Assembly (NCBI RefSeq): GCF_036588685.1
Contig: NC_086376.1
Location: 93,041,630 to 93,105,629 of the forward strand
Direction of reading: 5' to 3'
DNA from: Mytilus trossulus
Lineage: Eukaryota
Length of the DNA stretch: 64,000 bases
Shown here: positions 1 through 64,000 of the stretch, piece by piece
Layout of the letters: every line of letters starts with the position of its first letter
Numbering within the stretch: position 1 is the first letter of the stretch
Notes under the pieces: generated by a model
Told to the model about the DNA's origin: nothing
The model's input: the letters and a program-made list of their open reading frames with translations, nothing else
Database searches by the model: none
Translations under genes and position numbers: made by a program

Positions 1-1695
1 CAAGTGAGAAATAAACATAGACAGAGAGATACAAATTAATACACTAACCTTTCGCTTGAAACAGTTTTTCTATCTTTCATTACAGATACTGAGATAGTAT
101 AAAAGAATCTCACCTGCCGACTGTTTTCTTGACCGTGTCATGATGAAATTGTGAAAGTGTGTAAGGGATGTTTTGCAACTTCGATTAAAAGAACAAATTG
201 ATTATAAAAACCGCAAATACAATGTAACATTTGTTTTTACTGTAACTGCTTAAAACCAATTATATTTGTCATCAAACGCAGCTCCGCCTTTGACACCTTT
301 CTTTGAAATTATTTATAGAACTTTAATAAAGCGTAGACAGTCAGTTGATTAGTAATCACGTTGATTCTGTTAAACTGACTGTTTTATATACTCATGATAC
401 TTTGAATGTTAAAAAGATTGAATGGTCTTTTCTGATTCTTAAATATGTTGAAGTCAACCCATGCTTTGCAAATTTTAGGGGGGCGCCCGCCCGCCACGCC
501 CCCGCATAAATCCGCCCCTGATGGCTACCAAAATGTCGGTCTTCAGTTTTCTAATATCTCTTTTCATACCTGTAGGCTTAAAAAGGGAGTTCAATTTTTT
601 TTAAAAGATCAAAAGAACAAATTTCAGTGAAATTATTAGCCAAATTAGCCCTTAATGTGCTGAATTTGAGAACATTATGTAGTACCACCATGTCAGTGCA
701 ATAATATAATGCTTCCAGGAATATAAGTATTCAGATAAACTACTGCCTTCTGACATTTATAACTTTTCAATACACATTAGGAGATATACACTTCAGTAAA
801 TAGTACTCCAGATCTCTGGGGTTACACTTCAGTAAATAGTACTCCAGATCTCTGAGGTTTAGAGACCAATATATTTTTAACACTAAACAGAAAGGAGATA
901 ACACTTCAGTAAATAGTACTCCAGATCTCTGGGGTTAAGAGACCAATACATTCTAAACACTAAACAGAAAGAAAATATTCAAAATTCAAGAGCAGAAGGC
1001 TATATATCTTATGTGTTATCATCTGTAAAGGCAGCTTCAAAGTTGAGATGAAAGTAGAAGGTGTTTTTTTACCAAGGATAATTTGTGCATGTTGAGAGTT
1101 ATGTAACATCTAATGTAAGGGTAATGTTAGAAATCTAAAGAATCCAGTAGTTATGTAAAAGATATTAGTGAATAGTATTTTCTACATATGTTCTCAATGA
1201 AATCAATTGACATGGTAGAATCCCTAAAAATTTTCAAGCTATCTGAATTTCACTAGACAAAATTAAGTTAACATTCCTGTAAAGTATATACCAGTGGCAG
1301 ATCCAGAGTGTTGTAGAGGGCGACTAGGAATACAACTCTTTGATAGCTAAAAAATTGTTTCTCACTATTTCATAAATTTTTATGCATTACATAGTCCAAC
1401 AATGTACTACAGGTGGGTAATTAATTATAAATTACCTTTCCCTTTCAAAACTCCTCTATGGGGATCTCATTAGGGTGTCTGATCCCATTTCCCACTTATT
1501 GTTTTGCCAGAATCCTGTATTCTGGTTATGGTTGCATAAAGTAATTTCCAGTGTCCTGTCGACTTCATTTCCTGTTTTCAAGCTTAATTATTTGACTTTC
1601 ATGTATCACGCTTAAAAAATCAGCCAACCCCATGTCACACTTAGACCCCAATGAGCCCACCTCTATCAACCCCTGCATTATGCCTGCATACATAC

Positions 1696-4600
1696 CATTT
1701 GTGGATAAATATGTATCTGTTTCTTTAGTGACAATGAGATCAACAAAGTCTCTTGGTGAGATTAGTCCCATACAGGCACTGGATGTACAAGCTCTATTTA
1801 ATCTTAAATCCTACAAATAAAATAAAATATATTTTAAGTTTTAAATAATCTATAATATCAATTAGATATCAGAAGATGTGTTATGAGTGCCAATGAGACA
1901 ACCTTTTCATCCAAGTCACAATTTGTAAAAGTAAACCATTATAGGTCAAAGTAAGGTCTTCAACACAGAGCTTCCAGGCTAAACCTGCTAAATATTGAAA
2001 CTGAGACTTTTCATTTTCAGAATCATGCGCTTTCAAACTTTGTCTTCTTCTATTTTTGGTGAGAAGTAGCAGCAATACAAAAATACTTAAGGGAGCAACC
2101 ATTTAACTTCAAGTGGGGGGGCTATGTATTTTTTCAGAGTCAGAACAATTAAATTTAGTTTTTTTAGATGTTTTTAATCAATTTTTTTATTTTTAAATAA
2201 AACACTATCTGGATTGAGAAGATATTTTTTTGTCATCTGCTTGACCAGAATCCCCCCTTTTTGAAGTTAAATGGTCATTCCCTAAAGATTTATAGGAAGC
2301 CACCATTCCATATGAGCTGGGTAAGCACTTCAAGCTACCTATTTGTCAGATCTAGGATGTTTAAGATCTGACACAGTGTATATATATTACACCTGTCTAT
2401 TGCTACACACTGTACAATGTCCTGGATATATTTTGATTCATTTTGTCATTGGGTAACTGTCTCTTTAACATACAACCTACATTTCCTTTTATTCATACTT
2501 TTATCTTATACAATGATGACTAGCAATATGAATGAATTGGCAAACAATTTGTAATTAAAAACAGGAACATCTCTCTTATAGCACCAGATATTTCATACCT
2601 CTTTAATACACTGAGTTTTGTCATACCTCTTTAATACACTGAGTTTATTTGCTCAAAACAATTTGTCAATCTGTTGTAGTACATATATATTGAATAAAGG
2701 AAGTAAACTACTTTTAAAATAAATCATCCCAGATAAAAACAAAGATGAAAGTTAAATAATCTGTAGTGAGTTTATCATATGCAGGTGAGGGTCTCTGAAA
2801 AGTTTGAGACAAAAAAAAATATTTACCAGCTGATTGAAAATTTTCTATCTGCAGTCAATTTACTGTTCGCACAAAACAGGTGAAAATATTATGTTCATGC
2901 ATATGTAATTACATTTGCAATTGGTTTACACTGTTTATAAAATACTTACATCTCATTAATTTTGACTTTTGCCTACAGGAACTTGTTAAAGGTAAGACAA
3001 ACAAAATATGATGGATGCATATGGAAAAGAACAGTGCAAGGCATGTACTTAAATATTGAGTGGATTGGATTGGAGTGGAGTGGAGTTGTCAAGTGGAATG
3101 GAGTGGTGGAGTGAAATGAAGTAGAATGGAGAAGACTATAGTGGTGGAGTGTGTGGTTGCATTGGTGTTTTATAATAACAAAATTGGAAAGATGTTAAGC
3201 AATTGCAAGTCTCGTAATACATAGCATCATTAGATCATTCTTTTGTAATATAATTATGATAAAATACTAATAGTAAAAAGTATGTATACAAAGTCTTCCA
3301 AATAAGATTTTTTGCTATAATTCAGATTGATGCTGGGAAGTGTGAAATGTTAAGTGTCACTTTTATACAAAGTTTTTTACACAGCTGGATGTCATTGAAA
3401 CCAAACATTCAGATTCTTTCTACAATTTTAACTTTCCTAACTCCATGGTTTTACTCTATGATTGCACTTCACCACTCTATTCAACCTTTTAGTACATGCC
3501 TATAAATTAATATGCTGAAGAAGACTGGCATGACAGGCAGAGAGCTCCAGGTTATTTTGAAGAATTTTTGTGAAATACTTATGAATATAAACAATATATG
3601 TAAAGATGTTTAAAGGTTACTCAGGGTAGATTACCAGACTAAATTGCAATATAAACCTTTGCATTTTTTATGTCTAAAAACACTGAATACATAAATATTT
3701 TGATTAAAAACAAGAAGCAACCTCTATTTAACTGTGATGAATGTGAGAGAATGCCAATAAAAGCTGACCCCTTGTGGTTTTTTGGTTGATTTTAATCAAT
3801 TTACAGCCTAGATGAAATACCTACATGCTTGTGTAATTAGATTGATATTATACATAAAAAAATCTCTCTCAATAATTGTAAGTGCCCCTACCTTCTTCCT
3901 AGACATTATATATACATTATTTCTACCTCCCATAGCTAATGATCAAATAATGCACTTAAGGCAGGATCTATCAAAATGAAAATATTTAAAATGGGGAGTT
4001 TTTTTAAAAGCATAAAACTGATATTAAAAAGAAAGATCATACAGACAACAAAATCATTTTTTTAGCTTCTTATTAAAGCTTTATCAAAATCATGAGATGA
4101 TGAAAGATTGAAACTAAAGTTGCTTAGATGCACAAGATACCAAATGATAAGGATAAACAACAGCAGGTCACCTGACACCCTTTAACAATGAGCAAAACCC
4201 TTACCATAAAGTAAGCTATAAAAGGCCCAGCTTTCTTCATTTCAATTTCAGACTATGCAATACAATGATATAAGGAATAAAACCATTAATCCATAGCCCC
4301 ATAGCTTTTAAAGTTAAATTCAACAATTTCAAGCATTCAAAGCTATTTTGTCTCAGGTTCAAATAAAGTGTCAGTCATTCCATGTCAAAACTATACCTTT
4401 GTCCAGTCCTGATTATGACTATATGTGCTGAAAAAATCAATGGCATATTATAGCACACTCAGGTTCCTCAAAGTTTGGTACAGCAAAAACAGGTACTTCA
4501 GGTCTAAGCTCTCCTTTTTTAATTTCAAATCATTCTTTTTACTTTTTCAACAAAAAGAAAAAAAAAGAAAAAAAACAGAAAAAAAACAGAAAAAAAGGGG

Positions 4601-7600
4601 GTTCTACAGCAATCCTAAGTCTCTTTCCTTCCATCTGATACCCAAATTACCCAAATATTTTACTTTATTTGCCAAAGTTTCAGCAATGGGTAGAATTATT
4701 TTGTTAAAAAAATGATACTACTTTCTTGCACATTCTCTCTGACCGAGCACTAATTAGTAGTTCAATACCATAACATTAAGATGTATCAAAGCTCAATTTA
4801 AAGCTTGGTTTGTACAGTTCAATTTTTAATATCTTGATTATTAATCAGTTATCTGTACAACAAGTGAAGCAATCAATCAAACTCATCAGAAATTGACAGT
4901 TTCGACAGCTCGACATGTTGGAGAGCAGATTACAGAACAACAGATATAGTATGATGTCTTTTTAAGATGTCAGTGCACAAATACTCTTATTTTTGCTGAT
5001 GAAAGCATATTAGATGGTATATCTTGCTCAATAGGAATTTTATCTTAAATGTTTCAAACGAAATCAGGACTAGATAACAAAAAATACTTAGTTCACAAGC
5101 AATGAACATAGAGAAAATATTCATTGGTACAATAAATATTCCATTACTGATAGTGACAACTTGATGCAAAATCTGAGACACCATTGTTTCTCATTCGAAA
5201 TAACATGTGCCTTTCCTGAGTTACTTTTTTACTATTTAGATTGGGTGGATTTAAACAGCAACAAATCACTGATTGATTGATTATTGGTGTTTAACAACAC
5301 TTAATGTCCCAATGACTGTGTTAAACACTTCTTTCAGCATTATTGGTAAATTTGTTGCAAACAATTATTTTGTTGGTGGTCAGAAAACAGAAGGTCATAG
5401 AGAAAACCACTAAGCTTTGGCAGGAAAACTGTCAATCCTAATCCATAGATAGGAGTTGAACTGACACTTGCCACAACAGGGGCCAATCCAGCCAATTTTG
5501 AAAAGGGGGGGGGGGGGGGTCCTAACCCAGGACAAAGGGGGGTTCCAACAACATGTTCCAATTCAAGTGCATTGATTGTCCAAAAAAGAGGGGGGTAACA
5601 AAGCAATACTTTAAAAAATCATTTAATTCATAAAATCTTTAGGTAAGAAGAATGTTTATATGAGTTTTTTCTCAACTCCGGATGACTTTCATGGGGTGCT
5701 TCTATCTAACCCTAAGGGATAATTTCATCAAAGACAAAATTAAAGGGATTAGAGCAATAGGAAAACTAAGCATAAAAATAACCCCGGTAATCCCCTTTGT
5801 ATTATATAATTACAAGAAACATTCTATGAGATAATTACCAGTAGAAAGTACCTAGTATTACCTAACATCTAATTTACCACATATTTATTAGATCAAACAT
5901 CTTTTTAAGTCATAAAAGTTCCATAAATATTTCTTTAATCTTCAAATTGCCAGTTTAGATTGCACTTAACAGTTTAAAGTCTGTTTCTGCCTAATGTTAA
6001 CCAGGTGTCCTGAGACAGGTAATGAGAAAAATCATCAGGATTCAAAGTTCATAGGAAAAAACCATCTCCCTTATAACAGTTAAAATTAATGTACTGATTG
6101 ACATATATTAAAACTTTTACAAATTTACAACATCCTAAAATATATACAGGAAATATTTGTAATATCCAAAACAACGACATCTTCAGCAATGACAGTGTAC
6201 ACTTTTGTAATCTCTGAACTACAATCATCTTCAGCAAAGACAGTGTACACTTTTGTAATTTCTGACCTACAATCATCTTCAGCAATGACAGTGTACACTT
6301 TTGTAATCTCTGAACTACAATCCTCTTCAGCAATGACAGTGTACACTTTTGTAATCTCTGAACTACAATCCTCTTCAGCAATGACAGTGTACACTTTTGT
6401 AATCTCTGAACTACAATCCTCTTCAGCAATGACAGTGTACACTTTTGTAATCTCTAAACTACAATCCTCTTCAGCAATGACAGTGTACACTTTTGTAATC
6501 TCTGAACTACAATCATCTTCAGCAATGACAGTGTACAGTTTTGTAATCTCTGAACTACAATCATCTTCAGCAATGACAAAGTACAGTTTTGTAATCTCTG
6601 AACTACAATCATCTTCAGCAATGAAAGTGTACAGTTTTGTAATCTCTGAACTACAATCATCTTCAGCAATGACAAAGTACAGTTTTGTAATCTCTGAACT
6701 ACAATCATCTTCAGCAATGACAGTGTACAGTTTTGTAATCTCTGAACTACAATCCTCTTCAGCAATGACAGTGTACACTTTTGTAATCTCTGAACTACAA
6801 TCATCTTCAGCAATGACAGTGTACAGTTTTGTAATCTCTGAACTACAATCCTCTTCAGCAATGACAGTGTACACTTTTGTAATCTCTGAACTACAATCAT
6901 CTTCAGCAATGACAGTGTACCGTTTTGTAATCTAGTGAACTACAGCCATCAATTAAGAAAATCTCTAGTCACCTCACTCAATGACAGTACAGCTTTTTAA
7001 CTGTGACTATGGGGAAGCAATTCAGATTTAGACTTTAAATAGGCTTTATAACTTAAATACCCTCAACATTGGTGAAAAAAGCCAAGTCCAGTACTTGATA
7101 TTAATTTAATTGTTTTTTTTACTTATAGGCCAGAAGAATAGAGGAAGATTATATGTTGATCATTTATATGTATATATACGTGCAGTAGGGGAAAACTTAC
7201 CGTATCTCCATCCTATATAATAAATGAAGCTAATAAAAATAAAAGACTGGCAAAAGGAAGCACACTTTATAAAAGGTCTTTCAGCAAACATAAACAGATC
7301 TACGCTAACATGTTAGACTTATCTCCCCTTAACATTACTGTTACATAATTAACATTACCCAATGGTAGGGTTCAAGGACTTTGTTAAATCTTTGCCTGAA
7401 GATTACCAGGAGGCATATTTTAACTGACTGTAATTATTTGATGTGATATATTGTATTTATTTACTCTTGCTATTTCAACCCAAAACAAAATTATATCTAT
7501 TCATTCAAATGAAACCCTTACTCCTACAATATTGTGTTATTTTTCAGGCTAGATCTTTTTTATTGCTTACTCAGCAGCCAATTATATTGTAATCAATTTC

Positions 7601-10600
7601 AGGAAATTTTATGGACAATTCTGTCATTTATAACAAAAATAGAAGATTTTAATGATTTTCTACTGTCTGTGGGGGAAATAAAATAGGCAAAAACTGGATT
7701 CTGACATTTAGCCTGGGAAATGTAATAATAAATCCCAACACAAGACTTACATGCAACTATTGACATTTTACTGCAACTATGGTATATACATGCCAATTAG
7801 GTATTTTTTTTTTAGAATTTTAACTGGTTTGTAATGTTTTCCATCAATTATGATCCATCATGATATACATGCTCTGTAACTCTAATAATAAATTACATAT
7901 AAAATCTGGATATATAAAATAATTACCTTGTCTAACCATTTTAAGACTTCTATCTTTTTCATATTTTTGTCCCATTTCATTCTTGGACCTTCTGGTAGAG
8001 GTTCTACATATTCAAATACTGTTTTTGGTGGCACGTTATACTCTGCCTCTCCTTTATATCTGTAAAATATCAATTTATATATTTTTGATGATTTTTTTGT
8101 GTGTGGTATTATTACATGTATTATGTCTAAAACAAAAATATAACAAAAATTGATTGAAAAGATGTAGGGTATATTTGCTCATATAATTCAAGCCCTTACC
8201 TGTTTTGATTCTCTCTGCCTTTCGAGATTTATTGTTGTGATCGAAATTGAGTGTAATATATCAAATGGATTATTCGGGTTAAGGGTATACATGTACAATC
8301 AACCAAAAAACATTAAAATCAAATGACAGGCCATTAGGAATAATCTTTGAAATGAGGTCAAGGTCAGATGTTACCTTGGAAGCTAGATGTACACCTTACA
8401 TTTTGTTGCAGCAAGACAAAAACTGACAGCAAATAAAAGACAACCACTGAATTACAGGCTCCTGACTTGGGACATTACAGAATGTAGTCAATAACAAAAT
8501 CATTACATTCACTCTGTAACAATGAAATTTCTTTCATTATACACCTTTTAGTATAGAATAGAGTGCCTATATTCTGTTTCTTTTTGTCTAATTATAACAT
8601 GTAAAATTTAGTCTTTTAAATAAGTTTTTTTCACATAAAATAACACTTACGTCATTGTCCACTCAATACTACTTTGACTCTTAAGTTAAACTGAGAAAAT
8701 TCACATACATAACAATATATTAGGTAAATTTGTCAAAGAGAAATATTCACACAAGAACAGATCAGCATGTTAAAATGAAATAATACATAATCCCGTACCA
8801 ATACAGGATATTTAAAAGGTCTCATTAGAGTAAAAGTAATGTTGTCTTATTCTTGAAATAAAATAAGTGTAACTTTTATTTTATCAAAAAACAGAAAATT
8901 GAGGTATATTTGACATCCTTGGTTGATCTTGGTTTGATCAAGGTTATATTACATCTAATATAACCTCCTTGGTTTCATATTTTGAATTCATTTATTTTTT
9001 TCATTTCAGGAAAAGCTTAAGGTTTTTAACTTTTGAAAAACAAATGTGTGAAATCTCAGGTCTTGTGACTTGTGTGTGTGTTAGAATTGACAGTTGTATT
9101 GAATGAACTCAACAAAACAACTTTGCGTGCTTAAAAAATTATCTAACGATATGTTATTACATCACTAAGGTATGTCTGACATGTGCATTATTCATTAGGA
9201 ATATCATTAACACACAAGGGCCATAACTGCAGCATGATATGCTAAAACGACCTTATTCTTGTGGTTGGCAAAGTTACATCACTCTCATTAACTTTCCATT
9301 CATAGGAATGTCATTCCTGTATTATTCATTAAAAATTTAGTTCAACAGGAAGCGGGTCTTGATAAAAAAAAGTATTACACATGAAGTTAAGTACCTCCTG
9401 TGGTTGATCCAGACATTAAGTTTGATCATACGTTTTTCATAAATGCATGTTAGCAAACTACAAGATGTAAAATCAATTAAAATGCTATCATTCTCTCCTT
9501 AAATGGATTACTAATATTTTTTTTCTGAACTAGAATTTTGTCTGTGCTTTCAGTGATCAGGGTTACACCTTCAAACATAGATAAAAGGGGTATTTTAAAA
9601 TTAAGTTGGAATTTTGAAGCACACAACTAAAATGAGCAAGTAAAAAAGAAATGAATTTGCCTGAATTTCCAGTTAACTTTTATGAACTGGTAACACTGGT
9701 TGACTCTTGGTTAATCGGCTTAGATGAAGTCACTGAACAATAGGTTCTTTCGGTGATGTAATAGTATACATGAAAGTATTATGGTACAGCAAAAATGATT
9801 GCGTTTAAAATGAATTTGAAAGTCTTTTAAATAATAAACTTTTCTTTAATGCACATTCTAGATCATAAATGGCCCTATACATGTTACAATAAATAAATAA
9901 TTAAAATGACTCAGAAGCATTGTCAATCAAATTTGTGCATCACATTTTTGTAATTTTTTTCCTCATGTTTACATACTAAATCATATACAAGTGCATTTGA
10001 TGACAAACCACAATAAACTCTTGTTTGGTGCACTAATGTCACCTGTATTGAAATGTATACAAATTACATCATATCTCCATGCATCAAAACCAGGCAACAG
10101 GAACTCTTTAATGAAAAAAAAAGGATAATAAAAAGAATATCTTAACTTGCATAATGTTTACCTAAAAGTGGTGAGAACATTCAATCATACACATTCTTCT
10201 TTCATTCAGTAAGAAATAAAAATCAACTATAAGTACATTTTAATTATAACATAAATGCTTGTCTATTGACTGTATATTATCATTGATATTAAAGTACACT
10301 TTATGTTTGGATTTTAAATTTCCCTATAAATGTTCTATTTATCTAGGCTTTATAATAAAAGTACACTGGGAGCTAAATGAGATGGATTTGAAAGGATGTA
10401 GCAGTTTAGCTTGGACCAAGTGTATTTCAACAAATCATTTTTCATAAAAATTATAATCTTACTTTTTCTCTTCAATATTTATGTTTATCTATTATATCAA
10501 CACTGCATCTTTTTTCCTTTTTTTCCTTTTAGCCAATTTCCTTTTTTTTTAAATCCACATTTAGTATGCTTCAGATGCTTTCTAGTATTTTGACACAGAT

Positions 10601-13600
10601 ACATGTTTTGCCTGTATGTAATTGGATTGTTAAAATGCAAGTGATGAAATTAAAATAACTGCATACCACATATCATTGAATTTTCAAAAAGTGGATCCCA
10701 TTTGAGCTGACTTGATCACACAAACTGTAACATGTAAACTCTTCAAAACTTCTAAGGTAAAAACGCCATGAAATTGGGGGCAGGAACAATAAATCTTCAT
10801 GGAAATGATTAGCTAATGCTTATACAACTGCATAAAACTAACCATGAGTAGTTTCTCTTGGACCTACCAAATTACAGACTTAAACAATTTTCGATACTTA
10901 AAACAGTATATCTTGTCAATAAGTTTTGCTTTTTTCACTACCTGAAAGCAAGACAAACACAAAAGCAAGACAAATATGAAAGCAAGACAAATATGAAAGC
11001 AAGACAAACAATGAAAGCAAGACAAACACGAAAGCAAAACAAACACGAAAACAAGACAAACAAGAAAGCAAGACAAACAAGAAAGCAAGACAAACACGAA
11101 AGAAAGACAAACATGAAACTTAAGCAAGACAAACATGAAAGCAAGTCAAACATGAATGCAAGACAAACACTAAAGCAAGTAAACATGAATGCAAGACAAA
11201 CACGAAAGCAAGACAAACATGAAAGCAAGACAAACACAAAAGCAAGACAAACATGAAAGCAAGTCAAACATGAATGCAAGACAAACACGAAAGCAAGACA
11301 AACATGAAAGCAAGACAAACACAAAAGCAAGACAAACATAAAAGCAAGACAAACACAAAAGCAAGACAAACACGAAAGCAAGACAAACACGAATGCAAGA
11401 CAAACACACTGCTGTATCAAACAGTTTATTTATTGTGAGCAGTCACTTACCACAAATATATAACAGCAAGAAAAAATAGGAATAAATATAACAGTGAAGG
11501 TCTAACCTTAAACAAAATTGATTGTGTCTAAAATACTTACAAATGACCACTAAAATATTCTGATTTCACACATGAGATCTTGAAGTCCTTCTGAAAAAAT
11601 TAAAAAACAAAATATCACTAGCTGTAGAAACATTTAATAACCTATTAGAAATTCTATATGATAGGTTTTAGACCCTTGTGCCAGTTGACCAACTTCATAC
11701 ATCTAGTCCATATCACAACATAGCATTACAAATATGACAGTTTTATTAGTATTAGAAAACAAGTGAATTATCACTTTTACAAATTCCTGTCCTAAATTAT
11801 GATGAACACAAATTGAATGTCAAGATGGACAGTAAAAACAAACTAGAAATGGAATGTAGACAATAGAGAAAATATTATTTTAAGACAGGAAGCACACATG
11901 GTAACATGAGTTGTATTGTAAAGTTTAACTTTTAATGTAGTCTGTTAGGTAACTTTTTAGCCACAAGAGGGGACTAGGAATTATAAGATAACAGCCCATG
12001 TAAATTGAAGAATTCTACTTGAAGTGTTCACTGTATATATGAAAACAACAACTTGAAGTGGACCACAATGATGATAATGATGATGATGCTACTGATTACA
12101 ATGCTTGCTGTTAATTCTGAAATTTTTTGTTCACATTCATTATAGCCCTATTTCAAAAATAAACACAAATTTCAGATTAAGTATTGTGATTTTCTTGAAG
12201 TAAAGTTTTATTAGTGCAAAAGCTATACTGTTGAAATTTTTGCAACTATAAAAACATTGCAAAAATTTCTGAATTTACAGTACAGTCTTGTTGTAGATTC
12301 AATATCATACACCTCTATTTCCATATCAGCAAAAACTATCATTCCCTTCACTAACCTAAATTATATTTTCAAAAAAAAAATTATCTAAATAATACTGAGC
12401 AACTAAACTAACAAGAAAATCTAGACTATCAATCATGTTTGACAACTATAAATTAACAACATTTAGTTAGTTGAACACCCAAAAAGCACCAAAAGTATGT
12501 TACCTTCCGCTTGCACTACTTGTACTGGGTGAACCGGAATATCAAACTCAAGGATCTTGTTATCAAATTTTAGAGTTCTAGTCATAAATTTTATGAATGA
12601 CATTTAAAGGATCTCTAATAACAATCAGTTTTAGGAAATCACAATTCTCTGACATAGTTCTAGTACCTAGGTATGAAATTTCATTGGCAAGCAATCTTTG
12701 ATAAATTTAAATGTACTCATTGAAGCCAGTAAACAGATCAGGAAACCAGCTATAATTGATAAAATACAGATTATATAAATCTAGGATTACACCTCAATGT
12801 CTGAATTCATAGATGGCTCAAATAATCGGCTAAAATTGATGAATTTTCTTTCATTTTAAAAGACTTCAATTTAATTCCAAATTGTTTTTTATTTTAAGTT
12901 AAGATACAAACAAATTCTACATACATTGTACATTCAAAAGACCTATGAGATCTTTAATTTTTTCTTAAACATTTTAACTTAATTTTACTTGTTAATCTAT
13001 CTTAAATTAATCTCCACCATTGAAAATGTGTCTACAGCATCATCCCTGAACATATGAAAATGTCTATGATAGCGAAAGTTGCTTATAAACCATTAATTCA
13101 AAAGTATAAATATCTTTAATTACAGCGATAATTTAATTTAAATCAATATGAAAAGAGACATTTTACTTTGTAAAAAAAAATATATAGCTTTCTAATTAAT
13201 TACAAAATAAACCCCACTTGATTTGATTGCCTGGTGATGGGCTCCCTTGGCCAGATCTATTGCACTCCCCCACAATTGTGTACTGATTTATAGAATAAGG
13301 AAATCAATTGTTATGACCTGATGAAGGTTCTATTTTTCCTGTTAACTAAATCCCCCACACACTGCAATGGTACAATAAATCACACAAAGTGGGCATTTAT
13401 ATAATTTATTGTTTCCTTCATCATATCAGTATAAAAATGTCAACAAAGACTTCTATATATAGACATTTGTCAATGGTCCCCTACTTAGTACACTGTAACA
13501 TTGAACTAGGATAATTTGTACCCAGAAAGACTTTATCAGTTAACCTCTGATATAATCCAACAATGATTAGACTATTCATTTGTAATTTGGCAAAGTCCTT

Positions 13601-16600
13601 CATATTCTTGTTCATTGTGTAACAATTATAAATGCATAAAATTTAAAATACAATAATTGTATATTTTATCAAATTTTAGAAGATTTGCTGAATGAAAAAC
13701 TATATCTAGGAATATGGGTCATTATTCAAATATTTTTTTAAATACAATTGAAAGATATATTTGTATTTGAGTAAAACACTACAGTGTCATATCTTCTTAA
13801 TTCTGAGCAAAAATTCATATAACTGCATAAGATCCTGAGGTAGGTATGTTCTAGGGTAGATCCTGAGGTAGGTATGTTCTAGGGTAGATCCTGAGGTAGG
13901 TATGTTCTAGGGTAGATCCTGAGGTAGGTATGTTCTAGGGTAGATCCTGAGGTAGGTATGTTCTAGGGTAGATCCTGAGGTAGGTATGTTCTAGGGTAGA
14001 TCCTGAGGTAGGTATGTTCTAGGGTAGATCCTGAGGTAGGTATGTTCGGTAGATCCTGAGGTAGGTATGTTCTAGGGTAGATCCTGAGGTAGGTATGTTC
14101 TAGGGTAGATCCTGAGGTAGGTATGTTCTAGGGTAGATCCTGAGGTAGGTATGTTCTAGGGTAGATCCTGAGGTAGGTATGTTCTAGGGTAGATCCTGAG
14201 GTAGGTATGTTCTAGGGTAGATCCTGAGGTAGGTATGTTCTAGGGTAGATCCTGAGGTAGGTATGTTCTAGGGTAGATCCTGAGGTAGGTATGTTCTAGG
14301 GTAGGATTCCATTCTTATTTCTTTGATCTTGTGTTCTTTAAATTTGTAGAAAGGAAGGGTTGAACTGCCAATGAATTTCATAGACATTTTCGTAGAAATC
14401 ATAGCGAAAAAAAAACAATATAGAAAGATGCACAACCTATGAGTATAATATACTCACTCATCTTCTAAACACTTTGAAGGTTTTAAGTGAAGAACTAACC
14501 AGGGGCTATGATGGTCTCACATGGATATTTGATGCTTTAATTATCTCTCAAGAGTTATTACATTCAAATCTTAACTTTCCATCAAACTGAAGAATATTTC
14601 TAACAACTAGTTAACTAAAACAGTGTGATTTATTAACTATAACATTATCACTTGGAGGTACATTGAGTTCAAATGAAGTAAAACCTTTATCAAAATGCCA
14701 ATCTTATTTCTGATACAACTAATCACCTCTTCATAGATAATAAATACTTGTAAAGCCTCAACATGGATAATCTATTACAGATCGGAACGAAATATGAATG
14801 ATTTATGAAGTTTCTGAAAAAACTACAATTTCTGTCATCTAAATTTTCTACAAATTATGTATTTTTATGTTTTAGATCTACTATAAGATAGAGAAATATA
14901 TATGATAAACCATTTAAACCTTTATCCTCATTTTAATAACAGGGTTAAAAAACTTCTAACACTGATCTTGAGGTCATAAAATTATTGTTAAATCACAATA
15001 AAAATATCAAAATTGACAAGATTAAGGTTTATTTAAAAATCATGGACCCTCAAGGGGCGCATACTCAAAATATAACATTGATCTTGGAATTTTGGGGAAA
15101 CACAAAAACATAACTTTTAATAAAATGGATTGAATTGTATGCCAGCCTACCATTTCACAAAAAATCTTGTGAGAAAAAAAAACCCTCTTAAATTCATGAA
15201 CATTTAAATAACACTAATTAAAGATCAACTTTTTTGGTAAGATTTATTGTTAAAAAAACTATAGTAAGAAATTTCGGTTCTGGAGAGGATCTCTTCACTT
15301 TTCATCCTGATACACTCCTTGTTGTTTGTTTCATTCTTTTTGTACTTAGACTCACATTTTAAAACAATTTGATTGAGAACATGACCAACAAACAGTGAGT
15401 TTAAACAAATGAAAAACATTTTTGTTTATTTTTTAAAATGTCAAATATTTTTTATTTGTAATAAATCATAATTAAAGTGGAAATGTTTCCTGAAATATCA
15501 ATGTTTACTGACAATAATATAAGTCTAGACCTGGTGAATAGGATTTAAATAGGTAATATCCCATTCATGTCAAAATTTAATGCATTTTTATGTGTCATGT
15601 AGAATAGATCATGCATGTAAAATACAACATTCTCAATATAATGAAACACTTTAACTTCTTCTCATAACACATAAGGATTTAATAGAAAGATGTGGGAGGG
15701 ATCCACTCTTACTCTACTTATGAATCAGTATATCCACTTCCCTTTGTGGTAAACACTGCATTAGGTCCGAGTAATGTTTGGAATGTTAACTTTGGTGCAA
15801 TATTACAAATTTCTATTTAATGGGGACTGACGGGTTATTTTCGTTATTTGTGATCAGTGCATTTTCGCTATTGTGATCCGTTTTTCTACAGATTTTTTAT
15901 TTTATTTTTTCGTGATCCGTGATCATGGCAATTAATTTTCTGTGAATCTTGATTGAAAAAAAAAATCAACTCGTGAATTGTGCTGAGACCACCACCCCCT
16001 CCCCCTAATCAGGCCCCTTATTTAAGTTCATGTCAGGTCATTTAGGTTTGATTGTTTAATGCAAGCAAGTCCCATGATTCTTAAAAACAAAGCATAATGA
16101 TAAAATCTAACAGCTGGTCAAGCAAACATCCCATCCATTTAAGTAGAGCTAATTCTTAACTATTTTGTAATTTCAGATTATGCAAATAGAACAATGAAAA
16201 TCATGATAACTTTCAGAAATCATTGTTAACCCATGCATTTTGATCAATCATAAAAAAAAAGTATGAAATATTTTCCACTTCACTTTAATTTCATCCTATT
16301 TTAAATCTAAACTGAGGAGTTGCACGTAGGAATCTTTCAATAGTACTCTAGTACTCATTTAAACAGAAGGAATTGCATCTCTGTAAGAAATCCTTGAGAT
16401 ATTTAGAGATTGTTTTGATACCAAAAACATAATACTTTTTAAGTTTTTATAAAACAGCTTGACAAAACTATTTGCATGAGGTTCAAATCAGTCAATACAG
16501 ATATCATATATCTCTTAATTTTATATGAATTTGGTTAAATAAATAAATTCATATAAAATCTCTTCTTGAGATTTCAAAAATTACCATTTTGTGGTTTACA

Positions 16601-17602
16601 TCTTAAACATCATATTTATAGGTTTGACTATTAAAAATATTGGATTAGGACAATGTTAATTTGTGTTTTTTTGTGGTTGACACAATATTTAAACCATAGA
16701 AAAAAAAAGAAAACTAATAAAATATATTTACTTAAATAAATACTAATATAAACTTTAAAAAGATAAAAAACAAAAAACAAAAAAAAAACCAATATTTAAG
16801 GAAAAGAATGTACCAATTCATTGAAAAGAAAGTCATGAAAGTACTGGAGTATAAAACTTTTTTATTATTAATAAACAAAAGGGCTCAATTTCATTGACTA
16901 AAATTTTACAAAATTTTGTTAGAGACTGCCATCAAATGCTTTATAAATTCATTTATCTGCTCTTTGGTCAGGTTGTTTTCTCTTTGATTCATTCTCCATT
17001 TCCATTCTCAATTTTATTATTTTAGTCCAACCAGGAATGTTGTTAAGAAACATAGTTATATAGAATATATGATTGAAAATTTGATAAATAAATTTTAGAA
17101 CTGATTTTTTTTTCATTGAAGAATTAAATGCAAAAGTCATACAGAAGGATATATTTAAAGGCACAGTTACAAAAATGTACCTAAATATGCTGTATACACA
17201 CAGCAGGATTTGCAGATGAAAACCTTTGTTAGCTTTAGATGAAGTTGTTGTTGGGTTGCTGTTTCATAGCAATATAAGAATAAATGTATTTTATATAAAT
17301 TATTTCAGTTTCCTTAAAATGCTTAACGTTCAGTGACAAATATTTCAAACTATATTAAGAAGATATAACCCTTTAAAATTAAGGGTGATACTTTGAAAAT
17401 TGAGATAGAAATGCATTTTTCTCTATTGTGCATCAGTTATAACAAAATAGAATTATTCCTATACTAAATTCTAAATAAAAATAATATAAATTCATACCGT
17501 TTCTTTAGCGACTTCCCATTTATATTTATCAGTATTATTTAGATATTCTTGAAGTTCTTCTGCAACCTTTGAAGCCTTGTCACGATAGTCCTCTGTCGTC
17601 AT
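1696..17602 (-). CDS. START-domain lipid-transfer protein, STARD4/5/6-like; partial (first 4 coding exons, remainder left of the window)
   Basis: Exons 17602-17498 (MTTEDYRDKASKVAEELQEYLNNTDKYKWEVAKET), 11590-11541 (KDFKISCVKSEYFSGHL), 8059-7927 (YKGEAEYNVPPKTVFEYVEPLPEGPRMKWDKNM...) and 1810-1696 (DLRLNRACTSSACMGLISPRDFVDLIV...STN). All have AG/GT boundaries and consistent phases (0,2,0,1). 'R.KWD' and 'LISPRDFVD' are START-domain hallmarks. Confidence 0.9.
2090..2283. mobile_element. PIF/Harbinger-like MITE (similar elements at ~18352-18600, 38564-38819 and 54707-54971)
   Basis: AGGGAGCAACCATTTAACTTC ... GAAGTTAAATGGTCATTCCCT with TWA-type flanks. Confidence 0.55.
3058..3150. repeat. Degenerate (TGGAG)n pentamer microsatellite
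   Basis: GAGTGGATTGGATTGGAGTGGAGTGGAG... Confidence 0.7.
6178..6934. repeat. 48-bp minisatellite, ~16 copies
   Basis: Unit TCTTCAGCAATGACAGTGTACACTTTTGTAATCTCTGAACTACAATCA; explains the four overlapping repetitive ORFs. Confidence 0.97.
10944..11408. repeat. 17-bp minisatellite, ~27 copies
   Basis: Unit GCAAGACAAACA(C/T)GAAA. Confidence 0.95.
13831..14303. repeat. 28-bp minisatellite, 17 copies
   Basis: Unit GATCCTGAGGTAGGTATGTTCTAGGGTA; the units are identical except one 25-bp unit at 14027. Confidence 0.97.
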
Positions 17603-17965
17603 CTTCAGTTAGCCTTGACTAGTGTCGATATAACTTCTTCAGCATTCAACACCTTTTCACGTGTTACCGGTGCTGTCAAATAAATAATATGAAGTCATGT
17701 GACTTTATAACCCACTTTAAGGAGAAACTAATTTATCAATGTGATTTAAAAAAAAACTTTTGTGGATGTTTTGGATTTAAAATTATTCTAAATATCTGTT
17801 TCCAATACGAATTTGTTAGCTACTCTCTAATGCATTGACATTTTACAGTTTAAAAATGTTGAATTTCATTTGTAAAATAATTCTCCCTAACCGGAAGTAA
17901 ATAAGAATCAATACACATGCGCATGCAGACGAAGTATTTCACGAAAATTAGAAACTGCAAAGGCA
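17603..17965. promoter_or_regulatory. Bidirectional promoter between the START gene and HAX1
   Basis: 363 bp separate the divergent ATGs. ETS/GABP motif CCGGAAGT at 17891-17898 and NRF1-like TGCGCATGCA at 17918-17927. Confidence 0.7.
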
Positions 17966-20900
17966 ATGAATATCAACGACTTTTTCAAGTCTTTCTTCGG
18001 TTTTAAAAGTTCCAAAGATCATCATCCATTTGCAGGAAACAAGTATGTATTTTGAAATCCAGGGATCAGCTCTACATACGAACGAATATGATGCACAATC
18101 ATAATATGTTATTTTGTTATGAACATCTGGAACACAAAAGTCAAAACGCAAAAGAACATTACTATACATTCGGGGTTTTCTTTTATGCTAGCTTTGATAA
18201 GTAAATGAAATATCGTCCAAGAAATACACGTCAATGCATTGATCAATATTCTGAAAGGGTAATGTTACTAATCTAACACGATATACTGAAAATTTTACAT
18301 GTCTTGCATCATTTATTAATTTTCACCCAAGTCACAACCAGGAAGGTCATTAGGCAGCAACCATTTGATTTTCTGGGGGGTGGGGGTTGAGGGGGCTATG
18401 GATTTTTTTCTGGACAAACTTTTTTTTCCGCCTGTTGCGAAAAACATTTTTTTTTTTCCACGTCAAGTCGAAAATATTTTTTATGCTCAATTTTAGCATT
18501 ACATATAGTGGCAGCTGAGGGTGAAACAAACATTCTATTTTGCTCAGGATCAAAAACAAATTATTTTTTTCTCCAAAAACTGGAAACAAACTTTTTTTTC
18601 TTCAAAATAATCTACAGTCTGAGAACTCCTTAAATTCCAGATGTACCTAGTTTTAATTTGTAAATAATGTTCCTGTAAATAGTTACTTCTGTTTTTATGA
18701 ATTGAGGAGGGAAGGCCTCATGATTTCAAGACACAAGCAAGAGTCATGTATATACACTCAAAAAGAGTCCGACTCTGTGCTAATAGAAGAAGAAGAAGAA
18801 GGCTATTTAATTTTTTTCTGGGACAATTTTTTATTTTTTTTATTTATTTATTTTGTTTATTTTGTTTTATGGAAATTTTATGGGAACTCGTAGGCCCTCA
18901 ATTTAACCTGAGATGGATGCACTCATCACATATATAGTCAAACTCATAACAGTGTATCCCAAACTCTGTCTGGCCAACAACAAATTATTCCGTCAGACAG
19001 AACTTTTAGGATGTTTTGGTCGAATATATAGAAAAATTTCTGTTTCAGTCAGACATACCCTAAAACAGTTTGGCACAGTGTCAGGCACAGACTGTCATTA
19101 GTTGAAAAAATGACAATGGCATGACAAAAAAAAACACAAAAAGAGAAACAACATTCTATAAACTTAAGACTGATCTTCCTAAACCTCAAGAAAAAAATAT
19201 GAAGGGTTAGCTGTAAATAGCTGTAAATAACAGATCCTGCTCCACATGCTACACCATTAACTAATGGCAGACTAATTTTGATAGGTTATAAATGAAAATA
19301 CATTTTATAAATAAATTAGGTACACATGTATACCATTATTCCCTTGGTGGTGCTTCAATAGATGAATAACTATATTATTAGATTCAAGACTCTAATTTAG
19401 GCATGGATTTGTCTCAAGTTAAATTTAGTTTGAAGCATGAAATGAATATTAAAGGGATTTTTTTTTATTTATTGCTATTTTGGTAAGACCAAAATGTTGT
19501 TCCTAGTAATAATGAAACAATACTTAATTTTCTGCAAGATTTTCTCCAATGGTTATCAACCACCCTGCAAAGAGATGACACATTTTGAGCACTTCACATG
19601 GCAAGACTGCACATTTTCATGCCACTATATGTGTTTTTAAACTGTTCTAGCCATCAACATTTCCAAAAACAGCTATTAAACCTGTACAATATATGTCAGA
19701 AAACAGCTGAGATGTTTTATATAAATATTTGTGTAGATAGAGTTATCTCCCATATCCTTTTAACACTTTCTGATATGTTTTTCTCAGTCTGAACCAAAAT
19801 CTTTTCCAACTCCATTTTTTTCAAGATTGTGTCTTAACAAATAATTATGTAAATACTGACTAGTTCAATTAAAGTTTTGCTGGTCTTTGGCATAGAACTA
19901 GTGGCTTATGGTGCGCTCAGACTGTTTTCTGATGTATTATAAATTTTCTCATCATATCATATTTAAACAAATTGCTTAATTTTAAGTGAAAGAAAATTCA
20001 ATATATCGTCCCTAGGAACAAGGTTGCTCAGAAAAATGTATACTGCCCTGTTTATTAGTTACATGAAGTTTCTGTGAAACAAAATTTATATTTAAACAAA
20101 TTATTTTGAAAAGAAAGTAGAGTTACCTCCCATTTGAGACAGAAATGAATACAAGGAATTATTGTCATACATTGTAATATGAAAATTCATCAAATAAAAA
20201 AGTTAAATAAAAATTTAAAAATAATGAATAGAAATATTAATACAAGCAATATTAAAGGCATCTTTTTAGATGATATCATTGTCTATTTGGCAACTAAAGA
20301 ATTTAGTGGGAATTCCTTTTAAATGTACTATTAAATCTTCAATCAATGAACAGAAATATAACAATGTGCAATTTCTCTAAATTGTTTTTTACTTGAAGCA
20401 GTACTACTACCTGGGCAGACTAAGGATGTTACAAATCTTTGATATGATTGCATCACAATCTCTTGTCTAAACATGTATATGACATAGACAATAAATTTAT
20501 TTATGGAGATGAACTCAATCTTTCCCTATACATTTATATGATATACTTTTCACTTGCAAATTATTTATTTTTCTATTTCAGTATTTGGGATGATGATGGT
20601 AATGATGATGAAGATGACCATGGAACGTTTTTCTTTCACTTTGATTTAAATCGTCAGATGGAGAGCATGCAAAGAGAAATGGAGGATATGTTTCGAAATT
20701 TTGGTGCTGTAGAATTTTCACCAGGTGATTATAGCATAAACACATGATCTTGTCAATGATAACCAAGAATTTTTTAATCTGTTTTGACATGAACATTTTT
20801 TTTCAAATCAACACTGTCTTGATAAAAGTTCCTGCCTGAAATGATTAAATTGTGCATGCACTGTTTTTAAGGTCTTTCCTCTCCGCGAGGAAAGACCTTA

Positions 20901-23900
20901 TTGTTGTTTTTTGCATGTTTTTTTTTTTTTTTTTTTTTTTTTTTTCATCCAGCATTTGTTTGACATGGCCTCCCCTCGTTTCTATTGGAGTTATCAAGAC
21001 CAAATATGGACCATCGGTAGACCTCATTATGAGGTATTACCAGATGAGGCTGTGTATGATTTCATCATCCCCTTTATAAGTTATCTCCCTTTTATTGGTT
21101 TTTTTCGACATGGCCCCCCCTCGTTGTTTTTGAAGATATCATGACTTTATTTAGACAATAGTTAGATCTCATCATGATGTGTTACCATATGAGGCTGCTA
21201 AGGATTTCATCATTCCCTATGAGAGTTATGTCCCCTTCCAAACAATTTCTTTCTTTTACATTTTTCTCAAAAAGTATTTAAGATAGAATCCATTTGAAAA
21301 CGGCAACATGTACAAGACCAGATGGCAATGTTAATTAACATATACACTCATTTTGTTGTTAACCCTTATAAGGAGTTATTTCCCTTAAAAAAATATCCAC
21401 AATTTTTGAAAAACAAAATTGTATCTCGAGAACCGGAAGTCGTAAAGACTTGGGACCTACACCAATAATCTTAAGTTCATATGACCTTTAATTTGCACCC
21501 AAGGTCAAAGGTCACCGAGTGCAAAAAAAAATTACGCTGCAATTTTAAGCTTCCATATTAAGAAAACGATAAGAGTTTGCTGCATACTTACAGCGTATAA
21601 AATGTTCCTCTCAACGAGCTCTACATTTTATACACTGAGCTCAAAAGAGTCCGACCGTCTGTTCAAAAGTTACGACGGGATGATTCTTAAAAGTATAGTA
21701 TTGTGTGTATATCTTTTTAAAGTTAACAGATATCAACCTACTATAAACTTAAAAGATGATCAGTAGTTCAAGACCTTCAATTTGAGGTCAATGTCAGGTC
21801 ATGATGAAATTTCACCTTGACCTTCACATTATACTATGACCTTGACCTTGTGATATTTAAAAGGTCAAGTGGTCCTGAGTTGAATGGTGATAGTCCCATG
21901 TCTTTACGACTTCCGGTTCTCAAGTTTTGTATTGCATCATATATTTGATGATTAATTGTGACCTTAGTGAACTTTAAAATTGTCTTAATTCTTTTTCTAT
22001 AATGTTGTCCTTTAACTGTAGATCATTTATCATTTAACAGATTTGAGATATCTATTGTCGTTTTAGAGATAATGCAGTTTTAAGTTTTGCGAGCGGAGGC
22101 ATGTATTTCTGAATCATCAAGAGCTTACCACTTAAAATGTTTAAGAAATTGAAGAGGTTGACATAGTTATATGTTTGACCAAATACCAAAAACATTCCAT
22201 GGAAAAAAAACACCAAAAATTCAATTTGAAATTTTCATGTTTTGCATTGACTTTGTAAGTTTCATAATTTCTATTTATATAGTTGATATTGCATCATTAT
22301 TTGCACTTTGTCAAATGGGGTCATCTGATATATCAAATTGAAGGTCTTAATAAACTCTACTTAAAAATGAAAATTTGAAACCCCCTTTTCATCCAAGGGA
22401 GACGGGTGGGGTCATTTAGTGCAAACATTTAAATTTCTCAGATGGTAAGGTTGTCACATATCAAATGAAAGAACATAAAGCGAACATTTCAAATTTCAAA
22501 TTGACGTCTCCCAAAAATGAGTTGGATGGGGTCATTGAGTGCAAAAAATAAATGTTCTTTTAAGGTAGGGTTGTTGTATATCAAATGAAAGGTCATGATG
22601 TGTACATTTCAAATAGCAAATTCCTGACCTCCAAAAATTAGTAAGATAGGGTTATTGAGTGCAAAAATCAAACTTTCTAGAATATGGCGTTGTCGCATAT
22701 CAAATGAAAGCTCATCTACTCTATGTTACATATATAATAATTCCGATCTCAAAAATGTAGGCGGATGAGGTCATTAAGTGATAAAAGTAAAAAGTTTCAG
22801 AAGGTATGCTTGTCGTATATCAAACGAAAGGTCGTACAAAGTACATTATGAAAGCATCACTTTTACAGGAAAGACCTTTCAATTGTTTTACAAACAATTG
22901 AGATACTAGTCTTTATATGTTGTTGTTCTTAAAAAAAATTGATAAACTTTTTTATCTCAGGTTCACAGCTTCCAGAAGCAAGAGATCCTCAAAATCCAAG
23001 AGATCAGATGTTAAAAGACAATGAACACAAAGAGGAAATGTTCTTTCAACCTCGTCTACCATTTGCACCTGAGTCGAGAACCCAGCAGAATCCAAGAGAT
23101 CAAATGTTAAAAGACCATGAAGAAAAAAAAGAGTCAAAGCCATATTTTATACAACCCTTTTCTCCTGTAATTATTTGGCGTCATTTTTTCTTATTGTCAA
23201 TTACTGAAACGGACTATACATAATTATAAAGATGGTCTGAGATTTTTAGAACAATTGCAACATGAATAAAATTTATTAATAATTTATTGCATATTTGATG
23301 TCTGAAATGGTTATAAAACTTCCAAATTTAGTTTTGTTACCTGTTTTTGTAAGTAATATTTTTTTTATTTTTTTTTGTAATTCAAAAACTTATTTGTCAT
23401 CAAATCATATAAAGATTTGTGACACAATTAGCAATACATGATAAACATCAACAAGAAATAAACCAAAAAATATGGAAAAATGTCCTTAGATAGTATATAA
23501 ATCGAAAACTTCTATTCATATATTCAGGATGTTATCTACTCTGTGGTAGGACATTTTGATATTTTTTCAAGTAAGAGCAACTTAAAGACATTTAATAATA
23601 CATTGCAATGCTTTCAATAAATGGAAATGGGGAATTTGTCAAAGAGACAACAACCCGACCATAGAAAAAAACAACAGCAGAAGGTCAATTTGGGAAAGAA
23701 AAATTTGCATAATTTCTTGTGCTTGAAATTTTAAATGAATTCCATGTTTATGCTGTATTATAATGTTCTGTGCGACACACACAACTTTCCAATACAAAGA
23801 AGATAGAACATTTTCAATAGAATGTACTGTGCTGCGCACAACATTATCTATACAAAATACATTGTGTGGAAAGTGTTATGCAATGCTCAAAACATTATAA

Positions 23901-26871
23901 TACAGATTACACATGGAATTTTTCAAAAATTTCCAACACAAGAAATTATGCAAATTCCATAATTAAAAATAATTCCAAGTTCAAATAATAGCTTGTTAAA
24001 TGTTGTTTTGCTAATTAGTTGTATTGTTAATGCTTTGCTATCAATATGATAGGCTTTAAAATGCAGGCGTTATAGAAGAATTGTATTGTAAAGATTTATT
24101 TTGTATTATAGTTCAGATCTCCATTCAGTCCAAGATTACCTGTTACAGGAAAGAGGGAAGATTCAGGTAAATAAAAACCTAATGTACTGTAAATTTAGAA
24201 ATTATTGCATGTATTTATTATTGAAAACTTTGCAGAATGATCCTAAATTGGAGGTTAATTTGTTACACTTTTAGGAAAATCTGAATTTATATTTATCAGA
24301 TATCAGAATGCAAGTTTGTATTTTTTTGAAAATCATTCAGTTGCATTATTTGTATTTATAAAAACCTTACAATAATTTCTGAAGTGTAAGTTTTCCCTCA
24401 ATTTTAAAATGTCTGGATTAAATTGCAAGGATTCAGTAAGTTTTGAGTTTTCATAGCAAAATTTGAAATCTGAAATTTATGTTTTGTCTTTGTTTCTTAT
24501 GTAGTTATAATCTTCTCAAACTAGTGACTGATAGGAGTGCAATTAAAAACTTTTCAATCATTGAAAAAAAAATGGAAATTCAGATTTAAAACACTGAAAA
24601 TTAAACAGAAGAAAGTTATTTAAATATTGTATTTATTATTTATAGATACTATGAAACTATTTAAGAACCTTAATTCAAAGTATGAAGATATTTGTATCTT
24701 TGTAGATGTGGATGGAAAGCTTGGAGTAGATGATGTTGCTAAACTCTTTGATAATCCAAAGTCACAGCCAGAGTTCAGGATGGAACAACCAAAATCCTTT
24801 TCTTTTAATCGAAGCTTTTCATTTACAACATCAAGAGGCCCAGATGGGGTATGTCAATTTTCATATATATATATATATGAATATGTGCAGTTAAAAAGAT
24901 ATTTCTTTCAGGTGTTAAAAAAATACTTTAATTTCATAAAATTTGGTCAAAAGATTTACTTTGGCCCTTTTACAAAAATATAAAAATTTCAGACAACTTA
25001 TAGCATTTTGACAAACACTTATTTTAATCATTGGGAAGCATAATATTTCCTTAATAAAATTGAAAAGGAAACGGGGAATATGTCAAAGAGATAACAACCC
25101 GACAAAAGAGCAGACAGAAGCTGAAGGCCACTAATGTGTCCACAACGTAGCCAGAAAATCCTGCACCTGGAATTAAACAATGGAACATCATTTGTATAGA
25201 GTTATCTCCCTTGATGTGTTGATATCTTTATACATTGTATTATTTATATTTTGTAACTTAAACAAGAAACTGACCAAAAAGTTAAGATAAAAAGAATAAA
25301 AGAAGGTCAAAATCTACCAAAGTGTGAGAGCAATAAAACATCATCATTGCTATCTGACAATTATTGTGATTTAGTCCAGAAATGAAGTCATTGTTTGAAT
25401 ACCAATTTCAAGAAAAGTTTTGTTATTGTAATGTTACATACAGTTTTCAACCTGGTTTTTCTATATTTTATAGTTATGTAAAGTTTGATCCATTTAAATT
25501 CTGAGTTCTCAGGTTATATATCCTGATGTTTTATATGTTGTGATTACAGAGAGTAGAACAGAGGAAGACAGTGAGAGATGGAGATGGGAATGAAGAAGTG
25601 ACAGTTACCAGATCTATAGGGGACCAGTCACATTCTGTCACTATAAAGAAAGATAAAGCTGGTGTGGAGGAAAAGATTGAAAATTTTAACAATATTGATG
25701 ACAGTTAGTATTTATTATTATAATGGCTATTCCAGAAAAAATAATAATGTAGGATTGGAAGGCTCTTATATTTTTTTGTATTGGTTGGGAAAGGTCACAA
25801 AGTTTAGACTGTGTGGTTATGTATACAAAGTGCAATTGTATGGGTGATGGACATCACAAAAAAGTGCCTTCCAACCTCTGGTATTGTTATTTCTGTAATA
25901 GCCCTAATGTGCACTGTTAAAGTAAGAGAAAGTCAATCATGTTTGTCGTTGGAAGTATTAAAATGACAAAAAAAACTTGAATAGGATAAGAGGTAACACA
26001 GAAGTGTTAAACATAAAAATACAAATATATACTAGAAAGAAGAAGAAAAATATTGTACTATTATACATCAACACTATCCAAGATGATGTATTCTTTTCAC
26101 GGCTAATGTTAGACAAATGGTTCTTTAAACTGCAATTAAACAAGGGGCTGTCACAACGACAGCAAACCGGATTTATTTACATTTATTTGTGTGCTGGCAA
26201 TATCAAAAGAACCATTACTGATAAATGGTGAAAGTGAAAATCATCAATATCAAATTTGACCTCAATTTTGTAGTCAGTATCAACATATTAAAATTTGAAA
26301 AGCTTAGATTGAATGGTTCATGAGTAAATGCAACGTGAATGGAAACGCCATTTTACGATCTTACAAGAACCATAACTCCTGAACGGTAAAAGTCAAAATC
26401 GTCATTATTGAACTTGATCTTCATTTTGTCATCAGTAACCACATATAAAAATTTCAAAAGCTTTGGTCCAACGGTTCATGAGAAAATGCAGACAACATTT
26501 GATTCCCGGCTGCTCGCCGTACATCCCCAAATCAATAATCGACATTTTTGTCACAATTTTTGTCACAAAAATCCGGTTAAAAATAAGCAAATGCTAAATA
26601 TTTAGGTTTGATTTTAGCAAATTGACATTTTCCAGCTTGAATTAAAGCTAATTTGACATTTTTCCTCATCCTTCTTCTCTTTACAGAGGATATCAATAAA
26701 TTCAACAGAACTTGGAAATCTCAGCCACAACCATCATTGCCTGAATCTAAAGGAGATCAAATGATCAGAGACAACCATCCAGATTTGAGAGACAATATCC
26801 CAGTGATTAAAGACAGCACAGATGCATCACTGTTCCATAAATTCTTTGATGGTTGGTTTAAACCAAAGTAG
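17966..26871 (+). CDS. HAX1: HCLS1-associated protein X-1 (HAX1), 7 exons, 320 aa
   Basis: Exons 17966-18042, 20582-20724, 22961-23166, 24112-24166, 24706-24848, 25550-25703 and 26687-26871 total 963 nt with compatible phases. Diagnostic motifs: N-terminal 'DFFKSFFGF', an acidic patch, 'RDQMLK', 'PDGRVEQRKTVRDGDGNEEVTVTR' and C-terminal 'FFDGWFKPK'. AATAAA at ~27118. Confidence 0.93.
20864..22912 (+). mobile_element. Non-autonomous Helentron (HINE/DINE-1-like) in HAX1 intron 2
   Basis: 5' subTIR hairpin AGGTCTTTCCT...AGGAAAGACCT; 3' AGGAAAGACCT plus palindrome CAATTGTTTTACAAACAATTG; T-rich insertion site; internal ~120-bp tandem repeats at ~22410-22850. Confidence 0.75.
23702..23957. mobile_element. 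Hairpin MITE in HAX1 intron 3
   Basis: AATTTGCATAATTTCTTGTG...CTGTATTATAATGTT mirrored by AACATTATAATACAG...CACAAGAAATTATGCAAATT. Confidence 0.7.
26138..26583 (-). mobile_element. HINE-like non-autonomous Helentron
   Basis: AACAAG + hairpin GCTGTC..GACAGC + AACCGGATT at one end, and AATCCGGTTAAAAA at the other. Confidence 0.6.
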
Positions 26872-27281
26872 ACCTGTAAAATATGTCCTATACCAGATTG
26901 AAACAGAAATTTAACATCTCAAATGACTTGCTGATATATGTACATCTGCTGATGTACATGCTGTTTCATACTTTACATAAACCATTGTCTTTCAGTTTTA
27001 ATTTTCAAATGTATGGTATCAATAACGTTTTTTGTTTTGTTTGATTAAACTTGCTATCGGCAAAGTAGATGCATAAGACTCCTTGTTTCACATGTCAATG
27101 TGACTGAGTGTTTTTAAAATAAAGCATATTGTATACTTGTATTGTGAACATGTTTTATAATTCAAGGTTGACACTATATGGTATTGTTCGCAAAATAACC
27201 AAATTCATTGTTTCAACATTGAATTTAAATGTAATCAAATTTGGAAAATTAATATTTTCATCTCATTACATCATCTAGTAG

Positions 27282-28095
27282 TTTTTATACGACCTCAAAA
27301 AAAATTTTGCACAGATAATGGTATGTCGTCGTCTGTGTCGTCCGAAGAAACATTAGTTTCCGGACAATAACTTTAGATTTAGTGAATGGATCTCTATAAA
27401 TTTTTACCAGAGGGTTTAATACCGCTAAAGGAAGGTTGGGATTGGTATTAGGGTTATGGTCGCAATAGTTAAGGAGTTAGGGGCCAAAAAGGGGGCTTGA
27501 AATAAGCATTTTTGTAGTTTTCAAACAATTACTTGTGTTTAAGTGAATGAATCTCTCTGAAATTATACCACACGTTTCCATACCATCAAGGGATGGTTAC
27601 TAATGACTTTAAGGGGTTATGGCTCAAAATGTTATGGAACTAGGGGGAATTAGGGGCAAAAAAAGGGGAAACTAGGTTTTTCTGGTCAATGGACAATTAA
27701 GACAATTTAAAAAGCAGTGTAAGGGAGGTAATTCAAAAACAGTTAACATACAATGTTTTGTATGTTCGGATTTACGTCCCTTACACTTCTTGTCAATAAT
27801 GTATAAAGAAATGTCAGGATTTGGACTTATTGCAAAAAAAAGAGGTGTGGTAGTAGTTTTCCCTTTTTTTCCCAAAATTTATCAAATTCCAAATTTTTAA
27901 AAAGAAGTAATCTTTAATTGCACAATATTTCATAATAGATTTGTAAGATCTTGACATTTGTTTTGTGTCCTAAACTCATACTATGTCAAGAATTTGATCA
28001 CATGAATCCAAATTTAGAGCTCAACTTGAATCAATGTTGTGTCCATACTTGCCCCAGCTGTTCAGGGTAAACCTATACGGTCATATAAAGCTGTG
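27282..28095 (+). mobile_element. HINE-like non-autonomous Helentron
   Basis: TTTTTATACGACC start, (GTC)n-like microsatellite, and end GGTCATATAAAG followed by a short hairpin. Confidence 0.55.
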
Positions 28096-31017
28096 CCCTG
28101 CAGAGCACCAGGTTTCATTGTGGTTTGAAAGTGGGATAAATTAAACCCGTCAACCAAATACTGGCTCCCGGAGTTGCATATAGTTTTAATGCACTGATAT
28201 AAAACCCTATAAAAATTATACAATGTCAGATGTTGTAGGCCAGTTAGATATTTACCCTTTATCTAGAATATACATACCAAATATTAACCCCTCGTGTATA
28301 AAGGAGGAAATGTCTTGGTCTGGTTGTTGTCTCTTTGATGCATTCCAAATTTTCATTATCAATTTTACTATTCATGAAACTTACATGGTCAATTAGAATT
28401 GACAGTGGATTTTGTCTTTCAACTATTTAGAGGCACATATATTCCCAACATCTGAACAGACTATTAGATAATGACAAAGGCAATCTTGTTGAATTTGTAA
28501 TAGAAAATTCCACTTCCAGTCTCATAATTTTGTTCTCCAGACACATAGTTTGTCTACAAGACTCATCAGTAAGCACAAATCAAAAAAAAAAGACAATATC
28601 AATGATAATTTAAGTCAACACAGAATTCCTGACTACTCTGCTGGTGATACCTAAGTGGAGGTAATCTTTTATACCAGATGTGGCATCAACCCAGTGGTTG
28701 TAAAACATCTGGAACTAAATTAACCCTAATAATTCAGTGGTTATATTCCACTGATCTATGATAGCTACATAAACGCCTGAATGCATAGACAATGAAAAAC
28801 CTTAAATCAACCATTTGAGATTTACCTATCTGGATAAAAAGATTGAGCTAATTGCTGATTGGTCACCTCTCCTACAGGGCACCAATCAAAATCAAGGATT
28901 CATGAAGAGTTTTTATTGTGTTAGGAATTCAGGCCCTCGCAAGTAGGAGAAATCTGTTATGGGGAGGAACTGAATTATTCGGGTAAGCACTTACTGTATG
29001 AATAACAAACTGTTATTAGAGACTCATTCTGAGATATGTCTCGCCTTTTTGTTATGTTGATAATGCAATAGCAATACTTTAACATGGAAGTTATGCAAAT
29101 ATTCAAAGTCAATCGACCATGACTGGAGGTACATGGCCAAAAAAAACCTCCATGGAAATGAGATGTGTCAACACTAATACAACTGCACACAAAATACCAT
29201 TGACTTCATAAGTTGTTCCCTTTAAACATGAACATTGTAAACTATGTAAAAGGGTCAAAGTCAATGACGAGGGGATGGGGCTAAATAATCTCCATGGAAA
29301 CGAGTCGTGTAATGCAAATGAATTTTACATACCAAATATCACTGACTTAACATTAGCTTTTCATCTAAAACTGATCTTATCACAAACTAATACATGTAAG
29401 CCAATCCCCATGAAAATGGGATATTCCAATGCTTATGCAAAATTTCATGGAACTATCACTAGAGGTTCCCCATAAACTAGACCCATTCACAAGCCTATAC
29501 ATGTAAGCTAAGCAAAAGTTTCTGTCAATAGACCATGACTGAGGAGGCCAAATAATCTCCATGAAAATGAGATGTGCCATGCTGATACAACTGCATACCA
29601 AATATCATCTTATCACAAAACTAATACATTGTTCACGGTGATGCCACCTTAAATGGCATATAATGAGCCTTGACATTTTATTGTCATCTTCAAATTGACA
29701 TCACATTTCTCAGTTACCATTTACAATTAAAGGAAGCGGTTAGTTTCTTCAGATGAATTGATTTACATAAAATATCATTTCTGGGCCTTTTAAGGCTTTC
29801 TATACGGTATGTTTTTTTCTCATTATTGAAGGCACTACAGTGACCAATAGTGATTTACTTCTGTCATATCGTCTATGGTTTGATAGTTGTCTTTTGGTAA
29901 TTATATTATATCTTCATATTTTTCGAACAAGCACTGTGTACATTTAAATCCCTTTTAAGTCTACAGAATGTCTTCATCTATTTGGGATTATATCTAGTTG
30001 AGATAATGCCCAATAGATGCATGACAAATTTAATTTTAGCTGGTCCATTTAATTCATACAATTATGTTGAGAAGACTAATCATTCTATTTGATAATATAT
30101 TGGTTTGTTTTTAAAGTCTTTGAAAGAGTAGGATAAGAGCGATGTCTTGCCTGATTTTACTTATCATTGAAAGTCTGTAATATGAAGGTTTTACTACCAG
30201 TATCCAATAAACTTAACATTATCAATGTTTTATGAAAGTGAGGTCACAGTAAAATTAACCATGCCAGACAGGCTTGTACACCTTAGTTGCCCATGACAGC
30301 TTATCTTGTGATCTTATCATTAACAGTACCTGAGAGGACCACATAATCTAAACATTGACCAATGAACCATGAACATGAAATCAATAGATATAAGAAAAAT
30401 ATGGTGTGAGTGCCAATGAGACAACTCTCCATCCAAAAAACAATTCATGAAGGGACCCAAAATTACTAGTGTAAAACCATTCAAGGTCGTATGCTCCCTG
30501 TTATAGACATGTACACCTTACAGTCATTCAATACACCAAATATATATCGTTGACCTATTCCTTATACTTATAGTATCTGATTACCTAACAAAATATGAAA
30601 ACTTACCATTGACTGATGAACCATGAAAATTAGGTCACGATCACATGAACCCTGCCAGACAGACTTGTTCTACTTACAATTATTCCATATATCAAATATA
30701 AGTTGATAGGTTAAATAATCTGTCAAATGAACCATGAGAATGAGGTCCTGGTCAGAGGAAACCTGCCAGTAGATCAGTACACTTAACAATCACCTCATAC
30801 ACCAAATATGGTGTCCCTAATGCCCGCTTATAGTATCTGAAAAATAGACCAACCACAAAAACTAAATATTGTCAAATGAACCATGCAATAAAGATCAAGG
30901 TCAGATGAAACTTGCCAGTCCTACATGTATACCTTACAATCATTCCATACATCAAATATAGTTGACCTAGAAATCAAAATAAATGAAATAAAAAACCATT
31001 TAAAAATTTTTGTGAGT

Positions 31018-34000
31018 TTAATCGTCAAATTTTATCTTCTTTCCTTGGAAAGCTTGGATGGTTGAATGTTCCTTCCTTTTCTTACTAGCCTCCCAAGACG
31101 GATGGAGTTTCTCCTCTGTTTTTGTTGATGAACCTTGAAAAATAAAATATTAATTTTCAAGTTTAATTCTAACATATTTACATTACGTTAACTTGTTAAT
31201 CAATGTTTCACAATAAAAACAAGGATAAGAAAACAAGTTTATCAATATAACTGATATTTATTTTACTCTGAACTTGAACAAAAGTAGCAACTTTTATTAG
31301 AATAAGTTGGTTCAATATGAATTTTTCCTATCAAAAAGATTGTAAGATATTGAATTTATTAAAGTACTGTCTATAGTGAAACAGCTAGCCCCATGGTGAC
31401 TTTAGATTTACCTGATTTCCACCTACTCAACAGAGGCTGATTTAGAGGGGGTCCTGTTTCTCTTCATCAAAATCCTCTATCCGAATCTGAGCAATGTAGG
31501 ATTCAACCCCAGACATTTTTAATACATGTAATACAGCACTTAATACAATCAAACAATCAAAAAGAATGTCCAATTGCAATAAATTGGTTTACATATTTTA
31601 TTTATCTTTATTTACAAAATAACAATTTCAGCATAATTTGTTAAATGAACAATAACAAGAATGTGTCCAAAGTACACGGATGCCCCACTCGCACTATCCT
31701 TTTGCATGTTCCATGGACCGTTAAATTGGGTAATAATCTAATTTGGCATTAAAATTAGAAAGAGTATACTATAGGGAACATATGTACTAAGTTTCAAGTT
31801 GATTGGACGTCAATTTCAACAAAAACTACCTTGACCAAAAACTTTAACCTGAAACTTCCACTTTTATTTTCTATGTTCAGTGGACCGTGAAATTGAAGTC
31901 AAAAGTCTAATTTGGCTTTAAAATTAGAAAGATCATATCATAAGCAACAAGTGTACTAAGTTTCAAGTTGATTGGACTTCAGCTTCATCAAAAACTACCA
32001 TGACCAAAAACTTTAACATGAACGAACGGACGCATATACGGACAAACAGAACCACAGAAGAACAAACGGAGCCACAGACAAGAAAACATAATGCCCCTCT
32101 ACTATCGTAGGTGGGGCATAAAAATTGCAAGAATATGTAATTATTGAAAACATACATCAAGCCGTACGGTGATCTATGGTTGTTAATTTCTGTGTCATTT
32201 GGTCTCTTGTGGAGAGTTGTCTCATTTGCAATCATAACACATCTTTTTTATAAACCCAAATAACATGTATACATGAAAATACAAAATTACTATGCTTGGA
32301 TTGTAGCATAAAATTAAAATGACATAGATAAAATAATTACCTTTATTGTCAGCGTAGGACCTGTAAAAAGTTAAAAAAAGTTATATTTTAAAGTTAAAAT
32401 GTCTCTTCTTTTTTTTTCTTGATAATTTATATGTGTGTCTCACGAATAGTTTAGATTTGTTTTGGTAGCCTATACCATCTAAAACTGTTATCTTAATTTT
32501 AAAACTATAAGCTCTCAAAAAAAGAAAATACAAAAATATTTACAAAATATATCCACATCTAGCATGTCTAATTCAGAACTAAAATATGTTATATTTAATA
32601 GTACATTTACAAGTACATGTTAAATCTGTAATGTTTTTTAGTTAAAATTGTAGCAAGAATGTGTATATTAAATTGAGTAATCTAGTGTAAAAGTAAAATC
32701 TCATTTGCAGTTATTTACAAAAAACTGTCTGATGTACAAGCATTTAGAGTTGTGAGCCTTTTTGAAGGCCTAGCACAATTATTTAACATCCCTCCACAAT
32801 AGTCTTTGTTTAGGTTGTGAAATAAAAGATAGAACTGTAATGAGAAATGGTCAGCAAACCAAAATAAAATTTGGCATATTTAACATGTTTAAGGGGTTGT
32901 AAAAAATGTATACATATACCATGTAATTTTGGTAAATATGTTTTTTTTTAAATCACATTTCAATAAGAGTTTTAAGTGAAAAAAATGATAATTTAAAATC
33001 TATAAAATATCTTGCATGAATGTTGTTTTTATACATGTGAAAAATAAATAAACAAACTTAAACAATTAAAGAAAATATTTGAGTCATATTATATTCAAAA
33101 AGAAACAAAGCTTACCAATGTAGTCTATTTGGTTATATATAAAGTATGTAAAATAAGTTGTTATCATGATCATGTACTCACTGGTTTTGTCTGTATGAAC
33201 TTCCTCTATTGTCTGACCTCTGGAAATCTCTAGGTCCATTCTGATGACCTTGGAAATTGCCTCTTCCTCGTCTTTCAAAATTCCCTTGTCCTCCTCTCCC
33301 TCTATAATTATTAAATCCTCTGTCCCTACCATATCCTCTGTTTTGCCCCCTCCCTCTGCTGTCATCTCTTCTATCAAAATGTCCCCTCCCTCTGCTGTCA
33401 TTTCGTCTGTCAAAACCCCCTCTTCCTCTACTGTCATTGCGTCTGTCAAAACCCCCTCTTCCTCTGCTGTCAGTTCGTCTGTCAAAGCCTCCCCTTCCTC
33501 TGCTGTCATTTCGTCTGTCAAAATGTCCCCATCTACCTCCGTATCCTTGTCCCTCACTTTCATCATGAGGTCTATGTTTTGATTTCACTTCATTTAAAGC
33601 ACCTAGAAAAGAACTACTAATAGCCTGTCTACTAGCTTCTCTCTTTTCGTCTTCACCCATGTCATCTGATTCACTGTCACCATGAGTAGAAGGAAGATTA
33701 TCATCTGAATCTTCATCATCACTATCACCTCTTTCAAAGAATGAATCTTTAGACTTTCTCACTTTTGAAATGTTTTCCTCCTGGGAATTAGCTACAAGAA
33801 AGTCTGGGATATCTTCATCTTTGCTATTAACAAGGTCATTCATGTTCAATTTCTTGACTACCATTTCACCTTTAATTTTAGTGTGGTCTTCATTCTCACT
33901 TTCAACCTGTTCATCATTGTTCGAATCTTCCTCACTTATTTCACTTTCATCACTGTCTGAACCTACTACTCTACTTTCACTTTCATCACTGTCTGAACCT

Positions 34001-37000
34001 ACTACTCTACTTTCACTTTCATCACTGTCTGAACCTACTACTCTACTTTCACTTTCATCAATGTCTGAATCTTCTTCATTACTTTCACTTTCAGCATTGC
34101 TTTGGTCATCAGAAATTTCATTATTTTCACTTTCTTTCAAAGAATCATTATCTCCATTTGAATTACTGTCCTCTTCCTTGTTTGCTTGTTTTTTAATTAC
34201 CTCACTTGTATCACTTTTTTCTTTAACATTTGTTAATTTATGTGTTTTTTCTTCCATACTTTTTTTAAATTTTGTTGGACTTTTTTCTAAATTAACTTTA
34301 CTTGTCTTTTGTGGGCTAACTTTTATTATTTCTGTTAACTTTTTGGATTCTTCGCTATCATTTGTTGATTGACATGATATTTCTTCCATTACTTCTGATA
34401 GTTCTTGCTGACTCTCATCCTCAACTTGAGTTGTTTGTCCTTGACTTACTTTTTCCATTTCCGTAGATTTATTCACCAGTTCTGTGTCTGACGCATTACC
34501 GGAAACACCACTATCATCTTCTATAGTTAATTCTGAATCCTTTCCTATTTTATTTTCCAAGTACGCCTTTACTAAAACATTTCCGGCATTTACATTTGTC
34601 ATCATTTTAGATTTGATTTCCTTGTATTTATTTTTGTTAAAACGCCTAGGAATATGGTTAAGAAGAAACTCTGATAAGGACTTCCAGTCATCATGGTCCT
34701 TTCTAAACTTGTCTACTTCCTCCTTCAGTGCAGCATGTTCTGATAGTCTAGCTAGTGCTATCATTTCTGAAGAGGCATCAGGCTGTAAGTACAAGTACAA
34801 GTCTTAACTAGTGTTGGTATTTTATGTTATACTTATAAAGCAACCATCATATTGGATTCTTCCATGGATAAAAAGATTTGGTTTGGAAGTTTGGGTGCAT
34901 ATAGAAAACTTCTTTCTAACCAGAAAGTTGAGAGTCCAGAAATTTTGATACGATCTGAGTAAACATTTTATCAATCCTTTGGTATTTTTATAATACAGTA
35001 TAAAAAAGATGTGGTATGATTGCCAATGAGACAACTATCCACAAAAGACCAAAATGACACAGACATTAACAACTGTAGGTCACTGTATGGCCTTCAACAA
35101 TGAGCCCATGCAGCATAGTCAGCTTTAAAAGGCCCTGATAAGACAATGTAAAACAATTCAAACGAGAAAACTAACGGCCTTATTTATGTAAAATATAAGT
35201 TGTTTTTTTGCTTTGAACTAGGTGTTGGTACTTGTGAGTACTCTCAGATCTGTACTTTTTGTCTTTCATGTTGTGAAGGATGCATATTTCCTGTATATAG
35301 TCTGTGTTTTTGTTATTTGTTTTACTAATTTGTATCGATCTGACAAGATAAGCCCTTTTCAACTAATTTTTATAGTTTTTTATAGTGTTGTATTGTTAAA
35401 ACACTCTCCCAGGTTAGGGGAATGTTGGAGCATTCAAACATGTGTAACTCTGTCATTTTCTTTTTTTAACTTTAACAAAAACAGAGCACAGTCTTTATGT
35501 TCACAATAAAATATTCAACTTTAATGATGTAGTATATATCTCTTGACCAGGGAGGAAAATCAATTTTCTCCTCCAAAAATCTGTAAAATGCCAAGGATGA
35601 TAATGATTACTTACCTTTTCTGTTATTTCTTGTAGAACTGAATCATATCCAATGGCAAACTTAGAAACTTTGTCAAGTTTCAAGTCCTACAAATAAAACA
35701 ACACATTTATATAGACTAATTATTAAGTATATATAGATTGGTTGTCTTAACAAACTTGTTTCATTTTTTATCAGTCTATGAAGCACAATGATAACACATG
35801 GATTTTCAACCCAAAATAATATTCAAACAGAAACTGAAAAATCACAACATATAAAATAAGAAGATGTGGTATGAGGCAGTATTACAACAGATACCAAGTG
35901 ATAGTAAGAGTTCAAACTTGATCTTTAAACCAGTCTAAATGGTATTGGCTTCTCACTTGTGGAATGCCAGATGGAGATCAATAGATGTTTAAATCCACAT
36001 CATTTTGAATCTGTTGTTCAGTTCTCAAAGCAAATCATACTTTGTGTTTCAAACTCCACTTCATTAGTTCAGCTATTGAAAACATATACATGCACAAAAA
36101 ATTCTTGATCCAGAAATCCTAGTGAGATTTAATTGTCACTATCATTACACCTTATGTAAGAATTCTGGATTTTGATTGGTTGATAGTATGTTTTTGACCA
36201 ATTGACTGTTCTTGTTCATTTTTTAACACTGTCGGGGTATTTTCCAAAAGGATATGCCCTTTTTTACCCTCTCTGCTGTGGTATTTGCCAAAAAATACTC
36301 TATCCGACTTAACGCTTGTAACATCACGATCATCAATGTGTTTGTGAACATTAACATTCGGTGTAATTAAACAGATATAGCATGTTCTTGAGGGGTATTT
36401 GCAAAAAATACCAGTCTTGAGAATGAATTTCCCTCTCCTTACAGCTCGTGAAATTTAACATTCTCTCCCCTTACAGCTCGTGAAATTTAACATTCTCTCG
36501 CCTTACAGCTCGTGAAATTTAACATTCTCTCCCCTTACAGCTCGTGAAATTTAACATTCTCTCCACTGATATTTTTCGCAAATACCCCTCCTTAACATGA
36601 TATATATCTGTTTAAAATTAATTTGGCTCATTTAATTTTCATAAAATTCTGTCAAAGTATTTACTTTGACCCTTTAACAAAAATATAAAAATTTCAAAAA
36701 TTTTGAACTAACTGTTTTGTATGAAAAATTACACTGGATTAAGGTGGTAGACCTAGGTTAAGGGAAATAACTCTTAAAATCATAAGTACATTTGTGTCAA
36801 CCATTTTCATAAATACGTTCTATTAGCTTCTAGGATACATAGATTATTTTCAATCTGTTTCAGGTAAATGCTTAAAATACATTAATAAAACTTGGCTATT
36901 GCAAACGCATCACTGAATTAATTTTGATCATTGAGAAGCTTAATATTCCTTTTACAACACAACGTAATTAAAATGTTTAGCTGACTTTACAGAGTTACTT

Positions 37001-40000
37001 CCCTGTAGTGTTAGGTACCACCTAAACATATGAATATTATACCTTGATGGCATACATAACTTCTAACTGTCTCTCAATCTTTCTTTTGTCCTTATTTTTT
37101 TCTTCTTCTGTCCCTCTAAAATTGTTTTGATATATGAATTACATTTATGAGGTATGTAATAATGCATAATTGTGAATGATAAATGCTTGTTGTTGGATTC
37201 TCTGATTGAGAGGGCCCCAGATCCTAAGCCATATGGACCACCTTGCTGTTAAAACTTATGAGCAGGTTTTACTAGGAGAGGTTTATATGTTAATTTTTTT
37301 TAAAGTCAAAAATAATAACTTACAATGTATGTATAATTTTCAGTCATGACAGTGTACATTGCTATTTGACTAGGCATCAAAATTTTACTTGACTTAACAG
37401 GAAACATCACTCTTGTAATACCTCCCAATATCATTGGCATACCTGTCAACTCACCCGTTTTTTGCGGGTGACACCCGTTATTTTCACCTCTCACCCGGGA
37501 GTTTTTCTTTACCTGGCGGGTCCCGGGAATTTCTAACATTACCCGTTTCACCCGGATTTCTGACCGGAATTGTTTCCGGTATTTAGAAGTAATACGACCT
37601 TCGGTTTTATCGGTCTTTTTCATTGTAACCAAAAGTCAAAATGTAGGACTTGTTTACCTTAACTGGAATCCGCTTGTATTACGCTTCACTTAAACAAAGT
37701 GTAGTAGTCAGTCGAGAACCAGCTTATGTTTACCTGAGCTACGTAACGATATTTTCAACAAGCTACAAGATGAGTTCAGTGACTATCAGTTGACCCCATT
37801 AGATGAACTTCCACTTTGCACTTCCCCTGAAACTGACATTGGTACATTTTGGGGAGAAATATCCAAGTTGCATGACATTTTTCTTAACAAGCCAAGATTT
37901 TTTGTTTTGTCAAAACTTGCTAAAACATTACTGGTTTTGCCAAACAGCAATGCAGACAGTGAGAGGGCATTTTCTTTAGTAAAGAAAATAGCTACAGAGT
38001 TTAGGGCTGATCTTAATAAGGATACACTGTGTGCTCTTCTTTCTTGTAAAATGAATACACATTTGCATTGCTATGAACTGAAACCAAGTGCAGTTCTTTT
38101 AAAGAATGCCAAGTCTGCTACTATGGAATATAACAATAGTCTGAAATAAACTTGTATACATGTTCTAACTGTTTTATATACATATTGACTATATAAATTA
38201 TATGTAAACATATTTTTGTTCTTCAATTGAGCCCACAAAATGTCGTACGCGTTATGACCTGAGATTTTTTTTCTCAATGCAGGTCATGACCTGACTTTTC
38301 ATTTTCAGAGGTTGACAGGTATGCATTGGCTATATATTGTCGATGAAGAATGTCCTATTTATCTTCATGATTCAATTTACTGAAAGGAAATCTCTTATTC
38401 TTTTAGATACCAAAATACAACAGACCTACAATCTTAACTAAAAAACTGGCTGTGTATGTAATCATTTTAAAATTAATTCACAGTGTTCTCTCCAGGGTGT
38501 TTTCGCATCATGGTAATGGGATGACATATTGCTAGTAAGTGATGTAAAATTAGTTCAACATTAAGGCCTAAATTAATATAATGTTTGTTTCTCCATTCTG
38601 ACCCTTCCAAGCCAGGTGTGGGTAGGTAGGTAGGTAGGGAAATAATTTTATTTTTTCCAAAAAGATAGCACAATATATAGGTCGATACACAAGCCTGAAA
38701 ATCAGATGTGAATAAAATAATATTTGACTTAGTTTTGACAATAAAATTTTATATGAGTTGGACCATTTTTGCAGGGTTGGTCGGGATTGAGGAAACAAAA
38801 AATATTTCATTTTAGGCCTAATAGATAGTGTTTATATGAATGTGATGCTATACATTTTTGTATTTTCTAGAACCATAATGGAATTTCATAATTTTCTATC
38901 TACCAGGATGATATAAGAAATTTCTGAGGAGAACACTAAATTCAAGAACCTGATAAATTCTTGGTGTAGCAGCTTGTACAAAACTACTTAATTCTTTTTA
39001 ATATTTTTAATTCATGTAATTATTGCTTTGTTTTTCGCATGGCAAATGTTTTTGTTTACTTTAATATTTAAGTTTTTCTGCTATTTTTTTACTGATTTGA
39101 GCTACTTAATTAATCTCTATAATTTTTTGACCCATTAAATGCATGCTTCATAATGTGTGCTATATTTTGATTTCTGTTTTAATTTTATGTGAGTATGACT
39201 TGATATGTATGTTTTAATCGTATGTGAGTATGACTTGATACGTATGTTTTAATCGTATGTGAGTATGACTTGATACATATGTTTTAATCCTATGTGAGTA
39301 TGACTTGATACATATGTTTTAATCGTATGTGAGTATGACTTGATATGTATGTTTTAATCGTATGTGAGTATGACTTGTTAGGTATGTTTTGATTTCTGTT
39401 TTAATTGTATGTGAGTACGACTTGATACATATGTTTTGATTTCTGTTTTAATCGTATGTGAGTATGACTTGATACGTATGTTTTGATTTCTGTTTTAATC
39501 GTATGTGAGTATGACTTGATCAATACGTTTGTTTTGATTGCTGTGCTTTTTTTTTGTCTGTTGTAAAAGCTCTTCTGAGTTTATGTTTGTAATTGTGTTA
39601 CATTTACAGACATTAAGGTGGTACCTAACACTACAGGGAGATAACTCTGTAAAGTCAGATAAACGTTTTAATTACGGTACGTTGTGTTGTAAAGTGAATA
39701 TTAAACTTCTCAATGATCAAAGTTGGTGTTTGTCAAATTGCTATATAACCAGTGTATTTTTTTTCTGACAAAACGGTTGGTTCAAAATTTTTGAAATTTT
39801 TACATTAAGGGGATAGACCTTGGTTCAGGGAGATAACTTTTTAAATCAGTTATGAGTTTTTAAAAGTCAAGTATCATCAATGTATTTTAAGCATTTAATT
39901 GAAACAGATTGGAAATAATCTATGTAACCTAGAAGGTTAGAATATATTTATGAAAATGGGTAACACAAACATACTGATGATTTTAAGAGTTACTTCCCCT

Positions 40001-43000
40001 AACCTAGGTCTACCTCCTTAAGGTGGTACCTAACACTACAGGGAGATAACTCTGTAAAGTCAGATAAACATTTTAATTACGTTGTGTTGTAAATTGAATA
40101 TCAAACTTCTCAATGATCAAAGTTGGTGTTTGTCAAATTGCTATATAACCAGTGTATTTTTTCTGACAAAACGGTTGGTTCAAAATTTTTGAAATTTTTA
40201 TATTTTTGTGAAAGTGTCAAAATATATACTTTGACAAAATTTTATGAAAATTAAACGAGCCAAATTAATTTTAGTTAAAGTGTTGGGTACCACCTTAAAT
40301 AAAGTTTTATGTCATTATGTCTATTGTTAAACATGTTAAATAAATTATCATGATCCTTGTTAACATGGTTAAGCTGCTTTTACAAACCTTATCTTTAAAA
40401 TGAATAACTCATTATTATCATGATTATACATGTAGTACAAATGAAAATTATGTAATAACAGAAGTCCATTACTAGATGAAGTAGTAATTGACTTCTGGAA
40501 ATAATTATTAATATTTCATGGCAATACATGCGTTTGTACTTAATTGTTTTTAAGTTGGTACAAACTGGTTTAAATGTGAAAACTTACTTTTTATTCCTTA
40601 AACTTTTGACTCTCCTAATTATCTTTTGTACTGTCTGACCTTTAGCCCTCTTTACAGCTTGTCTCATCATAATAATCTGTCAAATCAAAAACACAAAATA
40701 AACCATACAATATACTAACCACTATTGTTCCACATCATGCACTTTCAGATGTTTAATCAAATAACAAATGGAGAGAATAAAAGTGTTTCCACAAAAAATA
40801 AAATATATTTGATCACATAAAATAATTGGCAGTGTATTATAAATAACCATAAATGTGAATGCCTCATTGAAAAGTGGCTTTGAAAGCAAATGGGACCCCC
40901 ACCCTTTTTATGCATTGCTTTTCATTAAAAAAATTCATAAAAAAATTCTGTCATACTTCATATACTCGTTGTATATTCTTTAGTTATCTTACAAAATTAC
41001 TCTTTTTCTTGCGCCCACCAGAGTCGTTGAGTATTGGTCAAGTTTGACAGATCACTAACGTAGAATGAAGATGTAGATGTAGTCATTATATTAATTAGAA
41101 CACGAAGGTTTAATGTGGTTCTTCTTTTGCATTTAATTTACAATAGTATAATATGCAGCATATTTGAGCATATCGCTTCAAAGATTGAACAGAATCCTGC
41201 TCCACATTCAATCCTTTAATGCAAAGAAATCATATAATTGATGACTTCTTGTTGATTCTAACATTGTATGTTTGTTGTAAAGGACACAGGAAAGAATAGA
41301 TGTAAATTTTAAACATCTATGACATTATATAAAATAGGAATATGAATTGCTTTGATAGATAATCAAGACCTCATATATCCAAAACTTGCTAGAACAATCA
41401 TAATGTTGAATTGGGGCAGTATCATTGTTTGATGTGTTTTCGACTAATAACAATTTTTACTGCTTAAGGGTTTCACTGTTGAGTTTTTATTCAGGTGTTT
41501 ACTCAAATTTAAAAAGCATGTCCTGTAGATTGATTTTTTATGGTATCTAGTTTTTTTGTCAAGGCTTACTACAATTTTTACTGTTTCCGATTACTTTGCG
41601 ATTTTTGTATGTTTGTATGTAAAAAAAAACGGTGTGATATGTTTTCGACAGGAAATGACTATAAAATCCGGAAATTAATATTTTCTTAAGTCATGGTTCT
41701 GGTGATCGCTTAAATCTTAAAAAAAATTAGTTAATACTTTTCAGAACAGAAATTACTAGTAATTAGTTTTAGGTTGGCGTTTCATATGTTGAAATTGTAA
41801 GATTTTGATTAATTTCAGATTGGCACCTGGTTTGTACAAAATACATTATTTTTTCTAAAATAAAATGCAGTTTTCAAAATTTAGGTTTAAATATAAACAG
41901 TTATGACTGTTTTCATCTTCATTTATCAAGGATGTATAAAAAGAATTGTCAATAAAATATTGAATAATTAGATTTTGAACAACCATTTTAAAAAAAAACC
42001 TTGTTAATTTTAACTTGCTGGTTTGTAATTAAAATGACCAAAAAATACATGACAGTCACTTGTTTTAAAGATTCCGTGTCTGACAGGCAAAAACATACAG
42101 TGTATCTGGACTTTATTTAAACCCTACAGAATTTTTTTCCACAACTTTTCTAATGATGCATATTTTTGACAATAAAATAAAAATGCCTAAATAGGTCAGT
42201 TTTATTAAATTTGTTCTAATGTCTTTAAAAAGCGACGTTGAATATGTGTTAAATTTGTCAAGTTGTAGTGGTGGTGTTGTTCTAAATACCGTATACATGT
42301 TACAATTTACATTATGCATTCTAACCCACGATAGCTATTAGCTTCGGGTCGATCCGGCCCCACCTCGATCCGGCCCAAGTCGATCCGTCCCACATCACGG
42401 CCCCACGTCGATACGGCCCCAATAAAAAATATATTTATAAGGAATAAAAAATAAAGATATATATTAATTGTAATTCATAAATGTTTATGATTTTTAATAT
42501 AATGTAAAAGGTGTAGGGTAAAAAAAAAAAAGGCCTTTGAAAAATATGTTCTTTAGATGAGTATAAACCAACTACAAAATGTAGGTTGATTATGTTTTTA
42601 TAACAAGTTTTCAAGGTTATTGGGTATTATTATATTAAAACGTATATAAAATAATATGATAGTGCATTTGTTCTTGATGAGCAAATATTATATATGTACG
42701 CCATTGCCAGTTCCTGTATATGTTATTGTAGTGTTGCAAGTGTGACCCCTTTACAGTAAGTGACAGTGTAAAACTGTTAGTTTATGTATGTGAGTGTCGG
42801 AGAGAAAAAAACAAGTTATATGAGTATCCATTAATGACCATTATTCTTTATTGCAAATAACAAATCAATGACACTGAATGCACATTTCAGTTCACTCTCT
42901 AAAATATAATATCAGCGCTACTAAAATATAACAATAAAATCTTACACACTAACAAACACACTTCACAACTATTCAAAATATTGTCAAATTTAGAAAATAT

Positions 43001-43724
43001 ATTGACTATATTCGATATTACAAAAAAAACCACCAAGTGTTATACTTTTAGAAGCTTATGATGTTACCTGAAAGAAAAACACCAATTAATTATTATTATA
43101 TACAACAAACAAACGATCAAACTATAAAGACCTTGTTGATTACGTAACTTTAATTAATTAGGATTTGATTGAATTAAGTGATTACGAGTGGATTAACCTA
43201 GTTTACAATCATCAGACAATTATTGATTAAACAAACCAATTATAGACTAATGATTTGATTAAAAAAGTCATTATGATGAGTTAAATTTTATAAGTTCCAT
43301 TAGATTGTAAATATTTATTTAGCTATTGTCATCCATCATCAGACACTTTTTGCAAATTCCATTTATACTGTTAATTTTTTTTTCACAAATTCCTCTAAAA
43401 TCAATATAGTTCATTCATATTTTATTATGGGGCCGGATCGACTTGGGCCGGATCGACTTTGGGCCGGATTGACTTGGGGCCGGATCGGTTTGGGGCCGGA
43501 ACGACCGGATACTATTTTTTCCTTGACGCCTAACTGGGCAGTAAGGTGTTTTCAAACCATAAAAAATCAAAAAGCTTTTCAAGATGTCAAAATTATTTGG
43601 ACTATATATATATGAAAGCAGAATAAACATGTCATTATAAACAGTGAACCTTATTATTTAAAGACAGTATGTCTGTACTAGCTGGTTTAGCAACGTCAAG
43701 CTTTCTCTGTTCATGTACTTCCAT
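31018..43724 (-). CDS. SRFBP1: Serum response factor-binding protein 1 (BUD22 family), 7 exons, 681 aa
   Basis: Exons 43724-43650, 40676-40588, 37115-37043, 35686-35615, 34782-33182, 32360-32341 and 31133-31018 total 2046 nt with compatible phases. N-terminal '[16 protein letters not shown]...KKGTEE...[11 protein letters not shown]...ALARL' and C-terminal '[13 protein letters not shown]...[10 protein letters not shown]' match the family. Confidence 0.93.
31654..32124 (-). mobile_element. HINE-like non-autonomous Helentron with two ~170-bp internal repeats
   Basis: AACAAGAATGTGTCC...GATGCCCCAC start, ACGG/ACAG microsatellite, and ATGCCCC...GTGGGGCATAAAAA end. Confidence 0.7.
36367..36614. repeat. 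Palindromic element: ~50-bp inverted arms enclosing 4 x 32-bp tandem repeats
   Basis: TTAAACAGATAT...GAGGGGTATTTGC.AAAAATA.CAGT and its reverse complement flank (CTCTCCCCTTACAGCTCGTGAAATTTAACATT)x4. Confidence 0.8.
36617..37022 (-). mobile_element. Inverted copy of TTAA family A with family B inserted
   Basis: Reverse-complement similarity to 40022-40294 (...CCCTGTAGTGTTAGGTACCACC) and to 39809-40017 (TTAAGGTGGTAGACCTAGGTT... from ~36739). Confidence 0.75.
37438..38323 (+). mobile_element. Internally deleted hAT element retaining the C-terminal dimerization domain; 6-bp TSD
   Basis: TIR CATACCTGTCAAC/GTTGACAGGTATG with CATTGG on both flanks. ORF 37790-38149 'FW...[24 protein letters not shown]' is the hAT dimerization motif. 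Subterminal CACCCG repeats are present. Confidence 0.9.
39186..39521. repeat. 35/46-bp minisatellite
   Basis: TATGTGAGTATGACTTGATACATATGTTTT(GATTTCTGTTTT)AATCG repeated ~9 times. Confidence 0.9.
39617..40294 (+). mobile_element. Stack of three TTAA-flanked non-autonomous elements (Kolobok-like; families A-partial, B, A)
   Basis: TTAA|GGTGGTACCTAACAC... starts at 39617 and again at 40022-40294 (ending GGTACCACC|TTAA). Family B lies at 39809-40017 (GGGGATAGACC...GGTCTACCTCC) and shares the TTAA sites. Confidence 0.8.
42341..43512. mobile_element. Foldback-like DNA element with tandemly repetitive TIRs (possibly Mutator-like), TA-flanked
   Basis: About 5 copies of a ~17-bp GTCGATCCGGCCC(C) unit at 42348-42420, mirrored at 43429-43507. 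The interior is AT-rich and non-coding. Confidence 0.75.
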
Positions 43725-44041
43725 TGTTGAAATGTTGTTAAATATAGAAATAGGATTAGTTGATAGATCTTTGCAAATAATATATCAATCACATCTTAGA
43801 AAAAGCTCATGGTAAGAAATGGGAAAGAACACATTTTTTTTGGTCACTGTCAAATTTGTGCTTTAAATAGGGGATAACAAACAATGTTATTCAAACGCAA
43901 TGATGATTTTTGGTATTTTTACCTCCCTTTTTTTAAGTGAAAGATTTTCTTGCAATCTCTTTTTCGAAGTGTTTCTGGGTTTTACCCAAAGGGTGCAGAA
44001 AAAACCAAAGTAACATTTCTTTACGCGTGTTCTTGTGAAAA
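43725..44041. promoter_or_regulatory. Bidirectional promoter between SRFBP1 and RBM8A
   Basis: 317 bp separate the divergent start codons. A YY1-like AAAATGGCGG overlaps the RBM8A ATG. Confidence 0.65.
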
Positions 44042-44108
44042 ATGGCGGATGTTTTGGATCTTCAAGAAGGGACCGGCGAAGAGTTCGAAGTTGACGAAGA
44101 AGGAGACC
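44042..44108 (+). CDS. RBM8A: RNA-binding protein 8A (Y14, exon junction complex), exon 1 only
   Basis: MADVLDLQEGTGEEFEVDEEGD followed by a phase-1 GTAAGA donor; matches the conserved Y14 N-terminus (MADVLDLHE.....F..DE.GD). No intact downstream exon was found in the window. Confidence 0.85.
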
Positions 44109-44243
44109 GTAAGATACTTGTATTTAAAGTAGCAGAGTCTCACAACGAACAGCAAGCTATTAAGGGCAACAAAAGCACTAGTGGAAAGCAATTCATACAG
44201 GAAAACCAATGGTCTAATCTATAAATAAAAACAAAAACACATA

Positions 44244-44827
44244 TAGTCGCCGTCACGTAAAATTGGCACGATGATTTTTGTCAAAATTTTCTTAAATATC
44301 AATCGCATTTACTCGAGATCATGTTTTTCAATTTGCGGAATAAAAATCCAATCCAAATATATACTACTGCCCTACCTTTTATTGTGTTTTCACTGTATAA
44401 TCCTGACCTTCACATTTTTCAAGATTGTTTTCATTGTAAAACCGCCATCTTGGTTTCTATGAGGATCCCTTACTACATAACATTCGTTACTCTCTGGTAA
44501 TATCATTGTCATTGATGATACGATTTCCCGCGCTTTTTACATAAAGATGACGCACAGCTCCGAGAGACACAAGAACATTGAGAGCACGTGGACTCCACGG
44601 CAACACTTCCGGTAATAACAATGTCGGATTCCACCATACAAAATAATCCTGGATTTTGTGAAGGTCAGGATTATACAGTGCAAACATAATAAAAGGTAGG
44701 ACAGTAGTATATATTTGGATTGGATTTTTATTCCGCTATTTGAAAAACATGATCTCGAGTAAACGCGGTCGATATTTAAGAAAATTTTGACAAAAATCAT
44801 GGTGCCAATTTTACGTGACGGCGACTA
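44244..44827 (-). mobile_element. MITE (584 bp, TA TSD, ~170-bp TIRs) related to the adjacent Sailor-type transposon
   Basis: TA|TAGTCGCCGTCACGTAAAATTGGCAC ... GTGCCAATTTTACGTGACGGCGACTA|TA, with long imperfect TIRs. Shares subterminal motifs with 45034-55788 in the opposite orientation. Confidence 0.9.
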
Positions 44828-45414
44828 TAATGCAACATACATGTACAATTCCAATTCACCCCTCAGGTTAATATCAAATTGGGTTTTTCACCACCAAGCT
44901 CCTTAATGTATTGGGTTTTTTCATCGACACAATATTGAATATTTAGGCAAAATCAACCCCAATTTTGTTCAATCTAAAATTAATATGTTTCTGTCTTCGT
45001 TTAGCTCTTTTATTTGGTTTAGGGTTATGGTTACAGTCGATTTCAGGTTATTCTGGTTGGGCTAAAACGCTTCGTACGTAAAACTGACTTACCGCGTCTA
45101 TTCAAAATTATGTTTTCCTAACGCATAATTTTTGGTATTGCCTTAATCCAATAATTATTTCCCCCTTGTTCCTCACATATCTGGTACCGTTTGCAAAATT
45201 GCTTCCGATAGGTTATCTCACCATTGGAAGTCGGCCATTGTTTTTACCGGAAGTGTTGCCTGGGAGTACGATGACGTATGTAAATATTATCTTTTCGAAA
45301 TTCTCGGGAGTCGTCTCGGTTAAGACGATAAAAGAAAGACGTTTATAAATAGCAGACGAACTTCTGTTTACCATATCGACTTATATTGAAGACTTGAAGA
45401 TTTGTTTATATACA

Positions 45415-48400
45415 ATGGGAAGGAAGAAAGTCAGAACGACAATCAAGAGTGTTGAGGTATAACAACTTGTGTATAAACCAAGAATGATGTTTTCTGAAAC
45501 TCAGGTGAATCACTGACAGTGCCTTTGGGGAATATCATCTGTTTTCAGTTGTCAACTTGTGTTATTGAAAACTTTATAAAGTTGTCCCTTTTAATGTATC
45601 AAAGTAAGAAATACTGTAGTGATTACCCATACAATTCAGAAAACACCATTCACAGCTTTTCCCTTCATATATAAAACTTTTCTTCCCTGTCTACTGCAGT
45701 TTTGAACATGCAAGAAAAAAAACATGACTCTTTGCAAATGATTCAAGACATTAAAGAATACAGAATAATGGGAAAAATATAGAAATAATATAGAAAAAAA
45801 TACCCAACACAGGGGCAGATCCAGCCTTTCAAAGGGAAATTCCAACCTAGGAGAAAGGGGTTGACGCTCTACCCATTTCTCCTGGGTTCTAAGGGGTGGG
45901 ATTTCCAAATGTATGACCCCATTCTGACCCCCAATGCCACCACTAACGAATACAACAAAATAAAGAATAGAGAATTCTATCTATTCATTGGCTGATCCAG
46001 GGTTGAGGAGGGTTGGTTTCCCTTTTTTGGGGGCAATCAATGCATTCATATGGGGACCTATAGTCAAGACATACATCCCTTTTTGGGGGGCAATCAATGC
46101 ATTCATATGGGGACCTATAGTCAAGACATACATCCCTTTTTTGGGGGCAATCAATGCATTCGTATGGGGACCTATAGTCAAGACATACATCCCTTTTTTA
46201 AATGGCTGTTCTGCCCCTGATATTTTTACACCAAGAAATGAAAATTGGACACAACATTCATCAATCATACTTTATCACTAGACTAGTATATATTTGTTAA
46301 GGGGCCAGCTGAAGGACGCCTCCAGGTGTGGGAATTTCTCAGTACATTGTATACCTGTAGGTGACCTTCTGCTGTTGTTTTTCTAGTATGGTCAGGTTGT
46401 TGTCTCTTTGATACATTCTCCATTTCCATTCTCAATTTTATTTCACAATCAATTGCATAAAGTTCTAATCACTGATAGATCCTACATCTTATCTAAATTA
46501 TTGAAATCATCATTTTGCTTTTGCACTTTGAGTAAATTAGATGCACCAATTATCACCTCTACAACATACTTCAATAGAGATAACAGGAAGTTTGAAAAAT
46601 ACCAAATAAACTAAACCAACAACACTGCATGGTCCATTTTTCCTGAGAAATAAATAGTGCATGATTTGGCCTAAAATTTTATACAAGACTGCCAGATACC
46701 TGTAAGTGCAATAATATGGGTAAAAGAAATTGAGAATATTGTTCGCACAGAGACATGCCTTTATTTTACAATAAAATAACATATATTAGAACCTATTCAT
46801 TTATGAGTTGGACATAAGTTGCAAAAATTTTCTGCCCAACTTTTCATCCTTGATAGTAAAGTCTTTGACCATTATTTAACTTAGAGCAGAAGTCCATAAC
46901 AAGTACAATATGTGGCACTCTGACACTTTTTATCCTTAGGAAAATTGTTTTATTGCTTGTTCTTCTAGTAATTTTAATTATAATTATAGTTTTTATTAAA
47001 ATGAGCATATTTTGAAAGTTTCATCTATTTTTCCATAAAAAAAAAAGGTATGGGCATTATAAGCTAGGAATAATAATAACATGATGTCCTTTTATAGAAA
47101 ATAAGTCTGGAGACCTACATTAAAAAAAAAACCACAAATCTGAAAATATATAAACAACATTTGAATTTATCTTATATAATACAAGGCATGGACATTTTTA
47201 CCTAGGTTAATAAACTACAAGGAAATTATTAGGAAAAATAGGGGGATATGAATTCCATTAGTATTTATAATGCACAACTCTAATTATAAAACATAGTATT
47301 GAATATTCATTGTGTACATGTAAATATTTTTTTTTCAAAATTAAAGGACATGAATGCTTGAAGAATATAAATGACATTGACAAAAGTTTCTAGGAAAATT
47401 GGCCAAGGGACATCCATTTCAAGAAAATTATAAATCCACAACTCTATTGAATATCAAAACATAACATTAAAATTTCAATTGTGTATATGTACTACATGAT
47501 TTAAATCGTTATTATTTTTTTCCTATACAAAAAAGGGACATGTATGCTTTCACCTAGAAATATTAATGATGGACTTTAATTCATAGAAAAATGAGTGAGG
47601 GAAAAGAAATAACTTACATCAGACTAAAAATACAAGTTAATTTTGTAACAATGGATTTTTAAGGCCAGAAATATGTGGCAACCTAGGTTTCATTTTTAGA
47701 AATAATAACTCACACTCTCATAAAATTCATAAACAGTTACCCAAGGGTGTCTTGACAAAATATTCTATCCATTGAGCACACCCAATTAAATTTTTATACA
47801 CAGAATTCATTCCAGGAATTGTATACTAAGGGAGGTAATCCCTATAAGAAATAGATTTATCTCCCATTAATTTGTCAAATTGTTGGTTACAATATTGACA
47901 TTTTTCAATGCTAAATTTTCTAATGCATGCAACAATTATAAAAAGCATCCCCAGAATAATAACAAACAAATAAATCTATGCTACAAAATTGATTAAAAAC
48001 TGTTATGAATTAATTGAATACTAGAATTATAATGGAATGGAAAATTATGTCGGATTACATGCATTGTCACAACGTCAGCTCTGACGACATCAAGAGGAAA
48101 AACAACATTTATAATATTAAGATAAATACAAAATAAAGAGTATATCCACATCAAATACTAGGTAGTTTAAAATGTTATTAAGCCAGCAATCTGACAACAA
48201 GGATGAACAATTTAGAAATTATGATCTGCTTAAAATAAATTGTTAATAATAATTTAGAAATCAAAAACTGTACACTTACAGTTAAAACATTTTCATATAA
48301 TTTATATTGAAAAACACTTAATTTAGAAAGCTATATATTATAATAAAAGAAATTGTGTAAATTAAAAATTATATTTGCCATTGATTTTTGCAGGTTTCAC

Positions 48401-51277
48401 ACCTCCTTGAAAAATTCTTAAAATTTTTCACCATGGAAAAGAAAATTGGAAAACCATGGTGTTTAAGTGATCCTTGGTCACGCATGGTGAAGGCAACAGG
48501 TAGTGTAAATATTTATGGTTAAGACACTGGCAAATATGAATTCTTGACTTACATTAAAACGGCTTGTCTGAAAATTTTACTTAAAAGTCACTGACTGTTC
48601 TTTATGAGTTATAGTTATAAAACTGGACATCCCCCTATTCTTAATTTATAATTCCCATATCTCAGAACAGTTTAAAGATCTTGAATTTTTAAATTAAAAA
48701 AAAAGAGCCTGTTTCAATTTATAGAGACAATTTTCAAAAGTTTTATGAAAGTAAGGTTTGAAACTATCTCAGGAAACGTCAAAAAACAGAAAAACATTTT
48801 AGTCATTACATTCAATCAAAATTATTTACACATGCATAGCTTCAAAATCAAAAAAGTTCAATAAAACAATATGCATAAACTATTGAAAAATAATGGTCCA
48901 TCTTCTTTACTAAGGAAACCGACAGCTTCACACAAACCAGTACTTTACAAAATAAAAATGTACTAGAAAATGTGTTCTTTAAATACAATTATAAAATCTC
49001 CTGAAAAGATTAATACTCTCAATATCTCGTAATTGGTTGATTATTAAAGTGTTCACATTTAACACAGAACAAATGAATGTTAATATTTCTGAATAATTTT
49101 TCTCTATTTTCAGGTATAAGCCTCAGTACATTAAAGAGGAAGATCGAGGCTTTGGATCCAGTGCAGGATGTTGTAAAGGCAGTCCACAAGTCATCAATAC
49201 AGAAGCCTGGTCCAAAGCCTTGGATCTTGGACGACTTTAACCGGAACGTTGTCAAAAGGACCATCCATGATATGTACCGGAAGAAACAGGTGGTGTCCAT
49301 GCCCCGTCTTCATGAAGTCCTGAAAGAGAAAGACATTACTGCATCATTGTCAACAGTAGTGAGAACAGTGAAGTCACTGGGTTTTCGGTAAATATTTATC
49401 AAAATTAACATTTTTAAGTAGGTAGGGAATTTATTTCCTTTCTGATTGACAAGCAAAATAACATGCTTGTTGAACACAAGAAAATGAAGTTACATTTAGG
49501 GGCCTTTTATAGCTGACTATGAGTATGAGCTTTTCTCATTGTTGAAGGCTGTAAACTGACATTTAGTTGTTAAAGTCAGTGTCATTCTAGTCAGTTGTGG
49601 AGAGTTGTTTCATTGTCAATCAGACCAATTCTTTTTTATATTTACTGCACACACAAAAAAAAACAAGAAATCTTATTTCATTTTAAAATTAATTTATATT
49701 TTTGGGACAACAAAAAGAAATTCATATATGTAAATATGGTAAATATATGGTCTAACAGCCCATACCTGATTCAAAACACAAGACATCTGCACACCATTGA
49801 TTAACATTTTTGTCAAACACTGTTATCATCAACCAAATGTAGAATCTGTAATTAGAAGTATTATAAGAAGTCAGTATGTAGGAAACAGTGTATTTGAAAA
49901 TTACATTTTTTTTGCAGTGAAAATTAGTTATAGAGAAAAAATCATTCCTATTATTTCTTTATTCTGAGGACAATGCAATAAATGCCAATGATTAAACTAG
50001 TATGTCTTTTTTTCAGGTTTTCCAAGAAAGGATCGGGCCGACGTCATGTCGTTGAGAGGGATGATGTTGTCGCTCTTCGTCACCATTATCTGCGTCAGAT
50101 ACGTAAGTACAGGCAGCAAGAGCGTCATATTGTGTATTTAGATGAGACTTGGTTGAATTCCAATCATGTAGTCAAAGGTGATTGGCTGGATGAACCTAGC
50201 ACATCCATGTCAGTCTTTGAGCCACACTGTGAGGGCAGCGGGCGTTCTTTACCATCTGGTAAAGGCACTCGTTTGATAATCCTAGATGCTGGATCTTCTC
50301 AAGAAGGCCTCATCCCTGGTGTTGGCCTAATCTTTGAGTCGAAAACCAGCAGCTCGGATTATCATGATGAAATGAATAGTGAACACTTCACAGAATGGTT
50401 CAGAGACACGCTCATCCCTAGACTAACTCCCCAGTCTGTAGTTGTAATGGACAATGCTCCATATCACAGCCACTTAGATCCTGAGTCGAGGGCACCTTCT
50501 ACAGGTGCTAATAAACCAGGTATCTCGGCATGGTTGGATAAGAACAATGTTGATTATGACCCCAAAATGAAAAAGACTGGGCTGCTTGATTTGGTAAATC
50601 AGCACAAGCCTCAGAAAAAATATGTGATAGACGAACTTGCAAAAGCTCATGGCCATGTGGTTTTACGATTACCCCCTTACCATTGTGAGCTCAATCCCAT
50701 TGAAATGGTTTGGTCTGACTTGAAAGGCTTCGTAGCTAGAAAAAATTCTACCTACAAAATTAAAGATTGTAAGAAGCTTTTTGAGGAGGCCAAGTCCCAT
50801 TTCAGTGCGGAGCGCTGGGCTAAATTTGAGACTCATGTGGTGAGGGAGTATGAAGAAAAGCTCTGGCAGATCGATGGTCTCAGAGACAAGGCTCTTTCTC
50901 CAGTTATTATACACATGACGGACGATGAGACGGATGACAGTCAGGCGACTATTGTATATTGTCAGGAGGGGGGTACCGATGACGAGGAAATTGACATGGA
51001 CATTGTTGACGGTTATGTCTCTGATACCAGCGATCAGGCTGATGTGATTTTGTGTAAAATTTGTCATGACACTGATCCGCCAGGACGTGTTCCCAAGCGA
51101 GACCGGGGAACACACATTGATTGGTTTCAGTGTGACACCTGTGATCAGTGGCTGCATAACAAATGTTGCACAAAACCTGCCCTGGCGCAGATAATGTGTC
51201 CTCGGTGCTATTCTCTTCTTCACCACCGAAAGCTCAGTGAAACACTGGTCTCACCACTGGATGATATGGAGCAATAA
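45415..51277 (+). CDS. Intron-containing DD83E transposase with C-terminal PHD finger, predicted 560 aa
   Basis: Exons 45415-45456, 48394-48499, 49114-49387 and 50017-51277 (1683 nt, phases 0/1/2 compatible). HTH-like 'RMVKATGISLSTLKR' and 'SLSTVVRTVKSLGFRF'. Catalytic YLDETW (D at 50141), VMDNAPYH (D at 50450) and LNPIEMVW (E at 50702), with 83 aa between D2 and E. C4HC3 PHD at 51053-51208. Exons 1-2 are less certain than exons 3-4. Confidence 0.88.
46020..46199. repeat. 3 x 57-bp tandem repeat inside a small GC-ended MITE in transposase intron 1
   Basis: GGGGGCAATCAATGCATTCATATGGGGACCTATAGTCAAGACATACATCCCTTTTT x3. Confidence 0.85.
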
Positions 51278-52053
51278 TGTCTTTCTTTAATGTTGGTCAA
51301 ATGCAGTGCATTTTTCCATCAGTTTCAGGACTTCTGAAGAATGGACAATGTTATATCTGTGATAAAAGCATATCTGTGATAAAGACTATATTGTGATAAA
51401 AGTAAAGCATATCTGTGTTAAATTATATAGTGCTAAACATCTGTGATTTGTTGTGTTTTAATGTGCAATATCATGATTGTAAATATTATCGTCATTCGTG
51501 TAAAGAATTTATCATGTAAAAAATTATCTCGAAATTCTTGGACTGTTGTTGACATTAATTATATATGCATATTATTTATTGTTACACGTTGATTAAGTTT
51601 AATTTGAATTTATCAAATTTTATCAATTTCAAATAGTTAAATGTATTGCAAGTTATTTTATATCAAAATGTTTCAATATAACTTATCAAAATCTCATGTG
51701 TATTTAATTATTTTAAACAGACTTTATATTTGTAATATGTACAAATAAATGGTTGTATGAATCTCAATTTGAAATGGAGATTAGAGACATATGAACACAA
51801 ACTATTTTAGTTTTCACTTCATATGCAGAGAAATTACATTATTAAGCAGTGTAAAATATCTACACTTTATGGATTATTTAGATTAAACAGAGACAAAAAT
51901 TGTTCTCATTCCATATAATTAGTTCACTACTGACAAAGAAGTACAAAATGTAGGAGGGGACGTTTAGGTTGCACTCTGTTTATCTGTTTGTCAATCTTTC
52001 AGTCCAACAAATCAGTTTTCAACATTTTGTATGCCCCATATATGGTGATCTAT

Positions 52054-52719
52054 GGTAGCAATACACAGTTAGGAAAAAAACTTAAAATTGACACTCATAA
52101 TTTTTAAACACCCCCTTTCCCCTCCTGTCTAACAAAGAAGGCTTTATATGTGTGTTATGCATGTATATACTTGTAGAAAGATAATCTTCCATAGATTTGA
52201 TTTCTAATGGTCATAAGGGTGAAATATAATCCCTTTTGGGTGTAACCATGGCAACAATCTGCATTTCTTAGATACAAAATATAGCAAAAAAGGGGGGTGA
52301 ACATGTCACAAAAAGTCTCCAAAATTTGGTCTAAAGGAAAATTTCAATGAATTACAGTGATACCTTTCCTGAATCCATAGGTTTATATCTATCAAGTGGT
52401 CCAAAAAAAATCATATGTCTTCCTGCTCGTTTTTCCATAAAATTGAATTGAAAAGATCGAGCGCAAAATCTTTGTTGATAAACACTACAATAATTTATGG
52501 ACCTATGAACGGTACGGATAGGAAAATACGGACTGTCAATCATTGAAATGGCCTATAAAACATGTTAAAATCAATCTAAATGTTCATATAAACCCACTAA
52601 GAAGGCTATATTATTCTTCAATTACCTAAAAATCAATTTTATTGTACAAAAACTTTCATATTTAAAAAATTCACAGGGGCCATAATGCGAAACTAAACTT
52701 CTGACTGTGTATTGCTACC
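52054..52719. mobile_element. TIR element with 3-bp (TAT) TSD, nested in a HINE-like remnant inside the Sailor element
   Basis: TAT|GGTAGCAATACACAGT ... ACTGTGTATTGCTACC|TAT. Confidence 0.75.
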
Positions 52720-53224
52720 TATGGTCATTATGTTTTTAGTCTGTGCATTTGTTTGTCTGTCTGGCTTTATATTGAAGCTTTGGTCAAGGTAGTTTACAAC
52801 ACTTCTTTCTGCATGTTTGACGTTATTGTTTCAAGAACTTGGTATATATAGTTTTATCACGACAAGTTAAGAAGCATGCTTGAATTTTATTATGGTCTCA
52901 CTCTGACGAGTTGTGGTTCTTGGACTAAGAAAATCCCCTTAAAAAATCATCAGGCTTGAATATTGGCTTCATGTTTCTGTGTTTGTTTATACATTGCACT
53001 AGCTATTAATATATATATAGTACATATAGAAATTTCCATCATGACAAGTCTGAATTTTGGTTCCAATACAACAAGTTTATATCCAGTGGGATATGAGTGG
53101 GGGACTATTAAATGTATGTGTGTTGCCATGAAATATGCACATTATAGATATTATCATGTACATGTAGAAAGATGTGAGTGCCAATGAGACCTCTCTCCAT
53201 CTGAACCTCTGATTGCTTGTTAAT

Positions 53225-53640
53225 AGATATAGGAAGATGTGGTGTGAGTGCCAATGAGACAACTCTCCATCCAAATAACAATTTAAAAAGTAAACCATTA
53301 TAGGTTAAAGTAAGGTCTTCAACACGGAGCCTTGTTTCACACCGAACAACAAACTATAAAGGGCCCCAAAATTACTAGTGTAAAACCATTCAAACAGGAA
53401 AACCAACTGTCTAATCTATATAAACAAAACGAGAAACATGAATATATTACATAAACAAAAGACGACTACTGTACATCAAATTCCTGACTTAGGACAGGTG
53501 CAAACATTAGCAGCAGGATTAAACGTTTTAATGGATCCAAACCTTCTACCTTTTTCTGAAACAATAGCATAAAATCACAACATAGAAAAACACACGATAA
53601 AATATCAATTGGCAGACTTAACTTTTAATCAAAAAAAAAT
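53225..53640 (+). repeat. Abundant interspersed repeat with head AAGATGTGGT(G/A)TGA(G/T)TGCCAATGAGACAACTCTCC
   Basis: The same head recurs at ~1871, 30400, 35006 and 53168, and reverse-complemented at ~32245 and ~49620. Confidence 0.75.
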
Positions 53641-56600
53641 ATGATTACAAAATAAACGAAATACGAATGTTAAATATTATTAAAAAAAATCTGAAGAAGA
53701 AAGTCAGACAAATAAAAACATTCATGAGCTCAAGTTTATACTTGGAAATCAGACTGACTATAACTGTGCTTGTTCCAAAATGGCATGAAAAGTGTTAATG
53801 TATGCACTAACATTATGGTACACTACGTGTGGTCAACTAAAAGATGCTTATTATTTTTTTTTAACTTGGCATAAAAAGGGGTTGACGTCATGAAACTTTG
53901 CTCAGTGCTCAGAGCACAAAAATCATGCTCGAAACATGAAATCCAGCATTTTGATTGGTCGATTCTGGAGTCTTGAGTACAAAAGTTGTGCTTGAATGTT
54001 TTATGACCGCAAGGCCCGAACACAAATTCATTTAAAAGAAAACAAACAATACATGTAATTTAAATTTTCACCGTTTGTACCTACATGTATATATGAGGAC
54101 AATTCTCAGTTGACATGGAAAAAAAATGAATAGGCTAGCATATTTTACCCTTAACGCTAATAGTTAACGAAATCTTTGAATCCACAAAGATGCTTTTTAT
54201 TTTTCAGAAAATGAAAATTTTATAACATTATGATTACAGCATGTACAGCCAGTACCAAAGCACAAGTATTTTTCCGGCGATTTTGCACTGGTAAACAAAA
54301 GTCTAATCCTCATGTCCATTCCTTTCACCATATGAACTAGTTGTTCACAACTTCCAAATAATAATGACATCTCTGATGTTTTTATTTCAATATTCTTGTT
54401 TCTGCATGTTCAAGGTGCTTTTATTTCCAAAAACAAAATAGTCATGTAGACATCATGTGCATTGTAACAAGACATAATTATGTAAATTTTAAATGTTCTT
54501 GGTAGAAAATTGAGGAAAGGTATATTGCTTATAAAACATACATGTAACTGTAGTATTATAAATAAAAGTTGTAATGAATTTTAAATGCTTCAAATTAGCA
54601 TGAGTATAAGCTTCGACGTAGTCTTCAACAATGAGAATAACATTCTTTAATTCATGACAACTTGATAAAATATTTACTTTCCCCAAGTAATCTGATTTAT
54701 CCCCTTAGGCAACAACCATTTGATTTTTTGTTTTTGAGAGGGGGGAGGCCATCATATGGATTTTTTTTTTCAATTTTTGGAAAAAAAATAATTTGTTTTT
54801 GACACTGAAAAAAGAAATATGATTTCTTTTCACTCTCAGCTGCCACTACAGTAATGTTATGATAAATTTATAAGAACTTGTCGCCAATAAAATAGATTGG
54901 CGAAAAAAAAAGTTTGAGCGGGGGGGAAAAAAGCCAAAGCCTCCACCCAAGAAATCAAATGGTTGCTGCCTTATCTAATACAAAATGTTCCATTGAAAAT
55001 GTTGAAGGAAATTGCATAGTAAACAAATGTGTTTGATTGCTGCACACGTGAAGTGAGTGATACGCGACACATAATCATTAACCCAACATCAAGGACAAGG
55101 ATCAGGAACATCGAATGATCAACAGATTAGCGATCATCAAAGGCATGAATAAGGCCACACAAACATGTTATTTACAGAAAAAGGTTGCATATCATTATGA
55201 GAATTATGGATTTTCTTAACTACTGTACACAAACCTTCCATTCATCATGTTCATCGTAGATGTTGAAACCGTGACGGTGAAAACACGTGTATGAAATTGA
55301 TTCCGTTCCATTCATTGTATCATATTAAGAGCATACATTATAATTGCTAATCTTGGCATTGGATATGTTGTCAATAATATCATTCTGTACAATATGTAGC
55401 GTAAAAATACCGGGTACAAGATCATATTTTCATAGAATTAATCCTCAATTCCATGTTTTCTACTGTCTCATCTTGTTTACATCATTAGCGCGCGAAAAAT
55501 AACGAAACATTAGCCGAACGTTTCCGGAAACTCCGGAATTTCCCGAAGATTGATAAACAACAAACGATCCTCATAGAAACAAAGATGGCGACCAATCAAT
55601 GCAAACTTGTCGTAGGGAAAGTCAAGGTCGGAATTTCAACCGTCCAATACACAAGGGCTGCCGTAAAACATTTGGAAATGTCAACACCAAAAATTATGCG
55701 TTAGGAAAACATAATTTTGAATAAACGCGGTAAGTCATTTTTACGTACGAAGCGTTTTAGCCCAACCAGAATAACCTGAAATCGACTGTAGGGTTATTTG
55801 CTAGCTGTTTTATTTGGTTTATTCACTGAGGTTTAATTTGTGTCCCGTTTCAAACCTTTTGCCAGTTTTGTATTTTCTCACAAAAAAAGGATATGTGTAT
55901 TCACAGGCACTCGTTTACCTTTATATAATGAATTCTGAGACCAGTGCCTGATCAGTGGCTGTGTGCATGGTGTGTGTATTCATTAATTAACCTTAAAATG
56001 AATAAAAAAATAGCATATAAACTCTAATTATACTTGAATGATTTTCTTTTATTCAATTTACATAAATCTGGGTTTAGTTGTCTTTTATTAGAACTTTTGG
56101 TTTCTGATGCTTTATCATTTCATAATTGATTTGGCCTTTCACTTTTTCCAACTGAATTTGGGTTTGATGAAACCCCGTGTTTATTAGCAATGTTCTCGTT
56201 CGATGGACGCTTCCTAAAAACACTGGCTGAGTCTTGTTATCATTATAACTTTCCCTCAGTTTTCTATTTTTAGAAAGACAGGAAATTTTCAATTATAAAT
56301 ATTATAAAAATAGTTAACGTGACGACTGTAAACAGATAAGGGCAAATAATATAAACAGTAGCCAATAAAAGGGTTGAGAACTCATGGTTTTGGCATATAA
56401 TTGTGTTTTCCGTTGAATTAATTGGGTTGTTGAACACTTCAATGGACAATTTCATTGGGTTTTCTTTTATTTGCATTGCGTGATCACGCAAATACGCAGC
56501 TTATCTGGAGCTCTGAATTCTATGGCCTTTTTCTTCTGGCCCTCATACTTTTCATGTATTGAATCCATATTTTGAATGTAACGGTTTATTTGTGGTACAT

Positions 56601-56910
56601 ATTTAGTTGATCAATGTCTCCTTATAAAATACACTGATAGTGAAATGTCTATTCATTTTTTTGCTCTATCATGGTTGTTTTCTGCTGGTACTAAGACAGT
56701 AAGACTTGCTTTAGACTTTAGTGGTATACTTGTTCAGAGCTCTTTTTTATATGACCTGACCCTACTAAGTGGGTTTTTTCTTGTCACTTGGTGTTCGTCT
56801 TCCGATTTCGCCTTGTTAACTTATACAATTTCGCAGTCTCTGAAACTACTGGACCAAATGTTATTGAACATATGGGGCTCACAAAACATGTTGAACCCCG
56901 CCACATTTAT

Positions 56911-58065
56911 CAGGGCTTTCCATTGAAGCCGGTAGCCGGCGGAAATCCGCCGTTTACGGTGGCTTCAAGTGCCGGCTACTTCACTGACAAAAATATAAAT
57001 TCAAAAAGAAAAAAAAATCTTGTTCAAATGTTTAAGGCAGCCGAGAGACTTATTGTCGCAAAGTCGCGGTCACGACAAACAAGGATGAAAAGTCAGTTTT
57101 TACCTTGGGCTAAATATAGTTCACATGAATTCAGGTCACTGATTGGTTGTCTATTTAAAGTCAGAATGCATCGTTTCTTTTCAAAGATAACAAGAGAGAC
57201 GTTCCGGTGGTCATTGAAGGATAACAATAGAGACGTTCCGATGGTCATTAACTCGTTGGCTTTTTTTGGCTTTTAAAACGTGAAGACAATCAGATAGGAT
57301 GACAATTTTATGTTATGGAATATTATCAGTCAAATTAAACGAAGTGTAGTGGATCATATTGTTCAGAATCTGGAAAACAATATCTTTTGAAGTTCAATTT
57401 TCAAAGCCCACGTGGTGTTCAGAGAATCAAGGTCAAAAACGAAAGTAGAATATTGTCGACTCGACCTCAAATAAAAAACATTTCCAAATGATTTATGTAT
57501 CCGACTTATTGAACAGTTTACAAAAAAAAGAGAAAATCAGAGGATATATCAATTTTCTGTCAATGCTTGAGAAATAATTGTATAATTTAAATGCGCGTAA
57601 CAGTCTTTAGAGAGAAAAAGGGGGGGGGGGGGGGGGGGGGGGGTCATTTGTTTACAAATTATGCACGTAGTTATGCAAAATAAATCGATCAAGATTTTTA
57701 ACAAACCGGATTATTATATAAATAAATCTCCTTTAAAAGTAAATGAATTTTAAGCATAAGGTAATGAAAATAAAAAACTAAAGTAAAAAAAAAATGAAAT
57801 TTCTTTGAGATTTTTTTTTCTTTCTTTAATTTCATACATAAAAAATGGTGATTTGAAAGATGAAATTAGGTGCCAGGAGATCGCGAGAATGCAGGATTTT
57901 GCTCTATTTATGCCAGAGCTTCTGGGGGCCTTGAGCGGCCCCCAGACCCCCTGCCGTAAGGCACCAAGCTTACAGCTTGGTGGGAGTCCGGCTTCGCCGA
58001 ACGCATGTTACAGCCGCCTATAATTTTATTTTAGCCTGCTACTTCAATTTTAATGGAAAGCCCTG
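56911..58065. mobile_element. Non-autonomous hAT-like TIR element, 6-bp TSD, inserted in an older interspersed repeat
   Basis: CAGGGCTTTCCATT ... AATGGAAAGCCCTG with ATTTAT on both sides. The flanks rejoin as ...CCCCGCCACATTTATGCGCCTGTCCCAAGTCAGG. Confidence 0.8.
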
Positions 58066-59008
58066 ATTTATGCGCCTGTCCCAAGTCAGGAACCTCTGTT
58101 CTTTGTTAGTCTTGTATACTTTTTTCAATTTAATCTCATTTATATGTTTTGGAGTTTAGTATGAGGCACATTTTCACTGAACAATTTTAATCCCTGGGTG
58201 TGGTATTTTTCGTTGCGTTGAAGACCCATTGGTGGCCTTCGTATGTTGTCTGCTCTTTGGTAGGGTTGTTTCCTCTTTGATATATTCCCCGTTTTCATTC
58301 TCAATTTTATTACTTATGTTGAGCTCTACCTAATGTCCACATCACGTAAAAGCAGTTAGACTTCTAACAGGAGTTATCGACCTTATATGACGAATTTTAT
58401 CACTTGCATGTTCCAGCCTGTTATATTGAAATATATGGCAAATAGATAAAACTTTCAATTGCAAAAATTACCAGCAAGACAAGATCTATTGATTTTCATA
58501 GTTCTTTATTTCACCCCTGAATTTCCTTCTATATAAAAGTTCTTTCCGTTCCGTTTTCCATTTCCGCTGTTTAGCAACACCCAGTAAAAATAGCAAACAG
58601 AAAGTAGAAAAAAATGTTTTGACTTCAGGATTGCATAACTTTTTATTCTTCGAGGCAAGACCCACTTTTTTCGATTAAAACACAATTTCACATTAGTACA
58701 TGTACATAATATAAACATGAATTTTTTTTTCTATGTAGCATTTTTTAAAGATCAGCTGTTTTGCATGTAAGCCTATGGAGCAGTCAATTACAAGACTGCA
58801 ACCTTCAACATGTTCTGCTTATTTAATTTTACGTGCATCGTGATTTTCAAATGCTAATATTTTGCGTGTTCTGTATTTTTTAAAATAAATTATAAACACT
58901 GGGCAGAATCTGACATCAAGAAAAAAATTGATTGAAATTTGGAACAATGGAAGAAGAATATGACTATATTATATGAAGACCTCAACTGCAGAAAAGCAGG
59001 TCCCCAGA

Positions 59009-59915
59009 GATGTTGGCCAGATTGGACTGGGAGGAGATGTCATGGAGAGGATGCGTCCAGCAGTTGTAAAACTTGATGACAAGATTTTACAAGTGTGTGC
59101 AGGGGGTATGCACACAGTGTGCTTAACCAATAAGGGAGAGATAATTACATTTGGATGCAATGATGAATCAGCCCTTGGCAGAGAAACTTCATAAGAAGGA
59201 TCAGAGATGTACCCAGCTAAATTAAACCTGCCTTACAAAGTTATACAAGTTAGTGGTGGAGACAGTCATACAGCTGTATTAACTGAAGATGGCCATGTGT
59301 ATGCTTGGGGTAACTTTCGTGATGCAAATGGATCAATGGGCTTAACCTCTGGTGGCATAAGTAAAGACTCCCTTGAGATGTGCCCAGGGGAGACTGTTGT
59401 TAATATAGTCTCTGGAGGAGATCATTTAGTATGCTTAACAAACAAAGGGGAAATATTTACAGGAGGCTGTGCAGAATAAGGCCTGTTAGGAAGAGTAGCA
59501 GAGTGCTTTGCTGGTCGAGGCAGTAGGAGAGGAGAAGATTCTATATTAAAAATGGGGCCTGTAAGGTGCAGAAAACACAGTAGTAGAAAGCATGCCACAT
59601 TTTCAGACATCTGGGCAGGACAGTACGTTACTTTTGCCAAAGAAAAAGAATCCGGTGATATTTATTCTTGGGGACTAAATAACTACTTTCTGATAGGCTT
59701 TCATGATATGCAGAACAGATTTATTCCAAAGTGGATTCCATCATTTGCAGCTCTTAATAAACAATGGACTAAGATTCAAGCAGGCCAGCACCATACAATG
59801 TTGTTAGATGAGGATGGAAAAGTGTATACCATAGGAAGACCGGAGTATGGCAGGTTAGGACTTGGTGAGAAAAGTGGAGAAATGAAAGATCCTACACTAG
59901 TAACAAAATTAAGTG
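59009..59915 (+). pseudogene. RCC1: Intronless, doubly truncated RCC1 (regulator of chromosome condensation) pseudogene fragment
   Basis: Three ORFs in one frame joined across TAA stops at 59192-94 and 59477-79: DVGQIGLG...[11 protein letters not shown]...[12 protein letters not shown]...VSGGDSHTAVL...WGNFRDANG...SGGDHLVCL...GCAE*GLLGRV...RGSRRG...WGLNNY...AGQHHT...GRPEYGRLGLG. The N-terminus and last blades are missing. Confidence 0.9.
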
Positions 59916-60181
59916 AAAACATGTATGACCTAGTTTATCGGAAAATATACGCCGGGAAATACGAATGAATTAAGGTTATTATTAAAAGAATATTGCAAAT
60001 AATCGTGGCACAACACTGCTCCTCTTAAAGAAAAAAGAATTCTGTCCCTAGAATTGACATAAAATGAATAAATATTCAAATTTAAACATAAGAAGCAAAC
60101 ATACAATGTATATAAACAGTAAAACAACAATATATATAAATCTCATTCATTTAAAGTTCAATATGATTACAAAGTTCTTTC

Positions 60182-60784
60182 CTAATTTCTTGAATTAACA
60201 ACACACACGGTACTTCTGATCTTCTTAGCGGAATTACATGTAGGTTGAAACTTTGTTAATTTATTTTTAAGGTTTCTGACTTCTTCTTTCAGATCTGTCT
60301 TTCTTTTTTCCAGTCGCTCAATAAAATTACCAAAACCAAGGCACTCGAATCTATGTTTTTCTTCTAATTCTTTCAATTGATTTGCATGTGATGATTGTAA
60401 CTCTATTAATTTATTTTCTAATTCTACAATTGTTTCATCTTTTGGATCAATCTTTATTTCTACAATTTCAGTCTCCTCTTCTTGTATGAATATTTGATTC
60501 TTCATACATGTTGATTCATCAATTTCTTTAATGTCGTCACTTACTATTACCACATAAGGATTACTGCTTTTCACACAAATGTTTTCTTTATTTTAAACAT
60601 GAGGTTTTTTAGGATCTTTTATGTGTCTGTGCAATTGCCACTTAGCATTTGAAATGGTCTTGAAATTACATGTTTTGCATAAAAATGGGACTCTGTCATC
60701 CGAAGTATGTTTTATAATAAAATGTTGGATGGTATTTTTGGTATTTCCTGGAAAAGGACACTTGCAACATTGAAACAGTACCAT
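60182..60784 (-). pseudogene. Disrupted C2H2-like zinc-finger plus coiled-coil ORF, probably a transposable-element accessory gene
   Basis: ORFs 60784-60593 and 60574-60182 share a frame and are separated by one TAA. Motifs CxxC..HxxxxH and PFLCKTCNF...HRH are followed by a heptad-rich region. An acceptor-like TTTTACAG lies just upstream of the ATG. Confidence 0.55.
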
Positions 60785-62615
60785 AATTCTGTAAAAATAA
60801 AATTAATCAATACTTAATACTTTATAAATTAACAAGTATAAAATATAAAACAGGAATAAATACATGAAATAAATACATGTTTACAATATTTAGGTTTACA
60901 CTTAACATAACATTTATTCTAATTCGTTGAGTTTTCTATTAACCCAGTCTGGTATTTCACCTATGTACGGTATTAATTGGGGAAGACCTTGAAGCCGTCA
61001 ATCCCCAATGTAGTTGACCAGAGTGACATTCCCTCACATCATTCATTTTGTTTTTATAGTGTTGAAAACCCCCAACAAATCTTACTGAGAATGATAAGAT
61101 GGGAAGACACAAATGAATAAATTGACTTTATACACTTTTTTACACATTTCCCTTCTGTTTCTCTTGAAATTATCGTATATTGAGCTCTCCTTTACACTAT
61201 TTACGTTTCTTTTACAATCTGGAAAAATCAGTATGACGAGATATTCTAAATATATCCAACCTACATTATATTTTATAGTGACATTATTGTTGGAATGCCA
61301 CACTACGAATAAGCAGGGATATCCTTTACTGGTTATTTAAATCTGCATATCTTTTGATTATAATGTAGTTAAAGTTTTATTGCATAACCTTCTGTCCATG
61401 GTCAAGTTTTACATTGTTTTGAAATATGACTTTAAACAGTTGCATATTCTGTCTACATCTATGGCCAAGAAATTCCACTAAAAATGTGAATAAAAGGTGA
61501 ATGCCAGAGGCGGATTTAAGGGGGGGCAGGGGACACAGGCCCCCCCTTTTCTGAAAAAAAAATGGTTGATTATATAGGGAATCACTGAAGCGTGACAAAA
61601 GTGGCCCCCTATTAGGCAGTCAGTTGGCCCCCACTTATGAAAATTTCTGGATCCGCCACTGAATGTATCTCCTGTGACAGTGTGGATTAGAAAACACCAC
61701 ACTTTCAAATTAAACTGTCACTAATATAATACTATGTTAGTTGATAGATACTACATGACATGTTGTAGAGTGTATTTTGTTTTCTTCATTTATATGACTG
61801 TTAAAACAATGTGCATTATGGAAGTTAATACACAATATCAACCAAGAAATTAGTCTTTTTTTTATCATGTGAGATTTTATTAAACAACTTTATTTCATTT
61901 TTTTATAAATACATGCAGAGAGTGATTGCTATTTCTGTGCAGACAGAGATCTATAAGAATAGGTTTCTTTAAAATGTATTTCAATGTCAATTATAATTGC
62001 CATGTGTTGTAAATATTGACCTTTATTTACATCAACATCTTAAAATGAAACTTTTTTATTTGGGCTTTAATAAAGGGTTATAAAAATTTCTCAGACGAAA
62101 AATATCTATTATTTCATCTGATCTGTCCCTATATCTGCCATGATAGAATATTAAGTAATGCAGAAAGTATTTGATTCATTATTTTGAATATATTAACATG
62201 ATTAAGTATATCACAGGTTTCCCATGAAGGGACTGTACCAATTGCTGCAACTATCATTTGTTTATAAATTTTTCCATCGAATTCAAATGCATTGTCTTCT
62301 GAAATGATTCTCAACAATACCTTTTTGTATTAACCTGTTTTTACCTTTGTGTTTTTAACTGTTATTTGAGACAAAATTAAACTGTTAACTGTTTTCAACC
62401 CACTGGCTGTTTACTGTTTTAATGAAAATGAGATTCCTGTAATCTGTTACTAGACATATTTTGTTTACATTGTTTTTCAAAAAATATTCTTGTTCCTGTT
62501 TCTCATTTTTGTTTTGGAATAGGTCAAAAAAAAAAGAAAAGAAAACAGACAATTAATTAAATCTTGTTTATAAAGAATAGGTTTATTAACTTTTCAAAAT
62601 TTCCTCTTTAAAAAA

Positions 62616-63045
62616 CCATACCATGCTTCATACCATGGTATAATAATTTTTACCATGATATAGTAATTTGTACCATACCATCATACCATACCATGGTTCC
62701 ATTCATGTATACCATGGTATGATGGTATTCGTACCATACCATCATACCATAACACATACCATACCATCGTACCATACCATGTTTTACAGTATGCCAAAAA
62801 ATACACCTTGAATTTCAATAACTCTTGGTGCTCAATAATTTATTTATGGAAAATACACCTTATTTCAATAACTCTTTGTGTTCAATAAATTATATGGAAT
62901 AAATACACCTTGAATTTCTAAAACTCTTGGTGTTCAATAATTTATATGGAAAAAATACACCTTGAATTTTAATAACTCTTGGTGCTCCATTATTTATATG
63001 GAAAAAATACACCTTGAATTTCAATAACTCTTGGTGCTCAATAAT
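62616..63045. repeat. Degenerate (CCATA)n tract followed by 5 x ~51-bp tandem repeat
   Basis: CCATA/CATAC runs at 62616-62780, then AAAATACACCTTGAATTTCAATAACTCTTGGTGCTCAATAATTTATATGG units at 62797-63045. Confidence 0.85.
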
Positions 63046-63319
63046 ATCATATGTAAACCACAGTTTGAGTTTCAATATAAGCTGATTTGTATGTTGTTGT
63101 TGTTTTTTTAATTAATTAATTTCTTTTTTCCTTTCTGTTTTTTTTTAAATTTTCTTTTACCGCTGCCACCAATTGAAGCACCAACAGTTATTGTAAATGG
63201 TTGGCAGATATTATACACATATCAATTTTAAAGTCAAAGGAATAAAACTGTTTTGCAGTCCAAACTTTGAATACTCAAGAATAAAATTTGTTGGAATTAA
63301 ATAAAATCAGCTTTATTAA

Positions 63320-63612
63320 CCCTCTTGCTGCCGGAGGGACACATATGTCCAAACCGGCAGTGCCGGAGGGACACATATGTCCATGTTTTAAATTATGCAA
63401 GCTTCTCATCAATGCTGTATTTCTTTCAATTAAAAAACTGAAGATTTAACAGTGATATGTTTTTCTCCAATTTGTCCCAAATGTAACGGTCATTATGTCG
63501 TGACGTCATATATTGAATGACGTCATTGTTTGGCATATTACGTCACAGGTCGAGCTGTCGTATTTGCCGGCATATGAAATACCACCTTGAAAAACGGTCG
63601 GCAGCAAGAGGG
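63320..63612. mobile_element. piggyBac-like MITE
   Basis: TTAA|CCCTCTTGCTGCCG ... CGGCAGCAAGAGGG|TTAA, with the internal direct repeat GCCGGAGGGACACATATGTCCA present twice. Confidence 0.88.
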
Positions 63613-64000
63613 TTAAAAGCTAATATCAGAAATTATAGTTATGAATCAATTACAATATATACTGACCGGCTTTAGAAACGCAACACTAGATTATTTTTGT
63701 GTTGTTTTTGAATGAATGTGACACTGTCAAAAGCGATGACTGCCTGTTACAAACGCCAAAATGATTGTCAGAAAGGTCAACAAATAATGTCTGACATGTT
63801 TAAGGTTCTGTTTTACACCTTCTGATTTTACATTTGTTCGACCCATTAATTGCTTTTGGCAATTATGCGGTTGGAACTTGAGGGCTTTAAAGGTTTTCCT
63901 TCAGTCGATTCTTTGGTAATTCAGTTTATGGGAAACATTTATGGCATGAATCTGTACTCAATGACACTCGGCAATTTGATTAGCAGTTGACGTTGCGGCC

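Follow-up and report, generated by a model that had tools for sequence, protein, structure and literature searches.

Host-factor sites inside the ends of Tc1/mariner transposons are known from a few engineered elements. The system closest in working to the role proposed below for a block at the 5' end of a mussel transposon is Sleeping Beauty, which combines long Tc1/mariner ends with a left end that serves as a promoter using host HMGXB4 (PMC10138897; this and all other published work is described here as far as the accessible parts of the papers and supplements go). Sleeping Beauty also carries inner direct repeats, whereas the mussel ends have none and bear instead, at both ends, end-specific blocks with ETS-like and YY1-like cores. 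The mariner YY1/NFAT5 silencer resembles the present case in having YY1 sites near the 3' part of a Tc1/mariner element. However, the mariner silencer consists of several sites in the ORF, while the mussel transposon has one noncoding site about 200 bp from its end, which is kept in a MITE (PMC4777549). Sequences inside the TIRs were found to tune excision in the case of Osmar14 and the Stowaway MITE Ost35; MITE and autonomous element differ in their inner sequences in that pair, and here these sequences are common to both (PMC3660474).

The family that bears most directly on the mussel transposase is Sailor (PMC8533490). All of the mollusc rows seen for Sailor have the DD83E spacing, as here, and the ends read TAYAGT in both. 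By eye, the published Mytilus coruscus fragment reads like the group of P0004 and P0006, which is 67-68% identical to the present transposase, and the Crassostrea gigas entry has similarly placed introns and a tail rich in cysteine. The TIRs of the Haliotis rubra element measure 235/237 bp. Sailor elements measure 1.4-7.0 kb, against 10.75 kb here. The accessible text of the Sailor paper describes no Mytilus ends, PHD or subterminal blocks, and the word PHD has 0 matches in it. In the accessible supplement, four exact block 11-mers likewise had 0 matches, while two 10-mers had 4 matches, none of them near an end. The Haliotis and Crassostrea ends and several insect Sailor ends given there show no such blocks by eye, and the Crassostrea entry seems to be without true ends. 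A second bivalve group, the Tc1-like TLEWI elements (10.1101/656579), has spliceosomal introns in the transposase, as predicted here, but differs in being DD36E and mostly without TIRs, whereas the mussel element is DD83E, its TIRs are intact, and it shows both a TA duplication and empty sites. A search of the accessible literature, supplements included (subscription papers, Repbase and Dfam lie outside this scope), found no account of the blocks.

Structure of the two elements

The window, by which is meant the whole stretch of 64,000 nucleotides of Mytilus trossulus DNA that was analysed (assembly GCF_036588685.1, contig NC_086376.1, positions 93,041,630 to 93,105,629 of the forward strand), contains a Sailor-type Tc1/mariner element of 10,755 bp (45034-55788, plus strand). 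It lies 206 bp to the right of a 584-bp MITE of a sister lineage (44244-44827, minus strand), in the opposite orientation. Both start with YAGTCG and have TA on each side (45032-45033 and 55789-55790 for the large element, 44242-44243 and 44828-44829 for the MITE). The left TIR of the large element is 107 bp long (45034-45140, plus) and is 97% complementary to the right TIR (55682-55788, minus).

The flanks of the large element read TACA and TGTA, which are inverted relative to each other. Contigs from runs X1, X5 and X8 contain empty-site loose ends behind 45031-45033 that continue into the right flank with a single TA, and the target duplication is therefore TA. The site is either polymorphic or inside a repeat of which empty copies exist. 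The target is a TAGGGT-like run in another repeat. A hAT-type duplication of 8 bp, with a 7/8 match beside the large element, was considered and rejected, because the MITE is without one and the empty site shows TA.

The Sailor paper gives the target duplication as TATA, while listing TACA for some molluscs (PMC8533490). The large element, with its TACA/TGTA flanks and one-TA empty site, fails to show the published TATA duplication; the MITE flanks read TATA on both sides, which is compatible with a TA and with a TATA duplication alike. This suggests that TA versus TATA is a matter of boundary convention, with YA belonging to the TIR and the published TATA consisting of TA plus two TIR bases. 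The large element is labelled Sailor-type here because the mismatch is read in this way.

The element has a DDE transposase of the Tc1/mariner fold together with TIRs and a TA duplication, as expected of the IS630-Tc1-mariner group, and its DD83E spacing fits both the Sailor range of DD78-111E and the mollusc DD83E (range from PMC8533490). On sequence comparison, the spacing, the TAYAGT ends and the likeness to the M. coruscus fragment would together place it with Sailor. The element gives full ends, a stop-free gene model and an empty site to a mussel family of Sailor type that is published as a fragment. No second gene is evident on the minus strand near its 3' end, and an Rfam scan gave 0 matches.

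The neighbouring MITE is short and noncoding, with TIRs, TA flanks and probably many copies. Its left arm of 188 bp (44244-44431), which forms the 3'-type end, is 92% complementary to its right arm (44640-44827), the 5'-type end. The 124-bp middle (44468-44591) is replaced in related MITEs, judging from contig joints, and has no significant likeness to the large element (the observed local scores were reached by 441/1000 and 610/1000 shuffles). Summed contig depth in run X1 was 279-9139 over the MITE against 8-40 over the end of the large element, values that are indicative only and not copy numbers; the depth comparison took in 1101-2095 contigs per DNA run. No empty site for the MITE was seen in the contigs of four runs. 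The repeat hosting the MITE insertion (44137-44242) has a second copy, 78% identical, at 53334-53439 within the 3' region of the large element.

The predicted transposase

Four transposase exons on the plus strand were predicted by hand from GT-AG sites. Exon 1 (45415-45456) runs from an ATG at 45415 to a GT donor, and exon 2 (48394-48499) matches the start of the homologue P0001. Exon 3 (49114-49387) encodes a helix-turn-helix region, with 95% identity to P0001 over residues 15-141, and exon 4 (50017-51277) encodes the DDE domain (D183, D286 and E370, hence DD83E), an acidic linker and a PHD-like finger, followed by the stop. Exon 1 is the least certain, because P0001, the nearest annotated homologue, begins in exon 2. 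The predicted product has 560 residues in a frame without stops, with a spacing of 83 between D286 and E370.

Pfam recognizes DDE_3 in the predicted protein (E 7e-17). A Foldseek search with a model of the last exon returned Sleeping Beauty, Mos1 and SETMAR at ranks 1-18 (best E 4e-8), Sleeping Beauty being the top match for the catalytic domain. The closest relatives are in Mytilus edulis and M. coruscus (90-98%), and other Mytilus groups stand at 62-71%; on these comparisons, Mytilus likely carries several subfamilies of the transposase, which share 55-64% in the N-terminal region (P0006, P0008 and P0015). Run X8, a single study whose status as RNA is a guess, covers 45095-45440 with zero depth past 45477 and gives no evidence of a transcript start or of splicing; the same run also covers flanking repeats and the TIR.

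Position and conservation of the shared blocks

An earlier note on this DNA had quoted four stretches as subterminal motifs common to the two elements. All four were found at the coordinates it gave, and blastn recovers both blocks there. The 5' block of the large element (45225-45267, plus) has GCCAT at 45234 and an ETS-like core at 45247-45254. Its counterpart in the MITE (44592-44633, minus) has a G(A)CAT core followed by the ETS-like CCGGAAGT, and is identical at 37/43 positions (blastn of 44633-44592 against 45225-45267: 43 columns, 86%, E 1e-7). The 3' block of the large element (55566-55590, plus) consists of a 15-bp tail and an outward-pointing YY1-like AAGATGGCG, and that of the MITE (44443-44467, minus) of a YY1-like core with the 15-bp conserved tail. 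The identity of 24/25 reported for this pair was reproduced (blastn of 44443-44467 against 55590-55566: 96%, E 2e-5). When the MITE is compared with the window by blastn, these two blocks are the only matches below E 0.01 beyond self and arm matches. The reported distances from the ends (191, 194, 198 and 199) are correct as offsets, and the MITE does contain both blocks despite having no transposase-related ORF. Each block pattern has exactly 2 sites in the window at up to 3 mismatches, and 0/100 shuffles reach 2; the patterns were derived from the two copies, and the count shows only the absence of a third copy in the window.

A third shared block, at +58 to +85, is present in both arms of both elements (44744-44769, minus, in the MITE) with 75-79% identity and E values of 0.02-0.03. 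In a global alignment of the 5' ends, identity is 46% over positions 1-57, 79% over 58-85, 50% over 86-191, 86% over 192-234 and 48% over 235-300; for the 3' ends, the segments in the same order give 48%, 75%, 52%, 96% (199-223) and 45%. The level for shuffled sequences is 49 +/- 2%, and the segments outside the three blocks lie at 45-52%; the block borders were picked from the alignment itself, which biases the identities of the blocks upward. The local score of each pair of matched ends was reached by 0/1000 shuffles. For the crossed pairs, the score of the 5' end of the element with the 3' end of the MITE was reached by 249/1000, while that of the other was reached by 0/1000, a result attributed to the symmetric block at +58 to +85.

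The opening letters of all four blocks, at +200 to +203 and immediately inward of the MITE arms, are G(C/A)CAT; only the tail after them differs, being ETS-like at the 5' end and a different 15-bp sequence at the 3' end. Over 86-197, the MITE arm resembles the 3' end of the large element (0/500 shuffles) and not its 5' end (397/500); the arms have thus been homogenised within one lineage, a process that stops at the end-specific tails. The earlier note had described the ends as asymmetric modules of about 240 bp. The end-specific inner blocks are indeed found across lineages, but the asymmetry is not complete, given the G(C/A)CAT shared by 4/4 ends. It had also held that the TIRs are alike only in blocks, which is borne out for YAGTCG and for the +58 to +85 block (75-79%); the further motif that it listed, TCA.GT.A...TGG, finds no support, as the first 57 bp apart from YAGTCG are alike only at the level of chance (151/500 shuffles).

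Several other candidate features near the ends were set aside. The E2F-like word that both 3' ends carry, at +281/+291, is no more than chance would give (441/1000 shuffles). The MITE has neither the CCAAT box (55590-55598) nor the TGACGT word of the large element, and both words are frequent across the window (10 and 19 matches). Nor does the MITE preserve the short ORF that begins at the YY1-like ATG.

Further lineages in public sequencing runs

Contigs of four public runs (4 of 24 listed) were compared over 44100-45600, in rows that are not independent of one another. Among the joints listed (15 of 67), three have their end at precisely 44592, where the 5' block has its inner border, and start at 44467, 44472 and 44517; a fourth joins 44514 to 44600. 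The loose ends inside the MITE, among the 24 of 779 rows listed, fall at 44467 (run X5, 4 contigs), at 44592 (run X2, 6 contigs), twice at 44428 and at 44674. The letters behind the 44467 loose ends differ from the large element's own 3' flank, and therefore the block is preserved up to that very base in another lineage. A contig of run X8 that joins 44467 to 44592 has changes at 44440-44441, 44624 and 44638-44639, which recur in the DNA runs. The one at 44624 turns the core of the MITE-type 5' block back into GCCAT. The contigs show that there are further MITE relatives with both blocks and the same conservation borders.

Other contigs are arranged differently. One from run X5 joins 44422 to 44657 with neither block recognizable, in another a MITE-type arm is joined to a 5' block of the element type (44424 to 45234), and other joints cut elsewhere. 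Summed depth is lower over the 5' block than over the arms, depth here not being copy number. The variant rows give no significant protection of the blocks, with 1/23 listed positions inside them and about 3 expected by hand count (1/16 listed in the MITE and 0/7 listed in the element over 45034-45300; 199 further rows lie outside the count). Beyond these runs, pattern scans for relatives gave 0 in viral contigs and 0 in GTDB, and protein scans gave 68 pattern matches in GTDB, none confirmed, and 1, unconfirmed, in viral contigs. Four metagenome loci that matched by pattern were rejected as chance (4/4), being without TIRs or blocks.

Candidate factor cores

The word CCGGAAGT, at 45247 (plus) and 44612 (minus), matches the ETS core consensus, and AAGATGGCG, at 55582 (plus) and 44451 (minus), matches that of YY1, both being judged by consensus and not by matrices. 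Each core has five copies in the window, of which these elements account for two. ETS and YY1 sites are shorter than the conserved blocks with their tails, and the 15 conserved bases beside the YY1-like core are not accounted for by YY1. CpG observed/expected is 1.2-1.4 at both ends, against 0.41 for the window and 0-0.3 for most intron bins; CpG retention is seen in other repeats of the window too. An unrelated inverted-repeat element at 21425-21924 (65-nt arms, 78%) has the ETS-like CCGGAAGT core in each arm.

The same cores are found at the starts of other bivalve DNA transposons. In the accessible part of a curated supplement (PMC10294476), CCGGAAGT has 17 matches and ACTTCCGG, AGATGGCG and CGCCATCT have 15 each, against 1 and 1 for two letter-permuted control words; the count covers the first ~400 characters of each consensus entry and includes repeats within one entry. 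Matches among those listed come from TcMar, Academ, ISL2EU and Kolobok entries. Almost all of the YY1-like matches listed come from Academ-type entries that start with TAG; the matches recur within these entries and could be sites for a transposase. In one TAG-starting entry, two copies of CTCATAGAAA, which forms the tail of the 3' block, lie near YY1-like cores. Over the same ~400 characters per entry, neither the termini nor the 3' block has a match in the library, and the 5' 11-mer matches one unrelated Kolobok entry.

A frequency about 15 times that of the two controls at the starts of unrelated transposons favours host-factor sites. It suggests that the cores may be a common currency at bivalve transposon ends, which would make them more likely to be host sites and, at the same time, less special to this family. 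The proposal of the earlier note that the blocks may be host-factor sites survives in part. It is still the best reading, in view of the diverged termini, the lack of an inner terminus copy and the cores at the starts of unrelated transposons. The cores are generic, though, and not specific to the family, and YY1 does not cover the 15 adjoining bases.

Possible functions of the blocks

The homology of the blocks, their position, their end-specificity, their conservation above neighbouring sequence, their presence in extra lineages and the stop-free transposase frame are established. The explanation that we prefer, and to which we give an about even chance, is that the blocks are candidate host ETS- and YY1-type sites selected in gene-carrying parents, that the 5' block is the transposase promoter, and that the MITE is heir to both. 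The outer 30 bp would be transposase sites that co-evolve with the enzyme of each subfamily; the termini are 46-48% alike, in line with the 55-64% likeness of the N-terminal regions of the Mytilus subfamilies. The inner blocks would be held constant because the protein that binds them belongs to the host and evolves slowly. That the termini have diverged to chance while the blocks remain at 86-96% does point to a partner that evolves more slowly than the transposase.

On the preferred explanation, the ETS-like core, 168 bp upstream of the predicted ATG (GCCAT is 181 bp upstream), would drive a TATA-poor, CpG-retaining promoter; the only TATA-like word is at 45342. The strong YY1-like site at the 3' end would likely keep that end open, or act as a partner of the weak GCCAT at the 5' end, and the MITE likely obtained both blocks through internal deletion of a gene-carrying parent. 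The explanation is at its weakest on what the 3' block does, and the outward orientation of this block is left unexplained by a promoter role. Moreover, Tc1/mariner promoters have been described as AT-rich and blurry, with weak motifs, unlike the 5' block (PMC6446368). The read variants, with no significant protection of the blocks, also count against the preferred explanation.

The main alternative, which we regard as rather unlikely, is that the blocks are needed in cis for transposition. Host factors would either make the ends into open mini-promoters marked by H3K4me3 or bridge them, the PHD finger of the transposase would reach them, and MITEs would be selected to keep both blocks. Related MITEs do keep both while the middle changes at the inner borders, and the GCCAT-type core stands at the same place in all four ends. 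In addition, the inner sequences of the Stowaway MITE Ost35 boost excision (PMC3660474). However, the same borders fit selection within MITEs and inheritance from several parents alike, one contig (44422 to 44657) has neither block, and the 5' block has less summed depth than the arms, with the reservation given above on copy number. End-specific blocks that are position-fixed across natural subfamilies and in MITEs provide exact targets of 25 and 43 bp for questions about the needs of a MITE beyond its TIRs.

The need in cis also gains from the C-terminal PHD-like finger (51047-51208, plus). The best solved relatives of residues 485-538 are KDM5B and KDM5A PHD3 (E 2e-4 and 3e-3), among 29 matches to E 10 that are mostly PHD fingers. 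In an alignment to 2kgg and 2ma5, the C4HC3 pattern is present and W510 and W519 are matched to both cage tryptophans of KDM5A PHD3, which binds H3K4me3 through a two-tryptophan cage (PMC7613515). Both tryptophans are kept in 14/17 homologues, with mussel, oyster, Solemya and limpet among the keepers; the 17 were picked for long coverage from 120 listed matches, in which most insect and unnamed sequences span ~70% of the query. Pfam matches PHD in 15/18 members at E up to 1, with a best value of 2e-4. On the other side, the finger of the query transposase itself is under the Pfam cut-off (E 0.38) and is modelled at low confidence in the full-length model (pLDDT 50-66), a fold search with the transposase model did not find PHD, and PHD-like fingers on transposases can bind DNA, or histones irrespective of methylation (PMC8086355).

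In its strongest form, the need in cis would describe a self-marking transposon, in which the fixed ETS and YY1 sites make the ends H3K4me3 mini-promoters and a KDM5A-like finger reads the mark and so licenses transposition, with MITEs obliged to keep the blocks. We consider this quite improbable. If it were true, the cores shared across bivalve superfamilies would amount to a common end grammar for host chromatin factors.

The IR/DR layout has inner transposase sites ~200 bp inside each end. The distance of the blocks from each end suits this layout, and it might be supposed that they are inner transposase sites, either IR/DR-like or bound by the finger in the manner of the piggyBac cysteine-rich domain, with an incidental likeness to ETS and YY1 sites. 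The GCCAT core common to all four ends and the length of the blocks, which exceeds that of host-factor sites, are consistent with such a role, and the PHD-like domain of piggyBac binds a repeated motif at the element ends (PMC8086355). Even so, a role as inner transposase sites is distinctly unlikely. An inner copy of the terminal 30 bp is absent from 4/4 ends (the best 14-mer match was 9-10/14, and 47-60/60 shuffles did as well or better), which rules out the IR/DR layout as an inner direct repeat of the terminal transposase site. Furthermore, the finger is 47-59% identical between Mytilus subfamilies as against 86-96% for the blocks, the tails differ between the two ends, and the same cores are found in unrelated superfamilies.

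The YY1-like site could instead be a self-limiting silencer, at which YY1/Pho recruits Polycomb, balanced by the ETS-like site as an activator. The mariner silencer near the 3' end binds YY1 and is tied to PRC2 (PMC4777549), and there is a strong YY1-like site at the 3' end here. We think a silencer very unlikely, however, because the mariner silencer is found within the final 300 bp of the ORF with YY1 sites that are non-orthologous in position (PMC4777549), whereas the mussel element has a single block, 4.3 kb beyond the stop and fixed relative to the terminus. Recent sequence exchange without selection, by gene conversion or template switching, is extremely unlikely: mosaic ends do exist (the MITE arm that resembles the element's 3' end over 86-197, and the contig joining 44424 to 45234), but exchange demands two short events, one per end, at equal offset and each on a CpG-bearing factor-like core, and the same borders recur in further lineages.

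Other features of the window

Both elements start less than 1 kb downstream of a stretch (44042-44108) in which 22 codons after a AAAATGGCG start, followed by a GT donor, match the start of RBM8A/Y14 (E 0.009). A scan with peptide motifs found no later RBM8A/Y14 exon in the window, and for this reason the stretch is read either as a gene fragment or as exon 1 of a gene whose first intron is very long. To its left, at 42339-43514, a unit of 15-16 bp, GGGCCGGATCGAC, forms inverted arrays spaced by about 1 kb, which probably represent a further non-autonomous element. To the right of the large element, a lone end at 56311-56330 reads CGACTGTA, with the first 17 bases like the MITE terminus and no partner or inner block seen. 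An intronless RCC1-like sequence with stops (58950-59920) is probably a processed pseudogene, and a fragment of a hAT transposase dimerisation domain lies at 37694-38149.

What the first reader, a model, noticed from the sequence alone, without database searches (positions are those of the whole stretch)
45034..55788. Giant, intron-containing Sailor-type (DD83E) transposon whose transposase carries an acidic linker and PHD finger: candidate chromatin-guided transposition system
Seen: matched TIRs with TA TSD 10.75 kb apart, a spliceable uninterrupted 560-aa ORF, a DD83E triad, then a D/E-rich linker (MTDDETDDSQ...GGTDDEEIDMD) and a complete C4HC3 PHD (CKIC...DWFQCDTCDQWLHNKC...CPRC). Known: Sailor is the ITm group with ~82-residue D-E spacing, and typical ITm elements are only ~1.3-3 kb. 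The Trp in CxxC..W.H is the aromatic-cage residue of H3K4me3-reading PHDs (ING, BPTF). RAG2 also uses an acidic hinge plus PHD to direct a DDE recombinase to H3K4me3. Inference: the PHD may steer integration to active promoters. Consistent with this, the element and its related MITE sit 0.2-1 kb downstream of a bidirectional housekeeping promoter. I cannot confirm from here whether PHD-bearing Sailor elements are already described.
Basis: partly seen in the sequence, partly recalled or inferred. Interest (0 to 1): 0.85.

Follow-up and report, generated by a model that had tools for sequence, protein, structure and literature searches.

The report
Giant mussel Sailor transposon with PHD finger
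This is a real, recently mobile 10.8-kb jumping gene of a mussel (Mytilus) whose spliced transposase ends in a zinc finger of the kind that reads the active-promoter histone mark H3K4me3; the finger is conserved across a mollusc-wide branch of the Sailor family, but whether it steers where the element lands could not be tested here.

Summary
The element is bounded by 107-nt inverted repeats and TA duplications at 45034-55788. At least four full-length copies (9.0-10.8 kb) lie at unrelated sites, two of them 99.6-99.9% identical, so the giant unit itself transposes.

The transposase gene has three coding exons and two introns and encodes 533 aa, not 560 aa with three junctions. RNA-like contigs from two organisms show both GT..AG junctions. 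The catalytic triad is DD83E with the published Sailor motifs, and the core folds like Sleeping Beauty and Mos1.

A disordered acidic linker leads to a C4HC3 PHD finger. A profile of it hits H3K4me3-reader PHDs in the PDB (KDM5B PHD3, E 1e-7). Its two invariant Trp align with KDM5A W1625/W1635, the trimethyl-lysine cleft.

All PHD-bearing relatives fall in one clade (SH-aLRT 98), and every named member is a mollusc. Other Sailors keep the acidic tail but lack the finger. Exons differ 0.5% between copies against 3.5% for non-coding DNA.

Targeting to promoters is untested. A CpG proxy on nine insertions was not significant (p 0.09-0.13), and the complex prediction gave no verdict.

Other agents of this scan noted PHD fingers in other mussel transposon superfamilies. 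Verdict: a new variant of a known kind.

The parts
45032..45033 (.). left TA target-site duplication
   Evidence: TA flanks both ends in all four full-length copies
45034..45140 (+). left terminal inverted repeat (107 nt, starts CAGTCG)
   Evidence: 98.2% identical between copies
46019..46199 (.). 57-bp tandem repeat (3.2 copies) inside the 5' interior
46272..46443 (.). about 170-bp high-copy repeat nested in the 5' interior; present in copies C14 and C3, absent from most of C9
48433..48499 (+). transposase exon 1 (ATG, 22 codons plus 1 nt)
   Evidence: matches the P0001 N-terminus; joint 48499|49114 GT..AG in run X3
49114..49387 (+). transposase exon 2 (helix-turn-helix DNA-binding region)
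   Evidence: joint 49387|50017 GT..AG in runs X3 and X9
50017..51277 (+). transposase exon 3: DDE core, acidic linker, PHD finger, stop codon
   Evidence: RNA-like contigs cover 50016-51383 without a break
50141..50704 (+). catalytic triad D (50141-50143), D (50450-50452), E (50702-50704): DD83E
   Evidence: the core folds like Sleeping Beauty, Mos1 and SETMAR
50918..51052 (+). D/E-rich linker, predicted disordered
   Evidence: pLDDT 32-46 over residues 301-342
51053..51208 (+). C4HC3 PHD finger with two invariant Trp (Trp codons at 51122-51124 and 51149-51151)
52051..52720 (.). about 670-bp insertion private to this copy (a MITE-like repeat, 99-100% identical to many genomic copies)
55682..55788 (-). 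right terminal inverted repeat
55789..55790 (.). right TA target-site duplication
44242..44829 (.). neighbouring 588-bp MITE of a sister PHD-Sailor subfamily (its ends are 88% identical to the end of the C13 element)

Best explanation
An autonomous, recently active Sailor-type (IS630/Tc1/mariner, DD83E) cut-and-paste transposon of Mytilus, about 10.4-10.8 kb long.

Its three-exon gene is transcribed and spliced into a 533-aa transposase. The parts are an N-terminal bipartite helix-turn-helix, an RNase-H-like DDE core with the long Sailor spacer, a disordered acidic linker and a C-terminal PHD finger.

The finger is of the H3K4me3-reader type, with a two-Trp cleft as in KDM5A/B PHD3. It was acquired once at the base of a clade whose named members are all molluscs, and it is kept under selection.

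Most likely mechanism (inferred): the helix-turn-helix domain binds the 107-nt TIRs and the core excises and inserts at TA. The flexibly tethered PHD docks the transpososome on H3K4-methylated nucleosomes. This would bias integration, and perhaps activity, towards 5' regions of active genes.

Shown: anatomy, mobility, splicing, selection, and the fold and sequence class of the finger. Inferred: histone binding and target bias.
For: Ends and mobility:
- TIRs and TA duplications.
- Four full-length copies with unrelated flanks; C14 and C3 are 99.6-99.9% identical over 10.4 kb.

Gene and expression:
- Three copies keep the open reading frame of exon 3.
- Both introns are removed at GT..AG in RNA-like contigs of two runs from two organisms, and exon 3 including the PHD is covered.

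Catalytic core:
- DDE_3 at E 6.8e-17.
- Sailor motifs and DD83E.
- The core model has pLDDT above 90, with best fold hits Sleeping Beauty, SETMAR and Mos1 at E 6e-8 to 1e-4.

PHD finger:
- All eight zinc ligands and both Trp are invariant or nearly so across 21 sequences at 29-61% identity.
- The profile hits KDM5B PHD3 (1.1e-7), Alfin-like, KDM5A PHD3 (3e-6), SET3, BPTF and PHF2. Most of these are deposited with H3K4me2/3 peptides (see the titles); that they are H3K4me3 readers is otherwise my recollection.
- W29 and W38 of the finger align with KDM5A W1625 and W1635, the K4me3 cleft (PMC9172573).
- The top Foldseek hits are all PHD fingers.

Selection and distribution:
- All 15 PHD-bearing proteins lie in one clade of 22 (SH-aLRT 98). 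The 62 other Sailors in the tree lack the finger.
- Exons differ 0.5% against 3.5% for non-coding DNA between copies (Fisher p 4e-13). There are 0 differences in the 237-nt PHD part between the three intact copies.

Context:
- This copy and a MITE of a sister subfamily both landed within 1 kb of a CpG-rich, promoter-like spot.
Against: - There is no direct evidence of histone binding.
- Pfam's PHD model is below its cut-off on this sequence (18.4 against 24 bits).
- Foldseek E-values for the small domain are weak (0.035 or worse), and the domain model is only moderately confident (pLDDT 73.7).
- The residue before the first Cys, which is aromatic in BPTF, ING and RAG2, is aliphatic here.
- Flank CpG o/e of nine insertions (0.37-0.94) does not differ significantly from 20 random sites (median 0.67; p 0.09-0.13). 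Two of the nine lie in CpG-poor DNA.
- Synonymous sites are also unusually conserved (3 seen where roughly 11 would be expected). Part of the low exon divergence may therefore be gene conversion rather than selection.
- A PHD-like finger at the C-terminus of piggyBac transposase binds transposon DNA, not histones (PMC5861402).
Confidence: 0.5

Rival explanations
1. The C-terminal finger is a DNA-binding or synapsis module, like the cross-brace cysteine-rich domain of piggyBac transposase. It would bind subterminal sequences of the element, or help to pair its two distant ends, and would not read chromatin.
For: - The piggyBac C-terminal domain is a PHD/RING-like cross-brace finger. It binds a specific motif in the transposon ends and is essential for transposition (PMC5861402).
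- The 250-500 bp at both ends of this element are better conserved than the interior (98.4-98.8% against 94-97%).
- Very long elements may need extra end-recognition.
Against: - The ligand order here is the canonical C4HC3, not piggyBac's C5HC2.
- No piggyBac domain appears among the sequence or fold hits. Nearly all of the hits are histone-tail readers.
- The two Trp of the K4me3 cleft are invariant, which a DNA binder has no reason to keep.
Confidence: 0.15
2. The finger reads the H3 tail but works as a switch or shield rather than as a target selector. It could activate cleavage only when the donor element lies in active chromatin, as H3K4me3 binding by RAG2 stimulates RAG1. Alternatively it could keep the element's own chromatin open against silencing.
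For: - The same sequence evidence for a reader-type PHD applies.
- The element's ends are CpG-rich (o/e 0.71 and 1.08) while its interior is CpG-depleted (0.06-0.10). This suggests that the ends stay unmethylated.
- Several unrelated mussel transposon superfamilies also carry PHD fingers, as expected for a general host-chromatin interface.
- The RAG2 precedent is from the literature (PMC5175335, listed, abstract only).
Against: Nothing here separates it from target steering. Both may hold at once.
Confidence: 0.2
3. The finger is a passenger: an exon captured from a host gene, with no role in transposition.
For: The family has few copies, and no function has been tested.
Against: - The finger is conserved with all ligands from Mytilus to Crassostrea, Solemya and Patella at 41-68% protein identity.
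- No close host PHD was found: only 19 hits at E 0.001 or better among 1.84 billion representative proteins. The hits I read, four of them scanned with Pfam, were transposase fragments or other proteins that look transposon-related.
- There are no differences in the PHD part among the three intact copies.
Confidence: 0.05
4. It is a domesticated host gene, not a mobile element.
For: The reading frame is far better conserved than its surroundings, and it is expressed and spliced.
Against: Intact 107-nt TIRs, TA duplications, at least four copies at unrelated loci, and a pair of copies 99.6-99.9% identical.
Confidence: 0.03

Closest known systems
Sailor (DD82E) superfamily of IS630/Tc1/mariner transposons (Shi et al. 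2021, PMC8533490)
   Same: - Long D-to-E spacer. DD83E is reported as frequent in Mollusca.
- Signature motifs around all three catalytic residues.
- TIRs, TA-containing target, low copy number, acidic C-terminal tail.
   Different: - Published Sailors are 1.38-6.98 kb (molluscan ones 2.2-2.5 kb, transposase 338-432 aa). The paper mentions no introns in Sailor, no zinc finger and no PHD.
- This element is 10.4-10.8 kb and a sister subfamily is about 13.1 kb. It has two introns, a 533-aa protein and a C-terminal PHD.
- The duplication here reads TA, not the reported TATA.
KDM5A/KDM5B PHD3 and other H3K4me3-reader PHD fingers (Alfin-like, BPTF, PHF2, TAF3)
   Same: - C4HC3 ligand pattern.
- The core motif W-x-x-C-D-x-C-x-x-W-x-H-x-x-C.
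- Both Trp of the KDM5A K4me3 cleft are present.
- These are the best profile and fold hits.
   Different: - Only 25-31% identity.
- A long first loop with a conserved Pro-Pro.
- No aromatic residue before the first Cys.
- Fused to a transposase rather than to a chromatin enzyme.
- Binding is not tested.
RAG1-RAG2 / RAG-like transposons
   Same: A DDE recombinase coupled to an H3K4me3-reading PHD through an acidic region.
   Different: - In RAG the PHD sits on a separate subunit (RAG2) and the catalytic core is of Transib type, not IS630/Tc1/mariner type.
- Here a single polypeptide carries both.
- The acidic tail predates the PHD in Sailor evolution.
piggyBac transposase C-terminal cysteine-rich domain; Rehavkus (Mutator-related) transposases with a PHD finger
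   Same: A cross-brace or PHD finger at or near the C-terminus of a cut-and-paste transposase (PMC5861402, PMC6446971).
   Different: - They belong to different transposase superfamilies.
- The piggyBac finger is C5HC2 and binds DNA.
- No function is known for the Rehavkus PHD.
Chromoviruses (LTR retrotransposons with a chromodomain on the integrase)
   Same: Works alike in principle: a histone-mark reader fused to the C-terminus of a DDE integrase to bias integration. This comparison is from my own knowledge.
   Different: A retroelement rather than a DNA transposon, and a chromodomain that reads heterochromatin marks rather than a PHD of the H3K4me3 type.

Membership tests
Sailor (DD82E) superfamily, IS630/Tc1/mariner | DDE triad with 78-111 residues between the second D and the E | tested here: met
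   83 residues: D145 and E229 of the exon-3 product. The range comes from PMC8533490.
Sailor (DD82E) superfamily, IS630/Tc1/mariner | Consensus motifs I/VVYLDET, VIIMDNA and HCELNPIEL around the catalytic residues | tested here: met
   The element has IVYLDET, VVVMDNA and HCELNPIEM, compared with the consensus.
Sailor (DD82E) superfamily, IS630/Tc1/mariner | Placement inside the Sailor clade in a tree with named reference Sailor, Tc1/mariner, pogo and IS630 sequences | not tested
   My tree holds only database homologues without family names.
Sailor (DD82E) superfamily, IS630/Tc1/mariner | TATA (4-bp) target-site duplication, as reported for Sailor | tested here: inconclusive
   All four copies read TA-CAGTCG...CGACTG-TA, so the duplication is TA. 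The sister MITE reads TATA-GTCG...CGAC-TATA, which fits either TA or TATA.
Sailor (DD82E) superfamily, IS630/Tc1/mariner | RNase-H-like catalytic fold of Tc1/mariner transposases | tested here: met
   AlphaFold core pLDDT is above 90. The top PDB hits are Sleeping Beauty (6e-8), SETMAR and Mos1.
PHD finger (Pfam PF00628) | C4HC3 ligands with canonical spacing | tested here: met
   The pattern is C-x2-C-x22-C-x2-C-x4-H-x2-C-x10-C-x2-C. The ligands are invariant or at least 90% conserved in 21 sequences.
PHD finger (Pfam PF00628) | Score above Pfam's gathering threshold (24 bits) | tested here: not met
   This sequence scores 18.4 bits, E 0.0022, over the full-length profile. Aligned relatives of the same finger pass: P0133 26.5, P0134 30.7 and P0125 51.2 bits. 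The family profile hits solved PHD fingers at E 1e-7.
PHD finger (Pfam PF00628) | PHD fold | tested here: met
   All of the top 49 listed Foldseek PDB hits are PHD fingers, but the E-values are weak (0.035 or worse) and the model is moderate (pLDDT 73.7).
H3K4me3-reader subclass of PHD fingers | Aromatic cage or cleft residues at the positions that contact trimethyl-lysine | tested here: met
   W29 and W38 of window:51038-51274 align with KDM5A W1625 and W1635. Both are invariant in the clade. The third cage position, before the first Cys, is not aromatic.
H3K4me3-reader subclass of PHD fingers | Measured preference for H3K4me3 over unmodified H3 | not testable with these tools
   This needs peptide binding assays. 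The complex prediction with an H3 tail gave no verdict (see Tried and rejected).
piggyBac-type cysteine-rich DNA-binding domain | C5HC2 ligand order (C3H plus C4 cross-brace) | tested here: not met
   The ligand order here is C4HC3, against the description in PMC5861402. No piggyBac chain appears among the PDB hits.

The most novel reading that the evidence does not exclude
The mollusc PHD-Sailor clade is a natural, single-polypeptide, chromatin-guided cut-and-paste system. Its KDM5-like two-Trp PHD would tether a Tc1/mariner-type transposase to H3K4me3 nucleosomes, so that elements of 10-13 kb and their MITEs integrate next to active promoters. The same kind of finger has been taken up independently by Mutator-like, KDZ, pogo-like and LINE elements of marine invertebrates, which would make histone-mark reading a general transposon strategy in these genomes.
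Probability: 0.3. Interest if true: 0.8.

Novelty: new variant of a known kind. Interest (0 to 1): 0.55.

Why it matters
Tc1/mariner-type transposases, such as Sleeping Beauty, are generally regarded as inserting at TA sites with little regional preference and as losing efficiency with cargo size (my own knowledge). Engineers fuse targeting domains to them to gain control.

This is a natural relative that moves as a unit of 10 kb or more and carries a built-in histone-reader finger, kept for a long time across molluscs. If the finger reads H3K4me3 and biases integration, three things follow:
- It would be a DNA-transposon counterpart of chromodomain-bearing retroelements, and a one-protein analogue of RAG1/RAG2.
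- It would help to explain how such elements persist in gene-rich regions of bivalve genomes.
- It could serve as a template for large-cargo, promoter-directed vectors.

The abundant sister MITE makes the targeting question directly testable with existing genome annotation.

Tried and rejected
- **Complex prediction.** I submitted the PHD (79 aa) with two Zn and residues 2-40 of the genome's own histone H3. The result was no verdict (score 0.21, mark 0.34), so it counts neither for nor against binding.
- **CpG proxy for promoter preference.** I compared CpG o/e of the flanks of 9 insertions or TIR remnants with 20 random 2-kb sites. The flanks of the four full copies gave 0.80-0.94 against a random median of 0.67. 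Mann-Whitney p was 0.09 for the four and 0.13 for all nine. This is underpowered and not significant. My first makeshift background was biased, and I replaced it.
- **Word-based search with the PHD region alone** found only the three closest proteins and was not informative.
- **A second gene in the 7.7 kb of non-transposase interior.** No ORF exceeds 100 aa and no block of raised conservation exists outside the exons and the ends. I rejected a second gene.
- **'Interior full of private secondary insertions'.** Rejected as the cause of the size. The interior is shared by all copies, and only one 670-bp insertion is private to this copy.
- **Further RBM8A/Y14 exons.** A motif search in six frames of the window found none.
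- **TIRs of subfamilies C5b and C13.** These were not resolved.
- **Joined three-exon protein.** The exons were searched by reference one at a time.

Full report
**1. What is there**

The window comes from a 1.3-Gb Mytilus assembly (G000 contig C4).
- The repeat finder gives inverted arms at 45032-45140 and 55682-55790, 109 nt at 97%.
- Reading the ends shows TA + CAGTCG... on the left and ...CGACTG + TA on the right.
- The element proper is therefore 45034-55788, with 107-nt TIRs that diverge abruptly after position 107.

**2. It is a mobile family, and it moves as a giant unit**

A search of the whole genome with the TIR found 14 matches. Three more TIR pairs are spaced 9.0-10.6 kb apart, on C14, C3 and C9.
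- BLAST and a MAFFT alignment show the four copies are collinear over their whole length.
- Each has TA on both sides and the flanks are unrelated, at 40-54% identity, which is noise.
- C14 and C3 are 99.6-99.9% identical, so a 10.4-kb unit transposed very recently.
- The window copy differs from them by about 3.5% in non-coding DNA.
- The window copy carries one private insertion of about 670 bp at 52051-52720. This insertion is 99-100% identical to a repeat that often stands in arrays elsewhere.
- Apart from that and a shared 170-bp high-copy repeat at about 46272-46443, the interior is family-specific.
- So the size is not due to junk that accumulated in this one copy.
- C9 has deletions and a broken frame. 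C12 and C10 hold truncated copies. C1, C5, C7 and C310 hold lone TIRs.

**3. The gene**

By reading the sequence, the coding exons are 48433-48499, 49114-49387 and 50017-51277, with GT..AG introns in phases 1 and 2.
- The product is 533 aa. That is the length of the annotated M. edulis protein P0001, which is 98% identical over exon 3 and matches the N-terminus.
- Contigs of four public runs that the tool guesses to be RNA were laid on 48300-51400.
- Runs X3 and X9, from two different organisms and studies, contain joints that skip exactly 48500-49113 (X3) and 49388-50016 (X3 and X9), with GT..AG ends.
- Contigs of 1.4 kb run from the exon 2/3 junction through the stop codon, so they include the PHD.
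- Caveats: 'RNA' is the tool's guess, and contigs do not give expression levels.
- Runs X1 and X2 hold an unspliced form that carries a 446-bp deletion.

**4. The transposase core**

- Pfam DDE_3 scores E 6.8e-17.
- The invariant residues in the alignments give D42, D145 and E229 of the exon-3 product, which is DD83E.
- The motifs IVYLDET, VVVMDNA and HCELNPIEM are those given as Sailor signatures by Shi et al. (PMC8533490). That paper also notes that DD83E is frequent in molluscs.
- An AlphaFold model built with 84 homologues has pLDDT above 90 for residues about 10-290.
- Its best PDB matches are the catalytic domains of Sleeping Beauty (E 6e-8), SETMAR and Mos1.
- Formal placement against named reference families was not done.

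**5. The linker and the finger**

Residues 301-342 are D/E-rich and predicted disordered (pLDDT 32-46). Insect, tick and sponge Sailors also end in an acidic tail. The tail is therefore ancestral, and the finger was added behind it.

The finger at 51053-51208 has the canonical C4HC3 spacing.

Evidence that it is a PHD finger:
- On its own it scores 18.4 bits in Pfam PHD, below the 24-bit cut-off, but over the full length of the model.
- A full scan of 1.84 billion representative proteins with the 79-aa tail found only 19 hits at E 0.001 or better.
- Those hits are transposase fragments, a SWIM+PHD protein, a protein with two such fingers, and a protein whose sequence looks retroelement-like to me (Pfam found only the PHD in it).
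- No close host PHD turned up.
- Several of these relatives pass Pfam's threshold, at 26.5-51.2 bits.

Evidence for the H3K4me3-reader subclass:
- In the 21-sequence alignment, C6, C9, W29, C32, W38, H40 and C54 are invariant. C35, C43 and C57 are at least 90% conserved.
- The profile of that alignment hits solved PHD fingers: KDM5B PHD3 (1.1e-7), Alfin-like 3, KDM5A PHD3 (3e-6), SET3, ceKDM7A, BPTF, PHF2, PHF23, CFP1, Spp1 and TAF3.
- Most of these I know as H3K4me3 readers, and many are deposited with K4me2/3 peptides (titles).
- In the HMMER alignments the two invariant Trp fall on the Trp of VDW and of EWFH in KDM5A. These are W1625 and W1635, which form the trimethyl-lysine cleft (PMC9172573).
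- The AlphaFold model of the domain (pLDDT 73.7; core 84-92) retrieves only PHD fingers with Foldseek, though at weak E-values typical of such small domains.
- No piggyBac cysteine-rich domain appears. That domain has a different ligand order, C5HC2, and binds DNA.

**6. Distribution and selection**

A maximum-likelihood tree used 300 core columns, with the tail excluded.
- It puts all 15 sequences with a complete finger into one clade of 22 (SH-aLRT 98). None of the other 62 sequences has the finger.
- Of the seven clade members without a complete finger, two that I inspected are truncated or frameshifted predictions (P0011, P0017). One is identical in the core to a finger-bearing one (P0007 = P0006). 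The other four (P0013, P0021, P0030, P0031) I did not inspect.
- A profile search shows a score gap between this clade and the rest.
- Every named member is a mollusc: Mytilus edulis, M. coruscus, M. californianus, M. galloprovincialis, Crassostrea, Saccostrea, Solemya and Patella.
- Between the window copy and C14 or C3, the exons differ at 0.5% of sites against 3.5% for non-coding DNA (Fisher p 4e-13 and 4e-14).
- The 237-nt PHD part has no difference at all among the three intact copies, whereas the dead C9 copy accumulates replacements.
- Synonymous changes are also fewer than the non-coding rate predicts (3 seen, roughly 11 expected). Gene conversion or a lower local mutation rate may contribute, and I leave this open.

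**7. Relatives in the same genome are giant too**

- The 588-bp MITE next door (44242-44829) has TIRs of about 190 nt and at least 40 copies at 96-99% identity.
- Its ends are 88% identical to the end of a degenerate PHD-Sailor on C13. They are 72-75% identical to the ends of the 68%-identity subfamily.
- For the C11 member of that subfamily, the two ends lie 13,062 bp apart around an intact exon 3.
- Large size is therefore a trait of the clade in Mytilus.
- The published range for Sailor is 1.38-6.98 kb, and 2.2-2.5 kb for molluscan members. That paper mentions neither introns in Sailor nor any zinc finger.

**8. Does it target promoters?**

- This copy and the sister MITE lie 1 kb and 0.2 kb downstream of an ATG exon (44042-44108). 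I recognise that exon, from memory only, as the N-terminus of RBM8A/Y14.
- The surrounding 1-kb bin has the highest CpG o/e of the window (1.14), set within a CpG-rich block at 41-45 kb and 55-58 kb.
- No further Y14 exons were found. RCC1-like exons start at about 58.97 kb.
- As a crude proxy for unmethylated, promoter-like DNA, I compared CpG o/e in the 2 kb flanking nine insertions with 20 random 2-kb sites.
- The four full copies score 0.80-0.94 against a random median of 0.67, and two remnants score 0.37-0.38. The p values are 0.09 and 0.13.
- The question is open. The family has too few copies, and the flanks of the abundant MITE could not be fetched.

**9. Mechanism and rivals**

The best-supported reading is a Sailor transposase that carries a flexibly linked H3K4me3-type reader.
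- I put about 0.55-0.6 on histone-tail reading of some kind.
- I put about 0.3-0.35 on a real bias of integration towards active 5' regions.
- The rivals are a piggyBac-like role in binding the element's ends, a RAG2-like switch or anti-silencing role, a passenger domain, and domestication. The last two are poorly supported (see the rival entries).

**10. Comparison and novelty**

PHD or PHD-like fingers are known in Rehavkus and Mutator-like transposases (PMC6446971), in piggyBac and in RAG2.
- Other agents of this scan noted PHD fingers in Mutator-type and KDZ elements of this same genome.
- I found no paper describing a PHD on a Sailor or any Tc1/mariner-type transposase.
- The proteins exist in databases only as unnamed 'Tc1-like transposase DDE domain-containing' products.
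- I therefore file it as a new variant of a known kind: Sailor, but giant, intron-bearing and fused to a reader-type PHD.

**11. Limits**

- The complex prediction gave no verdict.

Noticed in passing
window 44242-44829: A 588-bp MITE with TIRs of about 190 nt. It has at least 40 genomic copies at 96-99% identity (503 first-look candidates), so it was active recently. Its ends match a sister PHD-Sailor subfamily (88% to the C13 element), not the giant element. It is the best material for an insertion-preference test.
   Followed up: partly
L022:2725 to L023:5789 (G000:C11:33634809-33647873): A sister PHD-Sailor subfamily (68% protein identity, intact exon 3). Its MITE-like ends lie 13,062 bp apart, so it is even larger than the window's element. 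The right end lacks a clean TA.
   Followed up: partly
window 52051-52720: An insertion of about 670 bp private to this copy, with inverted termini (GGTAGCAATACACAGT...). It is 99-100% identical to many copies that often stand in arrays with a period of about 1.4 kb on C9, C6, C4 and C12. It is a very young repeat family.
   Followed up: no
window 50017-51277 compared with copies C14 and C3: Synonymous sites of exon 3 are also far less diverged than introns and interior (3 synonymous and 2 replacement changes, where about 11 synonymous would be expected at the non-coding rate). Possible causes are gene conversion between copies, or a lower mutation rate in the unmethylated, GC-richer exon.
   Followed up: partly
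window 45001-56000: CpG o/e is high at both ends of the element (0.71 and 1.08) and very low in the 5' interior at 46-48 kb (0.06-0.10). It looks as if the ends stay unmethylated while the interior has long been methylated in the germline.
   Followed up: no
window 49444-49651 (intron 2): A short repeat present at depths of 500-4000 in the RNA-like contig sets of all four runs. It is a highly transcribed or very abundant SINE/MITE-like sequence nested in the transposase intron.
   Followed up: no
window 49319-49764: Runs X1 and X2 (organism A) hold contigs that are collinear with the unspliced gene but skip 446 nt with CT..AC ends. This is a deletion variant of the element rather than an intron.
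   Followed up: no
window 44042-44108 and 58973-59968: An ATG exon resembling the RBM8A/Y14 N-terminus (from memory) has no further Y14 exons detectable in the window. RCC1-like repeat exons lie on the same strand from about 58.97 kb. The gene structure around the insertion is unresolved.
   Followed up: partly
P0125, P0127, P0131, P0133: The same PHD subtype (C-x2-C...PP...W-x-Q-C-D-x-C-x-x-W-x-H) occurs in other proteins that look mobile-element-related to me. They are a SWIM+PHD protein (Pfam), a protein with two fingers, and one with four tandem copies upstream of a stretch I read as endonuclease-like. This hints that the module is shared among marine-invertebrate transposons.
   Followed up: partly
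window 45000-45031 and 55791-55830: The insertion site lies inside a short duplicated motif (...agct-c/g-ttttatttggttta...) present on both sides of the element. The target was a small local repeat.
   Followed up: no
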